Source: Bacteroidia bacterium (GTDB lineage: Bacteria; Bacteroidota; Bacteroidia; AKYH767-A; 2013-40CM-41-45). Taken from it: a stretch of DNA of 64,000 nt. Below, piece after piece: positions 1-64,000 of the stretch. The notes beneath the pieces are model-generated. The model saw only the letters and a list, made by a program, of their open reading frames with translations. It was not told the origin of the DNA and searched no databases. The position numbers were made by a program, and so were the translations under genes. The first letter of the stretch is position 1; each line of letters starts with the position of its first letter. Location: NCBI GenBank assembly GCA_035341855.1, contig DAOQWA010000007.1, positions 18,646-82,645 on the forward strand, read 5' to 3'.

Positions 1-300
1 CTCCATTTTTTATTCTACCGCATTTTTTAAAATTCCACCTAATTATTCTCAATCAAATATTCTGCCTTTCTGCGGTTCATTTCAAAAATAAGATTCCGGA
101 GTTTTGTCGGAAAAAGCAAATGGATATTGAGTGGAAATTCCGGTCTAACTAAGCAGCGAACCCCCGATAAAATTGTCTAAATTACCAAGAAGTACGTGAT
201 CACATTCTTCGGAATCTCCACTCAATTGGAGGATTCTTCAATTTTGTAAGTAGCAGTCTTTTTCGTTTCTTGTAAGCAAAGCTATTAATCAAAAAACGAT

Positions 301-909
301 ATGAAAAAGTTGATCTTGTTGCTATCTATTGGAGCCCTTTTTGGTGTAAGTGGTATTATTGCTGATAACCAGCATGTAGATGTGTATACTGTAGATGTAA
401 ATAATAGTACTGCTGAGTGGTTTGCAGCCAAGTTTACAGGTAAACATAATGGAACCGTAAACATCTCAGGTGGTCAAATCAGGAATAATCATGGACAGTA
501 TAGCGGGTCGGTTGAGGTTGACATGAATTCTATTAAAAATTCAGATATAAAAGATGAGAAGATGAATGCCAAGTTGGTGAATCATTTGAAGTCAGAAGAT
601 TTTTTTGATGCCGTAAAATATCCTAAGGCTACATTTGTCATCACCTCGATTACTCCACTTAAAGCTATTGAAGAGGGAGCGACTCATAAAGTCGAAGGAA
701 ATCTGACAATAAAGGACAAGACAAACCCAATCAGTTTTGATGCGACCATCATAACACAGGAGGGTAAAATTACCTGCGTAGGTTCTGCAGTTGTTGATCG
801 ATCAAAGTTTGATGTTCGTTATGGATCAAAGAGCTTTTTTGAAGATATTGGCGACAAGGTAATTTATGATGAATTTACTTTGAAGTTCAATATTGTTGCA
901 ACAAGGTAA
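301..909 (+). CDS. YceI-like periplasmic protein (polyisoprenoid-binding family)
   Basis: 202-aa ORF starting at ATG with an N-terminal signal peptide (MKKLILLLSIGALFG). YceI-like sequence pattern is visible (VDxxxSxxxW...G...G, DFFDAVKYPKATF). Confidence 0.75.
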   Translation: MKKLILLLSIGALFGVSGIIADNQHVDVYTVDVNNSTAEWFAAKFTGKHNGTVNISGGQIRNNHGQYSGSVEVDMNSIKNSDIKDEKMNAKLVNHLKSEDFFDAVKYPKATFVITSITPLKAIEEGATHKVEGNLTIKDKTNPISFDATIITQEGKITCVGSAVVDRSKFDVRYGSKSFFEDIGDKVIYDEFTLKFNIVATR

Positions 910-983
910 TCATTTGTTGAACTAGAATGTTTATCATTTTGACATCGTTGCTTGTTTAATCTGGTCGACTAAAATTATTTATA

Positions 984-1301
984 ATGAGCTTAAAGTTTTC
1001 AAATAGTCCTTTGGGTAGGTTTCGAAAAGTTGCATTGGCCGAAGGCATTTCTTTTATTCTCCTGCTGATGGCAATGCCTTTCAAACACCTGTACGACATG
1101 CCACAAGGTGTAAAGATTGTCGGATGGATCCATGGGTTTTTATTCATACTTTATATGATCATGTTGCTGAATGTAAAATTGAGCAATAAATGGTCGGTCA
1201 CAAAAAGTTTAATTGCCTTCCTTGCATCCCTGATTCCTTTCGGCACATTTGTTCTAGACAGGAGTTTGCGAAAAGAAGAGCAAAGACAGGTAGTTGTGTA
1301 G
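984..1301 (+). CDS. DUF3817-family small membrane protein
   Basis: 105 aa with two predicted TM helices (EGISFILLLMAMPFKH... HGFLFILYMIMLL... PFGTF), matching the DUF3817 pattern. Confidence 0.55.
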   Translation: MSLKFSNSPLGRFRKVALAEGISFILLLMAMPFKHLYDMPQGVKIVGWIHGFLFILYMIMLLNVKLSNKWSVTKSLIAFLASLIPFGTFVLDRSLRKEEQRQVVV

Positions 1302-1348
1302 GACAATAGCCGGTCCGGAGCTGAAGTCTTATTAATTTAGTCATCTAT

Positions 1349-1380
1349 TAGCCGGAAATATAACTTTCCGGCTATTAAAT
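1349..1380 (+). terminator. rho-independent terminator hairpin after the DUF3817 gene
   Basis: Perfect 10-bp inverted repeat TAGCCGGAAA-tataac-TTTCCGGCTA (1349-1374) followed by TTAAATTT. Confidence 0.5.
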
Positions 1381-1481
1381 TTGGGCTTTACGAATGAATA
1401 TTTATATATTGTACTTGTCAATGTGGGTTTATTCAACTCCTTTGATTAAGTGAATAAGTAAATTTTTTGCGCCCGCTTTTT

Positions 1482-3158
1482 ATGGTTGACAAAGATCCCG
1501 GCTTGTATGCCTGTAGTTTGTTTCTGAATTTGGAAGATGAAATTATTGCTGAGATCCTTTCAGATTCAGAGGTGAAAGAGTACCCTGTTGGGGCTGTTTT
1601 TATTGAAAAGGGCAAAGTGCCGGATGCATTGTTTATAATCACAAAAGGTAAGGTTGGCATATATAATGAAGATGTGTTGCTGGCTCAACTGGAACCTTAC
1701 TCCATGATGGGTGAAAGCTTTTTGGCAGATGCATCGGCTACTGCCACTATCGTTACCCTCACTGATGTGTCTACTGTTGAGATAAAGAGGGAGCTGTTTT
1801 ACAAGCTTGCTGTAAAGCACCCCAGACTTGTTTTCAATATTTTCAATATCAACTTTCAAAGACTTCGAAATTCAAATGACATTGCTTTAAAGGAAGCACA
1901 TGAGCGGGAAGCGAAATTGGAGAAGTTGGTCAATGAACGTACCAAAGAATTGTTCGAGACAATGGAAGTGCTTAGATCTACCAATACTGAATTATCAATT
2001 ACCAGAGATAATCTTATTGAAACCCAGAAATTCAGACAGCAGTTTCTAGCAAATATGAGCCATGAGATCAGAACTCCGATGAATGCCATCGTTGGTTTGA
2101 CTAATCTTCTCATTAAAACTCCGGTAAACGAACAACAGGAAAAATATTTGCAAGTGATCAAGAAGAGTGGTGCTAACCTGTTGGTAATCATCAATGATAT
2201 TTTGGATCTGGCAAAAATAGAGAGCGGAAAGATGGAGTTGGAGTCAGTACCTTTTCCTCTGATCAATGCAGTACACAATATTCAAACGATCCTTAGTCTT
2301 AAAGCTGAGGAGAAAGGTATTAAAATGATCGCCGATATTGGTTCAGATGTTCCTGAATATGTCCTCGGAGATGAAACCAGAATTACCCAGGTAATCATGA
2401 ACCTTGCCGGTAATGCTATCAAGTTTACTGAGAAAGGTAGTGTTAAACTGTCTGTTACAATAGAAAGTAAGGATAAGGATACCTATAGAGTGCATTTTAG
2501 TCTTAAGGATACAGGAATAGGAATTCCGGAGGATAAACTTGATACAATTTTTGAAAGTTTCGGACAAGCATCCAGCGCCACCACCAGAAAATTTGGTGGT
2601 ACAGGTTTGGGACTGACTATATCAAGACAACTTGTCGAAATGCATGGTGGTGAACTGAAAGTACGAAGCACTTTTGGTAAAGGATCGGAGTTCTATTTTA
2701 CAATACCTTATGTTGTGGCCGATAAGCCTGCCGAAGAGGTAGGTGCAGAGTTTGGAGATCAGGAGAAGCTGGCAGGAATGAAAATTTTACTCGTGGAGGA
2801 TAATGAATTCAATCAGATGGTTGCTGTGGACACCCTGCAGGATCTATTTCCTGACTTAAAAGTTGATGTGGCACTGCACGGCAAAGAGGCAGTGGCTATG
2901 GTCCAGGAATCTGATTATCGTTTCGTGTTTATGGATATTCAGATGCCTGAGATGGACGGATACGAAGCCACAAGAGAGATAAGGAAACTAAAAGATGAGC
3001 ACAAGAAGAATATCCGAATTTGTGCAATGACAGCAAATGTGACAAAAGAGGAAATTGACAAATGTCTTGCGGTTGGCATGAATGACTACCTGATGAAACC
3101 CTTTGATCAAGAGGTTCTTCGTGAAAAAGTATTAAGAAATGCTCTTGAGGGTGATTGA
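1482..3158 (+). CDS. hybrid sensor histidine kinase/response regulator with N-terminal cyclic-nucleotide-binding (CAP effector) domain
   Basis: The listed ORF begins at TTG 1467, so the first ATG at 1482 is the likelier start. The N-terminus has a cNMP-binding pattern (VGAVFIEKGKVPDALFIITKGKV...GESFLAD...ATIVTL). This is followed by a coiled coil, a HisKA H-box (SHEIRTPMNAIVG), an HATPase_c domain (GTGLGLTISRQLVEMHGG) and a C-terminal REC domain (KILLVEDNEFN...FMDIQMPEMDG...K). Confidence 0.85.
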   Translation: MVDKDPGLYACSLFLNLEDEIIAEILSDSEVKEYPVGAVFIEKGKVPDALFIITKGKVGIYNEDVLLAQLEPYSMMGESFLADASATATIVTLTDVSTVEIKRELFYKLAVKHPRLVFNIFNINFQRLRNSNDIALKEAHEREAKLEKLVNERTKELFETMEVLRSTNTELSITRDNLIETQKFRQQFLANMSHEIRTPMNAIVGLTNLLIKTPVNEQQEKYLQVIKKSGANLLVIINDILDLAKIESGKMELESVPFPLINAVHNIQTILSLKAEEKGIKMIADIGSDVPEYVLGDETRITQVIMNLAGNAIKFTEKGSVKLSVTIESKDKDTYRVHFSLKDTGIGIPEDKLDTIFESFGQASSATTRKFGGTGLGLTISRQLVEMHGGELKVRSTFGKGSEFYFTIPYVVADKPAEEVGAEFGDQEKLAGMKILLVEDNEFNQMVAVDTLQDLFPDLKVDVALHGKEAVAMVQESDYRFVFMDIQMPEMDGYEATREIRKLKDEHKKNIRICAMTANVTKEEIDKCLAVGMNDYLMKPFDQEVLREKVLRNALEGD

Positions 3159-3238
3159 CCCGGGACTGAGAAATCTGAGATTACTCTGATAAAAGTTAAT
3201 TGTTTTATACCTGCGACATAGAATTAAAAGACATTTTT

Positions 3239-3868
3239 ATGAATCATGTAAAATCAAGACCAATATCAGATAGAAAATTTACAATGGACAGGTATATAAA
3301 ATTAAAGGAACATATACTCGGGTATTTAAAAGCAAGATTGCCGGATAATTTATATTACCACAGTTATAATCATGTGATCGATGTATTGGGTGCAGCTGAA
3401 TTTCTTGCAGAGAAGGAAGGCTTAAGCCCGATAACGAAAGAGCTTGTAAAAGTTGCAGCATTGTTCCATGATTCAGGCTTTACAATAGAAGCCAGGGAGC
3501 ATGAGAAATTAAGTTGTGATATTGCGCGGGAATTGCTTCCGGAATTTGGTTATACTTTAGCAGAGATAGAACTGATAGCTGCTATGATCATGGCAACAAA
3601 GTATCCGCAAAGTCCGACTAACTTAATGGAAGAAATAATTTGTGATGCCGACCTTGATTATCTGGGTCGCGAGGATTTTTTTGAAATTGGAGGCTTACTT
3701 TTAACTGAACTGAATGAATCTGGCCGGTTTAAAACTGAAAAGGACTGGAATCATTTTCAGGAAAAGTTCATCAGTTCACATAAGTATTTTACAAAAACAG
3801 CTCAGGAACTTCGTGAACCTAAAAAGTTGGAGCACTTAAAAATGATCAGAGAAAGTTTGAAAGATTAA
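3239..3868 (+). CDS. HD-domain metal-dependent phosphohydrolase
   Basis: HD motifs are present (YHSYNHVIDVL, ALFHDSGF, CDADLDYLG). The start is chosen at the internal ATG 3239, downstream of the listed ORF start at 3200. Confidence 0.7.
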   Translation: MNHVKSRPISDRKFTMDRYIKLKEHILGYLKARLPDNLYYHSYNHVIDVLGAAEFLAEKEGLSPITKELVKVAALFHDSGFTIEAREHEKLSCDIARELLPEFGYTLAEIELIAAMIMATKYPQSPTNLMEEIICDADLDYLGREDFFEIGGLLLTELNESGRFKTEKDWNHFQEKFISSHKYFTKTAQELREPKKLEHLKMIRESLKD

Positions 3869-3903
3869 TCCGAAAAATTATAAAAGGATTTTGCAAAAAA
3901 AAA

Positions 3904-5925
3904 TTAAGACCTGATGCCTTCAACAAAATACATGTCTATTTCACCTTTGTTTTTAGCTTTTATTTTTCCACGGTGAATGCATTTGAATTGATCTTTAATA
4001 ATTTCATAAGTAGGTCCGCTAACATTTACCTTGCCTACCTCGCCACTTGATTCCATTCTTGAAGCAGTATTAACTGTGTCGCCCCAAATGTCATAGGCGA
4101 ATTTTTTAATTCCGACAATTCCTGCTACAACAGGTCCGGTATGAATACCAAGCCGAAGTTCAAAAAATGGCTGTCCGGTTGATTCTCTTTTTGCTTTGTT
4201 TTTCGCAATGAATTCCTGCATCTCAAGACCGGCTTTCACTACATCTGTTGCATGTGTAGAGTTTGGTGCCGGAAGACCGCCTGCGCACATGTAACTGTCA
4301 CCAATAGTTTTAATCTTCTCGATACCGTATTTAGTGATGATCTTATCAAATTCGCTGTAGCAATAATTAATTTCTTCGACTAATTCTTCGGCCGATAATT
4401 TTTCGCTGGCCTGAGTAAAATTTTTGAAGTCAGTGAACATGACACTTACCTGATCAAAGCTTTTTGCTTTTGCAGATCCTGTTGCTTTCAACTCTTCAGC
4501 TGTTTCTTCCGGAAGAATGTTCAGGAGTAATTCTTCACTGCGTTGTTTTTCTTTGGCTATTTTCTTTTTCTGAAAGAATACAACTACAAGGAAGATGCAC
4601 ACTACAGAAAGTCCGCCGATAGTAGCATTTTTAATTTGCTTTTGTCTTTTAAGATCCAGTTCCTGTAAAGCTTTGTCCTTTGTCAGGAGATCAATTTGTC
4701 CTTGTTTCTTTTGGATATCGAAGGTGAATTGTAAGCCGGAAAGTTTTTTATCGGCATCAATATTATAAAGTACTTGCTTGATTTCTGTAAGCTTACTTTG
4801 GTAGTTGTAAGCTTTTTCATATTTACCTTGTTTTGCATAAGCGAGTGCAAGTCCGGCGTAAGTATTCATTAGTTCAATGTTTGATCCGCCAAGTTCTTCA
4901 CCCAGTTTTTCTGCTTCCGAATATGCGCCAATTGCCAAGTTGATATCTCCCATAGCAAAATAGGTATCACCTAACCAGAGTCTTGCTTGTGTCATGTCCA
5001 AAAGAGTTTCCAGTTTTTTGGAAATTTCATAGGCGTTTTTTTGATAGCTGATCGCTTTGTTGTATTCTTTTCTACGGGCATAAATTCGTCCGATCCAGTT
5101 CATTGCCGCCGGAAGGTCTTCACTTGTTTCAGAAATTTTCATTGCTTTTTCAAAGTAGACGAGGGCCAGACTGTCGTTTACTTCTGCAAGGCTATCGATT
5201 GAAGAGCGATCGAGTGATTTGTATTCAGAGGACTGTGATATTTGAGTTGTGTCTTTTCGGAAATATGCTTCACCTATGTTAATACAAATTGTTCCTATTG
5301 CATCTTTTGTTTCCTGTGATTCTTGATCATGATAAGCTTCCATCAGTGGAAGGGCTCTGAAGTAATATTCCAAAGCTTTGTCATAGGTTTTAGGTTTGTT
5401 GGAATAAACACCTCCAATATTTGACAAAGCAGTTACTATTCGAAGTGTATCCTTGAGCTCTTCTGAAACTTTGAGAGAGTTGAGATACAGTTCAAGAGCT
5501 TTGTTATCATCCCCCTGATTAAAATAGACTGCGCCTTCATTGCTTAATATATTTGCTACTCCTGTTTTATCTCCAATTGAGTCAAACAAAGCAAGAGACA
5601 GCTCCCAATATTCAAGTGTTTCGACTGATTTTCCTTGCAAATAATATCCAATACCAATTGATTTTAAAGCGGTGGCAGATTCTTTCGCAAGATTTGATTT
5701 GACTGCAAGATCATTGGCAAGTTCGGCAAAGCGAATTGCCTTTTGCGGATCCGAGCCATAATATTTTTTTGCAAGTTCAAGAAGTGCAGTTACTTTAAGC
5801 GAATCATCATTCGTTGTTGAGATGATGCTTTGAAGGCTGTCAATTTCTTCGTTTTGAGCGACTGTTAGTTGAGTCAGACCAAAAGAGAGTATAAAAAGCG
5901 AAAATACTAGCCTATACATTGGCAT
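3904..5925 (-). CDS. TPR-repeat, membrane-anchored class III adenylate/guanylate cyclase
   Basis: Signal or TM segment at the N-terminus, many TPR-like repeats, one internal TM helix (IGGLSVVCIFLVVVFF), and a C-terminal CYC domain (FTDFKNFT...IKTIGDSYMCAGGLP...LRLGIHTGPVVAGIVG...WGDTVNTASRMES). Confidence 0.85.
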   Translation of the reverse strand: MPMYRLVFSLFILSFGLTQLTVAQNEEIDSLQSIISTTNDDSLKVTALLELAKKYYGSDPQKAIRFAELANDLAVKSNLAKESATALKSIGIGYYLQGKSVETLEYWELSLALFDSIGDKTGVANILSNEGAVYFNQGDDNKALELYLNSLKVSEELKDTLRIVTALSNIGGVYSNKPKTYDKALEYYFRALPLMEAYHDQESQETKDAIGTICINIGEAYFRKDTTQISQSSEYKSLDRSSIDSLAEVNDSLALVYFEKAMKISETSEDLPAAMNWIGRIYARRKEYNKAISYQKNAYEISKKLETLLDMTQARLWLGDTYFAMGDINLAIGAYSEAEKLGEELGGSNIELMNTYAGLALAYAKQGKYEKAYNYQSKLTEIKQVLYNIDADKKLSGLQFTFDIQKKQGQIDLLTKDKALQELDLKRQKQIKNATIGGLSVVCIFLVVVFFQKKKIAKEKQRSEELLLNILPEETAEELKATGSAKAKSFDQVSVMFTDFKNFTQASEKLSAEELVEEINYCYSEFDKIITKYGIEKIKTIGDSYMCAGGLPAPNSTHATDVVKAGLEMQEFIAKNKAKRESTGQPFFELRLGIHTGPVVAGIVGIKKFAYDIWGDTVNTASRMESSGEVGKVNVSGPTYEIIKDQFKCIHRGKIKAKNKGEIDMYFVEGIRS

Positions 5926-5976
5926 TTCTTCAATTTAATTGGATTTGTATCCGGATAAATTTATAAATCGCAATGT

Positions 5977-6011
5977 AAAAAAAAAGAGGGAACCATGTCC
6001 CTCTTTTTTTA
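5977..6011. terminator. bidirectional rho-independent terminator
   Basis: A9-AGAGGGA-accatg-TCCCTCT-T7: a GC stem flanked by an A-run and a T-run, directly 3' of the giant minus-strand gene. Confidence 0.6.
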
Positions 6012-6027
6012 TTGGTGAAATAAGATA

Positions 6028-6270
6028 TTATTGTTTTTTAATAACAAAGAACTTCTGTACAGTTGTTTTGTCATCCTTGCTTACAGAAAGGAAATAAACA
6101 CCCGGAGTCCATGTAGATGACTCGATATCTATTCTATGTTCTTCGTTCGCTTTCACGAAGCGATCAAACAGTATGCTTGTTCTTGAGCCATTGATCTGAT
6201 AAACTTCAACAACAACCTGCCCATCATTCTTGCCAATAAACTTTAATACTGCATCCTGAGATGTTGGATT
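6028..6270 (-). other. T9SS type-A C-terminal sorting domain of the giant protein
   Basis: C-terminal ~80 aa: ELYPNPTSQDAVLKF...VVVEVYQINGSRTSILFD...GVYFLSVSKDDKTTVQKFFVIKKQ. Confidence 0.75.
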
Positions 6271-9200
6271 AGGGTAAAGTTCAAACGATCTGCCTGCATC
6301 AAGATCTGTCGATTCAAGTCTGCAATTTGTGTTTATTGAAACCGACTTATTCAAAGGAAGACTTAATCCACACAGGTTTTCTGCCTTCACGGTTAGTATG
6401 GTCGAGTTAGCCGTGCCTGTAGTGAAATTAACAAGAGCGGAACTTCCGTTTCCTTGTGGTGTAGGGATGACGCCATTTGTAGCATACCAATGATAAGAGA
6501 TTGTACCAGGGACAGAAGAGCTGGAGTACAATACTGAAGTCTGACTCTTACACACCGATCCAGGTCCGTCCATTGTAGAAGGAGCGGCAAGTAATGCTGA
6601 TACTGGTAAGCAACGAGAAATAGAAGCACCACAACTATTGGTGGCGCTCACACACACAGTTCCGTTACCGGTAAATGCTGCAGTATAATCGACAGTGATT
6701 GAGGTACCGGTATTATTGACAATGTTTACTCCCGAAGGTACAGTCCAGTTATAGCCTGTTGCACCCGCAACCGGCGCTATGCTGTAAGTAACTCCACTTT
6801 GTAAACACAAACCTGTGTAAGGTCCGGAAATTCCACCCGGCTGACCCGGGATAGAACGTATCGTAAATTCACGGGTAAATGTTCCACAGATATTCGTTGT
6901 TGATATCGACAAGACTCCTGTAGTGAATGAAGGTCCAAAATTAAAGTTTGCTGAAGTTCCGCTTTGTGATGCCACGGAAACATCGCCGCTTACAACTGCC
7001 CATGTGTAAGTATCAGTTCCTATGACAGGCGCCATGGTATAAGATACATTATTTGTTCCGGCGCATACATATGTTGGTCCAACTACAGCATTGCCATTCA
7101 CCGGTGTTCCGGTGATAGTCATTGAACGGGTAGAGGTAGTTCCCATACAATTAGAAGCATTGACCATCACTCTTCCTTGTCCGAATGCTGCACTAACACT
7201 CACAATAATAGAGTTGCTTCCCTGACCACTCAGGATGCTGGCTCCTGCACCGGTGACTGTCCAATTATAGCTTGTTGCATTTTGTACAGGAGATAGAGTG
7301 TAAGTGTGTAAGCCCGGTCCACAAGCTATGGCAGGTCCGTTGATGAATCCCGGGTTAGAAGGTCTGAGAGAAAGTACAATGATATTCGTACTTGATATTT
7401 GTCCGCTTCCACAAACGTTCTCAGGTGTTACGCTAAGGAATCCTCCATTGAATGTGTTGGAGAAAGTCAGGGTAATAGATGTAGAAGTAGATGATCCGCT
7501 AGTACCCGGAGGTATTGTCCAGGCATAGGAGGTAGCTCCTGATACAGGTGCAATAGAATAAGTCACTACAGAATTTCTACAAGCTCCATAAGGACCTGAA
7601 ATGGCACCGGCCGGTTCAGGTGGAATACCTGCTCCGCTAACCGTAACTGTTACCACTCCGGTACATCCCTTTGTATCTGTGATCGTAACTGAATAAGGTC
7701 CGGCACTTAATCCGGTGGCAGTTTGTGTTGTTTGGTTATTTGACCATAAGAAAGTGTATGGTGCCATACCGCCTGTAGGATTGATCGTGGCAGTTGCATT
7801 CGCCAATCCGCATATTTCAGTGGTTGTAGAACTTGTTCCTTCAACTTTAGCAGGTTCAGTCATCTCAAACGTGCCTGTTGCAATATTTCCATTGTCATCT
7901 GTTACAGTAAATGTTTGCATACCTGCCATTACTCCGCAAACTATTCCCGTACCTATATATGGTCCCGTTCCTCCCGTGACATTTACGGTCACGCAACCTG
8001 TTCCGCCGAAGCATTCAATTGCTGTTTCTTCTGTCACAGTAACTTCTATCTCCGGTGCTAACATAGTAAGCACTCCCAGATCGTAGGTGATCATGAAGTT
8101 GTTTGACGAAAGGAGAGGTGCAGGTACAATTGTGTGAGTCCCTACAGTTGTTCCTGTGATCAAATTGATGGAGTAGAAAGTATCCAGCGAATCCGTCGGA
8201 GGAGCGTTCACATCTTCTTCGTCAATGATTACCACTACATCATCATGTGTCGGGTCGTCTATGTCTTCGCTATTGACAATTGCACGTCCATTTACAATGG
8301 CTCTGGCATTCACAATTGCTCTTCCGTTCACAATTGCTCTTCCATTCACGATTGCCCTGGCATTCACAATTGCTCTGGCATTTACGATTGCTCTTGCGTT
8401 AACAAGTGCAGATGAATCCGGGTTTAACTGATAGTTAAAGATAGATTCAACGCCAACATCCACAACATTGGTTGTATCGTATTCGGTGATATTGTTCACT
8501 ATTGCCCTGGCATTTACAATAGCTCTGGCATTTACGATTGCTCTGGCACTAACAAGGAATCCTAAATTTTGAAGGTCTGAGTTTACGATTGCCCTTCCAT
8601 TGACAATTGCACGCGCATCCACCAGGGCAGTAGCGTGTTCTGCGATGTTTTCAAGGTGTTCTGTTTGCAAATCAAGAAGGAAAGAATTCCTGATTGAGCT
8701 ATCTATATTGGTTTCATCGTAGGTGTAGCTGTATGAGAATCCATTGATCTGTTGCCCTTCAACCAATGTTGTATCATTTGGCTTAATAACCAGAGGAAGT
8801 TGTTCAACTGAAATTAGTCCGTCAACGAAGGAGTATGTATAGGCTTCAAGTAAAGCAACGTCTATACTATCTGCCGGATCAAGCACTCTCATAGATGGTC
8901 GGATGAAATAAAGGTCCACATTGCTGAGGCTGTGTGCCGGAGTGGTGAAGAAGATCGTATCTAGTCCTACATCAGCAAGAGTCAGACCGGTATTTTGAAT
9001 AGGAACACTATCTACCAATACAGTCGCAGTGAATGCAGGTAATACTTCTCCATATTTTTTAGAAGTGTCATTTGCAATTACTATGATTGATTGTTTTGTA
9101 CTTGGGAAGAAAAATGCAGAATCTGAATATCCGCCATCGTTCATATTTGTCACTGTTGGTGGAGTGTATACCTGTACAGGCGGGTTGCCAATGAACGAAG

Positions 9201-12200
9201 GGAAGGTGGCAGACAATTGAGTTGAACTAATCCTTGTTGTCGGTAATGAATCACCCCTTAATAGAATTACAGAGTTAGCTGTAAAATAATGTCCGTTCAC
9301 GGTCACATCAAAACTTTGTGAACCCGGAACAATAGTAGTGTCATCAGGCGATAAACTTGTAATCAAAGGTTTTCCTGCGGCAAATGACTGTAATGCTGCA
9401 TCAGCCTGGATGAATCCAAAACCGGTGCTGTCATCATAACCGATAGTCGGTCCCATTTCGATGGTGGTAGTCTTGAGGATATTTCGAATGTTTTCAGGAC
9501 TGAGTGCCTGATTATAGAATTTTTGTCTTCCTTCAATGAGCAATGCCGCAACGGCAGCAGCATGAGGAGCTGCAGCAGAAGTACCATAGAAGTTAGGGAA
9601 GCCATCACCATCGATATCCGGGCCACCAAGAGTAACAGTGGTGTTCACTCCATTTGGCGCTACGAAATCAGGTTTCATTCTATCGACGCCATTTATCAAC
9701 GTTCCTCCGGTAGACGAGAATGTAGCAATAGTCGGAGGTGATTGTCCGAAAGCAGGGGTGTATAGGTAGAGCGCTGCGCCGACTGTCATGGCTCCGGTTG
9801 CGTTCGCTTGTCCAACGATAGTTGATGATGCAGTATTGAATTCGTCAATTGTTGCCTCACCGCGGAATATGATGTATTTAAATTTCACATTCGGCGCACC
9901 GGCAACTTTTGTGATTAGAATATTGGCACTGGTTTCAGCTCTTACAGAGAATGATAATACTTCTACCGGATCTCCCCAAATATTATTTCTATTGAAACCG
10001 AAGAGAACGGTTCCATCATTATCCACAAGATAAAGATCAAGGTCTGTAAGCGCTCCGGGAAGCTGTCCGAGTGAGTACATAGAATCTTCCCACTGTAAAA
10101 CGATAGTATAGGAGCCGCGACCTAATGTCAAATGCTGGAAGATATCTCCTCCACCAAAATCATGTGGTGTTCCAAAAACTCCGGGAGGAGCAACAGCTGC
10201 CTGGAAAGTACTTTCATAAGACTTGTTGCCATAATTACCTGCGGCCGTGAAATATGAAACGCCACGATCCGCTACTTCATTAACTGCTCTGGCAACAACA
10301 CCATCCTGAAAGAACGGTTCAGTAATAAAAGTAATGTCATCAACAAGTACATCACAGCTATCATCAATACCAAGTTGTTTGATTCCTTTTGCAAGATCAC
10401 CTGCACTGATAAATCCGGTACGGAATGCAAGTTCAGCATCCGGTGCGACATCGTGAACAATTTGCAACATGGCTCTTCCTTCATCGGTACGGATACCGTA
10501 AGGATACTCTTTAAGAACATTTACCGGATTGGAATTATTAGGATTTTGGATCCCCGGCAAATCTCCATTTTGGACATTTGCTAATGCAGGGTTACCGGTA
10601 ATAGTATTGTAACTATCTGAAAGAACCCCGACTTTAACACCGGCACCGGTTACTCCAAATGCAGTTCGTGCCCTGTCAGCCCGCATGGCTATATCCCCAT
10701 TGCTATATGCAATTCCGGTTACACCGGTACCTATTACAGGCGGATAATATGGACGACAGAAATTACATAATGTAGTGAGTGAATCAACTTTGTATAGGTT
10801 TCTAATCGGAAACTTACCTGTGATGATTAAACTACTCAATCCATTATCAACTGTATCAGTCAGTCCATAGTCAGGTGTAATCAATAGATTATATAAACTA
10901 TCTGTCATACCATCCTGAGCAATGAATTCCATCAAGACACTATCAGCTCTGAATAATAATAGGTTTTGGTTTAGAGTATCTGCTACGATGGAATCAACAT
11001 TATTCGAAACTGATGTTAATTCTGATCCCAATATTGTTCCTGTTCTGCCACTATCAGTTGGCGTAACAGCAGGGACAATACATGTGATGATAGTAACATT
11101 AGCTGACGTTCCTGCGAAGCATCCGTTGTTGTCGGTCACTGTATAAAAATAAGAACCGGTAAGCAGGTTTGTTGTACTGGCTCCACCTATATTATATGGT
11201 GGTGTTCCTCCGTCTGGTGTCAATGCTACGCTACCTGTACTTCCGATACAAACATCCTGTGCCGTTGGATCAGCAGTGAGAGTAAGTTGGCTTGGCTGTG
11301 TAATTGTAACATCACAGCTGGTGCTACAGCCATTTGCATCCGATACTGTAGTTGTATAGGTTCCGGCAGCTATGTTATTGTAATTTCCGGTTCCTGAATA
11401 AGGTGCCGTTCCTCCTATAGCAATTACGACATAAGATCCGGTACTGTCACCGTAACAAAGAGTATTTGATGTTACTGCACAATTTGCCATAAGTTGAGTT
11501 GGTTCGGTGATGGTCGCTATACAGGTAGTCTGACAACCATTGGCATCAGTAACAGTGTAGTTGTAATCCCCGGCTGATAAACCTGTTAATGGGTCACCTG
11601 TGATCGTATATGGTGCCGTTCCTCCGACAGGAGTAACTGCAGCCACACCATTATTTCCTCCATTACATGATACCGCACTTTGTTCTGAACCAATTGCATA
11701 AAGGTAATCAGGCTCGGTTATGGTTGCAATACATGTTGCAATACAACCCAAAGCATCCTCAACTGTAAATGTCGGAGTTCCTGCGCTCAGATTTGTGAAA
11801 ACACCTTCTCCTGTATAAGGACCGGTGCCTCCGGAAGCTGTCACCGTTACCACAGCATCGTTTCCTCCGTTACAACTTACTGCTGAAGTGACAGAGCAAT
11901 TTGCAACTACTGTGCACTGAGGTGGTTCATTGATCGTTACAGAACATGCATAAGACGAAGAACCGCAGCCATTAGCATCATTTGCATAATAGTAATAAGT
12001 TCCTGCGGAAAGATTTGTATGAAGTCCTTCATCGCCGCTATATGGCGGTGTTCCACCGGAGGCAGTGACTAAAGCTACACCATCATTTCCGCCATATGTT
12101 GTGACGTCACTAACAGTTGAACAGACTGACAGTAACAGGTCAGGTTCAGAAACTGTTGTGGTACAATTGGCGAAACAGCCGGCATCATCTTGAACTGTGA

Positions 12201-15200
12201 AAATATATGTTCCGGCGCCATAGTTGCTGAATACGCCTTCTCCTATATAAGGAGCTAAGCCACCAGATGCTTGCACTTCGATTTGTGCGTCATTGTACCC
12301 ATTACAGCTTACGGTTGAGATCACCGTACAACTTGCTGTAAGATTACAAGGGCCATCGTTAATAGTGACTGCACATGAATTAGAAGAAGAGCCACAATTA
12401 TTTGCGTCATCAACATAGTAGTAGTAAGTCCCTGCAGATAAATTTGTGTGAATTCCATCATCACCACTATAAGGCGGGGTTCCACCTGTGGTTGTAACTA
12501 AAGCAGCTCCATCATTTCCACCTGCGATAGTTACATCATTGATTGTTGAACATACGAACTCTAACAAAGCAGGTTCGTTGACGGTTACCGGCAAGAGACC
12601 GCTGCCGCAACCATTAGCATCAGATCCTCCTATGAAGTACTGGCCTGGTGCCAGGCTATTGAATACACCGGAATTATTTTGTAAGTAAAGGCTATTAGGT
12701 CCATAAAGATAATACGAATAGCCTGTAGGGTAGGTGATAAGGTCTGTTTGAAGAGTACCGCCTGAAATACCATAAAATTCCAATTGTCCGTTGTTATAGC
12801 CGAAGCATGTAACATGAGTAGGGTCAACTGATCCGGTTACAACAAGAGTTGGTTGTGTAACAGTGACTGAGTCTGTATCCGTACAGCCTACTGAGTCTGT
12901 TATTGTAAATACGACCGTTGTGTCTGTTCCGATAAATCCGTTTATAGTCTGCAGTCCTATTCCGGAATAAGGTGCAGTTCCTCCGGCAGCAGTTACGTCG
13001 ACTTCAAACACATATCCATTGCAGTCAGGTGTACCAGCATTCAATGAAATTGTTGGAGAAGAGTTTGAGATGACCACATTAACGCTTGCAACCTCAAGGC
13101 ATCCAATGGCAGAAATTACTCTAATGTAATATGTTCCTGTAGTGTGTGCATGATTTGAATCCAAAGGGATAGTCATATCAGAATCTTCCCAATATGTAAA
13201 TGTTAAAGGCGATGTTGAATAAGTTCCGGCGGTGATGGATGGAGCACTAAGATCAATAGGTGATCCATTACATGAAGGAGGTGGGTCGTTCACGATCAAT
13301 GATACTGAATCGCTAAGGACAGTAGTAGAGATTGTGTCAGTACAGCCGTTGTTGTAGAAGATAATTGCTTCATAAGTACTTCCACTTGTAACAGATATTT
13401 GATTTGTAGTCTGAGATCCGGGACTCCATAAATATCCGGTGAAAAAATGATCACTCAAATAGGTTGAGTTTAACCAGGATGTTGAACCATATATTGTAGC
13501 AGGATAAAAGGTTGGAGAAGGAAAAGAAGGGCCGGGAGGATTGGATCCCGGACCGACAGGTCCTTGAGAATTTCCGTACCAGTCATATCCGAAGTCCTGA
13601 GTTTCTGTTCCATATCCGTCGTACATAGGGATATAACAGATCAGGGATGAAGGAACATAGTCTGAAAAATTAATATATAAGCCATCATTGATATCAGATT
13701 GACTCAATGCACCTTCCCACACTCTCACCTCATCAATAGAACCATTGAAGAACATTGTATTTGATACAGGAACCGACATAGCGATTCTGTATTCTGTTCC
13801 GGAGGTGTTGTATGTTCTGATGCCGGAACCTGCAGGCTGGCCATTAACGTATAACTGTACAGTTGTACCGTCATAGCTGGCTGCAACATGAGTCCATGTA
13901 TTCAGTGGAATTGGAATATTTCCAGTTACACCGTTTGAAGGCGAACCGAACATGAGATTAGAGCCCATCAAAAACAAGCCGCAGCTTTCGGACATATTAT
14001 CATTGATTTGACCATAGTTGAAGATAACTGAATTTTGATTTATTGTCGGGTTGATCCAGGCTTCAATTGTTCTGGAATCATCACCCGGAGGCAATAAATA
14101 ATTTTCACCTTCTGCATAATCAGTGCTGCCATTAAAATATAATGCATAGTCTTCAAAAGTCCTTATTTCAAGTGTGACAGGAGAAGAATTACAGACTGAA
14201 TTATAGTCCGGTCTTGTGATCTCCGCTACAGGATTGGTGTATACCTGGAGATTTAATGAGCTGGAACTACAGCCATTATCATCTGTCGCGCTAATCGAAT
14301 ATGGACTTTGATAGGTGGGATAAAGATTTGTGGTGTCACCCCAAATTTGATAAGGACCAGTCCCACCTGTAACTGCTACCGAAACACTTCCTGAACTTCC
14401 CTCACAAACAAATAATGGATTTGGTGTTATGGTAAGTGTCATTTCATCCGCTTCAAGGATGGTCACAGCTTGAGGTCCCTGAGAAGTTACGCATCCTGTT
14501 GCATCACTAACGTATATCATATAGGTTCCGGCATGCAGGTTGCCGAAAAAGCCATACTGATTGCTGTCATAATATTCATTGATACCGGTAATAGTAACAT
14601 CATAATTCACACCTGAGATAGGTACTCCGCCGCTTATACCGGAAACTGTTACACTTCCATCATATCCATCAAAGCATTCATTGTCTGTTTGGGAAATTGT
14701 GTAACTTAAATTCGGTGAGTCGTTTAGCACAAACGGGTAAGTAGCACTACCGGTGTAAGCAGGATCACTGCTGGTAACTCTCATCCGGTATGCCAATGAA
14801 GTTGAATTAACAGACGGAAGATTTATCTCAATAAATCCTGATGAAGATGAGCTGCCATAGGTTCCTACAACGACAGGTGAGTTGAAACTACCTGTGCTGT
14901 CGCTTAATTCTACATTTATGATGTTTCCGCTGTTAAAGGCTATGTCTGAATTGTATGGTAAAAACAAATAGCTGCCTTCACAGTAAGAAGAATCAACCTG
15001 TCCAAGGTTCAGAAAAGATCCCGGTGGAACTGCCTCCCCAACTTGGAAGTCGCTGAATGTCGTCAGATTGTTGACTTGTATCGAAGTGGCTGTTCGACTT
15101 ACAACATTCACTGGTTGCCAGCCATTTCCGGTATTATACTTTTCTACATTGAACAAAGAATGATCGGCTGCGGAATCAATTTCTGTAGCATCCCAATTCA

Positions 15201-16995
15201 AGGTCATGTATACATTGTTGTAGGTGCCTCCATTTTTATTGATCTTCCAATGCCTGTTTACGCTTTTGGTAGGATCAATTCCGGATCCTGAAATCCCCGG
15301 ATGATCAGAATTAATTGTGGAAACTGTGATTGATCCGGGACTTGTTACATCAGCAAAAGCAAAGACAACCGGACGATAGCCGGAATTGTCACCAACACGG
15401 AATTCCAAATATGGATATCCGACAGGGAAGTACATTTCCAGAATTCCATTGATATAATTTTGTGTACCTGAATTATTTTGAACAGTAGTACCGGGTCCTA
15501 TGATCAGCTTTGTAGAATCTGTAGTTAATATTCCACCGTAATTGAAATTTAAAAAGTTAGTGATGGTTTGGTCTCCATTCAACTGCAGTCCGGGGCCAAA
15601 ATGAAACATGAGCAGATTACTGATCGATCCTGTTCCATATATGATTTGAAGTGCATTGCCTGAGATGGCAAAATCTGAAAGGCTAATTGTTCCATTGTTG
15701 ATCAATGTTGCAGATGAATACCAAAGGGAAGCATTACCAACGATTTCAGCGCCTGATGATACGTCTAATGTTGCACCGCCAAACCAACTGAAAGCTCCGT
15801 CATTTCGGAGATCGGTAGATGGTCCGTTATTTATTGTAAGAGTGCCTCCACTTGCAGCAAGCGTCGCTCCCGGCTGGACAAAGGTCTGGTCAATGACTAC
15901 GTTTGAAGTTACCGTTATTACATGGGGACTGCGGATGATTATCTGGTTATCAGAAGCATTTGGTTCAGTAGCTGCTGCTATCCAATTAGTACCATTATAT
16001 CTTTCCCAGCTACCGGTTGAACTCCAATCTCCTGAAGAAACCGATCTGTAGAATCCGGCCACCGGGTCAATGATACCATCACAATCGTCATCGATCCCAT
16101 TAGAAGGAATTTCAGTTGCACCGGGATATACAGTTGGGATAAGATCATTGCAATCACCGCTCAGTGCTGCATATCCTGTAGGTTGGGTACATGCAATAGA
16201 ATCAGTTCCGGTCACGCCATATCCATCCTGATCCTGATCTAAATACCATGTTGCAGGAGTACCAACAGGGCCTGATGTCACCCAATTTGAAGTTGCACCG
16301 CTGAGCGCAAAATTTGTTAGTGTCATATCATAAGCATTTCCACTCGCATCTGTCAAAGTGGTAATTCCTGTGTTTGTGCCACCCGGAATACCTTGGTTGA
16401 AATGGTAATTTGCTATAAGACCATTACCCATAGTTAGAATCTCGCAATTTAAATTGGACTGAATCTCAGTACCGCTTAATGCTCTATTCCAAATCCTCAA
16501 CTCGTCAACACTTCCGCCAAAATGTTCACTATTGCCGGTCCACTGTGTTCCGATGTAAAAATTGGCTACAGTTGGAGGATTAGGGAAAGAATGAGTCGGG
16601 TTAGGTAATGGATATCCCGCAGTTGCCCGAAGAACACCATCCAGATAAAGATAGCCGTTTGTGTTTGTTCTTACGACCGTATAGTTATGCCAATTAAGAT
16701 CTGTTGGCCAGGGAACACCTGTTGGAGTCCAGGTGTCTCCAATTCGAATGGTGTCATTGTAATATTGTCCGATATAAAAATATCTCCCTTGCGATATTAT
16801 ATTTTTAAGTTGGCCCGGAACGAAACTATTCTGTTTTGCCCAGATAGAAACGGTATACTCGCCGGTTGTAGGAACTAACTCTGTTGGTCCGTTTACAACA
16901 TCATTAATTCCATCAAGATGCAGAGCCTGTCCATCAGCTTTTAATGAATAAAAAATGACTGCAACTAAAACGAAAAATCCCCTCAAGAATTTCAT
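6028..16995 (-). CDS. giant T9SS-secreted multidomain surface protein (LamG-like, PKD-like, SprB-type repeats, subtilase S8-like domain, type-A C-terminal sorting domain)
   Basis: The continuous ORF runs 6028..17091 (3687 aa), but the Sec signal peptide (MKFLRGFFVLVAVIFYSLKADGQ) begins at the in-frame ATG 16995. LamG-like segments are recognisable (DELRIWNRALSGTEIQ; DEVRVWEGALSQSDI). Repeated C..G..GG(T/A)(P/A)PY motifs indicate SprB-type repeats. PKD-like modules carry the recurring (A/G)TSY.WT motif. A subtilase serine motif GTSAAAPHAAAVAALL lies at about 9540-9590. The last ~80 aa (VYQINGSRTSILFDRF...GVYFLSV...KFFVIKKQ) match a T9SS type-A sorting domain. Confidence 0.85.
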   Translation of the reverse strand: MKFLRGFFVLVAVIFYSLKADGQALHLDGINDVVNGPTELVPTTGEYTVSIWAKQNSFVPGQLKNIISQGRYFYIGQYYNDTIRIGDTWTPTGVPWPTDLNWHNYTVVRTNTNGYLYLDGVLRATAGYPLPNPTHSFPNPPTVANFYIGTQWTGNSEHFGGSVDELRIWNRALSGTEIQSNLNCEILTMGNGLIANYHFNQGIPGGTNTGITTLTDASGNAYDMTLTNFALSGATSNWVTSGPVGTPATWYLDQDQDGYGVTGTDSIACTQPTGYAALSGDCNDLIPTVYPGATEIPSNGIDDDCDGIIDPVAGFYRSVSSGDWSSTGSWERYNGTNWIAAATEPNASDNQIIIRSPHVITVTSNVVIDQTFVQPGATLAASGGTLTINNGPSTDLRNDGAFSWFGGATLDVSSGAEIVGNASLWYSSATLINNGTISLSDFAISGNALQIIYGTGSISNLLMFHFGPGLQLNGDQTITNFLNFNYGGILTTDSTKLIIGPGTTVQNNSGTQNYINGILEMYFPVGYPYLEFRVGDNSGYRPVVFAFADVTSPGSITVSTINSDHPGISGSGIDPTKSVNRHWKINKNGGTYNNVYMTLNWDATEIDSAADHSLFNVEKYNTGNGWQPVNVVSRTATSIQVNNLTTFSDFQVGEAVPPGSFLNLGQVDSSYCEGSYLFLPYNSDIAFNSGNIINVELSDSTGSFNSPVVVGTYGSSSSSGFIEINLPSVNSTSLAYRMRVTSSDPAYTGSATYPFVLNDSPNLSYTISQTDNECFDGYDGSVTVSGISGGVPISGVNYDVTITGINEYYDSNQYGFFGNLHAGTYMIYVSDATGCVTSQGPQAVTILEADEMTLTITPNPLFVCEGSSGSVSVAVTGGTGPYQIWGDTTNLYPTYQSPYSISATDDNGCSSSSLNLQVYTNPVAEITRPDYNSVCNSSPVTLEIRTFEDYALYFNGSTDYAEGENYLLPPGDDSRTIEAWINPTINQNSVIFNYGQINDNMSESCGLFLMGSNLMFGSPSNGVTGNIPIPLNTWTHVAASYDGTTVQLYVNGQPAGSGIRTYNTSGTEYRIAMSVPVSNTMFFNGSIDEVRVWEGALSQSDINDGLYINFSDYVPSSLICYIPMYDGYGTETQDFGYDWYGNSQGPVGPGSNPPGPSFPSPTFYPATIYGSTSWLNSTYLSDHFFTGYLWSPGSQTTNQISVTSGSTYEAIIFYNNGCTDTISTTVLSDSVSLIVNDPPPSCNGSPIDLSAPSITAGTYSTSPLTFTYWEDSDMTIPLDSNHAHTTGTYYIRVISAIGCLEVASVNVVISNSSPTISLNAGTPDCNGYVFEVDVTAAGGTAPYSGIGLQTINGFIGTDTTVVFTITDSVGCTDTDSVTVTQPTLVVTGSVDPTHVTCFGYNNGQLEFYGISGGTLQTDLITYPTGYSYYLYGPNSLYLQNNSGVFNSLAPGQYFIGGSDANGCGSGLLPVTVNEPALLEFVCSTINDVTIAGGNDGAALVTTTGGTPPYSGDDGIHTNLSAGTYYYYVDDANNCGSSSNSCAVTINDGPCNLTASCTVISTVSCNGYNDAQIEVQASGGLAPYIGEGVFSNYGAGTYIFTVQDDAGCFANCTTTVSEPDLLLSVCSTVSDVTTYGGNDGVALVTASGGTPPYSGDEGLHTNLSAGTYYYYANDANGCGSSSYACSVTINEPPQCTVVANCSVTSAVSCNGGNDAVVTVTASGGTGPYTGEGVFTNLSAGTPTFTVEDALGCIATCIATITEPDYLYAIGSEQSAVSCNGGNNGVAAVTPVGGTAPYTITGDPLTGLSAGDYNYTVTDANGCQTTCIATITEPTQLMANCAVTSNTLCYGDSTGSYVVIAIGGTAPYSGTGNYNNIAAGTYTTTVSDANGCSTSCDVTITQPSQLTLTADPTAQDVCIGSTGSVALTPDGGTPPYNIGGASTTNLLTGSYFYTVTDNNGCFAGTSANVTIITCIVPAVTPTDSGRTGTILGSELTSVSNNVDSIVADTLNQNLLLFRADSVLMEFIAQDGMTDSLYNLLITPDYGLTDTVDNGLSSLIITGKFPIRNLYKVDSLTTLCNFCRPYYPPVIGTGVTGIAYSNGDIAMRADRARTAFGVTGAGVKVGVLSDSYNTITGNPALANVQNGDLPGIQNPNNSNPVNVLKEYPYGIRTDEGRAMLQIVHDVAPDAELAFRTGFISAGDLAKGIKQLGIDDSCDVLVDDITFITEPFFQDGVVARAVNEVADRGVSYFTAAGNYGNKSYESTFQAAVAPPGVFGTPHDFGGGDIFQHLTLGRGSYTIVLQWEDSMYSLGQLPGALTDLDLYLVDNDGTVLFGFNRNNIWGDPVEVLSFSVRAETSANILITKVAGAPNVKFKYIIFRGEATIDEFNTASSTIVGQANATGAMTVGAALYLYTPAFGQSPPTIATFSSTGGTLINGVDRMKPDFVAPNGVNTTVTLGGPDIDGDGFPNFYGTSAAAPHAAAVAALLIEGRQKFYNQALSPENIRNILKTTTIEMGPTIGYDDSTGFGFIQADAALQSFAAGKPLITSLSPDDTTIVPGSQSFDVTVNGHYFTANSVILLRGDSLPTTRISSTQLSATFPSFIGNPPVQVYTPPTVTNMNDGGYSDSAFFFPSTKQSIIVIANDTSKKYGEVLPAFTATVLVDSVPIQNTGLTLADVGLDTIFFTTPAHSLSNVDLYFIRPSMRVLDPADSIDVALLEAYTYSFVDGLISVEQLPLVIKPNDTTLVEGQQINGFSYSYTYDETNIDSSIRNSFLLDLQTEHLENIAEHATALVDARAIVNGRAIVNSDLQNLGFLVSARAIVNARAIVNARAIVNNITEYDTTNVVDVGVESIFNYQLNPDSSALVNARAIVNARAIVNARAIVNGRAIVNGRAIVNARAIVNGRAIVNSEDIDDPTHDDVVVIIDEEDVNAPPTDSLDTFYSINLITGTTVGTHTIVPAPLLSSNNFMITYDLGVLTMLAPEIEVTVTEETAIECFGGTGCVTVNVTGGTGPYIGTGIVCGVMAGMQTFTVTDDNGNIATGTFEMTEPAKVEGTSSTTTEICGLANATATINPTGGMAPYTFLWSNNQTTQTATGLSAGPYSVTITDTKGCTGVVTVTVSGAGIPPEPAGAISGPYGACRNSVVTYSIAPVSGATSYAWTIPPGTSGSSTSTSITLTFSNTFNGGFLSVTPENVCGSGQISSTNIIVLSLRPSNPGFINGPAIACGPGLHTYTLSPVQNATSYNWTVTGAGASILSGQGSNSIIVSVSAAFGQGRVMVNASNCMGTTSTRSMTITGTPVNGNAVVGPTYVCAGTNNVSYTMAPVIGTDTYTWAVVSGDVSVASQSGTSANFNFGPSFTTGVLSISTTNICGTFTREFTIRSIPGQPGGISGPYTGLCLQSGVTYSIAPVAGATGYNWTVPSGVNIVNNTGTSITVDYTAAFTGNGTVCVSATNSCGASISRCLPVSALLAAPSTMDGPGSVCKSQTSVLYSSSSVPGTISYHWYATNGVIPTPQGNGSSALVNFTTGTANSTILTVKAENLCGLSLPLNKSVSINTNCRLESTDLDAGRSFELYPNPTSQDAVLKFIGKNDGQVVVEVYQINGSRTSILFDRFVKANEEHRIDIESSTWTPGVYFLSVSKDDKTTVQKFFVIKKQ
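8275..8640 (-). repeat. intragenic 18-bp tandem repeat array encoding (A/G)RAIVN hexapeptides (about 13 copies in three blocks)
   Basis: Plus-strand units ATTCACAATTGCTCTKSC repeat, with wobble-position differences between copies. They are in frame with the giant ORF: ARAIVNGRAIVN...ARAIVNARAIVNARAIVN...ARAIVNARAIVNARAIVNGRAIVNGRAIVNARAIVNGRAIVN. The same DNA reads as (AF/PF)TIAL repeats in the spurious plus-strand ORF 8225..8431. Confidence 0.85.
9480..10660 (-). other. subtilase (peptidase S8)-like domain within the giant protein
   Basis: A candidate Asp segment lies at about 10600-10640 (KVGVLSDSY), though the motif fit is imperfect. A perfect Ser motif G-T-S-A-A-A-P-H-A-A-A-V-A lies at about 9550-9590. 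The position expected for the His motif reads EGRAMLQIVHDVAP, so the status of the catalytic His is uncertain. Confidence 0.6.
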
Positions 16996-17099
16996 GGCAT
17001 TGAGGGGGCATTCAATAGGATTTTCATTTCGAAGTCCGGATCGTTCTTGGTTTTTTACGACATAAGAATTCAAGGTAGATTTAGCGACCATAAGAGTTT

Positions 17100-17120
17100 G
17101 TGTGTTGTGTGTTGTGTGTT
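17100..17120. repeat. heptanucleotide microsatellite (GTGTGTT)x3
   Basis: gtgtgtt gtgtgtt gtgtgtt lies upstream (5') of the giant minus-strand gene. Confidence 0.7.
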
Positions 17121-17433
17121 GAAAAGTAAGGTTCGTGTGTATATGGGGTACTTCAGATTATTTTTGAAGACAAGGAATTTAAGATCAAATGAATTCCAGC
17201 ACCATTGGTGATCAGCAGAACGGTGTATAAATCAGAATTTTTAAATCTAATGAAAATAAACCAAAACGTGCCAATTGTTGACAAAAAATTAAATATAAAA
17301 ATGTCCTTTTTGGCGAATGAAACAAATTGATTGGTCAATTTCCTTCTGAAAAAAGCGATATTTATTTGGAATTGTTAGCTAAATTATCGTTCTGTACTGT
17401 ATAAACCATTAGCACTTATTCTTTGGCCATTCA

Positions 17434-18972
17434 TTACCTTATAATGGTGAATTTTTGATGGCTCAGGGAAAAATTAGATTCAACTACGAGAATGTAAATA
17501 CCTTCCGCAAATTGGCTGATGTCGATTGTGTTCAAATCGTTAGCCAGGAGTCCGGTATGTACTGAACTACCGTCGGTTTTTAAAATTTTGAATGGAGTTG
17601 GTTGATGATTATCTGACAGTTGGATGTGTAAATTATCGTTAACAGGAATCGGAAACAATTTGAAAGAAAGCTTCGGAGGACCCTCAGGAATCTCGACAAG
17701 ACTGAATGCCAAAATATTGGAGCTGGAAATACATCCATTTTGATAAACTATTTTGGCTTGATAGTTTCCTGAACTCTGAGGAACCAGATATGAAAGAGTA
17801 TCGTTTGTCAGAAGGACAGAGTTTAAAAACCATTGAATATTTCCGGCGGTAGAGGCAAAGATGCTATCATTCAATAGCGAGATCGAAATGGAGGGCGAGG
17901 GGAGTATATCAATATTTATGTCATCTGAGTCGGAACAACCATTACTATCTGTAACCAGTAAAGTAAATCCTGTAGTTGAGTTGATTGTTGCAAGAGGGTT
18001 TGCAATTAAAGGGTCACTTAATGGCAATGCCGGTGTCCATGTATATGTATAGGGCGTTGTGCCTCCGGAAGCAGAGGGGTTTCCTCCAAGTGAAATGCTT
18101 TCGCCTTCACAAATGACGAGATCTGTTCCGGCATCTGCATTAAGGTTGCTTACGTTCACGAACAAAGAAACCGGAAGGCTGCTTCCACAACCATTATTTG
18201 CGACAACTTGAAGATTTCCTGAATTAGAATTTGCCATTACAGTAATACTGTTTGCGGATGAGCTTCCTGTCCATCCGGCCGGAATTGTCCATGAATAAGA
18301 TGTTGCGCCGATTACCGGGTTTATTGTATAGGTCTGCGTAGTGCCATGACAGATAGCCGGATTTCCTGAAATTGGATTTGGTTGATCAGGCACCGGACAA
18401 ACTTGTTCAGTGACTGTCAAGCTTGATTTGTAGACATAGTCATTATTGTCATTAGCGTTTCCGTCTGCGGCAACGCCTGCAAAGTAAAAGCTCACAGGCC
18501 CTGTACCGCTGGATGGTGCTGTCCAACTAAAATTAAAAGTTTTTGACCCGCTTGCAGCACCGGCATTTAGTTGATGGACAACATTTCTTCGAGTTACAGA
18601 ATTCACCACTCTGGTTTTGATCTGAGTTGCGGCAGCATCGGTGATGACCAAAGTACCTGCATTGTCATTTAAACTATTCAAAGCCTCAAAACCGAAGCCA
18701 AATAAATTATTAGACGTTCTGGACACAGTTATACTCATATTGTAAGTCTGACCTGCGACATACTCATTCAATGGCATTCCGGCATTTTGGAAAGTAATTG
18801 TACCACCTCCGGTATTTACCGGAAAGGAAGAATGGCAGGTCGTACAGTCTGTCTCACCGGGGGATCCGGTGTAACCTGCTCTTCCATCATCGCTAAACTG
18901 CTCACTGGTAAATAGTAAAACCGATAAGAATGGTAATACAGCAGGAATTATTTTCTTTATTATTCTGGTCAT
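17434..18972 (-). CDS. T9SS-secreted protein with PKD-like domain and type-A C-terminal sorting domain
   Basis: Signal peptide (MTRIIKKIIPAVLPFLSVLLF). PKD-like module with the ATSYSWTIPAGWTGSS motif. C-terminal LKLFPIPVNDNLHIQL...GIYILVVESNF...KFTIIR resembles a T9SS CTD. An N-terminal CTTCH (CxxCH) motif is present. Confidence 0.75.
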   Translation of the reverse strand: MTRIIKKIIPAVLPFLSVLLFTSEQFSDDGRAGYTGSPGETDCTTCHSSFPVNTGGGTITFQNAGMPLNEYVAGQTYNMSITVSRTSNNLFGFGFEALNSLNDNAGTLVITDAAATQIKTRVVNSVTRRNVVHQLNAGAASGSKTFNFSWTAPSSGTGPVSFYFAGVAADGNANDNNDYVYKSSLTVTEQVCPVPDQPNPISGNPAICHGTTQTYTINPVIGATSYSWTIPAGWTGSSSANSITVMANSNSGNLQVVANNGCGSSLPVSLFVNVSNLNADAGTDLVICEGESISLGGNPSASGGTTPYTYTWTPALPLSDPLIANPLATINSTTGFTLLVTDSNGCSDSDDINIDILPSPSISISLLNDSIFASTAGNIQWFLNSVLLTNDTLSYLVPQSSGNYQAKIVYQNGCISSSNILAFSLVEIPEGPPKLSFKLFPIPVNDNLHIQLSDNHQPTPFKILKTDGSSVHTGLLANDLNTIDISQFAEGIYILVVESNFSLSHQKFTIIR

Positions 18973-19272
18973 TAGACTTCTGGCAAGTTGTTTTAATTCT
19001 TGAAGACGAATTTCATCAATATTTTTATAATATACTCTTCAATTGAATAAAATTTAAGGACAATGAATATAGCAGTTATTTGGCTTCCGGTTAATGGAAT
19101 ATCCTTGCTGATGAGATGGATTAGACTATTTATTGAACTGATGGATTAATTCTTCTTTTAACTATTTTTCGTGTTTGCCGGTATTGTAGATACTCTTTTG
19201 TGCCAACAGTGTCTCATTGCTAATTCTCCGGATCAATGATCTATTATTTGCGGGAGTTGCCTAAATTGCCGC

Positions 19273-20847
19273 ATGAAATTTGAAAAGTACTTTTTCTATT
19301 TGTTGATTTTGGTTCACCTCTTACCGGTGATCTTGTTGCCTTATTTTGTGACGCATGACGGTCCTGCTCATGTGTATAATGCTAACCTGATTCAGCAACT
19401 GTTATTTGACAAGGGCGGCTTGGCATCGTTTTTCTTTGAGTTCAACCCTCAAATCCTTCCCAATTGGATTTCTCATCTCATGTTGCTTTTGTTTAACCAG
19501 ATCCTGAGTCCGGAAGTATCTGAAAGAATCGTAATTGCCATATATATTGTCGCTTTCCCCTTGTCATTCAGGGCCCTTGTACTTGCCATAAATCCATCTG
19601 CCTTCGCCGCAACATATTTGATATTTCCCTACGTACAGGCTTTTTCGATCTTAACCGGCTTGTACAGTTTTTGTCTCGGTTTATGTCTTATGTTTTATGT
19701 TCTGTATAAATGGAAAAAATCCGGATTGCCATTAGATCGTCAGGGTAAAATCTATTTTTCGATATGGATGATACTGATCTATTTTTCGCATCTCTTCGTA
19801 TTTATGTTGGTCATGCTTGCACTTGGCTTCATGATCTGCTGGAAGCATTTCAATGACTTTAGTTTTTCGCTGAAGAAGGTGTTTGCAAATTTTTCATTGT
19901 TGTGGAGGCAGATCCGCATGTTACTGGTGATCTCATTTTTACCCCTGTGCCTTACATTGCTTTTCGCTTTTCATCAGGCATCCAAGACTGATACTGAAAT
20001 TCCGGAGTTTGATACAATGTTAGAATTGTTTATTGATGTTCGACCGATCATAGCATTGAATTATGATATGGAGAAGGTTTATTCAAGGCCTTTGTTCTAT
20101 GTGTACCTCATTCTCTTACTTGCCGGACTAATCATGAAAGTCAGGTCATCTCCCGGTCGAAGTAAAAACTTTGTACAGGCAGAGGATGGTTGGTTCATTC
20201 TTTCTTTACTAATGACTTTCTTTTATTTCTTTTTACCTGATGATATTTTTTCGGGTGGTATTGTTGCTATTCGTTTTTGTTTGATGAGTTATTTGTTTCT
20301 GATACTGTGGTTAGCTGCTTATACACCAAGCAAATTGATGCTTGGAGGAGCTTTATTGTCAGTTATTTCATCGCTTTTGCTATTAAATGAAAGGCAAGCT
20401 TCTTTAAAAGCCTTGTCAAATGATGCTGAAGATTTTGCTGTATGTGAGGAGCACATTGAAGCTGAGAAAACTTTGTTGACGCTTAATTATTCGGACAACT
20501 GGATGTTAGACAATATAGCCAGTTATATCGCTGATGATAAAAATATTCTACTGCTTGATAATTACGAAGCGAATCAGGTACATTTTCCCTTGATATGGAA
20601 GAAGGACCGCGATCCTGATAAGATTTTGGGAAATGCAGGTAAGGCAAATCGACCATGTATTGATCTCTTAAAATATAAATCCTTTACCGGTCTTGAAATA
20701 GATTATATACTTGTGATGAAACGACCTTCAGAAGTTGTTGATTCGTGCACACAATCTGTGGATGAACAATTACGTAATGCTTACCGTGAGATCTTTGTTA
20801 GCCCAAGAGGTCACGGAGTTTTATACAAGCGCTTAGGTTTGTTTTGA
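19273..20847 (+). CDS. polytopic integral membrane protein, function unknown
   Basis: 524 aa with at least 10 hydrophobic helices and no recognisable catalytic motif. Confidence 0.55.
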   Translation: MKFEKYFFYLLILVHLLPVILLPYFVTHDGPAHVYNANLIQQLLFDKGGLASFFFEFNPQILPNWISHLMLLLFNQILSPEVSERIVIAIYIVAFPLSFRALVLAINPSAFAATYLIFPYVQAFSILTGLYSFCLGLCLMFYVLYKWKKSGLPLDRQGKIYFSIWMILIYFSHLFVFMLVMLALGFMICWKHFNDFSFSLKKVFANFSLLWRQIRMLLVISFLPLCLTLLFAFHQASKTDTEIPEFDTMLELFIDVRPIIALNYDMEKVYSRPLFYVYLILLLAGLIMKVRSSPGRSKNFVQAEDGWFILSLLMTFFYFFLPDDIFSGGIVAIRFCLMSYLFLILWLAAYTPSKLMLGGALLSVISSLLLLNERQASLKALSNDAEDFAVCEEHIEAEKTLLTLNYSDNWMLDNIASYIADDKNILLLDNYEANQVHFPLIWKKDRDPDKILGNAGKANRPCIDLLKYKSFTGLEIDYILVMKRPSEVVDSCTQSVDEQLRNAYREIFVSPRGHGVLYKRLGLF

Positions 20848-20977
20848 ATTTTAATAGATGTCTCATTTTATTTTTTATCCGGGTTTAATTGGTTGATACA
20901 TTGTGCCTTATATTTCAGTAATTATTTTCGGCAAGAATAACTTATCTTGTGCGAAATTTTAATTTACTAACTTAAAC

Positions 20978-21826
20978 ATGCGAACCATGAAAAAAATTTA
21001 TTCAATTCTCTCCGCTGTAGTATTTGCAGTATTTGTATCCGGGGGGGCATATGCTCAATTACAACTGCCTGCACCTAGTCCAAAGGCTACCCTTTCCCAA
21101 ATGGTTGGTTTGACAGAAATATCTATAGAGTATAGCAGTCCGGGTGTAAAAGGTCGTACGATCTTTGGTGATCTTGTACCGTATGACCAGGTGTGGCGTA
21201 CAGGAGCAAATGCATCTACTAAAATTTCATTCAGTAAGGATGTGACAATTGCCGGCACGAAAGTGGCAAAAGGCACATATTCACTGTTAAGTATTCCCGG
21301 AAAAACTGATTGGTCAATTATTATTAATAAAGATGCTGATGTTTCTGTGCCTGACTATAAACAGGCTAATGATGTTGTCCGTGTCAGCGCTAAACCGGAA
21401 AACATTTCAAAGCGTGAAAGACTATCTTTCCAGGTTGTAGATTTCGAAGATTCAAGAGCGATTGTAAATTTGGAATGGGATCAAACTCGTGTTTCGTTTG
21501 CTGTTGAATGCGCTACTGATGAACAGGCTTTGGAGAATATTAAGAACAGTCTTGGCGGTACATGGAGGACCTACAATTCAGCAGCAAGATATATGCTGGA
21601 TAAAAATGATTATGAAACAGCGTTAAAGTATGCGAATCAGTCATTGCAATTGTCAGAAGAGTGGTTCAACACATGGGTGAAAGCAAGTATCCTTTCCAAG
21701 ATGAAGAAAAATAAAGAAGCTTATGAATTGGCTTCAAAAGCGAAGACCTTAGGTGATAAAAACCCTGATGGGTTTTTCTTCAAGACTCAGGTTGAAGATG
21801 CTTTGGCTACGTGGCCTAAACAATAA
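20978..21826 (+). CDS. DUF2911-family secreted protein with C-terminal TPR-like region
   Basis: Signal peptide, then the DUF2911-like core YSSPGVKGRTIFGDLVPYDQVWRTGANASTKISFSKDV. Confidence 0.7.
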   Translation: MRTMKKIYSILSAVVFAVFVSGGAYAQLQLPAPSPKATLSQMVGLTEISIEYSSPGVKGRTIFGDLVPYDQVWRTGANASTKISFSKDVTIAGTKVAKGTYSLLSIPGKTDWSIIINKDADVSVPDYKQANDVVRVSAKPENISKRERLSFQVVDFEDSRAIVNLEWDQTRVSFAVECATDEQALENIKNSLGGTWRTYNSAARYMLDKNDYETALKYANQSLQLSEEWFNTWVKASILSKMKKNKEAYELASKAKTLGDKNPDGFFFKTQVEDALATWPKQ

Positions 21827-21842
21827 TTGGTATTCAATTAGA

Positions 21843-21878
21843 AAGTGGCAAGAGAATAATTCTTTTGCCACTTTTTTT
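21843..21878. terminator. bidirectional terminator between convergent genes
   Basis: AAGTGGCAA-(13 nt)-TTGCCACTT followed by T6, between the DUF2911 gene (+) and the symporter gene (-). Confidence 0.6.
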
Positions 21879-21897
21879 ATGGACTAATATGTAGAAA

Positions 21898-23616
21898 CTA
21901 CTTCGTTGATTTTGTAATCCGCTTGTGATTATTCAGGTTTGGTCCGGTGAGATGGAATATCCAGGCAAAAAGCACGACTAATATGCAACCGATAAGATTA
22001 AGCCACAGGAATGCTGTGAGGTCAAGCCAAAAAATAAACATGACAAATGCTTCTGCTGTTAGTGCTGCAAAAAATACCTTTCCGCCTTTTATCTTTTTAA
22101 GATAAAACGCCACCACGAAAATACCCAGAATTGTCCCATAAAATAAGGAGCCAAGTTTGTTAACGGCTTCGATAAGACTTCCCAATTGATTAGCAAACAT
22201 TGCAACCATAATGGCATAGGCTCCCCAAAGTATAGTGACCCACCTTGATGTTCCAAGATATTCTTTATCGCTTTTTTCTTTTTTTGAAAAACGTTTTACT
22301 ATATCTACAACCGTAGTGGATGCAAGTGCATTTAGTTCTGAGGCAGTAGAAGACATGGAGGCAGAAAATATTACAGCTATCAGAAGGCCAATCAAGCCGG
22401 CCGGAAGATAACGCGTAACGAAGGAGAGGAAAATATAGTTTGTATCATTTGTCTCGGCCAGAGGGTCGTTCTTTTTCATGAGTGTCATGGCCTCGGATCT
22501 CACCAGCTTCATTTCTTCATCCTTGCTTGTCATGCTTGTTCCTAATAAAGATCGTGATTGATCATCTCCATTACGAATGGCTGCAGTTAATGCATTCAGG
22601 TCAGCTTGTTTCTTCCGGTATAAGTCTTCATACTGAATATTAAGTTTGGAAATATCTTCGGCATATTCGCTCTTTGAAATTTTTTCTAGCTCTACTCTGT
22701 TGAAGTGTAATGGCGGCTGATGAAATTGATAGAACACGAATAATAATGCTCCTATCATAAGAATCAGAAATTGCATTGGTATTTTTATGATTCCATTGAA
22801 TAGGAGTCCAAGGCGACTTTGGCCAACGCTTTTTCCGGAAAGGTATCGTCCGACCTGACTCTGATCAGTACCAAAATATGCAAGTGCTAGAAAGAATCCA
22901 CCTATCAAGCCTGACCAAATATTGTACTGATTCTTAAGGTCAAAATTGAAATCGACAACGTTGAGCTTCCCCATTGAGCCTGCAACTTTGAGAGATTCTG
23001 AAAGGCTTAAATTATCAGGTATCAAATGCACTACCATATAGCCGGCCAAAAACATGCCAATAAAAATTACCGCCATCTGTTGCATCTGAGTTATACTTAC
23101 TGCTTTTGTTCCACCGGCTACCGTGTAAGTCACTACTAAGCCTCCTATGATAAGGTTAGTCCAATAGATATTCCAACCCAATATTGAAGATAGAATAATT
23201 GATGGAGCATAGATGGTAAGTCCGCATGCCAGTCCTCTTTGAATGAGAAACAAAAATGCGGTCAATGCACGAGTTTTTAAGTCAAATCGATTTTCAAGAA
23301 ATTCATAAGCGGTAAAAACTTTCAGTCTGTGAAAGATCGGTACAAAGGTGACACTGAGAACTATCATAGCGATTGGCAGTCCGAAATAAAACTGAACAAA
23401 TCGCATGCCGTCAGTATAAGCCTGACCGGGAGCAGACAGAAAAGTTATGGCGCTTGCCTGTGTGGCCATAATGGAAATTCCTACTACATACCATGGCATG
23501 CTTTTGTTGGCAAGCAAATAACCTTCAATGTTTTTGCTTCCCCGACTTTTCCAGATACCGTAAATTACTATAAATAGTAAGGTGCCTACCAGCACAAACC
23601 AATCTAAGTTACTCAT
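21898..23616 (-). CDS. sodium:solute symporter family transporter
   Basis: 572 aa with about 13-14 TM helices. SSF N-terminal pattern (EGYLLANKSMPWYVVGISIMATQASAITFLSAPGQAY). Confidence 0.9.
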   Translation of the reverse strand: MSNLDWFVLVGTLLFIVIYGIWKSRGSKNIEGYLLANKSMPWYVVGISIMATQASAITFLSAPGQAYTDGMRFVQFYFGLPIAMIVLSVTFVPIFHRLKVFTAYEFLENRFDLKTRALTAFLFLIQRGLACGLTIYAPSIILSSILGWNIYWTNLIIGGLVVTYTVAGGTKAVSITQMQQMAVIFIGMFLAGYMVVHLIPDNLSLSESLKVAGSMGKLNVVDFNFDLKNQYNIWSGLIGGFFLALAYFGTDQSQVGRYLSGKSVGQSRLGLLFNGIIKIPMQFLILMIGALLFVFYQFHQPPLHFNRVELEKISKSEYAEDISKLNIQYEDLYRKKQADLNALTAAIRNGDDQSRSLLGTSMTSKDEEMKLVRSEAMTLMKKNDPLAETNDTNYIFLSFVTRYLPAGLIGLLIAVIFSASMSSTASELNALASTTVVDIVKRFSKKEKSDKEYLGTSRWVTILWGAYAIMVAMFANQLGSLIEAVNKLGSLFYGTILGIFVVAFYLKKIKGGKVFFAALTAEAFVMFIFWLDLTAFLWLNLIGCILVVLFAWIFHLTGPNLNNHKRITKSTK

Positions 23617-23753
23617 GAATAATGTTCTTTAAAGAGGTAGAACAAAATGATGAGTATGATCAGATTCGTAAAGACAGCGATGTAAATATTGCGCCATGAT
23701 CTCAGGATGGGTGGCTTGTCTTCTTCAGAATGTTCTTGATTATCCTTTTTCAT
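23613..23753 (-). CDS. small (46 aa) single-TM protein translationally coupled to the symporter gene
   Basis: ATG 23753 reads MKKDNQEHSEEDKPPILRSWRNIYIAVFTNLIILIILFYLFKEHYS. Its TGA stop overlaps the symporter start as ATGA. It is absent from the ORF track because it is under 60 aa. Confidence 0.5.
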   Translation of the reverse strand: MKKDNQEHSEEDKPPILRSWRNIYIAVFTNLIILIILFYLFKEHYS

Positions 23754-23802
23754 GGCTTTTATATTCTGAATAATTATAATTAAATTTCCAGTTATCGGCC
23801 TG

Positions 23803-26292
23803 TTAATCGTGTTGCGGATAACCTGCTGACATGAGGTTTACAAATAATCTATACGCACCCGGTACTCCTGCAGGTAATTCCCTGAAAAACGAAAGGCCTG
23901 TATAGATAAATTTACCACTACCATATTCAGCATAGATTAATGATCCTTCGAGTTCTTTGCTGCCAGGGTCGTTCATAGAAAATAGGGTTTCGTATTTTGA
24001 ATCATAATCTCCGGCAAAATATAATCCGCGTTCCTGTATCCATCCTTTAAAATCAGAGGCTGTGATAAGATTCGGCTGAGTAAGCAATTTGTGATCCTTC
24101 TTTAGAAATCGAACTTCTGCCGTTTCATCTGTGACCCTGTCACGTGTAATTTGGAAAGGGTATGGGCCGATGTCAGCTTTCAGGCTACTCAGAAAATTAC
24201 TTGTGTTGTACTGAACAAGAAGTGTACCACCGGCTTTTACGTACTCCATCAATCGAGGTTGGTATACGTTCATACGTTCATTAGTATTGTATAAACGAAT
24301 TCCGGTGATGATGACATCAAAGTGAGAGAGGTCTCCACGACTGAGCATATCGTCATCAAGAAATTTCACGTCATAGCCGATCTGTTTCAAGGCTGCCGGA
24401 ATGTTATCGCCTGCTCCTTCGATATAGCCAACCTTTAAGGCGAGGGTGTTCAGATCAAAATGAATTAATTCTGCTTCAGCATCCCTGACAAGGGTTTGAA
24501 CAGGTATATGATCATGTTCAACCCTGTGAACTGTCTTTGATAGTTTTTTTCCTTCAGTTAGCACTGAAAAACTTAGAGTCGATTCAGTATATTCTTTTGG
24601 AGGGCTGATCTTGAAAGTGAATTTTTGTTCTTGATTTTTTTCTGCTATTTCAAAGTTAAATTTTTCAGGGCTGATGAGCCATCCTTTCGGTGCATAAAGT
24701 TGAAGTTCTCCTTCGCATTGCGATTTGTTTGCTCTTAGAGACAAGTTAATATCTTGTGCAACAGGTTTGGTGAATATGTTGATTGGGTCAACAGGATGAA
24801 TGCTCACGGCAGGTAAGATCTCAAACGCACGGTAAAGCTCTCCCCGAACAGGGTCTACCCATTTATATTGAAGAGGTCTCCGAATTTTAAATGTGTCCTC
24901 GTTTATTTTTAGCTGAAATTCTATTTGTATTGCAGAAGGTGCCTCCGGAATTCCGATAGACAGGGGATCTGTGGAGGCAAATCGTCCAATGGAATTTCGT
25001 TTTTCCAACCAGTACGGATTGGTATAGTTTACATTTTCCGGAATCTTGAGTGAGCGTGGAATATTTAGCAGGACATTGTAAGGCATAGAAGAGCTTAGGG
25101 ATGTATCTGCAGTATAACCCGGGATGCTCACTTTTAAAAGTGAGACCTTCTCATTTGTTCTGTGAATAACAGAAGCATTCATGGATACTGATTCTCCGGG
25201 AGTAGCACTGTAGGTGTCAGCCAGTGCTTCTGCAAATATTCCTGCGCAGGAGAGGATTAGTTCTTCCACTTCTTTGGCTTTTTGCGTTCTCCAGTACTCG
25301 TTCTTGACAGTACTTAAAATTAGTGAGCGAATTATTAAAAGTTTCTCGATACTTTCTTCAGGACTCTGAACATTGAAATTATCTATCAGTGACGTAATGC
25401 TTTCAGAGATATCTTTACTTCCTTTTAATCGCTCCCAGGAAGTATTTATGCCACTGAATTCGTCGCCATTTAAATCAAGTCCCTTTAGAATTTTAATATA
25501 ATCATTTTGTACACCTCTGTTTTTTGCAGCGCCGAATCCCTGGCTCTTATGCATGCTTCTGCTTTCAGAGGCCATCTCACCGAATGACTTACCAAGGATT
25601 TCATTATAGGTTCCTATATCCACAGGGATTATGTCAGCTTTACCTTTAACATCTTCCTCTTTCACTCTGAACATATTCCAGAAAATTCTTGTTGCCTGCC
25701 ATGGCTTTACGAATTTGAGTTGTTCAGGAAATTTTGTCTTATCCGCTGCTGCCTCAAAAGCTTCCAGTCCGAGTATTGCAGATGCAGTATGATGACCATG
25801 TCCACCTTCTCCGGTTACCGGGAAGCGGAGAATAATTATATCCGGCTGGAATTTGCGAATAGTCCATACCACATCTGATAAAATGGAATCTTTGTTCCAA
25901 ATTGAAAAAGTTTCTTCCGGGGTTTTTGAGTATCCGAAATCGATTGCTCTTGAAAAAAATTGTTCCGCTCCATCAATCTGTCTTGCAGCCAGCAGTTCCT
26001 GAGTACGAATTACTCCAAGCAGATCGCCTTGTTCGGTTCCGACAAGATTTTGTCCGCCATCACCCCGTGTGAGTGAGAGGTATGCTGTTCTGAATTGTTT
26101 CTCATTTGCATAATAAGAAAGGAGTCTTGTGTTTTCATCATCAGGATGCGCAGCAATATATAAAACAGAGCCAAGCGTATTCAGTTTTTGCATTTTCAAC
26201 AAAATGTCTGAAGAGCTTTGATTATGTTGTTGCGAAAATGCAGATAAAGAAAAAGCAAGAAATAGGAATAGAGGAGAGACCGTTTTTTGCAT
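23803..26292 (-). CDS. PIG-L/LmbE-family deacetylase fused to a C-terminal class-I glutamine-amidotransferase-like (ThuA-like) domain, secreted
   Basis: Signal peptide from ATG 26292 (MQKTVSPLFLFLAFSLSAFSQQ). LmbE motif LYIAAHPDDEN and an HGHH segment. C-terminal GATase1-like segment DVIITGIRLYNTN...AGGTLLVQYN. Confidence 0.75.
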   Translation of the reverse strand: MQKTVSPLFLFLAFSLSAFSQQHNQSSSDILLKMQKLNTLGSVLYIAAHPDDENTRLLSYYANEKQFRTAYLSLTRGDGGQNLVGTEQGDLLGVIRTQELLAARQIDGAEQFFSRAIDFGYSKTPEETFSIWNKDSILSDVVWTIRKFQPDIIILRFPVTGEGGHGHHTASAILGLEAFEAAADKTKFPEQLKFVKPWQATRIFWNMFRVKEEDVKGKADIIPVDIGTYNEILGKSFGEMASESRSMHKSQGFGAAKNRGVQNDYIKILKGLDLNGDEFSGINTSWERLKGSKDISESITSLIDNFNVQSPEESIEKLLIIRSLILSTVKNEYWRTQKAKEVEELILSCAGIFAEALADTYSATPGESVSMNASVIHRTNEKVSLLKVSIPGYTADTSLSSSMPYNVLLNIPRSLKIPENVNYTNPYWLEKRNSIGRFASTDPLSIGIPEAPSAIQIEFQLKINEDTFKIRRPLQYKWVDPVRGELYRAFEILPAVSIHPVDPINIFTKPVAQDINLSLRANKSQCEGELQLYAPKGWLISPEKFNFEIAEKNQEQKFTFKISPPKEYTESTLSFSVLTEGKKLSKTVHRVEHDHIPVQTLVRDAEAELIHFDLNTLALKVGYIEGAGDNIPAALKQIGYDVKFLDDDMLSRGDLSHFDVIITGIRLYNTNERMNVYQPRLMEYVKAGGTLLVQYNTSNFLSSLKADIGPYPFQITRDRVTDETAEVRFLKKDHKLLTQPNLITASDFKGWIQERGLYFAGDYDSKYETLFSMNDPGSKELEGSLIYAEYGSGKFIYTGLSFFRELPAGVPGAYRLFVNLMSAGYPQHD

Positions 26293-26436
26293 AAGAAATA
26301 AGTATCCGGTAAATATAGTTATTTCAATTGAAAAATATTTTTGATATTCAAGGTAAAAAAATAAAAGTTGATTCATATTGCATGTTCCGGCAAGATAAAT
26401 CAACTTTTATTTTCCAATAGTATAACTGCGCAGGCC

Positions 26437-28494
26437 TTATTCTTTCACAAATCTCAACTTGAATTCCTGCTCATCAGATGAAAGATGTATTGCATATATG
26501 CCCGGTGTTATAGATTCAATATTTATATTTTTTGTGCTTTCTCCTTCCTGCATGCTTCCTGAGAGCACAAGCTTACCAGTGATATCGTAAATTGAAATCC
26601 TTGCATCTGTTTTTAGTGCAGCTGAAAGACGTAAGTAAGCTGAATGTTTTGCAGGATTTGGATAAAATTCCGCTACAGTAATTGCCGGAGTTGATTTAAT
26701 GCCTACGGATAAGCCATCAATTCGAATTACTTCATTGGTGGTCGCATTTACATACCAGATCTTTCCATCCGGTCCAATTTTAATTCCCATAATTCCCGGT
26801 GTTCCTGTAACAACTCTGCCCAATTCAACTCCTGTAGTTCCGCTGATGTCATAGATAATGATATCTCCGCTTGCAAAATCAGAAACCAGCAATCGGTTTT
26901 CAATGATGTCAATACCACTCGGAGTTACAAGTCCGCTATTAACAAATACACTCCAGGTTGCCCCGCTATATAGGGTATACTCTGCCACTGCTTCATACTG
27001 AGACAGGTTTGCTGTTTGTGTTCCGGTATTAATGTCCATTTTCAGTATGCGGTCATTATTAGTGTCTACGATATAAAGCATACCATTTTCTTTATCAAGC
27101 ACGAGGTGACTTGATACATGATATGTCGGATCAGCAGATAAATTTAATCCTTCATAGCGACGGATGATCCCATCACTATGGTCATCATTTCCCGGTCCAT
27201 GATCTTCTTTGAAATCGTAACGGACAGGATCACCCCCGTCTGCATCAAATACCCAAAAGATATTATCAGCTTCGTGACAAATGCCCATGCTGAACGGAGA
27301 TTGGTGGAGCATGTCAAGATGGCTGCCATTCCCTCCCGATGGCTGAGCGTAAATTAACGGGTCGCTCGACCATAGTGTTGGTCCTGTAAATGGTGCGCCT
27401 CCATTATGATTTGCATCATAAACACCTGGTGACGTGGCAAAATTTTCATTGTCACTAAAAGCAATACCGGTAGGTAATGACATGAAGTGCCATGCGTTTC
27501 CATCCTGTTGAAGAAGTGAAGTTTGACCTGCTTGTCCGGCATTTGTGAATTTTACAGTTTCACCACCACTGTTTTCAGTACTCTTGTTTATAACCCACAA
27601 TTCATTTCTGGTAAGGATAGGATGAAAATCAAGGTCGCGAGGAACACTTACTCCATCTGCTGAGTTTCCGATTACGGTGAGGATTGGAGCAACGCCGATA
27701 TAGTCATCAATAATGTTGGGAATGCCGGGTCCAAGTGTAATGGTCTTATAAGCAGTGTCGTTAAAGGCATTCGCATCCGGATTTCCATCGAGATTTGACG
27801 CCCACATCTTAATGTTATAAACACCTGCCGTCATTCCCGCCCAACTTATCGGGTGTGTTAAAACTTCTTCAGTAAATGGTGCGATATTGATTGAGGAAAC
27901 CGAGCCATTGACAACACTTCCGTTGTCAATTGAATAGTGAAGATCCATTGAGGTAACAGGATTTGAACCGCGATTAAAATATTTGGCTTTGATTGCAACA
28001 TTGCCAATACCTACATAAGATGATAGATTAATTGATTGACAGCTCATGTCGAATGGTGGAGGTGGTTCAGCCAGAAATGTAATACGGCTTCCGCCACCTG
28101 CTCCTGATCCGGTAAGTCCGGAGTACATCGGAAATCCATTGATATTAACTTGAAACCTAAATCCACCATCACCATAATCATCAACGAAGATGATATCATA
28201 ACTTAGGCCTTGTGTGAGGCACCATGGTCCGGTAGAAATCGTTGTATTATTTCCATAGCCACCGGATGGACTGTTTTGTTGGCTGCCACCTGTACAACCT
28301 ACGGCAATATTCCCTCCGGAAAAAATGGTTCCTATGCCACATGCATTTCCTGATGGGACCAATTCCCAGTAACCTTCGTTTCCATAGCTGTCTGTAGTGA
28401 CATTTATCGTGACTTCAACTTCTCCGACGGGACATTGGGCTGATGCGATGAAACTGAGAGCTAGAAGAAATAGAGTACAAAGATATTTGATCAT
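26437..28494 (-). CDS. secreted beta-propeller (NHL/YVTN-like repeat) protein with T9SS type-A sorting domain
   Basis: Signal peptide MIKYLCTLFLLALSFIASAQ. Repeated LYIVDTNNDRILK / LLVSDFASGDIIIYD-type blades. C-terminal EFYPNPAKHSAYLRL...GIYAIHLSSDEQEFKLRFVKE. Confidence 0.7.
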   Translation of the reverse strand: MIKYLCTLFLLALSFIASAQCPVGEVEVTINVTTDSYGNEGYWELVPSGNACGIGTIFSGGNIAVGCTGGSQQNSPSGGYGNNTTISTGPWCLTQGLSYDIIFVDDYGDGGFRFQVNINGFPMYSGLTGSGAGGGSRITFLAEPPPPFDMSCQSINLSSYVGIGNVAIKAKYFNRGSNPVTSMDLHYSIDNGSVVNGSVSSINIAPFTEEVLTHPISWAGMTAGVYNIKMWASNLDGNPDANAFNDTAYKTITLGPGIPNIIDDYIGVAPILTVIGNSADGVSVPRDLDFHPILTRNELWVINKSTENSGGETVKFTNAGQAGQTSLLQQDGNAWHFMSLPTGIAFSDNENFATSPGVYDANHNGGAPFTGPTLWSSDPLIYAQPSGGNGSHLDMLHQSPFSMGICHEADNIFWVFDADGGDPVRYDFKEDHGPGNDDHSDGIIRRYEGLNLSADPTYHVSSHLVLDKENGMLYIVDTNNDRILKMDINTGTQTANLSQYEAVAEYTLYSGATWSVFVNSGLVTPSGIDIIENRLLVSDFASGDIIIYDISGTTGVELGRVVTGTPGIMGIKIGPDGKIWYVNATTNEVIRIDGLSVGIKSTPAITVAEFYPNPAKHSAYLRLSAALKTDARISIYDITGKLVLSGSMQEGESTKNINIESITPGIYAIHLSSDEQEFKLRFVKE

Positions 28495-28891
28495 TTTGCT
28501 ATTCGTTTAATAAGATAAAATTGAGTGGGAATTGAATGGCAACAATCTATTGCCATTCTTCTGAACCGGTGACTCATGCAAAGAAAATAATAATTTACGG
28601 AATATAAAGTTAAAATTGGATTCAGAAGCCAAATCCATTAAGTTCTGAATATTGTCCTATGATTAGCAGATAGTGATAATCAAAATCGATTTAGAGATGG
28701 TCATGCAGCATTACAATAATTTTCGCGAGCATGATTACCTTAAGATTGAATGAATAGCATCTTTGAATGCTATTGCTTTAGTTGTCAAATCATTCCATTT
28801 TTTTGTTTTTTGAAAACATTGGCGTAGGTTTGATTCGATTATCCTCAATTGTTGAGAGGCATTGATTATTCGGGAATCCCTGAAAAAAGAT

Positions 28892-28899
28892 TAATTTTG
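28892..28899 (+). promoter_or_regulatory. candidate Bacteroidota -7 promoter element (TAnnTTTG) for the nuo operon
   Basis: TAATTTTG sits about 60 nt upstream of the nuoA ATG. It matches only the sigma-A(Bfr)-type -7 consensus, and no clear -33 TTTG was found. Confidence 0.25.
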
Positions 28900-28958
28900 A
28901 ATCATGTCCAAAAGATTGAACAAATCTCGATTCAATATTTAAAAGAAGATAATAAATT

Positions 28959-29309
28959 ATGGGTGCAGGTTCTATGATCATGTTGATGCTTTGTGGCATA
29001 GCCTTCTCTGCGGGAGGGATCTTGCTTTCAAAAGCATTGATCAAAAAATCATACAATCCACAAAAGGGTCAGACTTATGAATGTGGGGTTCCGACAGTAG
29101 GGAAGTCATGGATTCAGTTGAATGTCGGCTACTATCTTTTTGCTCTTCTCTTCCTGATCTTTGATGTTGAGCTGGTTTTTTTATTTCCATGGGCGGTTGT
29201 AGTTAAAGAGTTGGGCTGGCCGGCGCTAATCGAGATATTGATCTTTCTGACAATTCTATTTTTGGGTTTTCTTTATGCACATAGAAAAGGAGCATTGAAA
29301 TGGATGTAA
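28959..29309 (+). CDS. nuoA: NADH-quinone oxidoreductase subunit A
   Basis: 116 aa with 3 TM helices and the NuoA signature [16 protein letters not shown]. Confidence 0.9.
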
Positions 29310-29809
29310 AAGATAAACCGACATTACCAAAGCCTTTTCCGGGTCAGGTACATGAGACACCCGGAGGAGGGATACTTGTAAGCAAACTTGATGATGTGAT
29401 CAAATGGGCGAGGTCCAATTCCTTATGGCCATTGGTTTTTGGAACAAGTTGCTGTGCCATTGAAATGATGTCAACAGCATCCGCTAAATATGATTGGTCA
29501 AGGTTTGGATTTGAAGTTGCAAGAGCTACACCTCGTCAGGCAGATGTAATTATCATTGCTGGTACCATCGTAAACAAAATGGGGCCTGTTCTAAAAAGGT
29601 TATACGATCAGATGCCTGATCCTAAATATGTAATTGCGATGGGTGCATGTGCTACCTCAGGTGGACCATTTTTCTACAATACATATTCTGTAGTGAAAGG
29701 AGCTGACCATATTATTCCTGTTGACGTATATGTCGCAGGTTGTCCACCCAGGCCGGAAGCCTTATTACATGCTTTGATTTCATTACAAGAAAAAATTCGG
29801 AATACTTAG
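29300..29809 (+). CDS. nuoB: NADH-quinone oxidoreductase subunit B
   Basis: [17 protein letters not shown] and [14 protein letters not shown] motifs (N2 cluster cysteines). It overlaps the nuoA stop. Confidence 0.95.
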
Positions 29810-29839
29810 AACTGAACGGAATTTGTTTCCGGAAAATTT

Positions 29840-30295
29840 ATGACAGCAACTGAACTTAAAGATAAACTACAGTCCATTCGGCAAACATTGAGCTTTGAAG
29901 AGACAGCTGAGTGGCTGACGGTGAATGTAGACTCAGCCGAATTTCACGACTTTGCTTTGGAGTTGCGCGATCAAGCAGAGTTGGATTTTGATTTTCTCTT
30001 TTGTGTGACTTGTGTAGATTGGAAAACTCAGTTGTCGATGGTTTATCATTTGCGTTCACTGGATCGTAAGCATAGCATTGTGGTAAAATGTAAGTTGGAT
30101 CGGGAGAAGCCCGAGATACAGACTGTTTCAGATTTATGGCATACCGCCGAATTTCATGAAAGAGAAGCCTATGATTTATTTGGCGTCAAGTTTACAGGTC
30201 ACCCTGATCTTCGCAGATTATTTCTGACTGATGATTGGGTAGGATGGCCTTTAAGAAAAGATTACGATGATCCTGTAAATATGATAAAGTTGTAA
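29840..30295 (+). CDS. nuoC: NADH-quinone oxidoreductase subunit C (30 kDa)
   Basis: Conserved NuoC core (HDFALELRDQ...LWHTAEFHEREAYDLFGVKFTGHPDLRRL). Confidence 0.9.
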   Translation: MTATELKDKLQSIRQTLSFEETAEWLTVNVDSAEFHDFALELRDQAELDFDFLFCVTCVDWKTQLSMVYHLRSLDRKHSIVVKCKLDREKPEIQTVSDLWHTAEFHEREAYDLFGVKFTGHPDLRRLFLTDDWVGWPLRKDYDDPVNMIKL

Positions 30296-30310
30296 TCAGG
30301 TGGATTATTT

Positions 30311-31426
30311 ATGTTAGAAGAAGTAGGGACAAATACAGAAGGTGATCTGATAATTAATATCGGACCGCAACATCCATCTACGCATGGGGTGCTTCACCTT
30401 GTCATAACTTTGCATGGTGAAACAGTAAAGAAAGTTGAGCCTCATTTAGGTTATATTCACAGGTCGATAGAAAAGATGTGCGAGAGTTTGTCGTATCGTC
30501 AATTTATCTATGTGACTTCCAGGATGGATTATCTTTCTTCTCACATCAACAATCACGCTTGTGCACTGGCTGTTGAGAAGGGTTTACAGGTTGAAGTTCC
30601 TGAACGGGCACAGGTTATCAGGGTACTGTTGGATGAACTAACACGGCTGGCGTCGCATCAATTATGGTGGGGTGCTATGGCCATGGATGTCGGTGCGATC
30701 ACACCATTCTTTCATGCTTTCAGAGAACGGGAAATGATCAATGATATCATGGAAGAGACTTGTGGCGCCCGCTTAACCATGAATTATATGGTACCAGGTG
30801 GAGTTATGTTTGATCTCCATCCTAATTTTCAAAGAAAGGTGAAGGAATTTGTTCAGTTTTTCAGGTCTAAATTCGACGAGTATGATGAACTGCTTACAGG
30901 AAATATCATTTTTCAGGAACGTACAAAAGGTGTTGGGGCAATTTCTAAGGAGATGGCGATATCTTATGGTTGTACGGGTCCGGTTGCGCGCGCAGCAGGT
31001 GTAAGTTGTGATGTAAGAAAACTAAATCCTTACGAAGTGTATCACAAGTTACAGTTTGATGAAGTATTGCAAACCTCCGGTGATTCATATGCCAGATATC
31101 TCGTTCGGATGGGCGAGATGAAGCAATCGCTTTCTATCATCGATCAATTAATAGATAATATTCCTGAAGGAGATTTTCAAGCAAAGACTAAAGCCGTATT
31201 AAAATTGCCCAAAGGAGAATTCTACTCTATGGTTGAAACAGCCAGAGGAGAATTGGGTGTATATATAGTTAGTGAAGGTGGAATGACACCCTACCGTATT
31301 AAGTTTCGATCACCGGGATTTTCAAATTTGTCTGCTCTCGATCATATGGCAAGAGGTGCAAAGATTGGCGACCTGGTAGCGATTATGGGTACTCTCGACC
31401 TTGTAATACCTGATATCGACAGATAG
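30311..31426 (+). CDS. nuoD: NADH-quinone oxidoreductase subunit D (49 kDa)
   Basis: INIGPQHPSTHGVLHL, ...GGVMFD, and a C-terminal ...GDLVAIMGTLDLVIPDIDR. It is a separate gene from nuoC. Confidence 0.95.
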   Translation: MLEEVGTNTEGDLIINIGPQHPSTHGVLHLVITLHGETVKKVEPHLGYIHRSIEKMCESLSYRQFIYVTSRMDYLSSHINNHACALAVEKGLQVEVPERAQVIRVLLDELTRLASHQLWWGAMAMDVGAITPFFHAFREREMINDIMEETCGARLTMNYMVPGGVMFDLHPNFQRKVKEFVQFFRSKFDEYDELLTGNIIFQERTKGVGAISKEMAISYGCTGPVARAAGVSCDVRKLNPYEVYHKLQFDEVLQTSGDSYARYLVRMGEMKQSLSIIDQLIDNIPEGDFQAKTKAVLKLPKGEFYSMVETARGELGVYIVSEGGMTPYRIKFRSPGFSNLSALDHMARGAKIGDLVAIMGTLDLVIPDIDR

Positions 31427-31452
31427 TGACTGTCAACATAGAATGAATAACG

Positions 31453-32529
31453 ATGTTAAGCATTGAGAAAATAACGATTGCAGTCCAGGAAGCGCTTTAT
31501 GCAAACTTGCCTGAATTCATTGCCTTGTTAGCACAGTTTGTGTTGGTAGGGATCTTCGTTATTTCGTTGTTTGCTGTTCTTGGTCTTGTGCTTGTGTTTA
31601 TGGAAAGAAAAGTTTCTGCCTATATGCAGATTCGTGTCGGGCCGAACAGAGTAGGTTTCAAGGGTACAGCTCAAACACTTGCTGATACGCTTAAGCTGGT
31701 TCTTAAGGAAGGTCTTACCCCTGATGGAGCTGATAAGTTTCTCTTTAATCTGGCACCCTTCATCGTGATGATCGGTGCGATGTTACTCATGGCGCCAATT
31801 CCATTTGCAAGAAATGTTCAGATATGGGATATCAATATCGGAGTATTGTATATTTCTGCGGTCTCCTCTATCTCGGTAATCGGAGTGTTAATGGCCGGCT
31901 GGGCCAGCAATAATAAATATTCATTGATAGGAGCTATGCGAAGTGGTGCACAGATTGTGAGTTACGAATTATCTGCAGGACTATCCATCATTTCTATAGT
32001 CATATTGACAGGCAGTTTGCAGCTTTCCGAGATTATTGCATCACAGGAGAATGGTTGGTGGATTTTCAAAGGGCACATCCCTGCCCTGATTGCATTCGTT
32101 ATCTTTATTATTGCCGTTACTGCTGAAACGAACAGAGCTCCATTTGATATGGCAGAAGCAGAATCTGAACTTACGGCGGGATTTCACACCGAGTATTCAG
32201 GGATGAGGTTTGCATTGTTCTTTCTGGCGGAATATGTAAACATATTTATTGCATGTGCAATTGGCGCTACATTGTTCTTCGGGGGATGGATGCCATTTCA
32301 TATAGGAGGCTGGACAGAATTTAATCATATGATGGACTATATTCCTTCATCAATATGGTTTATAGGAAAAACATTCTTCCTCATATTTGTGATCATGTGG
32401 TTTCGATGGACATTTCCACGACTTCGCATCGATCAGTTACTTAATCTTGAATGGAAATATTTATTACCTATTAGTTTGATAAATGTTTTGCTCATGACGA
32501 TAATTGCAATCATGGGATGGCATTTTTGA
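31453..32529 (+). CDS. nuoH: NADH-quinone oxidoreductase subunit H
   Basis: 8-TM ND1 homologue (QIRVGPNRVGFKG...ETNRAPFDMAEAESEL). Confidence 0.95.
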   Translation: MLSIEKITIAVQEALYANLPEFIALLAQFVLVGIFVISLFAVLGLVLVFMERKVSAYMQIRVGPNRVGFKGTAQTLADTLKLVLKEGLTPDGADKFLFNLAPFIVMIGAMLLMAPIPFARNVQIWDINIGVLYISAVSSISVIGVLMAGWASNNKYSLIGAMRSGAQIVSYELSAGLSIISIVILTGSLQLSEIIASQENGWWIFKGHIPALIAFVIFIIAVTAETNRAPFDMAEAESELTAGFHTEYSGMRFALFFLAEYVNIFIACAIGATLFFGGWMPFHIGGWTEFNHMMDYIPSSIWFIGKTFFLIFVIMWFRWTFPRLRIDQLLNLEWKYLLPISLINVLLMTIIAIMGWHF

Positions 32530-32554
32530 GAAAATTAATTGTTGAAGACAGGGT

Positions 32555-33034
32555 ATGGGTTTTTTAAAAAATTATGTGAGTACTGTATATCGGGCAGTCA
32601 GATCTCTTTTGAAGGGAATGAAGATGACAGGGTATTATTTTACTCATCATAAGGAAATTATCACGCAAAATTATCCTGAGAACAGAGATACTCTGAACCT
32701 TCCTGAACGATTCAGAGGAGAAGTGGTAATGCCCCATAATGAAAATAATGAACATCGTTGTACGGGATGTACGGCTTGCGAGCTTGCTTGTCCGAATGGA
32801 ACTATAAAGATCATCACCAAGTTCGAAGTGAATGAAGAAGGTAAGAAGAAAAAAGCCTTGAATACATTTATATATCATCTTGAACTATGTACCATGTGCA
32901 ATTTGTGTATTGAGGCCTGTCCTACCGATGCGATTAAGATGGCTCAGTCATTTGAGCACAGTGTATATGACCGACGGAATCTTACGAAAACATTGAATGC
33001 AGCTGATTCAAAACTAATGGAGGGTGTAGAATGA
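32555..33034 (+). CDS. nuoI: NADH-quinone oxidoreductase subunit I (2x[4Fe-4S])
   Basis: Two ferredoxin motifs, CTGCTACELACP and CTMCNLCIEACP. Confidence 0.95.
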   Translation: MGFLKNYVSTVYRAVRSLLKGMKMTGYYFTHHKEIITQNYPENRDTLNLPERFRGEVVMPHNENNEHRCTGCTACELACPNGTIKIITKFEVNEEGKKKKALNTFIYHLELCTMCNLCIEACPTDAIKMAQSFEHSVYDRRNLTKTLNAADSKLMEGVE

Positions 33035-33549
33035 TGGATCCGGCAACAATTGTATTTTATATGCTGTCTGCACTAATTTTAGGTGCCGGCATTCTTGCGG
33101 TGACAACGAGGAAAATATTTCGTGCAGCAATATATCTTTTGTTTTCCCTGACAGGAATAGCCGGGTTGTATTTTTGGATGCAGTATGAATTCATTGCTGC
33201 CGTTCAGATCATCGTTTACGTTGGCGGAATAGTTGTATTGATCATATTCTCAATATTTCTCACGCATACCGGTGGAATGGACATGCCTGCAGCACTTAAA
33301 AGTCGAAAATTATTTGCTGCTCTTGCTGTACTAAGTGGCTTCCTGCTTACGGTGACCCAAATAACTCAGCATAGTTTCAATATTTCCGGAAAAGTGGCCG
33401 TAGAATCAAACGTGAGAGCTATTGGTCTTGGAATGTTAGGTACAGGAGAGGGAGGTTTTGCCTTGCCATTTGAAGTAGTCAGCATACTGCTTCTTTCTGC
33501 CATGATAGGTTGTATTGTAATCGCTATAAAAAATCCTTCAAGATCATGA
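33031..33549 (+). CDS. nuoJ: NADH-quinone oxidoreductase subunit J
   Basis: 172 aa with 5 TM helices. ATGA overlap with the nuoI stop. Confidence 0.85.
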   Translation: MMDPATIVFYMLSALILGAGILAVTTRKIFRAAIYLLFSLTGIAGLYFWMQYEFIAAVQIIVYVGGIVVLIIFSIFLTHTGGMDMPAALKSRKLFAALAVLSGFLLTVTQITQHSFNISGKVAVESNVRAIGLGMLGTGEGGFALPFEVVSILLLSAMIGCIVIAIKNPSRS

Positions 33550-33860
33550 GTCCGATTGGTTTAAACCACATGTTAATATTGAGTACAGCTCTGTTTTTCA
33601 TAGGGGTTTACGGTTTTCTTACCAGAAGAAATTTAGTCACATTGTTGATGTCAATTGAACTTATATTGAATAGCGTCAATATTAATTTTCTGGCATTCAA
33701 TAAATATCTGTACCCTGAAAAGCTGGATGGCTTGTTTTTCTCATTGTTTATTATTGCAATTGCTGCTGCAGAAGCAGCTGTTGCCATTGCTATAATAATT
33801 AATTTGTATCGGAGTCATCAATCGATAGACGTAGAGGATGCAGATTCATTAAGATATTAA
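33546..33860 (+). CDS. nuoK: NADH-quinone oxidoreductase subunit K
   Basis: Start placed at ATG 33546 (MSPIGLNHMLILSTALFFIGVYGFLTRRN...), which overlaps the nuoJ stop as ATGA. The listed ORF start at 33510 would add a non-conserved N-terminal extension. Confidence 0.9.
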   Translation: MSPIGLNHMLILSTALFFIGVYGFLTRRNLVTLLMSIELILNSVNINFLAFNKYLYPEKLDGLFFSLFIIAIAAAEAAVAIAIIINLYRSHQSIDVEDADSLRY

Positions 33861-33902
33861 AATTAGAGTAGTTCATGCAAGCAAGCAAGAAGAAAAAATA
33901 AA

Positions 33903-35837
33903 ATGATCGATCCGGATTTAATACTCATATTACTTTTCCTGCCTCTGTTGTCATTTGTGATCAACGGATTATTTGGACGTAAGCTGCCCGGATCAATTGC
34001 CGGTATGCTGGGGTCGGTATCAATACTCATATCTTTCCTGCTCAGCATGTCTGTAGCTTACACCTATTTTTTTCAGGTCGGAAATATTTCAGGGGTTTAT
34101 GAAAGTCTGGTGCCATTTCAAATGACCTGGCTTCGGTTCTCAGAGAATTTTTCAATAAATATAGGGCTCTTAGCTGATCCGATATCAATGATGATGATCG
34201 TGGTTGTCACATTTATTTCATTGATGGTACATATTTTTAGTTTGGGTTATATGAAGGGGGAAGAGAGATATGCAACTTATTATTCTTTTTTATCTCTATT
34301 CACATTCTCAATGCTCGGATTGGTTCTTGCGTCCAATATTTTTCAAACATATATATTTTGGGAACTGGTCGGAGTTTCGTCATTTTTATTGATCGGTTAT
34401 TATTATCAAAAACCTTCTGCTGTCGCGGCCAGTAAGAAGGCTTTTATAGTAACGCGTTTCGCAGATCTTGGATTTCTTATTGGTATCCTTGTTCTATCCT
34501 ATTATTCCGAAACCTTTGAGTTTGTCACACTGACAGAACGTTTAGTTCCCGGAGATTCTGAATATAGTCAGGCTGCATCATCTGCAGGATTTCTTGGAAT
34601 ATCAGCACTTACCTGGGGGCTTGTCATGATCTTCATTGGAGGAGCCGGTAAGTCTGCCATGTTTCCTTTACACATTTGGTTACCGGATGCCATGGAAGGC
34701 CCCACGCCGGTCTCTGCTCTAATCCATGCAGCTACTATGGTAGTGGCAGGTGTTTATCTTGTTGCCCGTTTGTTTCCGGTGTTTTCTCTGGCATGCCCGG
34801 TTGCTCTTGATGTTGTAGCCTGGACAGGTATCGGGTCTGCTCTTTTTGCAGCTCTGATCGCTTGTACTCAAACTGATATAAAAAGAGTCCTGGCATATTC
34901 CACCATGTCACAGATAGGATATATGATGTTTGCTCTTGGCGTTTCCGGTTACGGAGGTGAACAAGGTTTAGGTTATATGGCAGCTATGTTTCATCTTTTT
35001 ACACATGCTATGTTTAAAGCCCTCTTATTCCTTGGTGCCGGTGTGATCATACATTATGTTCATAGTAATGATTTGAAAGATATGGGTGGATTGAGAAAAG
35101 TGTTGCCGATAACAAGCATTACGTTTCTTATCGGGTGCTTAGCCATAGCAGGAATCCCGCCATTTTCAGGCTTCTTCAGTAAAGAAGAAATATTGCTTGC
35201 ATCATCACATTCAAATTTCGGAATTTATATTGTTGCACTGATCACAGCAGGTCTTACGGCCTTTTATATGTTTAGACTTTACTTTTCGATTTTCTGGAGT
35301 AAGAAGATTGAAGTAAATAGTGGACACAGGCATGAAGGTTCTTTCTCAATGTTAGCGCCGCTTTTGATACTGGCGGTTTTTGCTGCCATTTCCGGTTTCA
35401 TTCCCTTTGGAAGCTTTGTGACCAGTGATGGTACCGTCCTGGAAACACATTTTCATCTTGAATTTTCAATTCTGCCGGTGAGTCTTTCAGTTGCGGGAAT
35501 ATTTTTTGCGTGGTTGCTTTACAAGAACACATCATCTGTTCCAGGAAGGATTGCAGACAAGGCAGGAACAGTTTATAAAGTGATCTATAAAAAGTTTTAT
35601 ATAGATGAAGTATATGAATTTATTACCAAGAAAATAATTTTTCAGCTTATAGCTCGTCCTGCCGCATGGTTTGATAAGACAATTGTTGACGGGATGGTGA
35701 ATACGGCTGCCGCAGCCACGCAGGTTTTCTCATTATCGATAAGTGGGTTTCAATCAGGAAAACTTCAACATTATGCATTTTACTTTATCGGTGGGGCAAT
35801 TGGACTTGCACTGCTGTTCATTTATTATCTTTCGTAA
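33903..35837 (+). CDS. nuoL: NADH-quinone oxidoreductase subunit L
   Basis: 644 aa antiporter-like subunit (WLPDAMEGPTPVSALIHAATMV) with a C-terminal long-helix region. Confidence 0.95.
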   Translation: MIDPDLILILLFLPLLSFVINGLFGRKLPGSIAGMLGSVSILISFLLSMSVAYTYFFQVGNISGVYESLVPFQMTWLRFSENFSINIGLLADPISMMMIVVVTFISLMVHIFSLGYMKGEERYATYYSFLSLFTFSMLGLVLASNIFQTYIFWELVGVSSFLLIGYYYQKPSAVAASKKAFIVTRFADLGFLIGILVLSYYSETFEFVTLTERLVPGDSEYSQAASSAGFLGISALTWGLVMIFIGGAGKSAMFPLHIWLPDAMEGPTPVSALIHAATMVVAGVYLVARLFPVFSLACPVALDVVAWTGIGSALFAALIACTQTDIKRVLAYSTMSQIGYMMFALGVSGYGGEQGLGYMAAMFHLFTHAMFKALLFLGAGVIIHYVHSNDLKDMGGLRKVLPITSITFLIGCLAIAGIPPFSGFFSKEEILLASSHSNFGIYIVALITAGLTAFYMFRLYFSIFWSKKIEVNSGHRHEGSFSMLAPLLILAVFAAISGFIPFGSFVTSDGTVLETHFHLEFSILPVSLSVAGIFFAWLLYKNTSSVPGRIADKAGTVYKVIYKKFYIDEVYEFITKKIIFQLIARPAAWFDKTIVDGMVNTAAAATQVFSLSISGFQSGKLQHYAFYFIGGAIGLALLFIYYLS

Positions 35838-35849
35838 GCTCTCAGGAAT

Positions 35850-37346
35850 ATGAACCTATCATTACTGATACTACTTCCTGCAATAACAAGCTTGATAATT
35901 CTCTTCTCCGGAAAAGAACAAGCTAAGAGAATAGCACTGGGTGGTGCACTTATTCAATTAGGGCTGACGATATTTTTGTTGATGTGTTTTTGGGCCGATA
36001 GTAATTTACCCGGCGCCACGCAGTTTATTTACGAGTACAATGCTTCCTGGTTTCCGGCTTTGCAGATCAATTATCATGTAGGAGTCGATGGAATTTCTGT
36101 TGCAATGATTTTGCTGACAGCTTTCGTTGTATTTGCAGGGATCCTGATGTCCTGGAAGGTTGATCGAATGCAAAAGGAGTTTTTCTTCTTGCTCACGATT
36201 CTCGGTGCCGGGGCCTATGGTTTTTTTATTTCGCTGGATCTTTTCCTTATGTTCTTTTTCCTGGAAGTGGCTGTAATTCCCAAGTTCATGCTGATAGGAA
36301 TATGGGGAAGTGGCAAGAAAATATATAGCGCAAACAAATTGGCACTGATGCTTATGGCCGGCTCTGCATTGGTTCTAATAGGAATGTTTGGAGTCTACTT
36401 CTTGTCAAATATCGGTACTGCCAGTTTTGACCTTGTACAGATTTCTGCGAATGGAATTCCGAAAGATGTCCAGCTTTACTTTTTTCCATTTCTATTTGTA
36501 GGCTTCGGCGTGTTTACTGCACTGTTCCCATTTCATACATGGGTGCCTGATGGTCACTCTTCTGCACCAACTGCAGCATCCATGTTCCTCGCCGGTATAT
36601 CGATGAAACTTGGAGGCTATGGTTGTTTACGTGTTGCTACCTACCTGATGCCGGAAGCTGCAGAGCATTATTCCTGGATAATTATTTTACTCGCTACGAT
36701 TGCTATAATTTATGGAGCCTTCGCCACCATGATGCAAACGGATCTGAAATATATGAATGCCTATTCTTCTGTCAGTCATTGCGGCTTTGTACTACTAGGT
36801 ATAGGAATGCTAACACCTACTGCAGTTACCGGTGCTGTATTGCAGATGGTATCACATGGACTAATGACAGCTCTGTTCTTCGCTGCAATAGGAATGCTGT
36901 ACGAAAGAACGCATACCCGTGAAGTCGCTAAACTGGGAGGTTTATTGAAGGTGATGCCTTTCATAAGTACGGTGTTTTTTATAGCCGGTTTATGTTCTTT
37001 AGGATTACCCGGACTGAGTGGTTTTGTGGCTGAGATGACAGTTTTTGTTGGTTCATGGGAGAGGGTAGAATTACTTTACAGGCTCGCTACAATATTAGCT
37101 TGTATGTCTATTGTTGTTACTGCCGTATATATTCTCAGGGCAACCGGTAAAGCTATGATGGGGCCCGTATTAAATCCTGAATTCAACAAGCTTAAAGATG
37201 CTGCTTGGAATGAAAGGCTGGCAGGCGTTGTTCTCATCGCCGGTATCTTGGCAATGGGGGTGATGCCATTCTGGTTGAAGGATCTTGTTAGCCCCGGCGC
37301 TTTAAATATTATTGAACAAATAAATGGAGTAGCATTACTCAAATAG
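35850..37346 (+). CDS. nuoM: NADH-quinone oxidoreductase subunit M
   Basis: 498 aa antiporter-like subunit (HTWVPDGHSSAPTAASMFLAGISMKLGGYG). Confidence 0.95.
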   Translation: MNLSLLILLPAITSLIILFSGKEQAKRIALGGALIQLGLTIFLLMCFWADSNLPGATQFIYEYNASWFPALQINYHVGVDGISVAMILLTAFVVFAGILMSWKVDRMQKEFFFLLTILGAGAYGFFISLDLFLMFFFLEVAVIPKFMLIGIWGSGKKIYSANKLALMLMAGSALVLIGMFGVYFLSNIGTASFDLVQISANGIPKDVQLYFFPFLFVGFGVFTALFPFHTWVPDGHSSAPTAASMFLAGISMKLGGYGCLRVATYLMPEAAEHYSWIIILLATIAIIYGAFATMMQTDLKYMNAYSSVSHCGFVLLGIGMLTPTAVTGAVLQMVSHGLMTALFFAAIGMLYERTHTREVAKLGGLLKVMPFISTVFFIAGLCSLGLPGLSGFVAEMTVFVGSWERVELLYRLATILACMSIVVTAVYILRATGKAMMGPVLNPEFNKLKDAAWNERLAGVVLIAGILAMGVMPFWLKDLVSPGALNIIEQINGVALLK

Positions 37347-37352
37347 GATTGT

Positions 37353-38762
37353 ATGTCAGAAATATTTTCTTTGCTTAAACATGAGTTCTGCCTTATAGGC
37401 ATGATAGTGTTTTTGCTGCTAATTAAAATTCGGTCAAAAGAGTGGTCAGGCGAATCCTTGATCAGGATGATGAATGTGTTTTTAGTTTTCAATCTGATTT
37501 TCGGTTTCTTTTATAATTCAACAGGAGAGTTGTTCGACAGTATGTTTCGTAATTCGGGGCTGATTGCCTTTGAAAAGAACATTCTTAACCTGGCCTTATT
37601 GATCATTCACTTGCAGTCCGTAGCATGGATGAAAGGACATAAGCACCTGACGGAATTTTATCTGCTTTTGCTTAGCTCTATGACAGGTATGTTCTTCCTG
37701 CTTTCGAGCGGGAACTGGTTGATGTTTTATCTTGCATTGGAACTTTCAACAATTCCGCTGGCTGCACTCTGTAATTTCGATCTTGAAAAAAAGCGATCCG
37801 GAGAGGCTGCAATGAAGATGATTATGTCCTCGGGATTTTCATCCTGTATTTTATTATTTGGGCTCTCATTATTATACGGCAGTACAGGAACAATTGATTT
37901 TGCTGAGATGGCTTCGGCAATCGAGGGTACCCCTTTGCAGATATTGGCATTTATATTTGTATTCACAGGATTTGCATTTAAGCTTTCGGTAGCGCCATTT
38001 CACTTTTGGACTGCCGATGTCTATGAAGGATCACCTGTTGCTATAACGGCTTATTTGTCGGTTGTTTCTAAAGGGACCGTTGTGTTTGTTTTAGCTTCGA
38101 TATTTTATACCGTATTTAATGGGATAAGTGAAATATGGTATGATGTGCTCGTCATTTCAGCCGTTATAACTATGACTATTGGAAATTTGTTTGCCTTGCG
38201 TCAGAATAATATGAAAAGGTTTCTGGCCTTTTCATCTATTGCTCAGGTTGCCTATCTGCTTATTGGTATCTCAGGCTCATCAGATTTGGGGATGAGTTCT
38301 TCAATTTATTTTGTGTTGATCTACGTATTCTCGAATTTGGGAGCATTTGCCGTTGTGGCACATATTTCTGCTCACACCGGTAAGGAGAATATCGGTGACT
38401 ACAATGGTTTGTACAAGTCAAATCCGGGAATGAGCTGGTTGTTGGGTATTTCGTTATTCTCTCTGGCGGGAATTCCACCTACTGCAGGTTTTTTTGGAAA
38501 GTTGTTCTTGTTGACAGCAGGGGCTGAGGTAGGGAATTGGCCACTGATCATCTTTGCAGCACTTAATATGGTAGTATCGCTTTATTACTATTTACGGGTG
38601 ATCCGAGCGGTGTTTATGGAAGATGAGATTCAGCCATTGTCAAAGTTAGATATTGGAACTTCTTCAAAAATAGCAATGTTGTTTTGCGTGAGTGGAATAT
38701 TGCTGCTTGGTTTCACCTCCGGATTGTACGAGTACATTCTTTCATTGAGTTACGGACTTTAG
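37353..38762 (+). CDS. nuoN: NADH-quinone oxidoreductase subunit N
   Basis: 469 aa antiporter-like subunit (FHFWTADVYEGSPVAITAYLSVVSKG). Confidence 0.9.
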   Translation: MSEIFSLLKHEFCLIGMIVFLLLIKIRSKEWSGESLIRMMNVFLVFNLIFGFFYNSTGELFDSMFRNSGLIAFEKNILNLALLIIHLQSVAWMKGHKHLTEFYLLLLSSMTGMFFLLSSGNWLMFYLALELSTIPLAALCNFDLEKKRSGEAAMKMIMSSGFSSCILLFGLSLLYGSTGTIDFAEMASAIEGTPLQILAFIFVFTGFAFKLSVAPFHFWTADVYEGSPVAITAYLSVVSKGTVVFVLASIFYTVFNGISEIWYDVLVISAVITMTIGNLFALRQNNMKRFLAFSSIAQVAYLLIGISGSSDLGMSSSIYFVLIYVFSNLGAFAVVAHISAHTGKENIGDYNGLYKSNPGMSWLLGISLFSLAGIPPTAGFFGKLFLLTAGAEVGNWPLIIFAALNMVVSLYYYLRVIRAVFMEDEIQPLSKLDIGTSSKIAMLFCVSGILLLGFTSGLYEYILSLSYGL

Positions 38763-38789
38763 TAAATACGGGAATTAGATAATATCGCC

Positions 38790-39167
38790 ATGGCTATCAA
38801 TAAAAATCATGAGTTCGACGATCTTGAAGGTGTTAAATGTGCCATTGTAGAAAAAAATGTCTCTGAGGAAAGGAAGCTGTTCTTAAAAAAACTTTTGGAG
38901 TTTAATGGCTACACAGTAATTGTCGTTCCGAGTCCGGCCACCAAAGCTCAACCTATTGCTGCAGCGGAAGGGGAAGAGTCAAAAGTAGTAGAGGCACAAC
39001 CTAAGACCTATACGGTAGGTGTTACAGACACTGTCTTTAACACTACAAATGCCATATACGGTCGTCTACTACGCACACCATCAGGTAGGGTGGTAACGAT
39101 GGCTTACTGGAAGGAAAAGGAGTCGGAAGCCAGCGATAATATTCCTTATTACGAGAGGAATATCTAA
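38790..39167 (+). CDS. hypothetical soluble protein immediately downstream of nuoN (possibly co-transcribed)
   Basis: 125-aa ORF with ATG start, 27 nt after the nuoN stop. No recognisable motif. Confidence 0.45.
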   Translation: MAINKNHEFDDLEGVKCAIVEKNVSEERKLFLKKLLEFNGYTVIVVPSPATKAQPIAAAEGEESKVVEAQPKTYTVGVTDTVFNTTNAIYGRLLRTPSGRVVTMAYWKEKESEASDNIPYYERNI

Positions 39168-39203
39168 TCTGAAGCTAGATCAATTATCTGATTAATGACT
39201 TTT

Positions 39204-40637
39204 TTATTGGTTGTAAAAAATCGGAGTGCTATAACCTTCTGATCTTTTTAAGGGTTCTCCGCTGATATCAGGCAATGAAAAATAAAAGGTAGCCCCGACA
39301 TTAGATTCTGCTTCTGCCCAAACTTTTCCTCCGTGACGTTCAATAATGCGTTTAACGATACTTAGTCCGACACCTGTTCCCGTAAATTCATCGGAAGTAT
39401 GAAGTCGACTAAAGACACCGAATAATTTTTTATAATATTTCATGTCAAATCCGGCGCCATTATCTTTTACAAAATATATTTGTTCATTATTTTTGAAGTA
39501 GTTGCCAATTCGAATGAGAGGGCTGTCTTTCTTACCGGAATATTTCAATGAATTAGAAATTAAGTTGACCCATACCTGGTAAATCAGTTGCTTGTCACAA
39601 TAGGATTCAGCGAGTTTGTCGAGTTGGACGGATGTCTTTAGGTCCGGGTCTCTTGGCAGGAGTTCAAACAAGATCCGGTCTACCATTTCACTCATATTAA
39701 CTTTTTCTTTTAGGATCTCCTGTTTACCTATTTTTGAAAATTCCAGTAATTCCTCAACCAAAGTATGAATTTTAGTTGTGCTGGAAATTATTCTGGATAG
39801 GAGTCCTTTCGCCTCTTCCGGAAGATGAGACTCATATTCCATCTGTAAGATTTCTGTCAGGGTAGATATTCCTCTCAAGGGAGATCTCAAATCGTGTGAT
39901 ACCGTATGATTGAAAGCACTTAGTTCATGGTTAGCTGCCTCAATCTCTTCCAATTTAGATTTCAGTTGATTGTTCAGGTGCAAGATCTCTTTCTCTTGCT
40001 TGATTCTAAAGTCAATATCCCGAACAACACATTGAAAACCGTCAACTCTGTCACCTTTCATCCTCAGAATAACAGTCTGCTCAACCCATCTGGAATTTCC
40101 TTGTTTGTCAATTATTTCAAAATCAGAAATCGTCTCCGGGATCTTGTTCTCAAATTGGGATAAGTAGAATTCAGCAACCTTCTTTAGCATTGACGGTTTA
40201 ATCAATGTTGTAAAATGAGCTCCGATCAATTCATCCGGCTTATAGCCATAAACTGTCTCAATCCTTCTGTTGAAATAAATAAAAGTTCCTTTATAATCAG
40301 TCATGTAAATGACTTCAGCGGCATCTTCAATTAAACTCTTGAATTTCTCGTTCTTTTTTTCACTAAGATCTCTAAGGCTTTGGTCAGTCTTTAATCCTAG
40401 AATCAGTCCGGCAAACATAAGGACCAGGGGAGCCAGGTCGATGATTTGTAATAAGACGTTGTGAAGATGTAAATGCAGAATAGCATCAAGAGTAATGCTT
40501 TGGGAGTTTTCGGCAAGAGCCAGAAGGGTGCCGGCGATTGGAAAGGTAAAACCCAGAAAAAGACCGCAGAACCCAAATTGAAGAGCATTTTTTGAAAAAT
40601 TTCTTCCTTGGGGAGTGTAATTTGGCTTTAGTATCAT
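39204..40637 (-). CDS. membrane-anchored PAS-domain sensor histidine kinase
   Basis: N-terminal TM segments, a PAS-like region, HisKA H-box (HDLRSPLRGIS) and HATPase_c (DNGAGFD...GTGVGLSIVKRIIERHGG). Confidence 0.85.
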   Translation of the reverse strand: MILKPNYTPQGRNFSKNALQFGFCGLFLGFTFPIAGTLLALAENSQSITLDAILHLHLHNVLLQIIDLAPLVLMFAGLILGLKTDQSLRDLSEKKNEKFKSLIEDAAEVIYMTDYKGTFIYFNRRIETVYGYKPDELIGAHFTTLIKPSMLKKVAEFYLSQFENKIPETISDFEIIDKQGNSRWVEQTVILRMKGDRVDGFQCVVRDIDFRIKQEKEILHLNNQLKSKLEEIEAANHELSAFNHTVSHDLRSPLRGISTLTEILQMEYESHLPEEAKGLLSRIISSTTKIHTLVEELLEFSKIGKQEILKEKVNMSEMVDRILFELLPRDPDLKTSVQLDKLAESYCDKQLIYQVWVNLISNSLKYSGKKDSPLIRIGNYFKNNEQIYFVKDNGAGFDMKYYKKLFGVFSRLHTSDEFTGTGVGLSIVKRIIERHGGKVWAEAESNVGATFYFSLPDISGEPLKRSEGYSTPIFYNQ

Positions 40638-40827
40638 TTACTGTTTTATTTCAATATTCGCTTCATGCAGAACCGAATAATTAGAAACCCCAAGCTCACC
40701 AGGTTCATCATTACTCTAGCCGGTCGCAACAGCTAGAAATATGTAAATCATTGAATCCTGGTATAGTGAGCCATTATGAGCTTTATTTTCACATAGCTCC
40801 GGGGTTAACAGCATTGATACTTTAAAA

Positions 40828-41259
40828 CTATTTAAATGTTGCGTTCACTTCTGCATTGAGTTCATGAAGCTGTTCGCGACTAAGAGGTTTGATTAGGTGC
40901 TTGATAATATGTTGGTCCTTATGGATCCTTTGAATATCCTCCTCCTTAATTGCTGAGGTGAGCATCACCACCTTGCAGTTTTGAATCACTGAGTCGGGAA
41001 GTTGCCTGAATGTTTCCATAAAATCGAAACCATCCATTGCGGGCATATTTATATCTAAAAATATAAATTGTGGTAAAGAAGTAGGGTGTTGACTGTTTTC
41101 TTCAAGGTATTCCAGGGCTTTCTTTGCGGAATTAAATTCCATGATATCTGATGCAAATTGTGAGCCGGTTAACATTCTTTTGCTAATGAATGCATCAACT
41201 TCTGTATCATCAATAAGCATCACCCTTCTTGCATTCAAATTTTTCTCACTCGAGGTCAT
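40828..41259 (-). CDS. stand-alone response-regulator receiver (CheY-like) protein
   Basis: VMLIDDTEVDAFISKRML...FLDINMPAMDGFDF...VVMLTSA. There is no output domain. Confidence 0.8.
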   Translation of the reverse strand: MTSSEKNLNARRVMLIDDTEVDAFISKRMLTGSQFASDIMEFNSAKKALEYLEENSQHPTSLPQFIFLDINMPAMDGFDFMETFRQLPDSVIQNCKVVMLTSAIKEEDIQRIHKDQHIIKHLIKPLSREQLHELNAEVNATFK

Positions 41260-41391
41260 TTATTCTGGTATTTAATAATAATATCAATTCTGTATAGTCT
41301 TTCAAATTTTTCAATATCCGGATTTTCTATTCATTCCGTTAAGGATCAATTTTTTACCGTCCGGGTCGCAGTTAAATTGAATGCTTTTATG

Positions 41392-41781
41392 TCAGGAGAC
41401 CGGAATTTTACCTTGCAACGAAGTAATAATATCTCCGATGCGATCAAGTTCCGTTGACTTATCGAGAAAATGATCGGCTCCAAGACCAAGGCACAATTCC
41501 TTATATTGCATTGTCGGATAGTTAGTAAGCATTACCACACGAGAATCCTTATGAGTGGTCTTGATCCGTTTTAATACTTCAATTCCGTTGATGCCGGGCA
41601 TTTTGATGTCGAGGAGGACCAGTTCAGGATTAATTAATTTCATCAGGGTAAATGCCTCTTCTCCATTTTTGGCATGAGCTATTGATTTAATAAAATGAAT
41701 CTCACTCAGAATTGAATATAATCTTTGAACGATCAGATTGGAGTCTTCTACGACCATCACTTTAACTTTTCTCTCCTCCAT
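41392..41781 (-). CDS. stand-alone response-regulator receiver protein
   Basis: KVMVVEDSNLIVQRL...VLLDIKMPGINGIEVL...VVMLTN. There is no output domain. Confidence 0.8.
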   Translation of the reverse strand: MEERKVKVMVVEDSNLIVQRLYSILSEIHFIKSIAHAKNGEEAFTLMKLINPELVLLDIKMPGINGIEVLKRIKTTHKDSRVVMLTNYPTMQYKELCLGLGADHFLDKSTELDRIGDIITSLQGKIPVS

Positions 41782-42065
41782 GGTTATTATTTGGCAGCGC
41801 GAAGAAATAAAAACTTTCTTTTGCTTGTACCTTGAAACGCAAAGTTCAGCCCTAAAGTTTATTGAAATTTATGTAGTTGTTTGCACTACAAGCTTTCAGC
41901 AGGTTCCGGTTGAGGAAATTATAATCTGTGTTAAAAAAATTGTGTCTCAGATTTTCAAACCTGCCGGGCTTTATTGTAAGGGAAGATTTGTTATCGGTAA
42001 ATTGATTGAAAGTTCAGCCTGTGAAAAGAATTATTATTAGGCATCTGCACATTTGTGCTTTCCGG

Positions 42066-42725
42066 TCAATTCAGCAAATTATTTGAAAGAGCATAATGTG
42101 TCAGTTCAGAACTGGAACGCATCTGCATCTTTTCCAAGAGCCGCATTCTATAGGTACTGATAGTATTCACGCTTAAAGACAGGTTTTCAGCGATTTCAGT
42201 TACTGACTTACCTGATGCAATCAGTTTCAATACATCAAATTCACGGTCAGAAAGTAATTCGTGTGGCATTCCGGAATGTCCTTTTTCTACTGAATATAGA
42301 AGTTTTTCTGCCACCGAATTATTGATGTACTTATGACCTTTCAGGATTTGTTCAACTGCTTTTACCAATTCATCAGGTGCGCTCTCTTTTGTCAAATATC
42401 CTGATGCTCCTGCCTTTAGAACACGCACTGCATATTGATCTTCCGAATGAATGCTTAATACTAAGACAGGAATTTGTGGAACTTCGATATTAAGTTGTTT
42501 TAAAGTGTCAAGGCCATTTTTACCGGGCATTGACAAGTCTGTAATAATTATATCCCAGTTTTGGCGTTTGGCATGAAGCAAAAGTTCTGTACCATCAGAA
42601 GCTTCAGTAAATTGAGCACTGCGAAAATGATCCATTAGAATTTGGATAAGGCCCTTTCTAACGACAGTATGGTCGTCAGCAATTAATATACGTAGTGCTG
42701 CATCCATGTTATTAGTTAGTGACAC
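42066..42725 (-). CDS. NarL/FixJ (LuxR-HTH) family response regulator
   Basis: REC domain (ILIADDHTVVRKGL...IITDLSMPGKNG) plus a C-terminal LuxR HTH (LSDREFDVLKLIASGKSVTEIAENLSLSVNTISTYRMRLLEKM). Confidence 0.9.
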   Translation of the reverse strand: MSLTNNMDAALRILIADDHTVVRKGLIQILMDHFRSAQFTEASDGTELLLHAKRQNWDIIITDLSMPGKNGLDTLKQLNIEVPQIPVLVLSIHSEDQYAVRVLKAGASGYLTKESAPDELVKAVEQILKGHKYINNSVAEKLLYSVEKGHSGMPHELLSDREFDVLKLIASGKSVTEIAENLSLSVNTISTYRMRLLEKMQMRSSSELTHYALSNNLLN

Positions 42726-43074
42726 CCAATTATCCTATCATGTATACTGTTTTTTTAAATTATAATATAGTAGAAATTTTGATTCCAATTAATTAATAAA
42801 TATCAATTTTCTATCTGTATCTATTAAACACTGGAACTACTATATTTCATTCTAAAGAACAAATTGATTAAAGTTTAAAACAATTGCTGTAGCAGCGTAA
42901 ACCAATACACTAAAGATATAATTTAATTTTTTGATTCCCAAAAATAATCATTCGATTTTATTGAAATTTTAAGGATTTCTGTCTTTTTCCTGAGCTATGT
43001 TTAGTTAATTCCTTTCCTGATCAAAGTCATTTAATCGTCTGAGTATGGTCATATAGGGAATGAGATGTCAGGTA

Positions 43075-43112
43075 TACTTTTGGTTTGAGTTTTTATTCAG
43101 GTTTTTATTCAA
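43075..43112 (+). promoter_or_regulatory. candidate nos promoter: TAnnTTTG -7-like element followed by a tandem direct repeat GTTTTTATTCA x2
   Basis: TACTTTTG lies at 43075-43082. It is followed by gtttttattca-g-gtttttattca at 43089-43111, about 55-75 nt upstream of the cytochrome c ATG and in the AT-rich divergent region shared with the LuxR-type regulator gene. Confidence 0.3.
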
Positions 43113-43164
43113 AGTAATTAAACACAGTGTCAAATAGAGTTTGAATTAATTTAAAAAAAATATT

Positions 43165-43692
43165 ATGATAACAGGCTTAGAAAGCAAATATTTTACAGCA
43201 ATAAAAAAAATCAGCATTCTTATTCTCTTAGCAGTTTTATCTGTCTCATTGTACAGTTGTTCATCATCTAATGAAGAATCTTCGACAGAATCAAGCGAAT
43301 CTACTGAGTCGGGAAACTTAATGAAAGATGCCGAAGAAATGGAAGATGATGGTATGGGCTTTGGTCCGGTAAAAAGCCTAAGCATTCCTGCTGAAATAGA
43401 CGAAGCTCTTGCGGCTGAAGGAATGAAGCATTTTGAGGCAAAGTGTACTGCTTGCCATAAGTTTGAAAAAGAAAAGTATGTAGGTCCCGGATTGTTAGGC
43501 GTGACCAAAAGACGTAAGCCTGAATGGATCATGAACATGATCCTGAACCCACAGGAAATGACTCAAAGAGATCCTGTAGCAAAGGAGCTTTTTGCGACGT
43601 ATCTCACGCAAATGACCAATCAGAATGTCACCGAGCCGGAAGCCAGAAGCATGTATGAGTACTTCAGAAAGATGGACGCTACATCAAATTAA
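43165..43692 (+). CDS. lipoprotein mono-haem c-type cytochrome (nos-associated)
   Basis: Lipoprotein signal (LLAVLSVSLYSC) and a single CTACHK haem-binding motif in a class I cytochrome c fold context. It sits immediately upstream of nosZ, as is typical of clade II clusters. Confidence 0.8.
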   Translation: MITGLESKYFTAIKKISILILLAVLSVSLYSCSSSNEESSTESSESTESGNLMKDAEEMEDDGMGFGPVKSLSIPAEIDEALAAEGMKHFEAKCTACHKFEKEKYVGPGLLGVTKRRKPEWIMNMILNPQEMTQRDPVAKELFATYLTQMTNQNVTEPEARSMYEYFRKMDATSN

Positions 43693-43735
43693 TTTGTCAA
43701 TTCCAATTACACCTACAAAAACAGGAGGAATATCT

Positions 43736-45700
43736 ATGAAAAATGTAACATTGAATAAATTATCAACATCAATCTTATTACTTGCAACTGTTTTTCTTGC
43801 CTCTTGTGGCGGAGGGAGGGAGAAAAAGCAAGTGACATCAAATGATGCCGCTTCCAAAGTGTATGTCGCACCCGGCAAGCTTGACGAGTTTTATGAATTT
43901 TTATCAGGTGGGTTCAGCGGACAGATAGGAGTTTATGGACTTCCTTCCTGCCGTTTGTTGAAAGTCATACCTGTTTTCGCAGTTAATGCCGAAAATGGAT
44001 GGGGATTTACAGAAGAGACCAAGCCAATGTTGAACAGTACTCATGGTTTTGTTCCCTGGGACGATTCCCACCACCCCGAACTTTCAATGACTGATGGTAG
44101 TCCTGACGGGCGTTGGTTGTTTATCAATTCCAATAATACACCCAGGATAGCAAGGATTAATCTATCAACATTTCGAACAGAGGAAATTCTTGAAATACCA
44201 AATAGCGGAGGAAATCATAGCTCTCCTTTTGCAACAGAAAATACAGAGTATGTTGTAGCGGGTACACGATTTAGTGTTCCTATCGAGGGTAATAAAGATA
44301 TTCCAATTTCTACGTACAAAGAGAATTTTCAGGGAACATTAACTTTCGTAAAAGTAGATAAAGATCATGGCGACATGGATGTTGCATTTCAAATTATGAT
44401 GCCGCCATTCGATTTTGACCTCAGCCATTGTGGAAAAGGTCCTTCAAGCGGTTGGTTCTTTTTTTCATGCTATAATTCTGAGCGTGCTCACACACTTTTA
44501 GAGGCAAATGCTTCTCAAAACGATAAAGACTTTATCGTAGCTGTGAACTGGAAGTTGGCTGAAAAGTATTTAGCCGAAGGCAAAGCAAAAGATTTTCCGG
44601 GCGAATATTACAGCAATCGTTATGACGACAGGAAACATTCAGCCAAGTCAACAATTCACCGCTCAACTAAAATGCTTTATCCAAAGGACTGTCCGGATAT
44701 GATTTACCTGATGCCTTGTCCGAAGTCCCCACACGGAGCTGATGTAGATCCTACAGGAGAGTATATTGTTGGAGGAGGTAAGTTGTCTACAGTTATCCCT
44801 GTGTTCTCTTTCAGTAAAATGCAGGCAGCCATTGCTGCTAAAGATTTCATCGGTGAAGTCGACGGATTGCCGATTCTTAAATATGAATCAGTGATAGGTG
44901 GTGAAGTTCAAAAGCCGGGCCTCGGTCCTTTACATACTGAGTTCGACGGCAAAGGCTTTGCTTATACATCAATGTTCGTTTCATCGGAAGTTGTGAAGTG
45001 GAAGCTTGGAACCTGGGAGGTCGTTGATAGAATTCCCACATATTATTCAATCGGACACCTTTCTATACCCGGCGGTGATTCAAAGACACCTTGGGCAAAA
45101 TATTTAGTTGCCATGAACAAAATTACGAAGGACAGATATCTGCTCACAGGTCCTGAATTAAATCAAAGTGCGCAGCTTATTGACATCACCGGTGATAAGA
45201 TGAAGCTGTTGAATGACTTCCCTACTGTAGGTGAACCACACTATGCACAAGGTATACCTGCTGATCTGGTAATGAAAAATCAGGTGAAGGTGTTCAAGCT
45301 TGAAGATAATGAGCATCCTTATGCATGTAAATCAGAAAAAGATGCGCGTGTTGAGAAGAAGGGTAAAACTGTTCATGTATACATGACAAGCATCAGGTCA
45401 CATTTTTATCCTGACAATATTGAAGGAGTAACAGTAGGGGATACAGTTTATTTCCATGTTACCAATTTGGAGCAGGATTGGGATACTCCTCACGGTTTTG
45501 CTATCAAAGGTTCCACTGACGCTGAATTGCTGATCATGCCGGGTGAGACTGCCACATTAAAATTCATTGCTAAGAAGCCTGACATTTATCCATTTTACTG
45601 TACAGATTTTTGCTCTGCACTCCATCAGGAAATGCAAGGATACCTTAGGGTTTCGCCTGTCAGCTCTAATGTCCCGATTACCTATTCGACAGGCAAATAA
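43736..45700 (+). CDS. nosZ: nitrous-oxide reductase, clade II (Sec/lipoprotein-type)
   Basis: Start placed at ATG 43736, preceded by AGGAGG. Signal with lipobox (LLLATVFLASCGGG) and no twin-arginine motif. A beta-propeller region with CuZ-type histidines (WDDSHHPELSMTDG). C-terminal cupredoxin CuA motif H..(34)..C..FCSALH..M. Confidence 0.95.
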   Translation: MKNVTLNKLSTSILLLATVFLASCGGGREKKQVTSNDAASKVYVAPGKLDEFYEFLSGGFSGQIGVYGLPSCRLLKVIPVFAVNAENGWGFTEETKPMLNSTHGFVPWDDSHHPELSMTDGSPDGRWLFINSNNTPRIARINLSTFRTEEILEIPNSGGNHSSPFATENTEYVVAGTRFSVPIEGNKDIPISTYKENFQGTLTFVKVDKDHGDMDVAFQIMMPPFDFDLSHCGKGPSSGWFFFSCYNSERAHTLLEANASQNDKDFIVAVNWKLAEKYLAEGKAKDFPGEYYSNRYDDRKHSAKSTIHRSTKMLYPKDCPDMIYLMPCPKSPHGADVDPTGEYIVGGGKLSTVIPVFSFSKMQAAIAAKDFIGEVDGLPILKYESVIGGEVQKPGLGPLHTEFDGKGFAYTSMFVSSEVVKWKLGTWEVVDRIPTYYSIGHLSIPGGDSKTPWAKYLVAMNKITKDRYLLTGPELNQSAQLIDITGDKMKLLNDFPTVGEPHYAQGIPADLVMKNQVKVFKLEDNEHPYACKSEKDARVEKKGKTVHVYMTSIRSHFYPDNIEGVTVGDTVYFHVTNLEQDWDTPHGFAIKGSTDAELLIMPGETATLKFIAKKPDIYPFYCTDFCSALHQEMQGYLRVSPVSSNVPITYSTGK

Positions 45701-45714
45701 AGGAGAGAGAGTGA

Positions 45715-45745
45715 GCGGGGGGACAATGTTCCCCCGTTTGCTTTT
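45715..45745 (+). terminator. GC-rich hairpin plus T-tract after nosZ (possible partial terminator/attenuator)
   Basis: gcGGGGGGAcaatgtTCCCCCgtttgctttt lies between nosZ and the next gene. Confidence 0.45.
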
Positions 45746-45816
45746 ATTACTGCATCTAAGACATTACAATTAGAAGGGACTGATAATTGACCGTTCCATC
45801 AAAAATTAAATTTTTC

Positions 45817-46416
45817 ATGAAAAAGAGATCAGCAATACTAATAGCTCTTGCGTCCTTATTAATGATCGGGAGTTTATTCACACCGCTTTGGGATATAACC
45901 CTGGAGGCTCCACAGTATCCTGAAGGATTAGGAATGAAAATATGGCTTGCCAAGTTATCCGGTGATGTTTCTACTATCAGCGGCTTGAACCACTACATAG
46001 GGATGAAGGCAATCAGTGAGGATATGTTTCCTGAATTTGGGTATATGAAGGGCATCGTTATAGCGATCATTATTTCTGGCCTGCTCGTTGCAGTGATCCG
46101 AAAAAAATGGTTGTTTGCTTTTTGGTTCTTAAGCTTCCTGATCATTGCTGCATTAGGAGTGTATGATTTTTGGTTATGGGAATATGATTACGGACACAAT
46201 CTTGATCCCAGGGCAGCAATAAAAGTGCCCGGAATGAGTTATCAACCCCCTCTCATTGGTTGCACCGAACTGCTAAATTTTTATGCTTGTTCTTTCCCGT
46301 CAATCGGAGGATGGCTCATTGTTGTCTCCGGAACGACTTCTTTCCTGGTTTTTCTTGATGAGTTTTTTCTGGGTCGGATAAAGAGAGAAAGAACTACCAA
46401 AGTTGTGCCTGCATGA
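45817..46416 (+). CDS. NosB-like 4-TM membrane protein (clade II nos-associated)
   Basis: About 200 aa with four hydrophobic helices and no cofactor motif. Its position directly after nosZ matches nosB in clade II clusters. Start chosen at ATG 45817, since the listed ORF begins at TTG. Confidence 0.5.
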   Translation: MKKRSAILIALASLLMIGSLFTPLWDITLEAPQYPEGLGMKIWLAKLSGDVSTISGLNHYIGMKAISEDMFPEFGYMKGIVIAIIISGLLVAVIRKKWLFAFWFLSFLIIAALGVYDFWLWEYDYGHNLDPRAAIKVPGMSYQPPLIGCTELLNFYACSFPSIGGWLIVVSGTTSFLVFLDEFFLGRIKRERTTKVVPA

Positions 46417-46865
46417 AATTGAATTTTAAATTTGAAATTCATTTGATTGTCGTCCTTATAGCGACTTCTCTCATGGCTTGTACTCGCGGACCCAGTCCAA
46501 TTGAAATTGGTAAGGATCTGTGTGCACTTTGTAAAATGACCATAATGGACAAGCGCTATGGTGCAGAACTTATTACTGATAAAGGAAAAATATATAAATT
46601 TGACAGTGCTGAGTGCTTAGTTAATTATCTTAAAGAATATCCGGAAAGTGAGCATCCTCTTCAATTGATCATGGTCATTGATCATGCACTTCCCGGAGAA
46701 TTTATTAATGCGAAAGAAGCTTTTTATTTACATAGTGAGAAACTATCTAGTCCGATGGGCGCCAATGTTACTGCTTTACATTCTAAAGCTATTGCGGAGG
46801 ACTATCTTGCTCAGTATGGTGGTGAGATTTGGACCTGGGAAGAATTGTGCAGGCAAGTCCAATAA
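46413..46865 (+). CDS. nosL: copper-chaperone lipoprotein NosL
   Basis: Lipobox (SLMAC) and the NosL core DLCALCKMTIMDKRYGAELI...KFDSAECLVNY. Confidence 0.85.
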   Translation: MKLNFKFEIHLIVVLIATSLMACTRGPSPIEIGKDLCALCKMTIMDKRYGAELITDKGKIYKFDSAECLVNYLKEYPESEHPLQLIMVIDHALPGEFINAKEAFYLHSEKLSSPMGANVTALHSKAIAEDYLAQYGGEIWTWEELCRQVQ

Positions 46866-48117
46866 ACTTGCATATTTGATTTGCTTGCTTATTCCGGCTG
46901 TAGTTATCCTGCCTTTTATCTCTGAAGCCGGTGTAAAAAATGTCGGAAATAATTCTGCCTATAAGACTATTAAAAAAGCCTTAGAGGATTGCGATGATGG
47001 GGATACTTTAATCGTCGATGGAGGCTTGTATTCTGAGGGGGAGATTTCCATTACTAAAAGGATTTGTTTGTTAGGATTGAATAATCCTGTGATTGATGGA
47101 AAGTCAAAGGATGCTGTTCTGATAATTCGTGCATCAGGATGTATCGTGAGAGGATTTACAATAAAGAATTCAGGTAAAAGTGATATAGAGGAAATTGCCG
47201 GTATAAGACTTGAAGATGTGCAAGCATGTCAGATTGATTCGAATTATTTTTTGAATAATTATTTTGCAATCTATCTTGCAAACTCAAGTTATTGCAGATT
47301 GATGTCAAACAGGATAGAGGGTTTTGCTAAAACGGAAACATCTTCAGGCAATGGAATTCATCTTTGGAAAGGCCATCATAACACCATATTGAACAATCAT
47401 ATAAGCGGTCACCGTGATGGAATATACTTTGAGTTTGTAATGTATAGTTCAATAATTGGAAATTTGAGCGAGAAAAATCTTCGTTATGGATTGCATTTTA
47501 TGTTTTCTGATGATGATATATACAAATACAATACTTTTCGTGAGAATGGTTCAGGAGTAGCAGTGATGTACACGAGAAATGTCTTGATGCAAAATAATAA
47601 GTTTGAGTCGAACTGGGGCAGTGCTTCCTTCGGCCTCCTGTTAAAAGATATTTCCAGGAGTCTGATACGTAATAATGTGTTCTCGAAGAACACAACGGGC
47701 CTATATATAGAAGGCTCTAATAACACAATAATAATAAACAACGAATTTGTAAGGAATGGCTGGGCTGTCAGGATACTTGGTGATTGTTATGAAGATACAA
47801 TTACAGAGAATAATTTCAGATCTAACACTTTCGATTTGGCAACAAATGCTTCCAGAAACATGAATTATATTAATAGGAATTTCTGGGATCAATATAGCGG
47901 GTATGATCTGGATAAAGACTTTACAGGTGACATTCCATTTCATCCGGTCAGTTTTTATTCAAAGATCACCGAAGAGTCGCCGCATACTTTGATGATGTTG
48001 CATAGCTTTTTTGTGGATCTCCTGAATCAAACTGAGCGCATTGTTCCGACAATTACACCTGAAGAATTCAAAGACAAAGAGCCGCAGATGAAACCGATAG
48101 TATATGATAAAAATTGA
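46816..48117 (+). CDS. nosD: periplasmic copper-binding beta-helix protein NosD
   Basis: Right-handed parallel beta-helix repeats (...IRASGCIVRGFTIKNSG..., NGIHLW..NTILNNHISGHRDGIYFE, etc.). The likely ATG at 46816 overlaps the nosL 3' end by about 50 nt. The listed ORF start at 46678 is further upstream, in another frame relative to nosL. Confidence 0.85.
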   Translation: MVVRFGPGKNCAGKSNKLAYLICLLIPAVVILPFISEAGVKNVGNNSAYKTIKKALEDCDDGDTLIVDGGLYSEGEISITKRICLLGLNNPVIDGKSKDAVLIIRASGCIVRGFTIKNSGKSDIEEIAGIRLEDVQACQIDSNYFLNNYFAIYLANSSYCRLMSNRIEGFAKTETSSGNGIHLWKGHHNTILNNHISGHRDGIYFEFVMYSSIIGNLSEKNLRYGLHFMFSDDDIYKYNTFRENGSGVAVMYTRNVLMQNNKFESNWGSASFGLLLKDISRSLIRNNVFSKNTTGLYIEGSNNTIIINNEFVRNGWAVRILGDCYEDTITENNFRSNTFDLATNASRNMNYINRNFWDQYSGYDLDKDFTGDIPFHPVSFYSKITEESPHTLMMLHSFFVDLLNQTERIVPTITPEEFKDKEPQMKPIVYDKN

Positions 48118-48817
48118 AAAATTAAATAAATCCTTTACTACACTTGATGTTCTGAAAGATGTCAACCTTGTTTTTGACCGGGGAGAGGTAGTTTGTTTGA
48201 TCGGGCCAAATGGTTCGGGAAAAACTACTCTCATCAAGTGTTTATTGGGATTAGTTATCCCGGATGCAGGTTCTGTCTATTATAAGGACAAGCCGGTACT
48301 TGGTACCTGGGCCTATAGAAGGGAGTTTGGATATATGCCTCAGATCAGCAGATTTCCTGAGCATATCAAAGTGCGTCAGGTATTTCAGATGATGAAGGAT
48401 TTGAGAAGTAATGATGGAGTAGTTGATGAAGATTTATTGCGTGCATTTTCAATTGATAGTATCATGGAGAAGAGGATGGCATATCTTTCCGGCGGAACCA
48501 GGCAAAAAGTTAGTGCTGCTCTTGCTTATCTTTTTAGTCCGGAAGTTTTAATTCTAGATGAACCTACTGCCGGTTTGGACCCTATATCTTCTGAGCAATT
48601 GAAAGCAAAAGTGATGAAGGAAAAACACAAAGGAAAGTTGACACTCATAACTTCACATAACATGACAGAAGTTGAGGAGCTCGCAGATAGAGTTATTTTT
48701 ATTGTTGAAGGGAGTATTCAATTTAGTAAAACTGTGGAAGATATAAAGAATGAAACATCTGAGTCGCGATTGGGTAAAGCGCTAGCCGTAATGATGGAGG
48801 GCTTTGTGCATGCTTAA
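48104..48817 (+). CDS. nosF: ABC transporter ATP-binding protein NosF
   Basis: Walker A (GPNGSGKTT), ABC signature (LSGGTRQK) and Walker B (LILDEPTAGLD). It overlaps the nosD stop. Confidence 0.9.
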   Translation: MIKIEKLNKSFTTLDVLKDVNLVFDRGEVVCLIGPNGSGKTTLIKCLLGLVIPDAGSVYYKDKPVLGTWAYRREFGYMPQISRFPEHIKVRQVFQMMKDLRSNDGVVDEDLLRAFSIDSIMEKRMAYLSGGTRQKVSAALAYLFSPEVLILDEPTAGLDPISSEQLKAKVMKEKHKGKLTLITSHNMTEVEELADRVIFIVEGSIQFSKTVEDIKNETSESRLGKALAVMMEGFVHA

Positions 48818-49577
48818 GGTGTTGAAATACGTAGTTTATGATATTATGAGAAGTAAGATGGTGCTCATCTATACATTGTTAATGTTTTTTCTGTGCTTTG
48901 GTCTCTTTTATTTAGGTGCTGATTATGCCAGTACACTTGTAAGTCTTTTACATGTGATATTACTTGTGGTGCCATTGATATGTATAGTTTTTGCTACGAT
49001 TCATTTTTATAATTCGAGAGAATTTATTGAGATGCTGCTGGCACAACCAATAGACAGAAATAGCATTTTCTTTGGAGAGTACCTGGGACTTGCGGGGTCA
49101 TTGGCACTTTCTTTATTAATAGGGTTAGGTTTACCTGTACTCCTGTGGCAGCCCACTGAACCGGCATTGTACCTTGTAATTGTTGGATTGTTGCTGACTT
49201 TTATCTTTACTGCACTTGCCTTTTTAACTTCTGTCCGAAGCCTCGATAAAGCCAAAGGTATTGGCTCTGCATTATTATTGTGGTTTTATTTTGCTGTTTT
49301 ATTTGATGGAATTGTATTGTTGATCTTGCATTATTTTAATGATTACCCTCTAGAAGAGCTGGTGCTTGTTTTAACAGCTTTGAACCCGATCGATATGGGA
49401 AGAGTATTGATCTTATTGAAATTGGATTCCTCAGCTTTAATGGGGTACACGGGGGCATTGTACAATAAGTTTTTTGGAAGTAGTTTCGGACAGATATTTT
49501 CGATCACCGTGCTTTTAATATGGGCTTCAGTTCCTGTTCTCAGAGCGAGAAAGATTTTTGCCAAGAAAGATCTATAA
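48804..49577 (+). CDS. nosY: ABC-2 type permease NosY
   Basis: 257 aa with six TM helices. It overlaps the nosF stop. Confidence 0.8.
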   Translation: MCMLKVLKYVVYDIMRSKMVLIYTLLMFFLCFGLFYLGADYASTLVSLLHVILLVVPLICIVFATIHFYNSREFIEMLLAQPIDRNSIFFGEYLGLAGSLALSLLIGLGLPVLLWQPTEPALYLVIVGLLLTFIFTALAFLTSVRSLDKAKGIGSALLLWFYFAVLFDGIVLLILHYFNDYPLEELVLVLTALNPIDMGRVLILLKLDSSALMGYTGALYNKFFGSSFGQIFSITVLLIWASVPVLRARKIFAKKDL

Positions 49578-49579
49578 AA

Positions 49580-49609
49580 CAGAACCCTGCAAATAATTGC
49601 AGGGTTCTG
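49580..49609. terminator. bidirectional terminator hairpin
   Basis: Perfect 12-bp inverted repeat CAGAACCCTGCA-aataat-TGCAGGGTTCTG between nosY (+) and the convergent OmpA-family gene (-). Confidence 0.65.
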
Positions 49610-49652
49610 TCAAATTCATATTATTTATGGCCCGGTCAATCAGCTTTGAAAT

Positions 49653-51824
49653 TTATTCAAGAATTGTAAATTCTACTCTTCTGTTTTTTTGTCTTCCCTG
49701 AGGTGTAGTGTTTGGAGCAACCGGTTGTGTTAATCCATAACCCTTAGCGATTATTCTGTTTTCGTCTATGCCTTTTTCTGTCAGATAGGTTTTAACGGCC
49801 TCTGCACGATTCAAGGAGATACGCATATTTAATTGTGCTGATCCTACATTGTCAGTATGGCCCTCAATGAGAATCCTGAAGCTTGGTTTTCTTTGTAGAA
49901 GTTTCACGAGTTCTTCAAGGGCAACATAGCTGGTTTGACGAATAATAGCTTTACCGCTTTCAAATTCCAGATTGCTGAACACTTTATTGATAATGTCCTG
50001 ATCTTCTTTATTTAGTTTTACTTTCAGTGGTGCTGCCGGTTTTACTTCCACTTTTTCTATAACCGGACATCCATTATTCGATTTCGGCCCGGGAACAAGG
50101 ACGCAACTGTCAAGTTTATCTATGATCCCGTCTGCGTCTGTATCAGGACAACCTTTGTTGATGGCCAATCCCTTTTCAGTAATGCAATCATCTTCAGGAT
50201 CTGGAATAGAATCCATGTCGGTATCAGGACAGCCCGAGAACATTACCAGGCCTGAATCCGTTGGGCATTTGTCGGCTTTGTCGGTAATGCCATCGCCATC
50301 AGTATCGGGACAACCATCAAGGCTCTTGAGGCCTGCGATATCCGGACATTTATCATCTTTATCCGGAACATCGTCGCCATCTTTATCCGGGCAACCGTCA
50401 AATTTTAAAAGACCGGGAATGTCCGGACAAGAATCCTTTTTATCGCGCACCTTATCTTTATCCTTATCCTTGAATGGACGACCGAAGATGAGATTAAATC
50501 CGAAGTGTACCTGTGTATTTCTTGCATCAAGTGGAGCGATAAGTCCGATTACATTGTCTGTAACTGTATATAGCTGTACTGCACCTACATTCACCGCCAG
50601 GCCAAGCCCGACATTATCGAATGTGTGATTCATATAGGAGTATGACAAAGATGTGGTGAGATGTCGCCCAACCTGAAGGTTATATGATAATGAGACTGTT
50701 GGCTGAACAGTTTTTTTGAAAAATTCCATGTGGATCAATCCACCCGCAAAACTATTTTCATTAATGCGATAGTTGGCTCCCAGATAAACATGCATGGGGA
50801 GATAGGTGGTATAAGATTCATCATTTTCATTTGTCTTGAATGTTTCTGTCAGCGAATCTAATACGGCTTCAAGGTTTGCACTGGTATCATTGATGAATCT
50901 GAGCAAGTCAATCCCGGAAAATTCGTATTTACCTGCTGAAGTTTTATAATTTTTTATATCCTCTTTCCATTTGATATATCCGAGATCAACTACACTAAGA
51001 TTAAAATTCCACTTTTCGTCATATTTGTAGGACGCACCGAGGTCCGCAGCGAATCCACGGTTCTTCCTCTTGAAGAGATAATTATTGATGTTCTTGGAGC
51101 GAACTCCGGAATCAGATGTGTCAAACTGTTCGTAACCGTCTTCACTATTGTCCGGCGATGAAGAGTGAATAATAACATCTGTTGGAACTTCCAGGCCATA
51201 GTCATCCGATGCTGTATAAAATCCAAAGCTACCTGCAGTAGATGAATAGTTTTCCATTCCATATAAATATTTGATGCGGAAACCGGTTCTCCATTTTTCA
51301 TTCACCTCATAGGCCCAGCCGATACTGTAATCACGGTAGTGTGTTGCATCAAAACCTGTCTTTTTAAAATCCAGTTGTTGGCCAATATAAGCACCATTGC
51401 CCTTGTCTATTAGATTGATCAGGTCCTTCGAGTATAGAAAAGCAAAATTTACATGCTCCGTAACATTTACGGTAAAGTAATTTTTCTTCATCTTAAATCC
51501 GAATGAGATGAGATCGGTATTGAATGAGGTTTTTAAGAAATTTGTTTTGCGTAGTTTTTTAATAGTGTTTTCAATGTCGATCACAACTGAATCGTCGGAG
51601 CGAAGTGTATAAAAATCGTGATAGCGAAAGCTGCTGTTGCTCAAGTTAAAATAAACGGAAGATATTACGGGCAATCCGATATAAAATTTGTTTACAGGAG
51701 CCAGGGAAGGATTTACTCTCGATGATTGGCTAATGTTAGGCATGTTATAGAGAGTAAGATCCTGTTGTGCAAACAAGCTGAGGCAAGGACTACAAAGCAA
51801 ACAGAGTATAAGTATTTTTTTCAT
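49653..51824 (-). CDS. outer-membrane protein: N-terminal beta-barrel-like region (possibly PorP/SprF-like), thrombospondin type-3 Ca-binding repeats, C-terminal OmpA peptidoglycan-binding domain
   Basis: Signal peptide from ATG 51824 (MKKILILCLLCSPCLSLFAQQD). Repeated DxDxDGxxDxxD motifs (CPDTDGDGITDKADKCP, etc.). OmpA_C segment (FESGKAII...ILIEGHTDNVGSAQLNMRISLNRAEAV). Confidence 0.8.
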   Translation of the reverse strand: MKKILILCLLCSPCLSLFAQQDLTLYNMPNISQSSRVNPSLAPVNKFYIGLPVISSVYFNLSNSSFRYHDFYTLRSDDSVVIDIENTIKKLRKTNFLKTSFNTDLISFGFKMKKNYFTVNVTEHVNFAFLYSKDLINLIDKGNGAYIGQQLDFKKTGFDATHYRDYSIGWAYEVNEKWRTGFRIKYLYGMENYSSTAGSFGFYTASDDYGLEVPTDVIIHSSSPDNSEDGYEQFDTSDSGVRSKNINNYLFKRKNRGFAADLGASYKYDEKWNFNLSVVDLGYIKWKEDIKNYKTSAGKYEFSGIDLLRFINDTSANLEAVLDSLTETFKTNENDESYTTYLPMHVYLGANYRINENSFAGGLIHMEFFKKTVQPTVSLSYNLQVGRHLTTSLSYSYMNHTFDNVGLGLAVNVGAVQLYTVTDNVIGLIAPLDARNTQVHFGFNLIFGRPFKDKDKDKVRDKKDSCPDIPGLLKFDGCPDKDGDDVPDKDDKCPDIAGLKSLDGCPDTDGDGITDKADKCPTDSGLVMFSGCPDTDMDSIPDPEDDCITEKGLAINKGCPDTDADGIIDKLDSCVLVPGPKSNNGCPVIEKVEVKPAAPLKVKLNKEDQDIINKVFSNLEFESGKAIIRQTSYVALEELVKLLQRKPSFRILIEGHTDNVGSAQLNMRISLNRAEAVKTYLTEKGIDENRIIAKGYGLTQPVAPNTTPQGRQKNRRVEFTILE

Positions 51825-51853
51825 GACGATATGGTTTAATGTTTGCATCTAGC

Positions 51854-53443
51854 TTAGAATTCCAGGGTTAAAAATGCATGAACTCCAATTTTAATATCGA
51901 GTCTGTAATCAGAATAGATCGGAACCTGAGTTTGAGGTGCATTTTGTGTATTCACAACAGAGAAAATGATAAGCTTTTTTGCATGATAGATATTTCTCAA
52001 ACGATCAGGGCCAAACTCTTCATCACGTGTTTTTTTGTATGGAAGTACAACCCGTCCATCAGAATTGAGTAAACCTGATGCAATGATAAAATCGCCGGGG
52101 TCACTTAAGAGTGAGTCAAGGACTACGCCTGCAGAATCAGTAAAGTAAAGTTGTATATATGCGTCTGCAGGAAAACCATTCTGAGCATTAATTCTGAAGA
52201 TCGCTTTATTGAGCTCCTGAATATTGTCAAGTTCAAAATCTGATGTGTCGCTTACACTAAAGCCGTTCGCCGAACCTCTGAGTGGAAGGTTTACTTCGAC
52301 ATCTACTGCAAATCTGCTGGAGTCAGTGATGAAATTATAAGAAGGTGTAGGGCTATTGGATACAGCATCTATATCAAAGGCAATGTATCTTGGATTTTGA
52401 TCCATGATCGTATTGATATTACTATTTGTCTGATCTACGAAAAAGGAGCCTGTTGCTGTTTGCCCTACTACAGTCGGTGAGCCAATTGGCAATGGGTTCG
52501 GAATTGTATTTGTGATTGGAGTGTTTACACCGGTACTTGAAATTGAATAAAATGATGTCACCTGAGAATTAACCGGGACTCCAAAAGAATTGCTTAAATT
52601 AAAAGTAATATGCGGATCATTAAATGCGATGTTCCCGAAAAGAGTATTGTTGAATAGTTCGATCCGGCTGGAGTCACCTGTTACAGATAATGTACGTTGA
52701 CCTAAATAGCCATAAGCTTCTGCCATTTTCAAATTAGTCAGATTGTTACTGATGGTTATATTTCTGTTCGCGGTAGGCAAACTTGTTGAGGAGTTAGTAA
52801 ATGATAATGTATATGTTACCCGTAGTTCATTAAATGAGCCGTTGCCCGTAAAATCAAATTTGTAGCCTGCTAGATTGCCCGAAAGTAAAGCGCTGACAGG
52901 TAAGGTGCCACCATAGATGAAAGGCAGGCTTTGTGAAAATGGAATTCCATTTAAAGTAGCATCGGGAATAGTAATGGTTAATTCCCCGCTATGTGGAATT
53001 TGTGATTGTACCGAGATTTCTAATGCACCTAAATTTAATAATAATGAATCAAGTTGCTCACCGCTGCTGACAACAAAAGGAAAGACTGTGTTCAATGTCT
53101 TGCTTAATGTTCCTGTTTGATAGAGTTGGGTGCTATCTGTCGTGGTTGTAGTTATTGTCCGGCTATTGCTTTGATCCTGCAAGGGGAGAAACTCATATCC
53201 ATATACTGAATAAATATTTGCCTTGTAAATTAGATGAACGAGGTTATTGCTATCGACGTCTACAGTTGTAGAGTTTGAGAATCCGGTGAGGTCTTTTATT
53301 CCGAGAGATGAATTGATCAATGGAATAGCAAATTCCGGGTTCCAGGTACTCGATACTATCTTGTCATATTGAAAATCTTCATCCTTAATACAGCCTGTTA
53401 GTAACACGGAAAGTGTAAATAATAAGAGGGAAGCTTGCTTCAT
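51854..53443 (-). CDS. S/T/N-rich lipoprotein of unknown function
   Basis: Lipoprotein signal from ATG 53443 (MKQASLLLFTLSVLLTGC). The ORF continues to 53464 if the upstream ATG is used. Confidence 0.55.
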   Translation of the reverse strand: MKQASLLLFTLSVLLTGCIKDEDFQYDKIVSSTWNPEFAIPLINSSLGIKDLTGFSNSTTVDVDSNNLVHLIYKANIYSVYGYEFLPLQDQSNSRTITTTTTDSTQLYQTGTLSKTLNTVFPFVVSSGEQLDSLLLNLGALEISVQSQIPHSGELTITIPDATLNGIPFSQSLPFIYGGTLPVSALLSGNLAGYKFDFTGNGSFNELRVTYTLSFTNSSTSLPTANRNITISNNLTNLKMAEAYGYLGQRTLSVTGDSSRIELFNNTLFGNIAFNDPHITFNLSNSFGVPVNSQVTSFYSISSTGVNTPITNTIPNPLPIGSPTVVGQTATGSFFVDQTNSNINTIMDQNPRYIAFDIDAVSNSPTPSYNFITDSSRFAVDVEVNLPLRGSANGFSVSDTSDFELDNIQELNKAIFRINAQNGFPADAYIQLYFTDSAGVVLDSLLSDPGDFIIASGLLNSDGRVVLPYKKTRDEEFGPDRLRNIYHAKKLIIFSVVNTQNAPQTQVPIYSDYRLDIKIGVHAFLTLEF

Positions 53444-53479
53444 TGGGATCTTTAGGTTTATCATGATAAAAGAAATTTG

Positions 53480-56176
53480 CTATTCGATGTGATATAAATA
53501 TATTGTTGAGTTTTCTGAGCCGATTGATAAGATCAAATTGTTCGGGTTTTCTGAATTCCTGATGCTGAATTCTCCTGAGCCATTTACAGGAAACCCTTTG
53601 GTGATGCTACAGTCTTCATTGATGAGGAGGAATCGGTTCTTTGTATCTGAGCTAAGTCCTGTCCATGAATTGGAATATTTGTCAGTACTATGAACCCAGG
53701 TGTAGTCCTCAAGCTTTGAAAGGTATTTTAGACAGGTTTTTTTGTCGTCCAGGCTACGAAATATTAATGAGTCTTTGTAAAGTATTCCCTCATATAATTT
53801 TGATTTTTCGTGACTTCTGGATATACAATAGTTAATGCTTTGGGGTGGAGCACTAAACTTTTTGATAACCTGATTATCAAGGAGCATTGTCGTAGTTTCG
53901 TTGCTGTCACGATAGCATATTATTGATGATCCTGACGAGTCAGGCAGAATGCGAAGTGTGGAGTTTGTTAATAATGTACTTGTAGAATTTAGTAATTTCA
54001 TCTTTCCCCTGATATCAGAAAGATATATCGCATCCTGCGATTGAATTAACAAGTTTCTTTTTTGATTTACCCGGATAGGCTCAACAGGTAATTTTACATT
54101 CTTTAAATTAAGATTTGTTTGCCAGTCAGGAACAGGCTTTCCATTTAATTCGTATGCATAGATTTGTTCATTCTCACATGCAATATAGATTACGAAATTA
54201 TTTCTTCCATTAGTTTCAATTACCGATGCACCATTACTAGCCCTTGCAGGAAGCTTAATTGGATATCGCGCAACATTTGATCCGCCCGAATTGATCAAGA
54301 AAAGCTTAGTTGCTGTGCTGAAAAAAATCTGTGATTCGCCATTTTTGTAATAGTCCACATCATAGATCCGGCTAAGAATAGGTTCGTCAAGCTCTTTTTT
54401 CCAAACTAAATTGCCGGCCTGATCAAAATAGTAAAGATTATGCCCTTTATCCTGACAGATCACAGCATATTTTCCTTTTCCTGCATCAACAATTGTTGGG
54501 TGCAGTAAAATTTCATTGTCGAGATCGGCAGACCAGATCAAACTGACCTCTTTTGTTTTTGTTTTGTTGAAATTCAATTGTGCCTGAACTATAACCTTGT
54601 CATGACTATTACCTGAATTGTATTGAAAAGTTCCAAAACTATCCCATATCTCCAGTTTTTTTGCAATAGAATTGCCGGTTTTTTCATTTGTTATTGCATA
54701 TAAAAGGTTGAGACTTCCGGCAAAATCAATGTAGAGGCCAATATTTGATGCTTTTTCGAAATTGCTTTTTTCTGATTCCGTCATCACCGTCGAAAGGCTT
54801 GTTTCGTTTTCAATGTCATCAATTATGCCCTTAATGGCACTTTGTTGGTTTGCAAAAATGATGTAATCTTTATATTGAAAATACCAGGGATTGCGAATCA
54901 TTCGAAATTGTTTGCCATAGTTTAGGGCAAGGAGATTTTCGGAATTTATTTTGCCCAAATTGTAGCCAAGGTATTTTTGCCTGATCTCTTTTCCATTGTA
55001 TTTATTTTGAAGCTCATCGAGTGAATTGAGTGCCGAATTTGAATTGTTGCATTGGATGATTGCGAAGCTATTGTTATCGGGAGAGGTGTTTCCTGTTTCG
55101 GTGATGAACAATGCAATTTCATTTCCGATCCAGGAAAGGATTTTTGGTTCATATCCACTTTTATCTCCACCTGTACTTCCTTCTTTTGTTGAATTTTCAG
55201 CAGGATCAAAGAACAAATTGTTTGAACGCATTTGTTGAAATGTCTGAATGAGATTGTCAGAGCCAAAGCGCAGGCAAAAGGAAGTGCGTCTGGGTATGAT
55301 ATGATGTATTTTACTCATCTCGGTAGCCTGATTTCTGAAACATAAGACGAGGTCGCTGGTATCGAGACTACTTGCAGTTCCTTCAAGTTGAATTTGGTTG
55401 GCTTTTAAGATTATATTAAAGCCTTGCCATCTGCTAAATGAACCTATTGCATTTAGAAGTGATGAATAGGAAATATTCAGGTAGGCTTCAAGATGTTTTT
55501 GGAGACTTAGTTGATTGACAAATAAATTTATTCCGCTATCATCTTTACTCGGTATACTTAGACGTTTGAATGATTTTGATTCACGGATTGATTTCTCTGA
55601 CTTTAAGTGATGAATAGAATTTTCAACGAGGAATGATGTTGAACTGACAAGAACTAGTCCGTCACTTATTGCCACTGCAACTTTCACGACATTCTTTTTC
55701 CACAATTCTATAATTTTCGTATTCTCATATTCACGGGTCTCAGTGCGTAGTCCATTGGATTGCCAGCTATTTGCCCATTCAATGATTTTTTTTTGGTCAA
55801 TCGCATTATGTTGCTTTAGCACTAGCAGTAAATCAAAATCTCTTGCTTTTGTAGGATGCACAGAAATGAAAGCTTCGGCTTCAGTCCACATTGCCTTTGT
55901 TTCCCGGGTAATTAAGAGAACTGAATCAACCAGGCTGAATTTTTTATCGGCAGCAGCTATCGATGAGTTTGCACAAAAGCTTTTCCAAAAGTCTGTTGAT
56001 CTAAGCGAATCCAGAGATTGGTGTCCTGATCTCAGTTGAATGATAAATGAAGCATTTTCAGGAATTGCATCCAATCCATTGGCTTTAAAAAAGGTGGAAT
56101 TGTTATTTACATAGAGTACTCCAACTATTGTAACTAAGAGAATAATAGCAATTATTAAAAGTTTATTCAGCTTCAT
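53480..56176 (-). CDS. 898-aa protein with N-terminal signal-anchor and C-terminal beta-propeller-like repeats, unknown function
   Basis: A single N-terminal TM helix (LLIIAIILLVTIVGVLYV). The C-terminal third has repeated YYFDQAGNLVWKK / IFFSTATKLFLINSGG-like blades. Confidence 0.55.
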   Translation of the reverse strand: MKLNKLLIIAIILLVTIVGVLYVNNNSTFFKANGLDAIPENASFIIQLRSGHQSLDSLRSTDFWKSFCANSSIAAADKKFSLVDSVLLITRETKAMWTEAEAFISVHPTKARDFDLLLVLKQHNAIDQKKIIEWANSWQSNGLRTETREYENTKIIELWKKNVVKVAVAISDGLVLVSSTSFLVENSIHHLKSEKSIRESKSFKRLSIPSKDDSGINLFVNQLSLQKHLEAYLNISYSSLLNAIGSFSRWQGFNIILKANQIQLEGTASSLDTSDLVLCFRNQATEMSKIHHIIPRRTSFCLRFGSDNLIQTFQQMRSNNLFFDPAENSTKEGSTGGDKSGYEPKILSWIGNEIALFITETGNTSPDNNSFAIIQCNNSNSALNSLDELQNKYNGKEIRQKYLGYNLGKINSENLLALNYGKQFRMIRNPWYFQYKDYIIFANQQSAIKGIIDDIENETSLSTVMTESEKSNFEKASNIGLYIDFAGSLNLLYAITNEKTGNSIAKKLEIWDSFGTFQYNSGNSHDKVIVQAQLNFNKTKTKEVSLIWSADLDNEILLHPTIVDAGKGKYAVICQDKGHNLYYFDQAGNLVWKKELDEPILSRIYDVDYYKNGESQIFFSTATKLFLINSGGSNVARYPIKLPARASNGASVIETNGRNNFVIYIACENEQIYAYELNGKPVPDWQTNLNLKNVKLPVEPIRVNQKRNLLIQSQDAIYLSDIRGKMKLLNSTSTLLTNSTLRILPDSSGSSIICYRDSNETTTMLLDNQVIKKFSAPPQSINYCISRSHEKSKLYEGILYKDSLIFRSLDDKKTCLKYLSKLEDYTWVHSTDKYSNSWTGLSSDTKNRFLLINEDCSITKGFPVNGSGEFSIRNSENPNNLILSIGSENSTIYLYHIE

Positions 56177-56263
56177 GTCAAGGTTGAAAATAACCTATGT
56201 AAATAAAGCTAAGAACTCAGTCGGGTGGTGATAATCTTTTAGGAATTATAGACAATTGTTTGT

Positions 56264-56866
56264 TCACAGAGAGTCATCTACAGCAAACAAACGAAAAGAT
56301 TTACGGTGAATGGGGCTGATCCCAAATTTCACAATGGCTTGTCTGTGTTTGACCGTGCCATAGCCTTTGTTTTGGGCCCATTCGTAATGCGGGAACTTTT
56401 TGTGCAAATTATTCATATACTCATCTCTGTGAGTTTTTGCCAGAACAGATGCTGCAGCGATAGATGCAAATTTTGAGTCCCCTTCAACTATGCAGGAATA
56501 AGGTGTTGCTATATGGGTTTTAAATCGATTTCCATCTATAATTAAGTATTCTGCCGGACATTTTAGCTGCATAATGGCTCTGTTCATGGCAAGGAATGAG
56601 GCATTGAGGATATTAATCTGATCAATTTCTTTGTGATCAACGGAAGCAACAGCCCAGGCAATCGCTTGTTTTTCTATCTCAGGCCTTAGCCTTTCTCTTT
56701 GTTGTTCTGTCAGTTTTTTTGAGTCATTCAGCAGAGGGAGTTTAAAGTCTCTGGGTAAAATTACAGCGGCTGCAAAGACAGGGCCCGCCAGACAGCCTCT
56801 GCCGGCTTCATCACAACCGGCTTCAACCAGGTGTTCCTGATAATATGGTTTTAGTTTGTTATTCAA
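56264..56866 (-). CDS. rnhB: ribonuclease HII
   Basis: [21 protein letters not shown] catalytic motif, 200 aa. Confidence 0.9.
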
Positions 56867-56894
56867 TTGTTCTAAATCTCTTGACGGCCATAAG

Positions 56895-58052
56895 TTAATT
56901 CGAAGAACACTTCATCATACTATTCCACAGATCATCAGCCGTTTTTTGCCAGCTGAATGCATCTTTTCTTTGTAAGCCTTTTTCGATCAGGGACTGCCTT
57001 AGTTTTTCGTTTTCTGTGAGTTCGATCATAGCCTTTGAAATGTCTTCAACATTGAAAGGGTTTACTAATAATGCTGCATCGGCTGCAATTTCCGGCATAG
57101 AAGTAGTATTGGAGCAAATTACAGGCACACCACAACGGAAAGCTTCAACAATAGGAATTCCGAATCCTTCGAATAAGGAAACATAAGTAAGTGCAAATGC
57201 AGATGCTGTCAGTAAGTACAACTCCTGATCCGGGATCCTTCCGGTGAAGATCACATCTTTTTGGTGTTCCATTTCCGAGAATGCAGACTGCATATCATTT
57301 GTCCACCATCTTTTAGTACCGGCAAGGACAAGGACAAAGTCTTTTCCGGTCATTTTTTTATACAGATCAAATGCTTTTAAAAGCTTGGCAATATTTTTTC
57401 TTTGGTGCAGTGTGCCAATAAACAGAAAATATTCTTTTCCATCTGAGTATTTGTCGCGAATTGTCTTTTTTAAATCGTCTGAGATGGGTATGAAACCTTC
57501 ACTGGCACCGTTGTACACTATATCAATTTTATTTTCGGGCAGGCTATAGGTGGAGGCAATATCATTCTTTGAAAATTCAGAAACAGAGGCAATTCTATGT
57601 GCCTTTTTTGCAAAACGGGGAAAGAAGAAGCGATAGTAGAAGCGGTAGATAAACGGAAGATCTCCCGGATAATGTTCGAAGTTTATATCGTGAATGACCG
57701 CAAGACTTTTCACTTTTGATGTCAATGAAAGAAATCCGTCTGTGGAAACGAATAAATTTGGTTTTGTTTTTTTTAGCAGTCTTGCAAGCGACCATTCATA
57801 CCATATTACCCACAAGACAGGATGTCTTGCTGCCGGAGAAATGATTACCGGCTTTACGTTATCCGCAAATAAAAATGAATTGTCATAAGGCCTGTCGAAA
57901 ATAAAAATGAATTCATGTTCAGGGTGCTGCTGAGTGATCCTTTTGAAGCTTTCGTATGTAAAGTACCCGATTCCCTCCATTTTGTTTAAACGAAGCATAC
58001 GAGTATTGACTGCAATAATCATAGAAGTTAATTCTGGTGCGAAAATAAGCAT
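56895..58052 (-). CDS. glycosyltransferase family 4 (GT-B, retaining)
   Basis: [29 protein letters not shown] (E-x7-E region). Confidence 0.85.
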
Positions 58053-58276
58053 CCTATTGCTACCAGTCCGATGAAAGAGAAAAAAATCTATTCATTCGTT
58101 TAAACTCTGTAGATTTTTCAGATGCATATCATTGAAAACATACATTACAAACCTTCTTGTTTTGGTAGGTTCAATGGGGAGGATGCTAACTTGTTGACTC
58201 ATTTTTGTTGATAAATGAAGCGAGATTGACACCTTAAAGTGTACGACAGGCATCAAAAACAGTATTTTTGTGAAGG

Positions 58277-59212
58277 ATGAAATTTGATAAATCGACATCC
58301 CTCAGTGAGCTTGCCGAATTGACAGGGACGAGGGTAATTGGTGACGGTACGTCAATGGTGACCGGAATCAACGAAATACATAAGGTAGAAAAAGGAGATA
58401 TCACGTTTGTTGATCATCCTAAATATTATGCTAAAGCATTAGGATCTGCCGCCACCTTTGTGATTATAAATAAGGATATGGAGGCTCCCGAGGGTAAAGC
58501 GCTATTGTTTTCAGAAGATCCTTTCTTAAGTTATAATACCATCGTAAGTAAATTCAGGACCTTTGAATCGAGTAATCAATCAGTCAGTCAGAAAGCTAAA
58601 ATTGCTGCCGGGACGGTTATTCAACCGGGAGTTTTCATTGGACATCATGTTGTTATCGGGAAAAATTGCATCATACATTCCAATGTCAGTATTTATGATC
58701 ACAGTGTGATAGGGGATAATGTAATTATTCACGCAAATACAGTGATTGGAGCTGATGCATTTTATTTTAAGAGAAGGCCGGAGGCATATGATAAAATGCT
58801 CACATGTGGTAGGGTAGTCATTCATGATAATGTTGAGATTGGTGCTTCTTGTACCATTGATAAAGGGGTATCAGGAGATACTATAATCGGCAAAGGAACT
58901 AAGCTTGATAATATGGTTCACATAGGGCATGATACAGTTATTGGTCAGAATTGCTTATTTGCTGCACAAGTTGGTATTGCGGGAGTCGTCACGATCGAAG
59001 ATGACGTTATTTTGTGGGGACAGGTTGGAGTGCAAAAAGATCTGACTATAGGTAAAGGAGCCGTAGTGTTGGGGAAGTCAGGTGTTCCAAAATCTCTTGA
59101 AGGCGGTAAGACTTATTTTGGTGCACCTACCCAGGATGCGAGAGATAAAATGAAAGAGCTTGCGTTCATCAAGCAACTTCCCGGAATAATTGAAAAGTTA
59201 AAAGAAAGATAA
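58277..59212 (+). CDS. lpxD: UDP-3-O-acylglucosamine N-acyltransferase
   Basis: LpxD-type N-terminal domain followed by left-handed beta-helix hexapeptide repeats (VIGKNCIIHSNVSIYDHSVIGDNVIIHANTVIG...). 311 aa. Confidence 0.9.
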   Translation: MKFDKSTSLSELAELTGTRVIGDGTSMVTGINEIHKVEKGDITFVDHPKYYAKALGSAATFVIINKDMEAPEGKALLFSEDPFLSYNTIVSKFRTFESSNQSVSQKAKIAAGTVIQPGVFIGHHVVIGKNCIIHSNVSIYDHSVIGDNVIIHANTVIGADAFYFKRRPEAYDKMLTCGRVVIHDNVEIGASCTIDKGVSGDTIIGKGTKLDNMVHIGHDTVIGQNCLFAAQVGIAGVVTIEDDVILWGQVGVQKDLTIGKGAVVLGKSGVPKSLEGGKTYFGAPTQDARDKMKELAFIKQLPGIIEKLKER

Positions 59213-59215
59213 ATT

Positions 59216-60469
59216 TTGGCATCAACACCCAAACAGATCACAGGAGCACCTGAAACAATTTCAGCAGAGCTGCACGTCAAGAAATTGCAATTACATTGGC
59301 TGTTGCAAATTACCAAAGCAATCAACTATAGTTTTTCTACCAAGCAAATGCTTGATGTATATGAGCATGTGCTCATCAGCCAGCTGAAGGTGGAGAAACT
59401 GGCGCTCCTGATTAATGTGAATGGATGGAGTTGTGCTTTAAGTTATGGGACAGATAAAGGAATGAAAGAGTTTGACATTGATAAAACTCTCAATGAGCTC
59501 AATCATTTGCATAATCTTGAAACGGAAAGGGAGTTGTGGATCAAAACTTTTGATTCAATGCTTCCTGTACATCACAAGGATCACATACTTGCATATGCAC
59601 TTATAGGTGGTTTTGAGAATAGTGTGATCCCTAAGAAAAATGAGCTGGTATCTTTTATTCAAACGATCACCAATTTAATCGTAGTTGCGATAGAGAATAA
59701 TAATATTGCTCAGGAAAAGATCAGACAGGCGGGGATCAGAAAGGAATTGGAGTTGGCTGCACAAATGCAGGCCCTGCTTTTTCCGGTAGATCTCACTGCA
59801 ACACCTGAATTTGATGTGCATGCTACTTATCTTCCTCATCAGGAAGTCGGAGGTGATTACTATGATTATATCCCTTTGAATGATGATGAGTTTGTATTTT
59901 GTATGGCAGATGTGAGCGGTAAAGGGATACCTGCAGCACTTCTTATGTCAAATTTCCAGGCGAATCTTCATGCTCATGTGCATCATATCACTTCATTGAG
60001 TAGTCTGGTAAGGTTGCTGAATACAAAAGTTTACACCAGTGCCAAGGGTGAAAAATTCATTACTTTCTTTATCGGAAGGTTTAATATCCGTACCAAAGAA
60101 TTGCATTATGTGAATGCAGGCCACAATCCTCCATTCCTGATTCATGAAAAGGTAGTCTACATGCTGAATGAAGGAAGCACAGGGTTAGGAATGTTTGAGG
60201 AGCTGCCCTTCGTAAATCCGGGGAAGGTTTTTATTCCTGAGAATGCACAATTACATTGCTATACGGATGGAGTTACAGACGTTGAGAATTCTGAAGAAAG
60301 AGAGTTTGGCATGGAGAGGCTGCGAGAATTTTTAACGTCAAAGGCTCATCTCAAGGATCTGGCAATGCTCCAGCAAGATCTGGTAGCCACATTGAAAGCT
60401 TTTAAAGAGAACAGGGATTTTACAGATGATATTACTCTGCTGAGTTTTTTATTTAAAGGCTCCGGCTGA
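59216..60469 (+). CDS. PP2C/SpoIIE-family serine phosphatase with N-terminal sensory (GAF-like) region
   Basis: GGDYYDYIP..., FCMADVSGKGIPAALLMS, HYVNAGHNPPFL and CYTDGVTD motifs. Confidence 0.8.
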   Translation: MASTPKQITGAPETISAELHVKKLQLHWLLQITKAINYSFSTKQMLDVYEHVLISQLKVEKLALLINVNGWSCALSYGTDKGMKEFDIDKTLNELNHLHNLETERELWIKTFDSMLPVHHKDHILAYALIGGFENSVIPKKNELVSFIQTITNLIVVAIENNNIAQEKIRQAGIRKELELAAQMQALLFPVDLTATPEFDVHATYLPHQEVGGDYYDYIPLNDDEFVFCMADVSGKGIPAALLMSNFQANLHAHVHHITSLSSLVRLLNTKVYTSAKGEKFITFFIGRFNIRTKELHYVNAGHNPPFLIHEKVVYMLNEGSTGLGMFEELPFVNPGKVFIPENAQLHCYTDGVTDVENSEEREFGMERLREFLTSKAHLKDLAMLQQDLVATLKAFKENRDFTDDITLLSFLFKGSG

Positions 60470-60474
60470 TCTGT

Positions 60475-61416
60475 TCATCTGTTGAACAAAGAATAAATGT
60501 ATGAGTGGCTCACTGCAATCTCCTCCGGTGTATATTTTGAGAACTTTTTGTCGATTTTTAAACGAGCCAGTTCAGCTAAATTTCCAGGGCGATTTTCTAC
60601 CAGAGAAACCGGAATACTGAGGTCTTCATACATTTTTAGATAATCAGGAAGCCGTAGCCTGTTCATGGGTTGCACGCTATTGTCAATCCATTTCCATTGA
60701 CTATCTGAGAAGCGAAGAAAATTGTAGATGCTAATACTTTTATCGAAATGAGCAAAGTGATCAGACATGTCAACAAAGTGCGACATAACTCCGCCATCCT
60801 TTTTTGTTAGCCTTGAAAATTCTTTTAGAATGTTTTTAAGAATTGCCGGATAAACGTGTTCGAATGTGTTATTCGAATGTACAAGATCGAATGATGAAGT
60901 ATCAAATTGTGTTTGACTTGCATCTGTAATGCTCAAATGCAGATTGAGGCCCTTGCAAATTTCGTCCTCGGAATATTGCGAAGCATTTTTTGACAGTTCA
61001 TTTAATGCTTCAATCCTTTGCGGAATTAAATTAAACTGAGAAAATAAATGTTTTTTGTCCGGCGATGAGAGGCTGAAGGCTAGCTTTTTTAGTGTGGTTG
61101 TTAACCGCTCCTTATTAGTCAGCTTTGCTATATCTATAGAATGAATTTCACTTGACCCGCTTAAATAAAGCATGAATGGTACCACAGGATACCAGCCGGT
61201 ACCAAGTTCAAGGGTTTTATGCGGAATGGGATTTTTAGAAAGGGTGGAATAGCCCCTTAGATGATTTGATGCATGTATAAGCCGGTCCTCGAAATATTCA
61301 TCTGAAAGGAAAACGCCCTTCGTAATGTGTTTTTGAAAGAAAAAATTTAGCTTATGCTTAAATGGTAAAAATGAAATAGTCTTTTGAAAACACGCTTTTA
61401 AAACCCACTTTTTCAT
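60475..61416 (-). CDS. class I SAM-dependent methyltransferase
   Basis: Motif I LELGTGWY and the surrounding Rossmann-like pattern. Confidence 0.7.
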   Translation of the reverse strand: MKKWVLKACFQKTISFLPFKHKLNFFFQKHITKGVFLSDEYFEDRLIHASNHLRGYSTLSKNPIPHKTLELGTGWYPVVPFMLYLSGSSEIHSIDIAKLTNKERLTTTLKKLAFSLSSPDKKHLFSQFNLIPQRIEALNELSKNASQYSEDEICKGLNLHLSITDASQTQFDTSSFDLVHSNNTFEHVYPAILKNILKEFSRLTKKDGGVMSHFVDMSDHFAHFDKSISIYNFLRFSDSQWKWIDNSVQPMNRLRLPDYLKMYEDLSIPVSLVENRPGNLAELARLKIDKKFSKYTPEEIAVSHSYIYSLFNR

Positions 61417-61476
61417 TTTGTCTTTTTGTAATGCTATACTTTTTGTCCTTAAAAGAAGGGTCCGATATAAATCGTT

Positions 61477-62922
61477 TTATCGGCGATGAAAATCTTCTTC
61501 TTCGCTGTTTTTATCCTGATGATAGATATCCAAAGCTACAAGAATAGATATGAACGCCCACACCGGTACTGATAATTTGTCGGTATCCAGAAAGTTGTTC
61601 AGGAAACCATGGGTAAAGTAGGATACTAGTCCTAAAAGTATGCTCAGACTGAGCAGTCTCAGCCATGGATCTTTTGACCTGGAATACATCATTGTGCCTG
61701 TATACACCACTGTAGCAACAATTAGAAGTATGGCCAGCATTCCCGGAAAACCTTGTTCAGCAAGAGGTCCGAGGTATTCGCTATGTGCATTGCCGGCATC
61801 ACCGGCATTTGTGGAGATGATTGTCATTTCACTGGATTTCTGAAATGGCGCATAGTTAAATTGATATGTACCCGGTCCCCATCCGAGGAAGGGTCTTTCT
61901 TCAAACATTCTGAGTGAGGAATTCCACCGATTAATACGTTCCAGATTTGAAGCGTCAGTAGATATATTTGAAATTGATTTCAGGTGCTTGTTAATATCTG
62001 TTGCAGAGTCCTGGTCGTTCTTTTCCAACTTCAGCATGATGTCTGTCTGAAAAACCAGGAAGACACTAAGTATGCTGATTCCGACAATAGCTACCGTATA
62101 AAATCGAATTCTGAATTTGAAGATCAGGTAAACGATGAAGGCTACTAGCAGGCTCAACCATGCAGCACGGGTATAAGATAATATTATTGCCAAAAGTAAA
62201 ATCGAAAAAACGATCATTGATATGCTGCGGTTTCTATTGCTATTATTCCATCCGGTAGAAAATAAGAGAAACACGGGTAAGAAAAGTGCTATGACAGCAG
62301 CATAAGCAGTATGATCATTATAAAAAGGACTCATCACCCAATGAGCAGATTTTTGTGTCCAGTCGTGTTGCGCATGTCTGACAATGGTGTATCCTATCAC
62401 TATAAGCAGACTCAACACGTAAAGCCACATGAAGGTTGATATGTTCTTCTTGTTCCTGAATAACTGTGTTCCCAGAAAGTACATTGGAAGAATGAACCAA
62501 AGCTGCGAAATAAAGAATTTCAAAGAAACGATCGGGTAGGAGCTGGTTATTGAGGTTATCAGCATCCAGACTAAGTGAATAAGTATAGCAATGCTGACTG
62601 GATGCCATAATACTCTTTTATCGAACTTTCCTTCAAATAGTAATTTGAAAATGAAGAGAAGCATCACACCAAACAATAGTGGTTCTGAAGGGATGCTTAA
62701 TGCCGGGCCTCCTGTTTTTTCATTGAGAATAATTCCAAGAGGAGTACTGAATGCGATGATCAATAATATGATGTCGAGACGGTAAATGGAAAGGTATAGA
62801 ACACCCAATACTAATGGTGTTGCCGCAACCCAATACATTTCCCGGGAAAGAAAGAAAATACTCAGCCCTAAAAATGAAAGAGTAATAAGGTAAAACCAGC
62901 GAAGTTCTATTTTATCCAGCAC
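61477..62922 (-). CDS. O-antigen ligase/polymerase (Wzy_C domain) family membrane protein
   Basis: About 12 TM helices and the characteristic periplasmic loop SYTRAAWLSLLVAF. Confidence 0.75.
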   Translation of the reverse strand: MLDKIELRWFYLITLSFLGLSIFFLSREMYWVAATPLVLGVLYLSIYRLDIILLIIAFSTPLGIILNEKTGGPALSIPSEPLLFGVMLLFIFKLLFEGKFDKRVLWHPVSIAILIHLVWMLITSITSSYPIVSLKFFISQLWFILPMYFLGTQLFRNKKNISTFMWLYVLSLLIVIGYTIVRHAQHDWTQKSAHWVMSPFYNDHTAYAAVIALFLPVFLLFSTGWNNSNRNRSISMIVFSILLLAIILSYTRAAWLSLLVAFIVYLIFKFRIRFYTVAIVGISILSVFLVFQTDIMLKLEKNDQDSATDINKHLKSISNISTDASNLERINRWNSSLRMFEERPFLGWGPGTYQFNYAPFQKSSEMTIISTNAGDAGNAHSEYLGPLAEQGFPGMLAILLIVATVVYTGTMMYSRSKDPWLRLLSLSILLGLVSYFTHGFLNNFLDTDKLSVPVWAFISILVALDIYHQDKNSEEEDFHRR

Positions 62923-62937
62923 GAGAGCCTCCCGGAA

Positions 62938-63891
62938 TTAATTTATCTTGTTACGGTGGTGAAATATTAATAGTGTTAATGCGGCAACAAGCAAGGATGC
63001 CCCTACAGAAATCACAACAATTAACCAACGCACCGGAAACGATTTTTTATCGGATGGTTGTGGTTTAGTCACGACATTCGCATAGGTCAATTTTTTGTAT
63101 ACGTCACGTTCGGCATTTTCATAAATCAACATGAGATCATTGTAGTCTCCTCTTACCCGCCATAGATGTTCATTGAGTGAATTTAGGTCACCACCTTTTT
63201 CCTTCAAAGAATTAAGCAAATTCTGTGCTTCAGAAACCGCTTTGCCACTACCTGATCGCAATGCCCTTAAGTATCCTCTCGTAGCTTCTCTGGTCTGTTC
63301 TTTATAGTCCAGTAATCCGTATTCTGTTCTGAACTGTTTCAGTTTTGCTTCCATTGAATCCATTTGCAACTTTTTTTGATCCAATTGATTTTTTGAGATA
63401 ATCAATACTTCTTTCGATTTCTCTGCCTGGAGTTGCCTTGCTTTAACATCAAAGTAATGAATAATCGAGTCGACCATTTGTGCTGCAATTACAGGATCGG
63501 TGTCGTAAACCGTGATCTCCATTGTTTCATATTCGGTCTTCTTGATACTTACATTTTCTTCGTATGTTTTTATAACCTCAGATTTATAAAATTTATTTTT
63601 CGTCGTATCAATTTCGTAATGCTCGTACAGATTGAATGAATTGATGACCCAGTTACGAATATCCGAGGATTGCGCTAATTGAAGCATTTGTTCGGTTGCG
63701 CTCTCATTACTATATGCAATCAGGTTGGATGGATATATTAATGCGAAAGCCTTGAACTTTGGTTTGATGAACCATGGCGATGAAAAAAGAACTGAAGCGC
63801 CAAGGCTTACGAGCCCAACGATTATCAGGTGTTTTTTCCATTTGCCAAAAGCAGAGATAATTTCTGTTGAGTCAAAAAACGATTTATTCAT
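62938..63891 (-). CDS. Wzz/GumC-like polysaccharide chain-length-determinant protein
   Basis: N-terminal TM (IIVGLVSLGASVLF), a long coiled-coil periplasmic region, and a C-terminal TM (WLIVVISVGASLLVAALTLLIF). Start placed at ATG 63891. The listed start at 63957 is a GTG that would overlap the upstream gene. Confidence 0.6.
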   Translation of the reverse strand: MNKSFFDSTEIISAFGKWKKHLIIVGLVSLGASVLFSSPWFIKPKFKAFALIYPSNLIAYSNESATEQMLQLAQSSDIRNWVINSFNLYEHYEIDTTKNKFYKSEVIKTYEENVSIKKTEYETMEITVYDTDPVIAAQMVDSIIHYFDVKARQLQAEKSKEVLIISKNQLDQKKLQMDSMEAKLKQFRTEYGLLDYKEQTREATRGYLRALRSGSGKAVSEAQNLLNSLKEKGGDLNSLNEHLWRVRGDYNDLMLIYENAERDVYKKLTYANVVTKPQPSDKKSFPVRWLIVVISVGASLLVAALTLLIFHHRNKIN

Positions 63892-63913
63892 TGTTATTGA
63901 TATTGTTTTAGTA

Positions 63914-64000
63914 TTAGTATTGAAGTTCTTTAATGCGTTCTTTGATGAGTATGACACTCAGCCCCATCAGGAAAGCAGCCAGTGTCGTAACCAGTACAAT
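63914..64000 (-). CDS. 3' end of an upstream minus-strand gene (C-terminal TM helix plus charged tail, possibly another Wzz-like protein), truncated by the window edge
   Basis: The frame is open from the window edge: ...IVLVTTLAAFLMGLSVILIKERIKELQY, with stop TAA at 63914-63916. Confidence 0.35.
   Translation of the reverse strand: MVLVTTLAAFLMGLSVILIKERIKELQY

Follow-up and report, generated by a model that had tools for sequence, protein, structure and literature searches.

A single unbroken ORF lies on the minus strand at 6028..17091 of the 64-kb window (the whole stretch of DNA that was analysed, to which all coordinates refer). It encodes a product of 3,687 aa if translation starts at the ATG at 17091, or of 3,655 aa from the ATG at 16995; residues are numbered throughout from the latter, with the ATG at 16995 as residue 1. 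The GC content of the DNA here is 39–44 %, at which a random stop would be met about once in 20 codons, so that a run of ~3,700 codons without a stop cannot be a product of chance. Two orthologues from uncultured Bacteroidota genomes, L001 and L002, are collinear with the ORF and share 65–68 % identity with it over the C-terminal 2,100–2,300 aa. The only intragenic DNA repeat of at least 40 nt is a diverged 18-nt array at 8255–8643, and a collapse or other artefact of assembly is therefore unlikely. These findings bear out the continuity of the ORF that had been claimed in an earlier, sequence-only reading of this DNA. Neither version of the protein has an identical sequence in the public protein collection.

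The sequence-only reading took 16995 to be the true start, but the starts of the orthologues favour the ATG at 17091. In L002, an ATG stands ~35 codons before the hydrophobic core, and no further ATG, GTG or TTG occurs until well inside the mature protein; in L001 the only candidates besides an ATG ~40 codons upstream are TTG codons within the hydrophobic core itself. A CA-rich leader, ACACAACACACAAACTCTT, is positioned directly upstream of the ATG at 17091, and the upstream ATGs of L001 and L002 are also preceded by a CA-rich leader. Since the orthologues have no other usable start and share a similar leader, the ATG at 17091 is the more likely start codon, and the 32-residue extension is probably translated. 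The N-terminal segment that follows is charged and then hydrophobic when the sequence is read by eye, and represents a putative signal peptide; the matching hydrophobic segments of L001 and L002 stand before a conserved Q(A/S)L(H/N)LDGI motif.

Table 1. Features of the ORF in N- to C-terminal order, with positions in the 64-kb window
Feature	Position	Strand	Basis
Whole ORF	6028..17091	-	Stop codon at 6028-6030; collinear orthologues
N-terminal extension, 32 codons before the signal-like segment	16996..17091	-	Starts of L001 and L002; leader
Signal-peptide-like segment, MKFLRGFFVLVAVIFYSLKADGQA	16924..16995	-	Read from the sequence
LamG-like jelly roll 1, residues 29-179	16459..16911	-	Pfam Laminin_G_3
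MopE-type Cys/Asp metal-binding motif, residues 281-310	16066..16155	-	Pfam PF11617 Cu-binding_MopE, 39.8-44.4 bits
Module without family match, residues 311-765	14701..16065	-	Repeated orthologue matches
SprB-type repeats, block 1, 2 units	14161..14700	-	Pfam and by eye
LamG-like jelly roll 2, residues 956-1103	13687..14130	-	Pfam Laminin_G_3, 87.8 bits
SprB-type repeats, block 2, about 8 units	11071..13065	-	Pfam and by eye
Prodomain-like beta-alpha-beta-beta-alpha-beta fold, residues 2015-2085	10741..10953	-	AF2; junction conservation
Subtilisin-fold domain, residues 2092-2540	9376..10722	-	PF00082; hhalign; AF2; Foldseek
Ser2126-Asp2127, Asp32 neighbourhood	10615..10620	-	Alignment; AF2; conservation
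Glu2172, position of catalytic His64, motif D-E-G-R-[AG]-M	10480..10482	-	Alignment; AF2; conservation
Asp2220, aligned with Ser125, which neighbours the catalytic base; candidate acid	10336..10338	-	Alignment; conservation
Asn2254, oxyanion-hole Asn, motif A-G-N (2252-2254)	10234..10236	-	Alignment; conservation
Beta-sandwich (jelly-roll) insert of ~130 aa, residues 2259-2385	9841..10221	-	AF2; Foldseek
Ser2473, putative nucleophile, motif G-T-S-A-A-A-P-H	9577..9579	-	Motif; conservation
Ig-like/IPT-TIG-like domain, residues 2541-2625	9121..9375	-	CoaZ_rpt_PGGG; AF2; Foldseek
MBG (YGX-type) region, residues 2626-2790	8626..9120	-	Pfam MBG_2; AF2
Hexapeptide array, residues 2791-2910	8266..8625	-	12 x (A/G)RAIVN in three clusters
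SprB-type repeats, two further	7621..8025	-	Pfam and by eye
Five PKD_6 domains	6301..7620	-	Pfam PF19408, 205.9 bits, 5 stretches
T9SS type-A C-terminal sorting domain, residues 3573-3655	6031..6279	-	PF18962; TIGR04183

The LamG, PKD-like, SprB, S8-like and type-A T9SS domains listed from the sequence alone were all recovered by the Pfam and NCBIfam scan (Table 1). To this list our analysis adds an MBG_2 region, a CoaZ Ig-like repeat, an internal prodomain-like fold, a beta-sandwich insert and an (A/G)RAIVN array. The SprB repeats (PF13573) scored 131 bits over six stretches, and ~12 'GG..PY' units can be counted by eye. Residues 311–765 gave no match in Pfam, NCBIfam or the PDB sequences, and L002 and a further locus, L004, each have several copies of a part of this module (residues ~380–654). 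The NCBIfam model CoaZ_rpt_PGGG matched residues 2542–2613 with 45.3 bits, and Pfam MBG_2 matched near residues 2638–2700 with 26.7 bits, in a region where the AF2 model is confident up to approximately residue 2785. At the C-terminus, the sorting domain (CTD) was identified by both TIGR04183 (36–40 bits, cut-off 23) and PF18962 Por_Secre_tail (35–42 bits, cut-off 27), over residues 3573–3651 of 3655.

The hexapeptide array is 87–91 % identical to the corresponding region of the orthologues. In an AF2 model of residues 2541–3000, confidence was confined to the Ig-like and MBG parts, and residues 2809–3000 had a pLDDT below 50, with a shallow alignment of 24 sequences; Foldseek searches with this model returned generic Ig and IPT folds only. 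The array unit, V-N-A-R-A-I, is a rough fit to the hexapeptide-repeat pattern of left-handed beta-helices. When the array was checked for such a helix, the Pfam Hexapep family gave no match, and the sole hint from the PDB was a hexapeptide acyltransferase with a non-significant E value of 5.5.

The relationship of the protease-like region to the S8 peptidases was upheld by three methods. Pfam PF00082 (Peptidase_S8) matched above threshold, with 58–64.7 bits against a cut-off of 21.8, over profile positions 159–287 only of 288; in the Pfam and the PDB sequence searches alike, the aligned part is limited to the C-terminal half of the domain, from before the Ser motif to the domain end. The best match in the PDB sequence search was mirolase (E 2.5e-18). 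With the ~130-aa insert left out, the family profile was aligned by hhalign to the whole length of subtilisin BPN' with 98.8 % probability. An AF2 model of residues 1985–2625, based on 74 sequences, had a mean pLDDT of 91.8, and contained a strand at residues 2121–2126, a helix whose first residue is E2172 and a long helix from T2472/S2473. In a Foldseek comparison of the model with the PDB, the top matches were CspB of C. perfringens and CspA and CspC of C. difficile (E about 5e-17), followed by subtilisins, KP-43 and streptococcal cell-envelope proteases; the Csp and subtilisin matches all had a probability of 1.00. The best 50 matches were all subtilases, with TM-scores relative to the target of up to 0.84 (subtilisin variants).

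Two further elements are visible in the model. The prodomain-like segment, modelled as a beta-alpha-beta-beta-alpha-beta fold at residues 2019–2082, terminates in a conserved junction, R-P-[LVY]-[FY]-P-P, and is followed by a low-confidence linker (residues 2086–2091) that leads into the subtilisin-fold domain. In relatives of 600–800 aa, the same segment comes straight after the signal peptide. The insert, which is all-beta at residues 2259–2378 of the AF2 model, separates the oxyanion Asn from the Ser nucleophile along the sequence.

The perfect GTSAAAP serine motif reported earlier was confirmed at residues 2471–2477 (GTSAAAPH, 2471–2478). The D-H-S triad that such a motif implies was not recovered: an HGTH-type motif is absent from the protein and from the family alignments, and the His64 position is held by an invariant Glu. 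The proposed alignment to subtilisin, intended to locate the catalytic D, H and S, succeeded for the Ser and failed for the His, where Glu2172 is found, whilst the Asp32 site is Ser-Asp or Ser-Asn. With a version of BPN' from which the calcium loop (residues 75–83) had been removed, hhalign placed E2172 on H64, without gaps up to the V-A-P motif, and E2172 starts a helix in the AF2 model, as His64 does in subtilisin. The family motif consists of an invariant D-E-G-R-[AG]-M, then a near-invariant H-D-x-A-P.

Conservation was assessed in a further 132 cluster representatives, no two of which exceed 50 % identity. Six residues were conserved in 100 % of these sequences (S2473, N2254, E2172, D2171, D2220 and S2126), and R2174 and M2176 in 99 % (Met2176 in 131 of the 132). 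Residue 2127 was Asp in 83 % and Asn in 17 %, and H2181 was conserved in 92 %, with A, Y, N, R or Q in the remainder. The same pattern of residues was observed in the 74-sequence alignment and in the 48 genome loci that have the region. In the strand register, S2126 corresponds to position 32 and residue 2127 to position 33. We looked for a residue co-varying with the Asp/Asn site at 2127, and found none. H2181 was considered as a catalytic His and rejected, as it lies nine residues into the E2172 helix, at the position of subtilisin residue 73, and is replaced in ~8 % of sequences.

According to a 2024 survey, subtilisin-like proteins use two triads, S8 and S53; in S53 enzymes the base is a Glu, the acid is an Asp located four residues further on in the same helix, and an Asp replaces Asn in the oxyanion hole (PMC11593635). 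In the domain described here, the S53 acid position (four after the Glu) is Met2176 and the oxyanion residue is Asn2254. The S8 nucleophile motif and oxyanion-hole Asn are both retained. Judged by its aligned residues, the domain is outside both definitions, since it lacks one S8 feature (the His) and two S53 features (the Asp at +4 and the oxyanion Asp). The Ser125 position, at which Asp2220 is aligned, contacts the catalytic base of subtilisin through its backbone (PMC11593635). The Glu is probably partnered by the invariant Asp2220 or Asp2171 as the acid, and not by the variable Asp/Asn2127. That the Ser, the Asn, the Glu and two Asp residues are completely conserved in so wide a family speaks for catalysis rather than for a dead enzyme. 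The catalytic design, as far as it can be read from sequence, represents a novel variation on that of subtilisin.

Fusions of adhesin and protease modules had been described as rare, a view that the distribution of the family contradicts. In a scan of one genome per species, a conserved core of ~1,050 aa, composed of the prodomain-like segment, the subtilisin fold with its insert, the Ig-like domain, the MBG region and the hexapeptide array, was found at 49 loci, in ORFs of 1,080–4,780 aa (mostly 1,700–2,400 aa). The locus names are of Bacteroidota type in 48 of the 49; the remaining one is a MAG labelled Caulobacter. Residues ~1940–2995 are common to proteins of ~1,900 aa from Daejeonella oryzae, Solitalea and Flavihumibacter soli, with 43–56 % identity, and the LamG, SprB and PKD_6 modules outside the core vary from lineage to lineage. 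An exhaustive profile search with the peptidase-like domain retrieved 7,480 cluster representatives at E<=1e-30, and many of the best 150 of these are 1,000–4,259 aa long. With the S8-like region (residues 2056–2545) as query, 3,383 proteins were found at E<=1e-5 amongst 8,000 candidates scored. A search with the C-terminal core returned seven proteins only, probably because the word index was swamped by repeats.

The nearest relatives are encoded by two uncultured MAGs, with 82 and 77 % identity. In comparison with L001 and L002, the S8-like domain is 77–87 % identical, and the adhesin modules (SprB and PKD_6) and the CTD 43–75 %; the S8-like domain and the repeat array are the best-conserved parts, and across the family conservation is lowest, and variation greatest, in the SprB blocks. 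The relatives of 600–800 aa come from Hymenobacter, cyanobacteria and other phyla. They have the layout of an ordinary secreted zymogen, in which a signal peptide, a prodomain and a catalytic domain are followed by a sorting tag (for example Por_Secre_tail, PEP-CTERM, RTX repeats or DUF4114).

Many relatives already carry the NCBI name 'S8 family serine peptidase'. Amongst the NCBIfam models, none specific to the clade gave a match, and the mycosin, CspBA and other S8 models remained below threshold (CspBA at 13.5 bits against a cut-off of 1250). The NCBI CDD model cd05562, 'Peptidases_S53_like', may be a model of this clade. Our literature search found no paper on the DEGRAM/GTSAAAPH clade or on fusions of T9SS, MBG and subtilisin modules, and no enzymology for any member of the clade. 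Taken as a whole, the protein is a further, new member of a family that carries annotations but has yet to be studied.

Three known groups of subtilisin-like proteins resemble the domain in different respects. The Csp proteins share its I9-like prodomain, subtilisin fold and ~130-aa jelly-roll insert; in CspB, the prodomain is retained after cleavage and the jelly-roll is likewise located within the catalytic domain (PMC3567191). However, sequence identity to the Csp proteins is only 12–16 %, CspB has a canonical D-H-S triad, and the Csp proteins are Firmicutes spore proteins that are neither T9SS cargo nor set within adhesin repeats. Canonical S8 enzymes, including the T9SS-secreted mirolase of Tannerella forsythia, have the fold, the GTSxAxPH and A-G-N motifs and a prodomain in common with the domain, but differ by the Glu that stands here in place of the His, by the calcium loop (subtilisin 75–83), which is absent here, and by the Asp32 site, which is here Ser-Asp/Asn. 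The sedolisins (MEROPS S53: kumamolisin, sedolisin and TPP1) also combine a subtilisin-like fold with a Glu as catalytic base (PMC11593635), whereas the domain has Met (99 %) at the +4 acid position and Asn (100 %) at the oxyanion hole. No S53 structure was present amongst the best 50 Foldseek matches or the best 60 PDB sequence matches. The closest solved architecture is that of Csp and the closest sequence family is S8, whilst the chemistry is shared with S53.

Amongst T9SS cargo, the closest functional analogues are the gingipains RgpA and Kgp of Porphyromonas gingivalis, type-A cargo proteins that join a prodomain, a protease and adhesin domains and form surface complexes. RgpA and Kgp are cysteine proteases (C25) and far smaller than the protein described here, and their protease is N-terminal, whereas here the protease-like domain comes after ~2,000 aa of repeats. 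SprB of Flavobacterium johnsoniae is a giant repetitive T9SS cargo protein with a type-B CTD, a cognate SprF and no enzyme-like domain. The SprB repeat is common to both proteins, but the protein described here has a type-A CTD and no SprF-like neighbour.

On balance, we lean towards the view that the ORF encodes a surface-tethered, zymogen-type Ser/Glu hydrolase set in an adhesin stalk. The N-terminal signal sequence would direct the protein into the Sec pathway, and the type-A CTD would then take it across the outer membrane via the type IX secretion system. By analogy with characterised type-A cargo, the CTD would probably be removed, leaving the protein either attached to the cell surface or released. 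The LamG, SprB and PKD_6 modules would together form a long binding stalk, the make-up of which depends on the lineage. The subtilisin-fold domain would fold on its own I9-like prodomain, probably cleave itself at the R-P-x-[FY]-P-P junction, and thereafter serve as a stalk-tethered protease. As ~2,000 aa precede the internal prodomain, such a self-cut would split the protein in two, separating the N-terminal ~2,085 aa from the piece that bears the CTD. The two pieces might remain joined through the prodomain, as in CspB, or the enzyme might cut external substrates. Several observations count against this reading, among them the lack of T9SS machinery genes in the window. The Pro-Pro that follows the aromatic residue of the junction is a poor P1' context for a serine protease, which makes self-cleavage at that exact bond uncertain. 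In addition, a half-domain match to the Pfam S8 family would be equally expected of a degenerate domain, and the Asp32 neighbourhood has no strict Asp.

The internal position of the prodomain also suggests a more restricted activity, in which the enzyme turns over once, cutting only its own prodomain junction, and the bound prodomain then blocks the site, as in CspB and PCSK9. The result would be an adhesin of ~2,085 aa held non-covalently on a surface-anchored C-terminal half, with no external substrate. This possibility, which we regard as appreciably weaker than a tethered protease, is consistent with the ~2,000 aa that precede the prodomain, as cleavage must split the protein, with the strong conservation of the junction sequence, and with the Csp proteins being the nearest solved structures, with their retained prodomain and the same type of insert. 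On the other hand, the short members of the family have the layout of ordinary secreted zymogens, in which a retained inhibitor has no obvious purpose, and no conserved disulfide spans the junction. Somewhat less likely again is a pseudoprotease that, like the C. difficile proteins CspC and CspA, has no catalytic activity and serves for binding or as a scaffold, with the replacement of His by Glu marking the loss of activity. CspC and CspA do rank amongst the best structural matches, the catalytic His is missing, and 17 % of sequences have Asn as the Asp32-type residue. However, dead enzymes usually lose the residues that are invariant here (S2473, N2254, E2172, D2171 and D2220, in 132 representatives and 48 loci), and sedolisins show that Glu can serve as the base in place of His (PMC11593635).

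A conventional S8 subtilase, with His2181 or another His as base and Asp2127 as acid, would agree with the above-threshold PF00082 match, with the NCBI label and with the 92–100 % conservation of H2181. We consider it very improbable in view of the absence of an HGTH-type motif, of the location of H2181 nine residues into the helix at the residue-73 position, where ~8 % of sequences have another residue, and of the Asn that replaces D2127 in 17 %. It is just as improbable that the protein is a SprB-like gliding-motility adhesin moved along the cell surface, in which the protease-like domain is incidental. Such a role would account for the ~12 SprB-type repeats; yet the CTD is of type A (TIGR04183) with no match to the type-B CTD models, no PorP/SprF-family gene adjoins the ORF, and the SprB blocks are the part of the family that is least conserved and varies most. 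The tethered Ser/Glu hydrolase remains the reading that we favour. A bolder version, in which a third catalytic design (Ser, a Glu base, an acid from Asp2220 or Asp2171, and an Asn oxyanion hole) is combined with a self-cutting clasp to give a two-subunit adhesin, is one that we put forward tentatively and with more doubt than belief. This third design would differ from both S8 (Ser-His-Asp) and S53 (Ser-Glu-Asp), and its acid would come from a new position, which for Asp2220 is on the strand beside the base.

If the domain is active, it would add to the catalytic chemistry that is known for a textbook protease fold, and the label 'S8 family serine peptidase' would have to be revised in thousands of annotations. 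For T9SS biology, the family shows that a widespread class of giant surface proteins has a zymogen-like enzyme block as its conserved core, and that the adhesin repeats are interchangeable. If the domain is inactive, what has been found would be a large T9SS adhesin of the usual sort. Cultured species that offer testable targets are Daejeonella oryzae, Solitalea longa and Flavihumibacter soli.

No T9SS component genes were found within the 64-kb window. The genes that adjoin the ORF, a TPR-adenylate cyclase gene and a small PKD_6 cargo gene, provide no functional link, and the window contains two other genes for cargo with a type-A CTD. The window otherwise consists of ordinary chromosomal DNA, with a nuo operon, a nosZ/nosD cluster, and lipid A and O-antigen genes.

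The (A/G)RAIVN hexapeptide array of the giant minus-strand protein is inserted within an apparently split MBG domain. Its 12 identical RAIVN peptides are encoded by 9 distinct nucleotide versions with a mean nucleotide identity of 81%, a divergence which argues that selection acts on the peptide and that recent slippage was not the origin of the array. The region is 87-91% identical to those of the orthologues, and SRALAN is found among the hexapeptide variants in relatives. An AF2 model of the array region gave pLDDT values below 50; a left-handed beta-helix is a possible but unsupported candidate fold.

In its N-terminal part, the protein carries a module (residues ~380-654) with no match in Pfam, NCBIfam or PDB. 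The window protein has one copy of this module, whereas the proteins of L002, an orthologous locus, and L004, a further family locus, each contain several. The difference in copy number indicates that the module is a self-contained repeatable domain that lacks a family name.

In all three orthologues compared (window protein, L001 and L002), the hydrophobic signal core is preceded by 32-40 residues, and a CA-rich leader (ACACAACACACAAAC...) lies directly before the likely start ATG of this extension. The length of the extension is kept among the three proteins but its sequence hardly so. Possibly, very large cargo proteins carry a signal region that is extended in this way.

Features of the giant gene, its orthologous loci and the wider window
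Feature	Location	Strand	Details
(A/G)RAIVN hexapeptide array	window 8266-8625		residues 2791-2910; 12 copies in three clusters
N-terminal module	window 15034-15858		L002 ORF residues 597-1550; L004 ORF residues 316-1522
N-terminal extension and leader	window 16996-17130		L001 4360-4500; L002 720-860
cNMP-binding hybrid histidine kinase	1467-3158	+	
HD-domain protein	3200-3868	+	
TPR-adenylate/guanylate cyclase	3904-5925	-	immediately downstream of giant ORF
512-aa PKD_6 protein	17434-18972	-	type-A T9SS sorting domain; directly upstream of giant ORF
685-aa protein	26437-28494	-	type-A T9SS sorting domain; no other domains recognised
NADH dehydrogenase (nuo) operon	window 29300-38762		
Nitrous-oxide reductase cluster	window 43625-48117		nos propeller protein and NosD
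731-aa protein	49653-51848	-	DUF5723, thrombospondin type-3 repeat and OmpA domain
Two large genes after DUF5723/OmpA gene	51854-53464, 53480-56176		no or weak family matches

The nuo operon and the nitrous-oxide reductase cluster identify the window as chromosomal DNA, and the host is likely to be an N2O-reducing Bacteroidota bacterium. The GC content is 0.41-0.44 inside the giant gene (window 6001-16000), compared with 0.37-0.40 in the flanking genes. Rather than marking a foreign origin, this elevation probably arises from the composition of the Gly/Thr/Ala-rich repeats.

One locus, L032 (CALRMK020000004.1), comes from a MAG labelled Caulobacter sp. and encodes a typical family member with 53% identity to the S8-like domain of the window protein. 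The other 48 loci bear Bacteroidota-type names, and the Caulobacter label is probably due to faulty binning or labelling of this record.

The giant gene is adjoined by a cyclic-nucleotide signalling cluster (window 1467-5925) made up of the hybrid histidine kinase, HD-domain and cyclase genes, and the window holds two type-A T9SS sorting-domain genes besides the giant ORF.

Follow-up and report, generated by a model that had tools for sequence, protein, structure and literature searches.

Why does a giant secreted protein of an uncultured Bacteroidota member repeat one hexapeptide a dozen times, and do such repeats form a switch of variable length, a stalk, a row of motifs read by a partner or part of a folded domain? 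We addressed this question for a locus in a 64-kb window, i.e. the whole stretch of DNA (64,000 nucleotides) that was analysed.

Hexapeptide units and their reading frame

A sequence-only reading of the window had described in-frame hexapeptide repeats in runs of seven, three and two copies inside a giant T9SS gene. Translation of the minus frame of a 3687-aa open reading frame shows exactly these blocks. The perfect units, all of the form [A/G]RAIVN, number exactly 12 rather than the about 13 initially counted, and lie in blocks of two, three and seven at 8272..8616:

8581..8628, minus strand: block 1, leader ALVD followed by ARAIVN and GRAIVN, aa 2822-2837 (units aa 2826-2837, 8581..8616; from translation)
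8494..8559, minus strand: block 2, leader FLVS followed by three ARAIVN units, aa 2845-2866 (units aa 2849-2866, 8494..8547; from translation)
8272..8409, minus strand: block 3, leader ALVN followed by seven units whose first residues run A A A G G A G, aa 2895-2940 (units aa 2899-2940, 8272..8397; from TRF and translation)

The leaders are degenerate half-units, one at the head of each block. All differences from unit to unit are synonymous, except for the choice of Ala or Gly at position 1, and the codon alternatives in the true frame are AGA/AGG/CGT, ATT/ATC/ATA, GTA/GTG/GTC, AAT/AAC and GCA/GCC/GCT/GCG. The codons quoted earlier (CTC/CTG/CTT and ATT/ATC) belong to an antisense shadow frame, a 68-aa open reading frame on the plus strand (8225..8431) that reads FTIALA and has its wobble positions in common with the true frame. 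This antisense ORF was rejected as a real product, since its peptide varies (FTIARP, FTMALA, FTIALP) while the minus-frame peptide is perfect.

At the DNA level, TRF detected two arrays, one with an 18-bp period at 8272/8289..8409 (6.7 copies, 81% matches) and the other at 8507..8548; the 18-bp array is the only tandem repeat scoring at least 80 in the window. The longest exact repeats within the arrays measure 23, 20 and 17 nt, and two adjoining units are identical at 17 of 18 nt. When 596 Gb were searched with the degenerate pattern RAIVN[AG]RAIVN, 20 loci matched, all of them in Bacteroidota MAGs. As only ~0.1 matches would be expected in this volume according to our own information-content estimate, the repeat is not due to chance.

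The arrays reside in a split MBG domain downstream of an S8 protease

The repeat-bearing gene and the relevant parts of its product are as follows:

6028..17091, minus strand: host gene, encoding a 3687-aa T9SS-secreted multidomain protein (ORF list, translation, Pfam and NCBIfam scans)
9112..10704, minus strand: S8 subtilase region, ~530 aa, aa 2130-2660, including the CoaZ PGGG repeat (Pfam, phmmer, motifs)
8800..9084, minus strand: upstream MBG domain of the YGX type, aa 2670-2764, joining the S8 region to the module (Pfam MBG_2 and sequence reading)
8041..8799, minus strand: repeat module, ~250 aa, aa 2765-3017, consisting of an MBG domain and the insertion that interrupts it (hhalign, Pfam, AlphaFold, homologue search)
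8191..8700, minus strand: insertion, ~170 aa, aa 2798-2967, comprising two conserved spacers besides the three repeat blocks (20-locus alignment, hhalign boundaries)
6043..6279, minus strand: T9SS type A C-terminal sorting domain, aa 3605-3683 (Pfam Por_Secre_tail, TIGR04183)

Pfam and NCBIfam scans assigned Laminin_G_3, MopE, SprB repeats, an S8 peptidase, CoaZ, MBG, five PKD_6 domains and a T9SS C-terminal sorting domain to the host protein. The sorting domain scored 35.4 bits in the Pfam scan (cut-off 27) and 36.1 bits in the NCBIfam scan (cut-off 23), which identifies the protein as type A cargo (TIGR04183/PF18962), and it is also present in all five relatives checked. Peptidase_S8 matched aa 2420-2558 (Pfam) and CoaZ aa 2574-2645 (NCBIfam). 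The GTSAxAPH and AGN motifs are conserved in the S8 region, and no I9 propeptide was detected by Pfam in the host protein. The module starts ~100 residues downstream of the S8 region. Between them, MBG_2 matched aa 2670-2733 (E 0.0049, under the gathering score), the end of this domain at aa 2764 being an extension read from the sequence; such a partial MBG_2 is also found in the relatives P0009 and P0005. Neighbouring genes gave no clue to the function of the module, and tRNA and Rfam scans of the 64-kb window returned no matches.

Profile-profile comparison with canonical MBG domains (73, drawn from the same set of proteins) revealed homology of both module halves. Residues 2-33 of the module align with MBG positions 1-37 (hhalign probability 90.6%, E 1.3e-6) and residues 204-245 with positions 39-81 (82%, E 1e-5). 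In Pfam, positions 30-72 of the MBG_2 profile match module residues 203-245, i.e. the C-terminal half only, with 19.1 bits as compared to a gathering threshold of 25 bits for PF18676, and only 7 of 30 module family members contain MBG_2 at E<=0.01. Apart from MBG_2, Pfam at E<=10 yielded only chance-level matches for the module and block 3 (AAA_lid_8, Multi_ubiq, Hint_2), and the NCBIfam scan gave none in the module. The insertion spacers read SDLxxLxFLVS and xEYDTTNVVDVxxESIFNYQLNPDS in the alignment of the window with the 20 loci.

The module is a widespread companion of secreted subtilases

An exhaustive search of representative proteins yielded 194 proteins matching the module at E<=1e-3. 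With a limit of E<=1e-10, the module occurs in no fewer than 92 clusters of proteins (50% identity) and in two to three paralogues per genome, and true relatives score between 1e-56 and 1e-115 in local phmmer. The family consists of T9SS-secreted proteins of Bacteroidota, and in most relatives the module stands within an array of MBG domains. Linkage to the protease is obligate: an S8 region lies upstream of the module in 68/68 homologues with enough upstream sequence to test (local phmmer). Distant homologues keep a core [RT]-A-[LIV]-V-N and a constant module length, with array periods of 6, 7, 8, 9, 11 and 12 aa. Units are uniform within a protein and different between proteins (ARAIVN, SRGIAN, GHGIVN, ATALVN, GRLLVN, KFTLVN and others). 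The earlier impression that this is not a recognised repeat family was borne out, as Pfam, NCBIfam and PDB hold no entry covering the insertion. All database names found for module proteins are "hypothetical protein", and a literature search on the motif strings and "MBG domain" retrieved nothing relevant. The module is thus an undescribed accessory domain in a family of secreted subtilases, and it is strongly selected together with the repeats it bears.

Copy number is near-fixed and the units are under purifying selection

The repeat number had been proposed as a plausible length- or phase-variable element, to be checked in relatives. We examined 23 related loci, 21 of them complete. The complete loci share conserved spacers and a layout of 0-2, 3-4 and 4-8 strict units. 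Block 1 has two strict units in 13/20 loci and is degenerate in the other seven; block 2 has three units in 19/20, and its triplet is kept even at a 7-aa period (GSRGIAN x3 and GGRALAN x3 in homologues). Only block 3 varies in count among relatives (4-8), and in P0052, P0128 and P0032 it is expanded to ~45 octapeptide units. The orthologue L002 shows the A/G order of block 3 in the window protein. The near-identical comparison for this species, which comprises one contig of another assembly (L021), revealed 99.7% identity over 5759 bp with 18 SNPs, no indel and again 2+3+7 units. Nor do 90%-identity clusters of relatives contain array indels, including P0128 versus P0161 with 73 substitutions. 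The same copy number in a 99.7%-identical contig argues against both an assembly artefact, which had been named as a possible refutation, and length or phase variation.

Orthologue comparisons show saturation of synonymous sites inside the repeats as well as in the flanks, and nonsynonymous change is ~2-10x lower in the repeats than in the flanks, or absent; one pair displays 43 synonymous versus 0 nonsynonymous differences over 66 repeat codons. Within the gene, synonymous divergence between units is near the random-codon expectation. This confirms the proposal that the peptide is kept while the DNA has diversified, and it led us to reject ongoing gene conversion as the source of unit identity. 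Purifying selection, acting on each residue in all of the units, keeps them identical, and DNA homogenisation is absent.

Predicted structure of the module

AlphaFold predicted a compact fold for the module without a solenoid (pLDDT 81, pTM 0.81); a single-sequence run was of no use (pLDDT 32). Confidence is high in block 1 (pLDDT ~94), ~68 over most of block 2, and drops from ~70 to 37 along block 3 (range 37-72). Identical units are modelled in unlike conformations, namely as strand and as helical turn. Structure searches including PDB found no structural neighbour of the insertion. Structure prediction, suggested as a check on the repeat segment, thus delivered a compact module, with low confidence in block 3 and no sign of a solenoid.

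Discussion

Several explanations of the repeats have to be weighed. That they are an artefact or no protein feature at all, i.e. a collapse or expansion in the assembly, an antisense ORF or repetition of the DNA itself, e.g. for protein binding, has a negligible probability in our judgement and counts as refuted. Short-read assemblers can mis-assemble tandem repeats and the 68-aa plus-strand ORF does exist, but the region recurs in an independently assembled contig, its layout is reproduced by 20 loci from ~13 other genomes, and the minus frame runs unbroken into Pfam domains on either side. Moreover, the perfect peptide is that of the minus frame, not the variable one of the plus frame, and it is invariant although the DNA is poorly conserved. 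A contingency locus, in which slippage or recombination at the 18-bp repeats changes the length or antigenicity of a surface protein, would fit an in-frame tandem repeat in such a protein, the adjacent pair of units with 17/18 nt in common and the differences of 1-4 units in block 3 among distant paralogues and orthologues. However, inter-unit DNA identity is only ~81% and exact repeats are no longer than 23, 20 and 17 nt. L021 (99.7% identity, 18 SNPs, 0 indels) has the same 2+3+7 layout, count and A/G order are unchanged in orthologues with saturated dS, and the 90%-identity clusters, P0128 and P0161 included, lack array indels. The contingency reading is therefore very improbable and largely refuted. 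The arrays could also fold into a beta-solenoid, one example being a left-handed beta-helix in which each 18-residue turn consists of three hexapeptides. Such a structure would provide a rigid stalk or a flat, repetitive face for binding, and the blocks, counted with their leaders, would amount to 1 + 1 + 2-3 turns. This model, akin to the short beta-solenoid or stalk envisaged from the sequence, was initially favoured because 3 x 6 = 18. It draws on the period of six, the ~3 units (18 residues) that blocks 1 and 2 each make with their leaders, a register V-N-[AG]-R-A-I with an aliphatic residue at i and a small one at i+4 as in the Hexapep consensus, an Asn closing every unit that could form an Asn ladder, and expanded arrays in P0052-type relatives that suggest stackable units. 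We rejected the left-handed beta-helix on the basis of the period variation (6-12 in homologues; 7, 8, 9, 11 and 12 besides six) and the AlphaFold model, in which no solenoid appears even though AlphaFold is good at solenoids. Six-residue periods in 18-residue turns are not conserved, the 4-8 units of block 3 do not come in multiples of three, the consensus accommodates neither the Asn at i+1 nor the exposed Ile at i+5, and Hexapep (PF00132) gave no match at E<=10 for the module or block 3 alone, a search in which HMMER filters lose many weak matches. A solenoid is thus decidedly doubtful.

It is unlikely, too, that the units are identical linear motifs read by the S8 protease of the same chain, be it as pseudo-substrates or inhibitors, as autoprocessing sites or as a precursor releasing hexapeptides. 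In favour of this idea are the tie of the module to the S8 region (68/68), purifying selection on all residues of all units at saturated dS, the lack of a Pfam-detectable I9 propeptide in the window protein, the low AlphaFold confidence over block 3, and the likeness of units within and unlikeness between proteins, which is expected if all must fit one co-evolving partner. On the other hand, blocks 1 and 2 have near-fixed counts and conserved spacers, module length is constant whatever the period, block 1 (pLDDT 94) lies within a compact predicted domain, the units abut without a conserved flanking cleavage signal as judged from the sequence, and, in contrast to the peptide precursors known so far, the arrays interrupt an Ig-like domain within a chain of 3687 aa. 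Somewhat broader, and rather improbable in our estimation, is the notion that the arrays are not chiefly architectural but consist of identical motifs that would all have to be recognised by a single partner. Of the candidate partners, the S8 protease in the same polypeptide is the most interesting, and the arrays would then be an autoregulatory "fuse", a tethered pseudo-substrate or a processive self-processing site; a new fold of mutually packed units would be the alternative. A single shared reader would explain the six-residue identity of all units without DNA homogenisation as well as their uniformity within a protein and difference between lineages. If true, processive self-processing could release identical hexapeptides from T9SS cargo.

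Taken together, the repeats are probably structural elements of a conserved, folded accessory domain of ~250 residues and not a free-length linker or switch. In this domain, an MBG-type domain, presumably Ig-like in fold, is split where ordinary MBG domains have TGFVNGD, by a ~170-residue insertion built of three arrays whose short units end in aliphatic-aliphatic-Asn ([A/G]RAIVN in this lineage). The unit may have arisen through amplification of the MBG h-V-N-G motif, and the units may be buried or packed strand-and-turn elements. As judged from co-occurrence with the S8 region, the module would serve the protease, most likely as a non-catalytic partner that provides a binding or positioning surface or a packing platform. 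Some observations sit uneasily with a compact accessory domain: AlphaFold confidence is only 37-72 in block 3 and ~68 over most of block 2, the insertion is without structural neighbour, and the ~45 octapeptide units in P0052, P0128 and P0032 suit an elongated modular structure better. Differing conformations of identical units are also hard to reconcile with equal selection on six residues, since ordinary structural repeats keep few core positions.

The module is an undescribed and widespread element of T9SS-secreted subtilases in uncultured Bacteroidota, and its signature is unusual: up to a dozen units are identical throughout by purifying selection alone, despite saturated synonymous divergence, and yet both the unit sequence and the period differ from lineage to lineage. 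Identity within and diversity between lineages imply a constraint absent from ordinary structural repeats: the units might pack against one another, match a periodic ligand or all be read by one reader such as the adjacent protease. The module is hence an attractive candidate for structure determination. More generally, tandem repeats that lie in frame in a surface protein need not make it phase-variable or variable in length.

Comparison with known repeat systems

Copy-number-variable surface repeats, e.g. of the Alp/Rib family of streptococci, are long, near identical in DNA and variable between strains. Here, in contrast, the units are of 18 bp, synonymously diverged (81% matches, near random-codon expectation) and stable in number, without polymorphism in L021 or the 90% clusters. 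The Hexapep repeat (PF00132; consensus [LIV]-[GAED]-X2-[STAV]-X, units imperfect) likewise has a six-residue period with aliphatic and small residues at set positions, and V-N-[AG]-R-A-I fits it at i and i+4 but not at i+1. The arrays differ from Hexapep in that the HMM does not match them, no beta-helix is predicted, the period varies among homologues and the units are perfect instead of degenerate. Highly regular repeat proteins that match a periodic partner include the ice-nucleation and antifreeze beta-solenoids and the NSVAIG repeats of YadA heads. The module shares with them strict identity of short beta-prone units and conserved Asn or small residues, but it matches none of them in sequence or fold, homologue period varies, no solenoid is predicted, and the habitats of its carriers are not cold-specific.

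Multi-core precursors processed by subtilisin-like proteases, such as cyanobactin PatE with PatA/PatG or the fungal Kex2-processed repeat precursors, e.g. UstA, also combine tandem identical peptides conserved at the protein level, purifying selection, diverged DNA, an S8-type protease and a lineage-specific sequence. In the module, however, units abut without recognition sequences between them, block counts are fixed (~2 and 3 in blocks 1 and 2), the blocks are set apart by conserved, structured spacers, no modification enzymes are encoded near the host gene, and the arrays form part of a folded domain in a giant protein exported by T9SS, not of a small precursor with a leader. Finally, MBG domains of the YGX type (PF18676, MBG_2) are Ig-like repeats of bacterial adhesins, T9SS and other large surface proteins. 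The module resembles them at its start (LPLVIKPNDTTLVEGQ..FSYSYTYD) and its end (INLITG..VGTHTIVP..NNFMITYDLGVLTML). It departs from them in that, by itself, it stays under the Pfam gathering threshold and in that the short TGFVNGD loop region is replaced by the ~170-aa insertion with its three Asn-terminated arrays.

The repeats in the frame of the giant T9SS protein

In TRF, the 18-bp repeats form arrays at 8272/8289..8409 and 8507..8548, and this region is the window's sole tandem repeat with a score of at least 80. It lies within a single ORF of 3687 aa (6028..17091, minus strand), the minus frame of which contains 12 perfect [A/G]RAIVN units spanning 8272..8616. These are arranged in three blocks (aa numbers refer to the 3687-aa protein):

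Block 1, aa 2826-2837, minus strand: ARAIVN, GRAIVN
Block 2, aa 2849-2866, minus strand: three ARAIVN units
Block 3, aa 2899-2940, minus strand: seven RAIVN units, preceded by A, A, A, G, G, A and G

A degenerate half-unit precedes every block (ALVD, FLVS and ALVN, respectively), and Ala/Gly at position 1 is the sole non-synonymous difference between the 12 units. The sequence-only reading had recognized the repeats in substance, but it counted about 13 units and took the gene to be on the other strand. The codons it cited (CTC/CTG/CTT, ATT/ATC) belong to an antisense shadow frame, a 68-aa ORF (8225..8431, plus strand) reading FTIALA/FTIALP/FTMALA repeats. Since the third codon positions of this ORF coincide with those of the true minus frame, changes that are synonymous in one frame also read as synonymous in the other.

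Its description of the host as a giant T9SS adhesin/protease agrees with the domains detected by Pfam and NCBIfam, all on the minus strand:

Position within the protein unspecified: two Laminin_G_3 domains, a MopE metal-binding motif, SprB repeats and five PKD_6 domains (Pfam)
aa 2420-2558: Peptidase_S8 (Pfam)
aa 2574-2645: CoaZ PGGG repeat (NCBIfam)
aa 2670-2733: MBG_2, an Ig-like domain, weak match (Pfam)
aa 3605-3683: T9SS C-terminal sorting domain (Pfam; NCBIfam adds TIGR04183)

The SprB-repeat region (aa ~1560-1900, about 11390..12410, minus strand) also contains near-duplicate segments of ~115 aa, e.g. ...CSTINDVTIAGGNDGAALVTTTGGTPPYSGDDGIHTNLSAGTYYYYVDDANNCGSSS... and its copy, the DNA of which scores below 80 in TRF. 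The giant gene is followed immediately downstream by a cyclic-nucleotide signalling cluster (1467..5925), and two further T9SS cargo genes are located nearby:

1467..3158, plus strand: cNMP-binding hybrid histidine kinase
3200..3868, plus strand: HD-domain protein
3904..5925, minus strand: TPR adenylate/guanylate cyclase
17434..18972, minus strand: T9SS cargo, PKD_6 plus Por_Secre_tail
26437..28494, minus strand: T9SS cargo, 685 aa, Por_Secre_tail only, the remainder lacking a Pfam match

A 524-aa ORF (19273..20847, plus strand) matched no Pfam family at E<=1e-5.

The repeats occupy an insertion in an MBG-like domain

The blocks reside in a module of 253 residues (aa 2765-3017, 8041..8799), which begins and ends MBG-like. 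Pfam MBG_2 matched the C-terminal half only (residues 203-245 to profile positions 30-72; E 0.002, below threshold). We compared the module with a profile of 73 canonical MBG domains drawn from the same protein family. Using hhalign, residues 2-33 aligned to MBG positions 1-37 with a probability of 90.6% and residues 204-245 to positions 39-81 with 82%. As both halves align, the module is an MBG domain interrupted by an insertion of ~170 residues (aa 2798-2967, 8191..8700). The insertion falls exactly where the canonical MBG domains in these proteins have TGFVNGD or TGFVNND, a motif from which the repeat core, aliphatic-V-N-[G/A/S], may have been amplified.

Block layout and units among relatives

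A degenerate DNA pattern for RAIVN[AG]RAIVN retrieved 20 loci from about 13 uncultured Bacteroidota MAGs in a species-representative genome collection, 2-3 per genome. A metagenome scan added L021 (protein 100% identical), L022 (78%), L023 (62%) and more distant loci. Excluding L010 and L018, which are truncated by contig ends, the 21 complete loci share one anatomy: block 1 (2 strict units, or 0-1 beside degenerate ones), an 11-aa spacer (SDLxxLSFLVS), block 2 (3 units, with one exception), a ~32-aa spacer (xEYDTTNVVDVxxESIFNYQLNPDS), block 3 (4-8 units), a conserved VVVIIDExDVNAP segment and the MBG C-terminal half. Per MAG, there are 2-3 paralogous subtilases with the module, belonging to distinct subtypes (L001/L009/L019 on one 3-Mb contig, L008/L016, L004/L005, L003/L011, L012/L015, L007/L017, L010/L020). 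In the window-like subtype, SprB-type Cys-rich repeats follow the module; in the others, ordinary MBG domains do.

In an exhaustive phmmer search covering 1.84 billion representative proteins, 194 matched at E<=1e-3, of which 92 reached E<=1e-10 and 17 reached E<=1e-30, the best identity being only 49-53%. According to a local control, an earlier word-indexed search without matches had failed at candidate retrieval and not through composition bias. Family members are named "hypothetical protein" in the source databases. Distant members retain an Asn-terminated core, approximately x-[R/T]-[A/G]-[L/I/V]-[V/I/A]-N, and the dominant unit is protein-specific (e.g. VRAAVN, ARTIIN, SRGIAN, GHGIVN, TRAVTN, GRVITN, ATALVN, GTALVN, GRLLVN, GKGIVN, KFTLVN, FRAVVN). 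Mean unit identity is 0.58 within and 0.40 between proteins, with Asn last and the two preceding positions restricted by the defining motif search. Despite a dominant period of 6, 7, 8, 9, 11 or 12 residues, modules remain 215-283 aa long (median 251), and the three units of block 2 are often retained even at period 7. In the homologues P0052, P0128 and P0032, block 3 has grown to about 45 octapeptide units (NGQLRAIV, NGQL[RKQM]A[IL]V; aa ~1230-1800 in P0052), interrupted by short irregular linkers, with the same flanking MBG halves and the same S8 region upstream.

The module accompanies a T9SS subtilase

Of the family members in which 700 or more residues precede the module, 68 of 68 share one S8 region of ~530 aa (window aa 2130-2660), which in most of them ends about 100 residues before the module. 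Pfam analysis of five members gave the order S8, module, T9SS CTD, with MBG domains in all five, while N- and C-terminal extras (LamG, SprB, PKD, HYR) differ from protein to protein. Taken together, these data place the module in a conserved cassette, about 900 residues long, that forms the core of a T9SS subtilase family.

The S8 region itself (9112..10704, minus strand) is atypical, as Pfam covers just the C-terminal half of Peptidase_S8. Among 75 sequences, DEGRAMxQIxHDxAP, conserved at >=90%, stands in for subtilisin HGTHVAG; the aspartate of the Asp motif (GVLSDSY) reaches only 60-90%, and conservation extends to GTSAxAPH and AGN. Candidates for the general base are a Glu, by analogy with sedolisins, and the His nine positions further on.

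Unit identity and copy number are conserved

Nei-Gojobori counts on aligned orthologue pairs gave pS of 0.46-0.89 in the repeats. This reaches the level of the flanks in most pairs; other pairs have a lower pS in the repeats, such as L004 and L020, the closest two (0.19 vs 0.33). In contrast, pN was 0-0.07 in the repeats vs 0.01-0.25 in the flanks. Between L003 and L007, 66 repeat codons differ by 43 synonymous and 0 nonsynonymous changes, at a flank pN of 0.24. Since window and L002 have identical peptides, the few "nonsynonymous" counts between them are probably artefacts of pathway averaging for the arginine codons AGA and CGT. Units of the same gene differ at 2.4-3.8 of the 15 RAIVN nucleotides, i.e. 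75-100% of the divergence expected for random draws from the gene's own codon usage; this near-random synonymous divergence rules out DNA homogenisation as the cause of unit identity. Instead, identity is maintained by purifying selection on each unit. The A/G order (AG / AAA / AAAGGAG) is identical in window and L002 despite saturated synonymous sites, which indicates that the units are individually orthologous and ancient.

The metagenomic contig L021 (Ga0116143_10001345) differs from window positions 5541..11299 by 18 substitutions and no indel over 5759 bp, with 0 substitutions in the repeats. This comparison excludes an assembly artefact and, at 99.7% identity, reveals no length polymorphism. 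The 2+3+7 layout is retained in L002 and L022 (75-78% identical), and one-unit differences occur only between old paralogues, e.g. L001 vs L019 (7 vs 8). In 90%-identity clusters of the expanded relatives, every length difference is an N-terminal start call and the arrays lack indels (P0128 vs P0161: 73 substitutions, no gap). The longest exact DNA repeats in the window array measure 23, 20 and 17 nt.

Structure prediction

AlphaFold reached a pLDDT of 32 with the single sequence. With a 30-sequence alignment (A1), it predicted one compact domain (pLDDT 81, pTM 0.81), in which residues 1-90 including block 1 (90-95) and the MBG C-terminal half (80-96) score high, while pLDDT drops to about 68 in block 2 and from about 70 to 37 in block 3. 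DSSP assigned strands mixed with short helices, and identical units adopt differing states: ARAIV forms a helical turn at 85-89 and 147-151, RAIVN a strand at 92-97 and 142-146. The model contains no solenoid. Foldseek found no structural neighbour in the PDB, a profile-based PDB sequence search came back empty, and Hexapep gave no Pfam match even at E<=10; by these searches, the insert belongs to no known family, whether of structure or of sequence.

Interpretation

We consider it somewhat better than an even bet that the insertion in the MBG scaffold is a folded subdomain with the repeats as integral strand-and-turn elements, probably buried or packed against one another, and that this subdomain is a fixed non-catalytic partner of the T9SS subtilase. 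Packing, and any binding or positioning function, we infer; the data show the anatomy, the S8 linkage, the selection and the stable copy number. This reading explains neither the constraint on all six positions of every unit nor the uniformity of units within a protein alongside their differences between lineages. A reading in which one partner recognizes every unit would address both features directly; the cis protease is the most attractive candidate, with the units serving as pseudo-substrates, autoprocessing sites or released peptides. We regard this as unlikely, since the block layout is fixed, module length is constant and block 1 is confidently packed.

The beta-solenoid or stalk suggested by the sequence-only reading is less probable still, given periods of 6-12 in homologues, the AlphaFold model and the missing Hexapep match. 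Its view of the repeats as a phase- or antigenically variable element finds no support: L021 lacks indels, orthologues keep 2+3+7 and exact repeats do not exceed 23 nt, making a contingency locus very improbable. The chance of an artefact is negligible, as the L021 contig reproduces the region.

The MBG scaffold, the T9SS subtilase/adhesin host type and protein tandem repeats in general are already known, whereas Pfam, NCBIfam, the PDB and the literature searched contain no description of the insertion module, the Asn-anchored repeat family or the selection signature. The way the repeats have evolved is unusual and suggests a constraint that can be tested.

Follow-up and report, generated by a model that had tools for sequence, protein, structure and literature searches.

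The four signalling genes that lie between nuo and the clade II nos operon of this Bacteroidia genome are best explained, taken as a whole, as an ordinary, layered two-component set in which the kinase has been exchanged and the position beside nos has been inherited, with nos itself primarily under the control of a Crp/Fnr-family factor, a reading to which we assign a probability of about 0.55. The set is genuine and has layers of different age, and because its core is kept in relatives without nos and only FNR/CRP-type sites are conserved, it is probably not a dedicated N2O switch. The stretch of DNA analysed, referred to here as the window, is 64 kb long and was compared with related loci.

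All four signalling ORFs of the ORF listing are on the minus strand, between nuo and a clade II cytochrome c-nosZBLDFY operon. The sensor histidine kinase (39204-40637, minus strand, 477 aa) has PAS (45 bits), HisKA (PF00512, 53 bits) and HATPase_c (79 bits) domains in Pfam, two hydrophobic stretches near its N-terminus that are discernible by eye at about residues 20-42 and 60-82, a single, cytoplasmic PAS domain, and an H-box that reads SHDLRSPL in the translation. Two stand-alone receivers with a Response_reg domain only are encoded at 40828-41259 (REC143, minus strand, 143 aa, 63 bits, with its DD...D...T...K residues intact) and at 41392-41781 (REC129, minus strand, 129 aa, 83 bits). The NarL/FixJ-type response regulator (42066-42707, minus strand) combines a Response_reg domain (PF00072, 98 bits) with a GerE/LuxR helix-turn-helix (PF00196, 61.5 bits), and its best PDB match is NarL (1A04, 96 bits, E 2e-26); its ORF reaches upstream to a GTG at 42725 (42066-42725, 219 aa), although the start is likely the ATG at 42707, since homologues are 213 aa long, as is the product from that codon. 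In the translations of all three receivers an acidic pocket (DD or ED), a phospho-acceptor Asp (in LDI or TDL), a Thr or Ser and a Lys are present, and the cluster possesses the DHp H-box, GHKL ATPase and complete receivers of a classical two-component system. The identities, order and orientation that a sequence-only reading had given these genes are thereby borne out by the ORF list and Pfam. The gaps that separate the genes, from regulator to kinase, are 284, 132 and 190 bp, and the cluster is therefore not a tightly coupled operon.

On the kinase side, nuoM and nuoN (35850-38762) precede orf125 (38790-39167, plus strand), which encodes a conserved small protein 3' of nuoN, is convergent with the kinase gene and has no match in Pfam or NCBIfam. 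On the regulator side, the first gene of the nos operon encodes a lipoprotein-type mono-haem cytochrome c (43165-43692, plus strand; Pfam Cytochrom_C) and is followed by a Sec-dependent, clade II nosZ (TIGR04246, 939.6 bits) whose real start is at 43736 (43736-45700, plus strand) and by nosB-like, nosL, nosD, nosF and nosY accessory genes (45787-49577, plus strand), assigned through Pfam NosL and through homology to locus L117, where annotated NosD, ABC_tran and ABC2_membrane genes are the supporting homologues. A search of Rfam with positions 38700-43800, at E values up to 1, recovered no structured RNA.

The phylogenies of nuoM, the regulator and REC129 are congruent and resolve three clades, of which only clade 3 is missing nos. 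The genes themselves form a conserved backbone in the order glycosyltransferase, RNase HII, DUF3352 gene, OmpA-like gene, [nos], cytochrome c, two-component genes, orf125 and nuo; orf125 belongs to it in all three clades at 48-63% identity, in each of them the gene divergent to the regulator encodes cytochrome c, and the relatives without nos carry a cytochrome c homologue with 45-46% identity at the equivalent position. The sequence-only reading proposed to check whether the cluster is conserved beside nosZ, and the outcome was positive in part: the regulator and receivers adjoin cytochrome c-nosZ in about nine related lineages that span two clades of a family-level group (the window, L001, L002, L083/L084, L109, L117/118, L119/120 and L126/127), with regulators that are 63-100% identical across both clades, but the regulator and REC129 also occupy the same chromosomal place without nos genes in four or five lineages (L121-L124, L128 and L129), and 78 of the 80 clade II nosZ loci sampled have no such cluster, including 58 for which 4.4 kb or more was available upstream. 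Cluster and nos thus occur without each other in both directions, the outcome that the reading itself had named as refuting it. A regulator dedicated to nos would be found with nos and be absent without it among relatives, and this is not the distribution observed; the specificity for nos that had been proposed is thus not sustained.

REC129 accompanies the regulator as a conserved partner gene in every clade and in the outgroups: its orthologues reach 109-158 bits across clades 1-3, against 75-88 bits in outgroup L125. In many non-nos loci, too, a REC129-like gene comes after the regulator. This stable core of regulator and REC129 is inherited vertically within the conserved backbone, and because vertical backbone synteny fully explains the adjacency to nos, that adjacency is inherited synteny and not evidence for a dedicated nos regulator. 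Against a view based on synteny only, the divergent arrangement of the regulator and cytochrome c-nos has been kept in the nine or so lineages of both nos-bearing clades. REC143 has a different distribution: homologues score 152 bits in L117, 70 bits in L126 and 60-75 bits in L119, none was found in clade 3, and the family is limited to the nos-bearing clades 1 and 2, a restriction that could mean a functional tie, though it represents a single evolutionary event.

The kinase differs between lineages. In relatives a large HisKA_3 kinase with several PAS domains is encoded 12 nt before the regulator gene; L119/120, L121-124, outgroups L125 and L130, and many metagenomic loci all have a HisKA_3 kinase in this directly preceding position. 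There is no HisKA_3 (PF07730) kinase within the 64-kb window, where the kinase is of the HisKA (PF00512) type; in the window's clade this HisKA kinase is located at the other, 3' end of the cluster, its orthologues (47-99% identity) are confined to clade 1 nos-linked loci, and the two kinases never occur together in one locus. Only in L128 was a trace of this kinase detectable, a relic of 21-24 aa (E ~1e-5) that corresponds to its 3' end and precedes the regulator; the spacers of the window, L001 and L126 yielded none. Kinases have been lost repeatedly (L002, L128 and L129), with the HisKA_3 kinase of L129 in fragments. In the window's clade the HisKA_3 kinase has been swapped for the membrane PAS/HisKA kinase, and three changes would account for its present form: loss of the HisKA_3 kinase, presence of REC143, and placement of the PAS/HisKA kinase at the 3' end. 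The regulator shares its receiver and GerE helix-turn-helix architecture with the NarL/FixJ family (NarL, VraR, RcsB, DevR), whose usual partners are HisKA_3 kinases, but unlike NarX/NarL-type pairs it has no adjacent kinase of that type, as its relatives in L119-L124 do. Its scores against NCBIfam models all fall below the cutoffs (UvrY/GacA 168.5 against 280, NarL 126.4 against 250, NarP 121.5 against 343, FixJ 88 against 255).

The presence of several receivers beside one kinase and one DNA-binding regulator is also a property of the His-Asp-His-Asp phosphorelays BarA/UvrY, Spo0F-Spo0B-Spo0A and ArcB, and a multi-step phosphorelay had been suggested for these genes. Unlike those systems, the cluster has no Hpt or Spo0B-like protein or domain: Pfam identifies no Hpt domain in any of the four proteins, the kinase ends after HATPase_c with no fused receiver and is not a hybrid, and the gaps within the cluster contain no ORF of more than 47 aa on either strand, leaving aside a 100-aa antisense ORF (41738-42040) that spans most of the gap between REC129 and the regulator, was judged spurious and lay outside the scan for Hpt. 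With neither an Hpt domain nor an Hpt gene, the cluster is not a His-Asp-His-Asp relay, and the suggestion falls.

Signalling most likely follows a branched His-to-Asp pathway with a single step. On a signal from the cytoplasm or the membrane, the PAS/HisKA kinase would autophosphorylate and pass phosphate to the stand-alone receivers, which would act as competing acceptors or modulators; as the replacement for the lost HisKA_3 kinase, the enzyme probably also phosphorylates the NarL-type regulator, which would then bind DNA at its targets. Which protein the kinase addresses, and where the regulator acts, are inferences. Receivers that act as phosphate sinks are a feature of branched pathways such as CheA-CheY1/CheY2 of Sinorhizobium. 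The HisKA/HATPase core of the kinase has its nearest PDB matches among bacteriophytochrome kinases and HK853, and the systems most similar in this core, HK853-RR468 and bacteriophytochrome/Cph1-Rcp1, have stand-alone receivers as partners; like them, the kinase adjoins CheY-like proteins with intact phosphorylation residues, its candidate partners. A kinase homologue with 42% identity is also followed by a gene for a stand-alone receiver. REC143 was considered as a possible specific partner of the kinase; the receiver beside that homologue is not specifically REC143-like (45 bits against REC143, 66 bits against REC129).

The regulator and cytochrome c genes diverge from an AT-rich spacer (42708-43164, GC 0.25), and the sequence-only reading was correct about its presence beside cytochrome c/nosZ and its composition (25% GC, with a length of 439 bp for 42726-43164, or 457 bp counted from the ATG). 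It also proposed to test the regulator for binding there; the only candidate operator conserved in the spacer is a tandem FNR/CRP-like site, which follows nos and not the signalling genes. Apart from this promoter-proximal block the spacer is not alignable between relatives. The tandem site (43018-43051, plus strand) consists of TGATCAAAGTCA and TGAGTATGGTCA separated by 10 nt, conforms to the pattern TGAyN4rTCA-N10-TGAkN4rTCA with a centre-to-centre distance of 22 bp, and is present, with its 34 bp, as a single copy in the 64-kb window. A Bacteroidetes -7 promoter element of the form TAnnTTTG, TACTTTTG (43075-43082, plus strand), starts exactly 23 nt past the second box; the boxes are centred at roughly -42 and -64, and the same distance of 23 nt (occasionally 22-24) separates box and TAnnTTTG in about 15 independent promoters. 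Boxes and -7 element are kept in every nos-bearing relative and missing from the cytochrome c promoters of relatives without nos. In 1.63 Mb of loci the tandem box has 25 matches, with about 0.5 expected, and a strict pattern that also requires the -7 box has 13 matches and none in shuffled sequence.

The same module is found in Bacteroidota that have no such cluster, where it precedes cytochrome c/nosZ, nosB, a HemN-like gene, a P-type ATPase gene, a radical-SAM/cupin/COX1 group and a Crp-family gene; the last of these is in L038, with the box 42 bp upstream of a gene with cNMP_binding and HTH_Crp_2 domains, and in L037 Crp genes adjoin the nos cluster. No FNR-like boxes are present in the gaps of the signalling cluster or upstream of nuo, and the window encodes neither a Crp nor an Rrf2 homologue. 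Other searches for signals were less productive. Exact inverted or direct dyads of 4-5-mers with gaps of 0-14 nt did not exceed shuffled controls in eight spacers, and the clade 3 spacers have no 8-10-mers in common with one another; NarL-type operators can be short and degenerate, and such screens may have missed one. A generic scan for sigma-70 promoters and terminators, which is uninformative for Bacteroidetes, did not outperform shuffles, with 20 promoters against 16.6 and 3 terminators against 3.9.

These observations portray the cytochrome c-nos promoter as a putative activator-type Bacteroidetes promoter, with FNR/CRP-type palindromes at a fixed distance from the core. Primary control of nos is most probably exerted by a Crp/Fnr-family factor encoded elsewhere, because FNR/CRP-like boxes are centred at about -42 and -64. 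Published work has such factors acting on nos promoters: DNR and FixK2 in clade I and, in clade II, NssABC of Wolinella and candidates in Nitrosophilus (PMC1274295, PMC5582078, PMC11539149). As in the DNR/NNR/FixK2, NssA/B/C and Nitrosophilus systems, the promoter has FNR-like TGAyN4rTCA sites at a class-II-like distance (PMC1274295, PMC11539149); it differs from them in having two boxes exactly 22 bp apart and a TAnnTTTG -7 element, with no -33 TTTG.

Could the two-component genes nevertheless act on nos? They might control cytochrome c-nos in this Bacteroidia family, either directly, at a spacer operator that is poorly conserved and together with the Crp/Fnr-type activator, or indirectly through a Crp/Fnr factor, and we regard this as unlikely but as deserving of some weight. 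The retention of the divergent adjacency throughout clades 1 and 2, the constancy of cytochrome c as the divergent neighbour, the co-occurrence of REC143 with nos, and the suitability of PAS sensors for redox or O2 sensing all speak for such control, as does the FixL-FixJ-FixK2 cascade that controls nos in Bradyrhizobium diazoefficiens, in which a PAS kinase and a NarL-type regulator stand above an FNR-type box (PMC5582078, PMC6710368). The cluster resembles that cascade in its PAS and HisKA kinase, NarL-type regulator and FNR-type boxes at the nos promoter, and if the regulator were upstream of a Crp/Fnr factor, the adjacency of the cluster and the FNR boxes would be reconciled. However, the scores against the FixL model (NF041777, 87.8 bits, cutoff 850) and the FixJ model (88, cutoff 255) are far below threshold, no fixK-like gene is nearby, and the two stand-alone receivers are additional. 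Moreover, the core persists in clade 3 without nos, nearly all of the sampled clade II nos loci have no cluster, the spacer screen found no conserved operator, backbone synteny explains the adjacency fully, and kinases have been lost repeatedly.

It is far less probable that nos is activated by the NarL-type regulator itself, bound to the tandem TGA-N6-TCA boxes. The regulator gene does border the spacer that contains the boxes, and a dimeric helix-turn-helix protein could read a 12-bp palindrome, two dimers occupying two palindromes; yet the boxes also stand before nos and anaerobic-type genes at loci of Cytophagales, Chitinophagales and further Bacteroidota where such a regulator is not close by, one lies 42 bp before a Crp-family gene, and the nos-less loci that carry regulator orthologues have no box. 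The tandem boxes are not known to match sites of the NarL family. Their half-sites and position near -42 fit the FNR/CRP consensus TTGAT-N4-ATCAA (PMC1274295). We consider it equally improbable that the cluster is a decaying, functionless remnant, with a regulator orphaned by kinase loss and tail genes that are unrelated passengers. Independent loss of the HisKA_3 kinase in several lineages, its fragmentation in L129 and the large intergenic gaps would fit decay, but all four ORFs are unbroken and their catalytic motifs complete, regulators within clade 1 remain 76-100% conserved, and the order of the four genes holds even where kinase identity falls to 47%; this conservation of regulator and gene order indicates purifying selection.

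Returning to the preferred reading, an ordinary kinase-swapped set with nos under a Crp/Fnr factor, we can extend it only speculatively: in this uncultured Bacteroidia family the branched pathway might supply a second, PAS-sensed input atop the Crp/Fnr activator at cytochrome c-nos, or stand upstream of that activator in the manner of FixLJ-FixK2, with REC143 acquired together with nos, a proposal that we think improbable. If this second-input pathway is real, clade II N2O respiration would gain its first two-component regulator; our search of the literature turned up neither a description of a clade II nosZ regulator for Bacteroidota nor any paper on two-component control of clade II nos in that group. 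The cluster itself holds modest interest: it illustrates how a kinase can be replaced while the regulator-receiver core beside it stays stable. Attention shifts instead from the neighbouring two-component genes to the cis-element, with boxes 22 bp apart and 23 nt before a -7 box, which flags nos along with further low-oxygen genes in several orders of Bacteroidota. For predicting N2O sinks in soils and wastewater it matters how Bacteroidota regulate clade II nosZ, and the element provides a testable handle for finding its binding protein and for forecasting which MAGs switch on nos when O2 is low.

Four open reading frames on the minus strand make up the two-component cluster, and ORF calling and domain searches of the window confirmed each of them where the sequence-only reading had placed it. 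The 477-aa sensor kinase (39204-40637) combines two hydrophobic segments near its N-terminus with one PAS domain, a HisKA domain (PF00512) and HATPase_c, its putative cytoplasmic part covering about residues 85-477; the two receiver-only proteins, REC143 (40828-41259) and REC129 (41392-41781), consist of a receiver domain alone; and the regulator (42066-42725) joins a receiver to a GerE/LuxR helix-turn-helix, with its start most likely at the ATG at 42707 because its homologues are 213 aa long. In translation, all three receivers retain the acidic pocket, acceptor Asp, Thr/Ser and Lys, and the kinase H-box reads SHDLRSPL. The cluster is real and intact, and probably works as a branched two-component pathway. 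The multi-step phosphorelay proposed earlier did not hold up: domain searches find no Hpt domain in any of the four proteins, the kinase is not of the hybrid type, and the gaps between the genes (284, 132 and 190 bp) contain no ORF longer than 47 aa and no Rfam match, which argues that phosphate would pass among the cluster proteins in a one-step His-to-Asp transfer.

On the opposite strand lies a lipoprotein-type cytochrome c gene (43165-43692), followed on the same strand by nosZ (true start 43736; Sec-dependent clade II model, 940 bits) and by nosB-like, nosL, nosD, nosF and nosY genes. The divergent AT-rich spacer between regulator and cytochrome c is as had been described, at 439-457 bp and 25% GC. 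NuoM/N and a conserved small gene, orf125 (38790-39167), are located upstream; orf125 matches no Pfam or NCBIfam family and follows nuoN in all three clades discussed below (48-63% identity); it is possibly an uncharacterised accessory of this nuo operon. Directly 3' of nosZ, in the 86-bp gap ahead of the nosB-like gene, is a G+C-rich hairpin (45716-45745; CGGGGGGAC-AAT-GTTCCCCCG, then TTTGCTTTT) that could be a terminator or attenuator dividing nosZ from the accessory genes. As mechanically called, the nosD ORF (46678-48117; 479 aa from TTG 46678) shares 188 bp with nosL; called NosD genes of relatives are 416-439 aa long, so that translation probably begins around 46800-46870. We also note a single minus-strand ORF of 3687 aa at 6028-17091 and a cyclic-nucleotide signalling cluster at 1467-5925, in which a hybrid kinase (HisKA + HATPase_c + REC; 1467-3158) that carries a cNMP-binding domain at its N-terminus is accompanied by an HD-domain protein (3200-3868) and, on the minus strand, a TPR-adenylate/guanylate cyclase (3904-5925).

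A NosZ scan with one genome per species yielded 80 clade II loci (63-89% identity), only two of which carry the cluster: fetched locus L001, with complete synteny from nuoM through nosY, and L002, which has the regulator and two receivers without the kinase. The remaining 78, of which 58 extend 4.4 kb or more upstream, have nothing comparable; the NarL-type gene seen within 10 kb in a few Gemmatimonadaceae is unrelated (36% identity). Other regulator genes adjoin nos more often, with an Rrf2 (NsrR-like) gene at 32 of the 80 loci (mostly Ignavibacteria, Kapaibacteria, Gemmatimonadota and Saprospiraceae) and a Crp-family gene at six. Unrelated stand-alone receivers flank the nos cluster in L003, a Chitinophagales MAG (136-531 and 7717-8118) that has tandem boxes (see below) as well, and another precedes Rrf2-cytochrome c-nosZ in L025, a Calditrichia MAG (8327-8845); CheY-like proteins may have become associated with nos independently in these loci.

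Sequence identity separates the homologues of the regulator into 16 clusters at 76% or higher and thousands at 65% or lower. Gene contexts, read from metagenome contigs and exact-protein look-ups, reveal one conserved backbone: a glycosyltransferase, RNase HII, a DUF3352 gene, a 532-aa gene, an OmpA-like gene, nosYFDLBZ where present, cytochrome c / two-component genes / orf125, and nuo. Three clades emerge from the nuoM tree, with which those of the regulator and of REC129 are congruent; this core is therefore vertically inherited. Clade 1 (the window, L001, L084, L117/118 and L126/127) has nos together with the regulator, both receivers and the PAS/HisKA kinase at the 3' end of the cluster. 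Clade 2 also has nos; L119/120 have two receivers and no tail kinase, their kinase being a multi-PAS HisKA_3 protein encoded 12 nt upstream of the regulator, and L002 belongs here as well. Clade 3, with genomes such as GCA_016707305.1 and GCA_016704865.1, lacks nos: L121/122, L123 and L124 encode a CHASE3-PAS-HisKA_3 kinase, the regulator and REC129, L128 has the latter two and no kinase, and L129 adds to them a fragmented kinase. In this clade the two-component genes diverge from a cytochrome c homologue (45-46% identity) that is directly followed by the OmpA-like gene, and the nosZBLDFY block (43736-49577 in the window) is thus a presence/absence polymorphism in an otherwise collinear backbone (compared with L121-L124, L128 and L129). 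More distant regulators (50-62% identity) occur in unrelated contexts as trios of HisKA_3 kinase, regulator and REC129-like receiver. The stable unit is the regulator-REC129 pair, which remains in place where nos is absent, and the suggested dedication of the cluster to nos is therefore contradicted from both sides, by nos-less genomes that keep the core and by nosZ loci that lack it.

The kinase probably has a different history. HisKA_3 kinases are the usual partners of NarL-type regulators, and in the relatives such a kinase lies directly upstream of the regulator; the window has instead a kinase of the HisKA class, and no HisKA_3 kinase within its 64 kb. Orthologues of the tail kinase (47-99% identity) are confined to clade 1, and no locus carries both types. 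Because the distributions are complementary, we suggest that the tail kinase replaced a lost HisKA_3 kinase. Just upstream of the L128 regulator (about 8900-8975) a relic of 21-24 aa matches the HisKA_3 kinase C-terminus, the 3' end of the gene (62% identity, E about 1e-5), and the gene has therefore been deleted there; in L129 it is split into three ORFs. In its core the tail kinase most resembles bacteriophytochrome kinases and HK853, which use stand-alone receivers, and a homologue at 42% identity has a stand-alone receiver next in line, although not a specifically REC143-like one. REC143-family receivers are restricted to the nos-bearing clades, but as a single evolutionary event this co-occurrence is weak evidence of a tie to nos.

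The shared spacer offers another candidate for control of nos. Spacers of the relatives cannot be aligned apart from one block beside cytochrome c, in which the window has putative tandem FNR/CRP-like boxes (TGATCAAAGTCA, 10 nt, TGAGTATGGTCA; 43018-43051) and, exactly 23 nt after the second, TACTTTTG (43075-43082), which matches TAnnTTTG, the Bacteroidetes -7 element consensus; a -33 TTTG is absent from this promoter. A transcription start is predicted near 43088-43090, and the boxes would have their centres at about -64 (first) and -42 (second). Their half-sites correspond to the core of TTGAT-N4-ATCAA, the FNR box already documented at nos promoters (PMC1274295). Within the window the tandem pattern is unique, whereas the 1.63 Mb of fetched loci contain 25 copies where about 0.5 would be expected; a stricter pattern that takes in the -7 box has 13 matches and none in shuffled sequence, and the 23-nt spacing is kept in about 15 independent promoters. 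Screening of the spacers showed no further conserved dyad or shared k-mer, and neither the cluster nor the region upstream of nuo contains an FNR-like box. In the predicted 5' leader of cytochrome c there is a perfect-but-one tandem repeat (GTTTTTATTCAG/GTTTTTATTCAA; 43089-43112), which L109 and other relatives do not conserve.

Every nos-bearing member of clades 1 and 2 has the tandem box upstream of cytochrome c, with a second copy between nosZ and nosB in L002, L119/120 and L126/127 (in L002, L119 and L126 it sits where the window has the hairpin), and the cytochrome c promoters of nos-less clade 3 lack it. Loci of Cytophagales, Chitinophagales and other Bacteroidota that lack the cluster have it too, ahead of cytochrome c/nosZ, a P-type ATPase, or a radical-SAM (HemN-like)/cupin/COX1 group; the L038 copy, which keeps the same register, stands 42 bp before a cNMP_binding + HTH_Crp_2 gene. 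Among L001-L080, tandem-box loci mostly lack an Rrf2-family gene. Across loci this amounts to a double dissociation: the box goes with nos, not with the two-component genes. The full module (TGAyN4rTCA-N10-TGAkN4rTCA-N23-TAnnTTTG), present also in L003, L008, L011, L025, L026, L029, L037, L038, L039, L049, L054 and L077, spans several Bacteroidota orders at nos operons, other low-oxygen-type genes and a Crp-family gene; it appears to be the signature of a so far undescribed Crp/Fnr-type regulon.

To date the regulators reported for clade II nos, those of Wolinella and Nitrosophilus, are Crp/Fnr proteins (PMC11539149), and judged by its promoter sequence the cytochrome c-nos operon has a Crp/Fnr-type factor as its best-supported candidate controller. 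The regulator might still modulate nos, or act upstream in the manner of FixLJ-FixK2, as its adjacency to nos would suggest; we consider this unlikely; adjacency is the sole positive evidence and is explained in clades 1 and 2 by shared ancestry. The place of the cluster beside nos is inherited. Its genes are further members of known families, among which the replacement of the kinase is the point of interest, and the promoter module is a more useful by-product of the analysis than the cluster.
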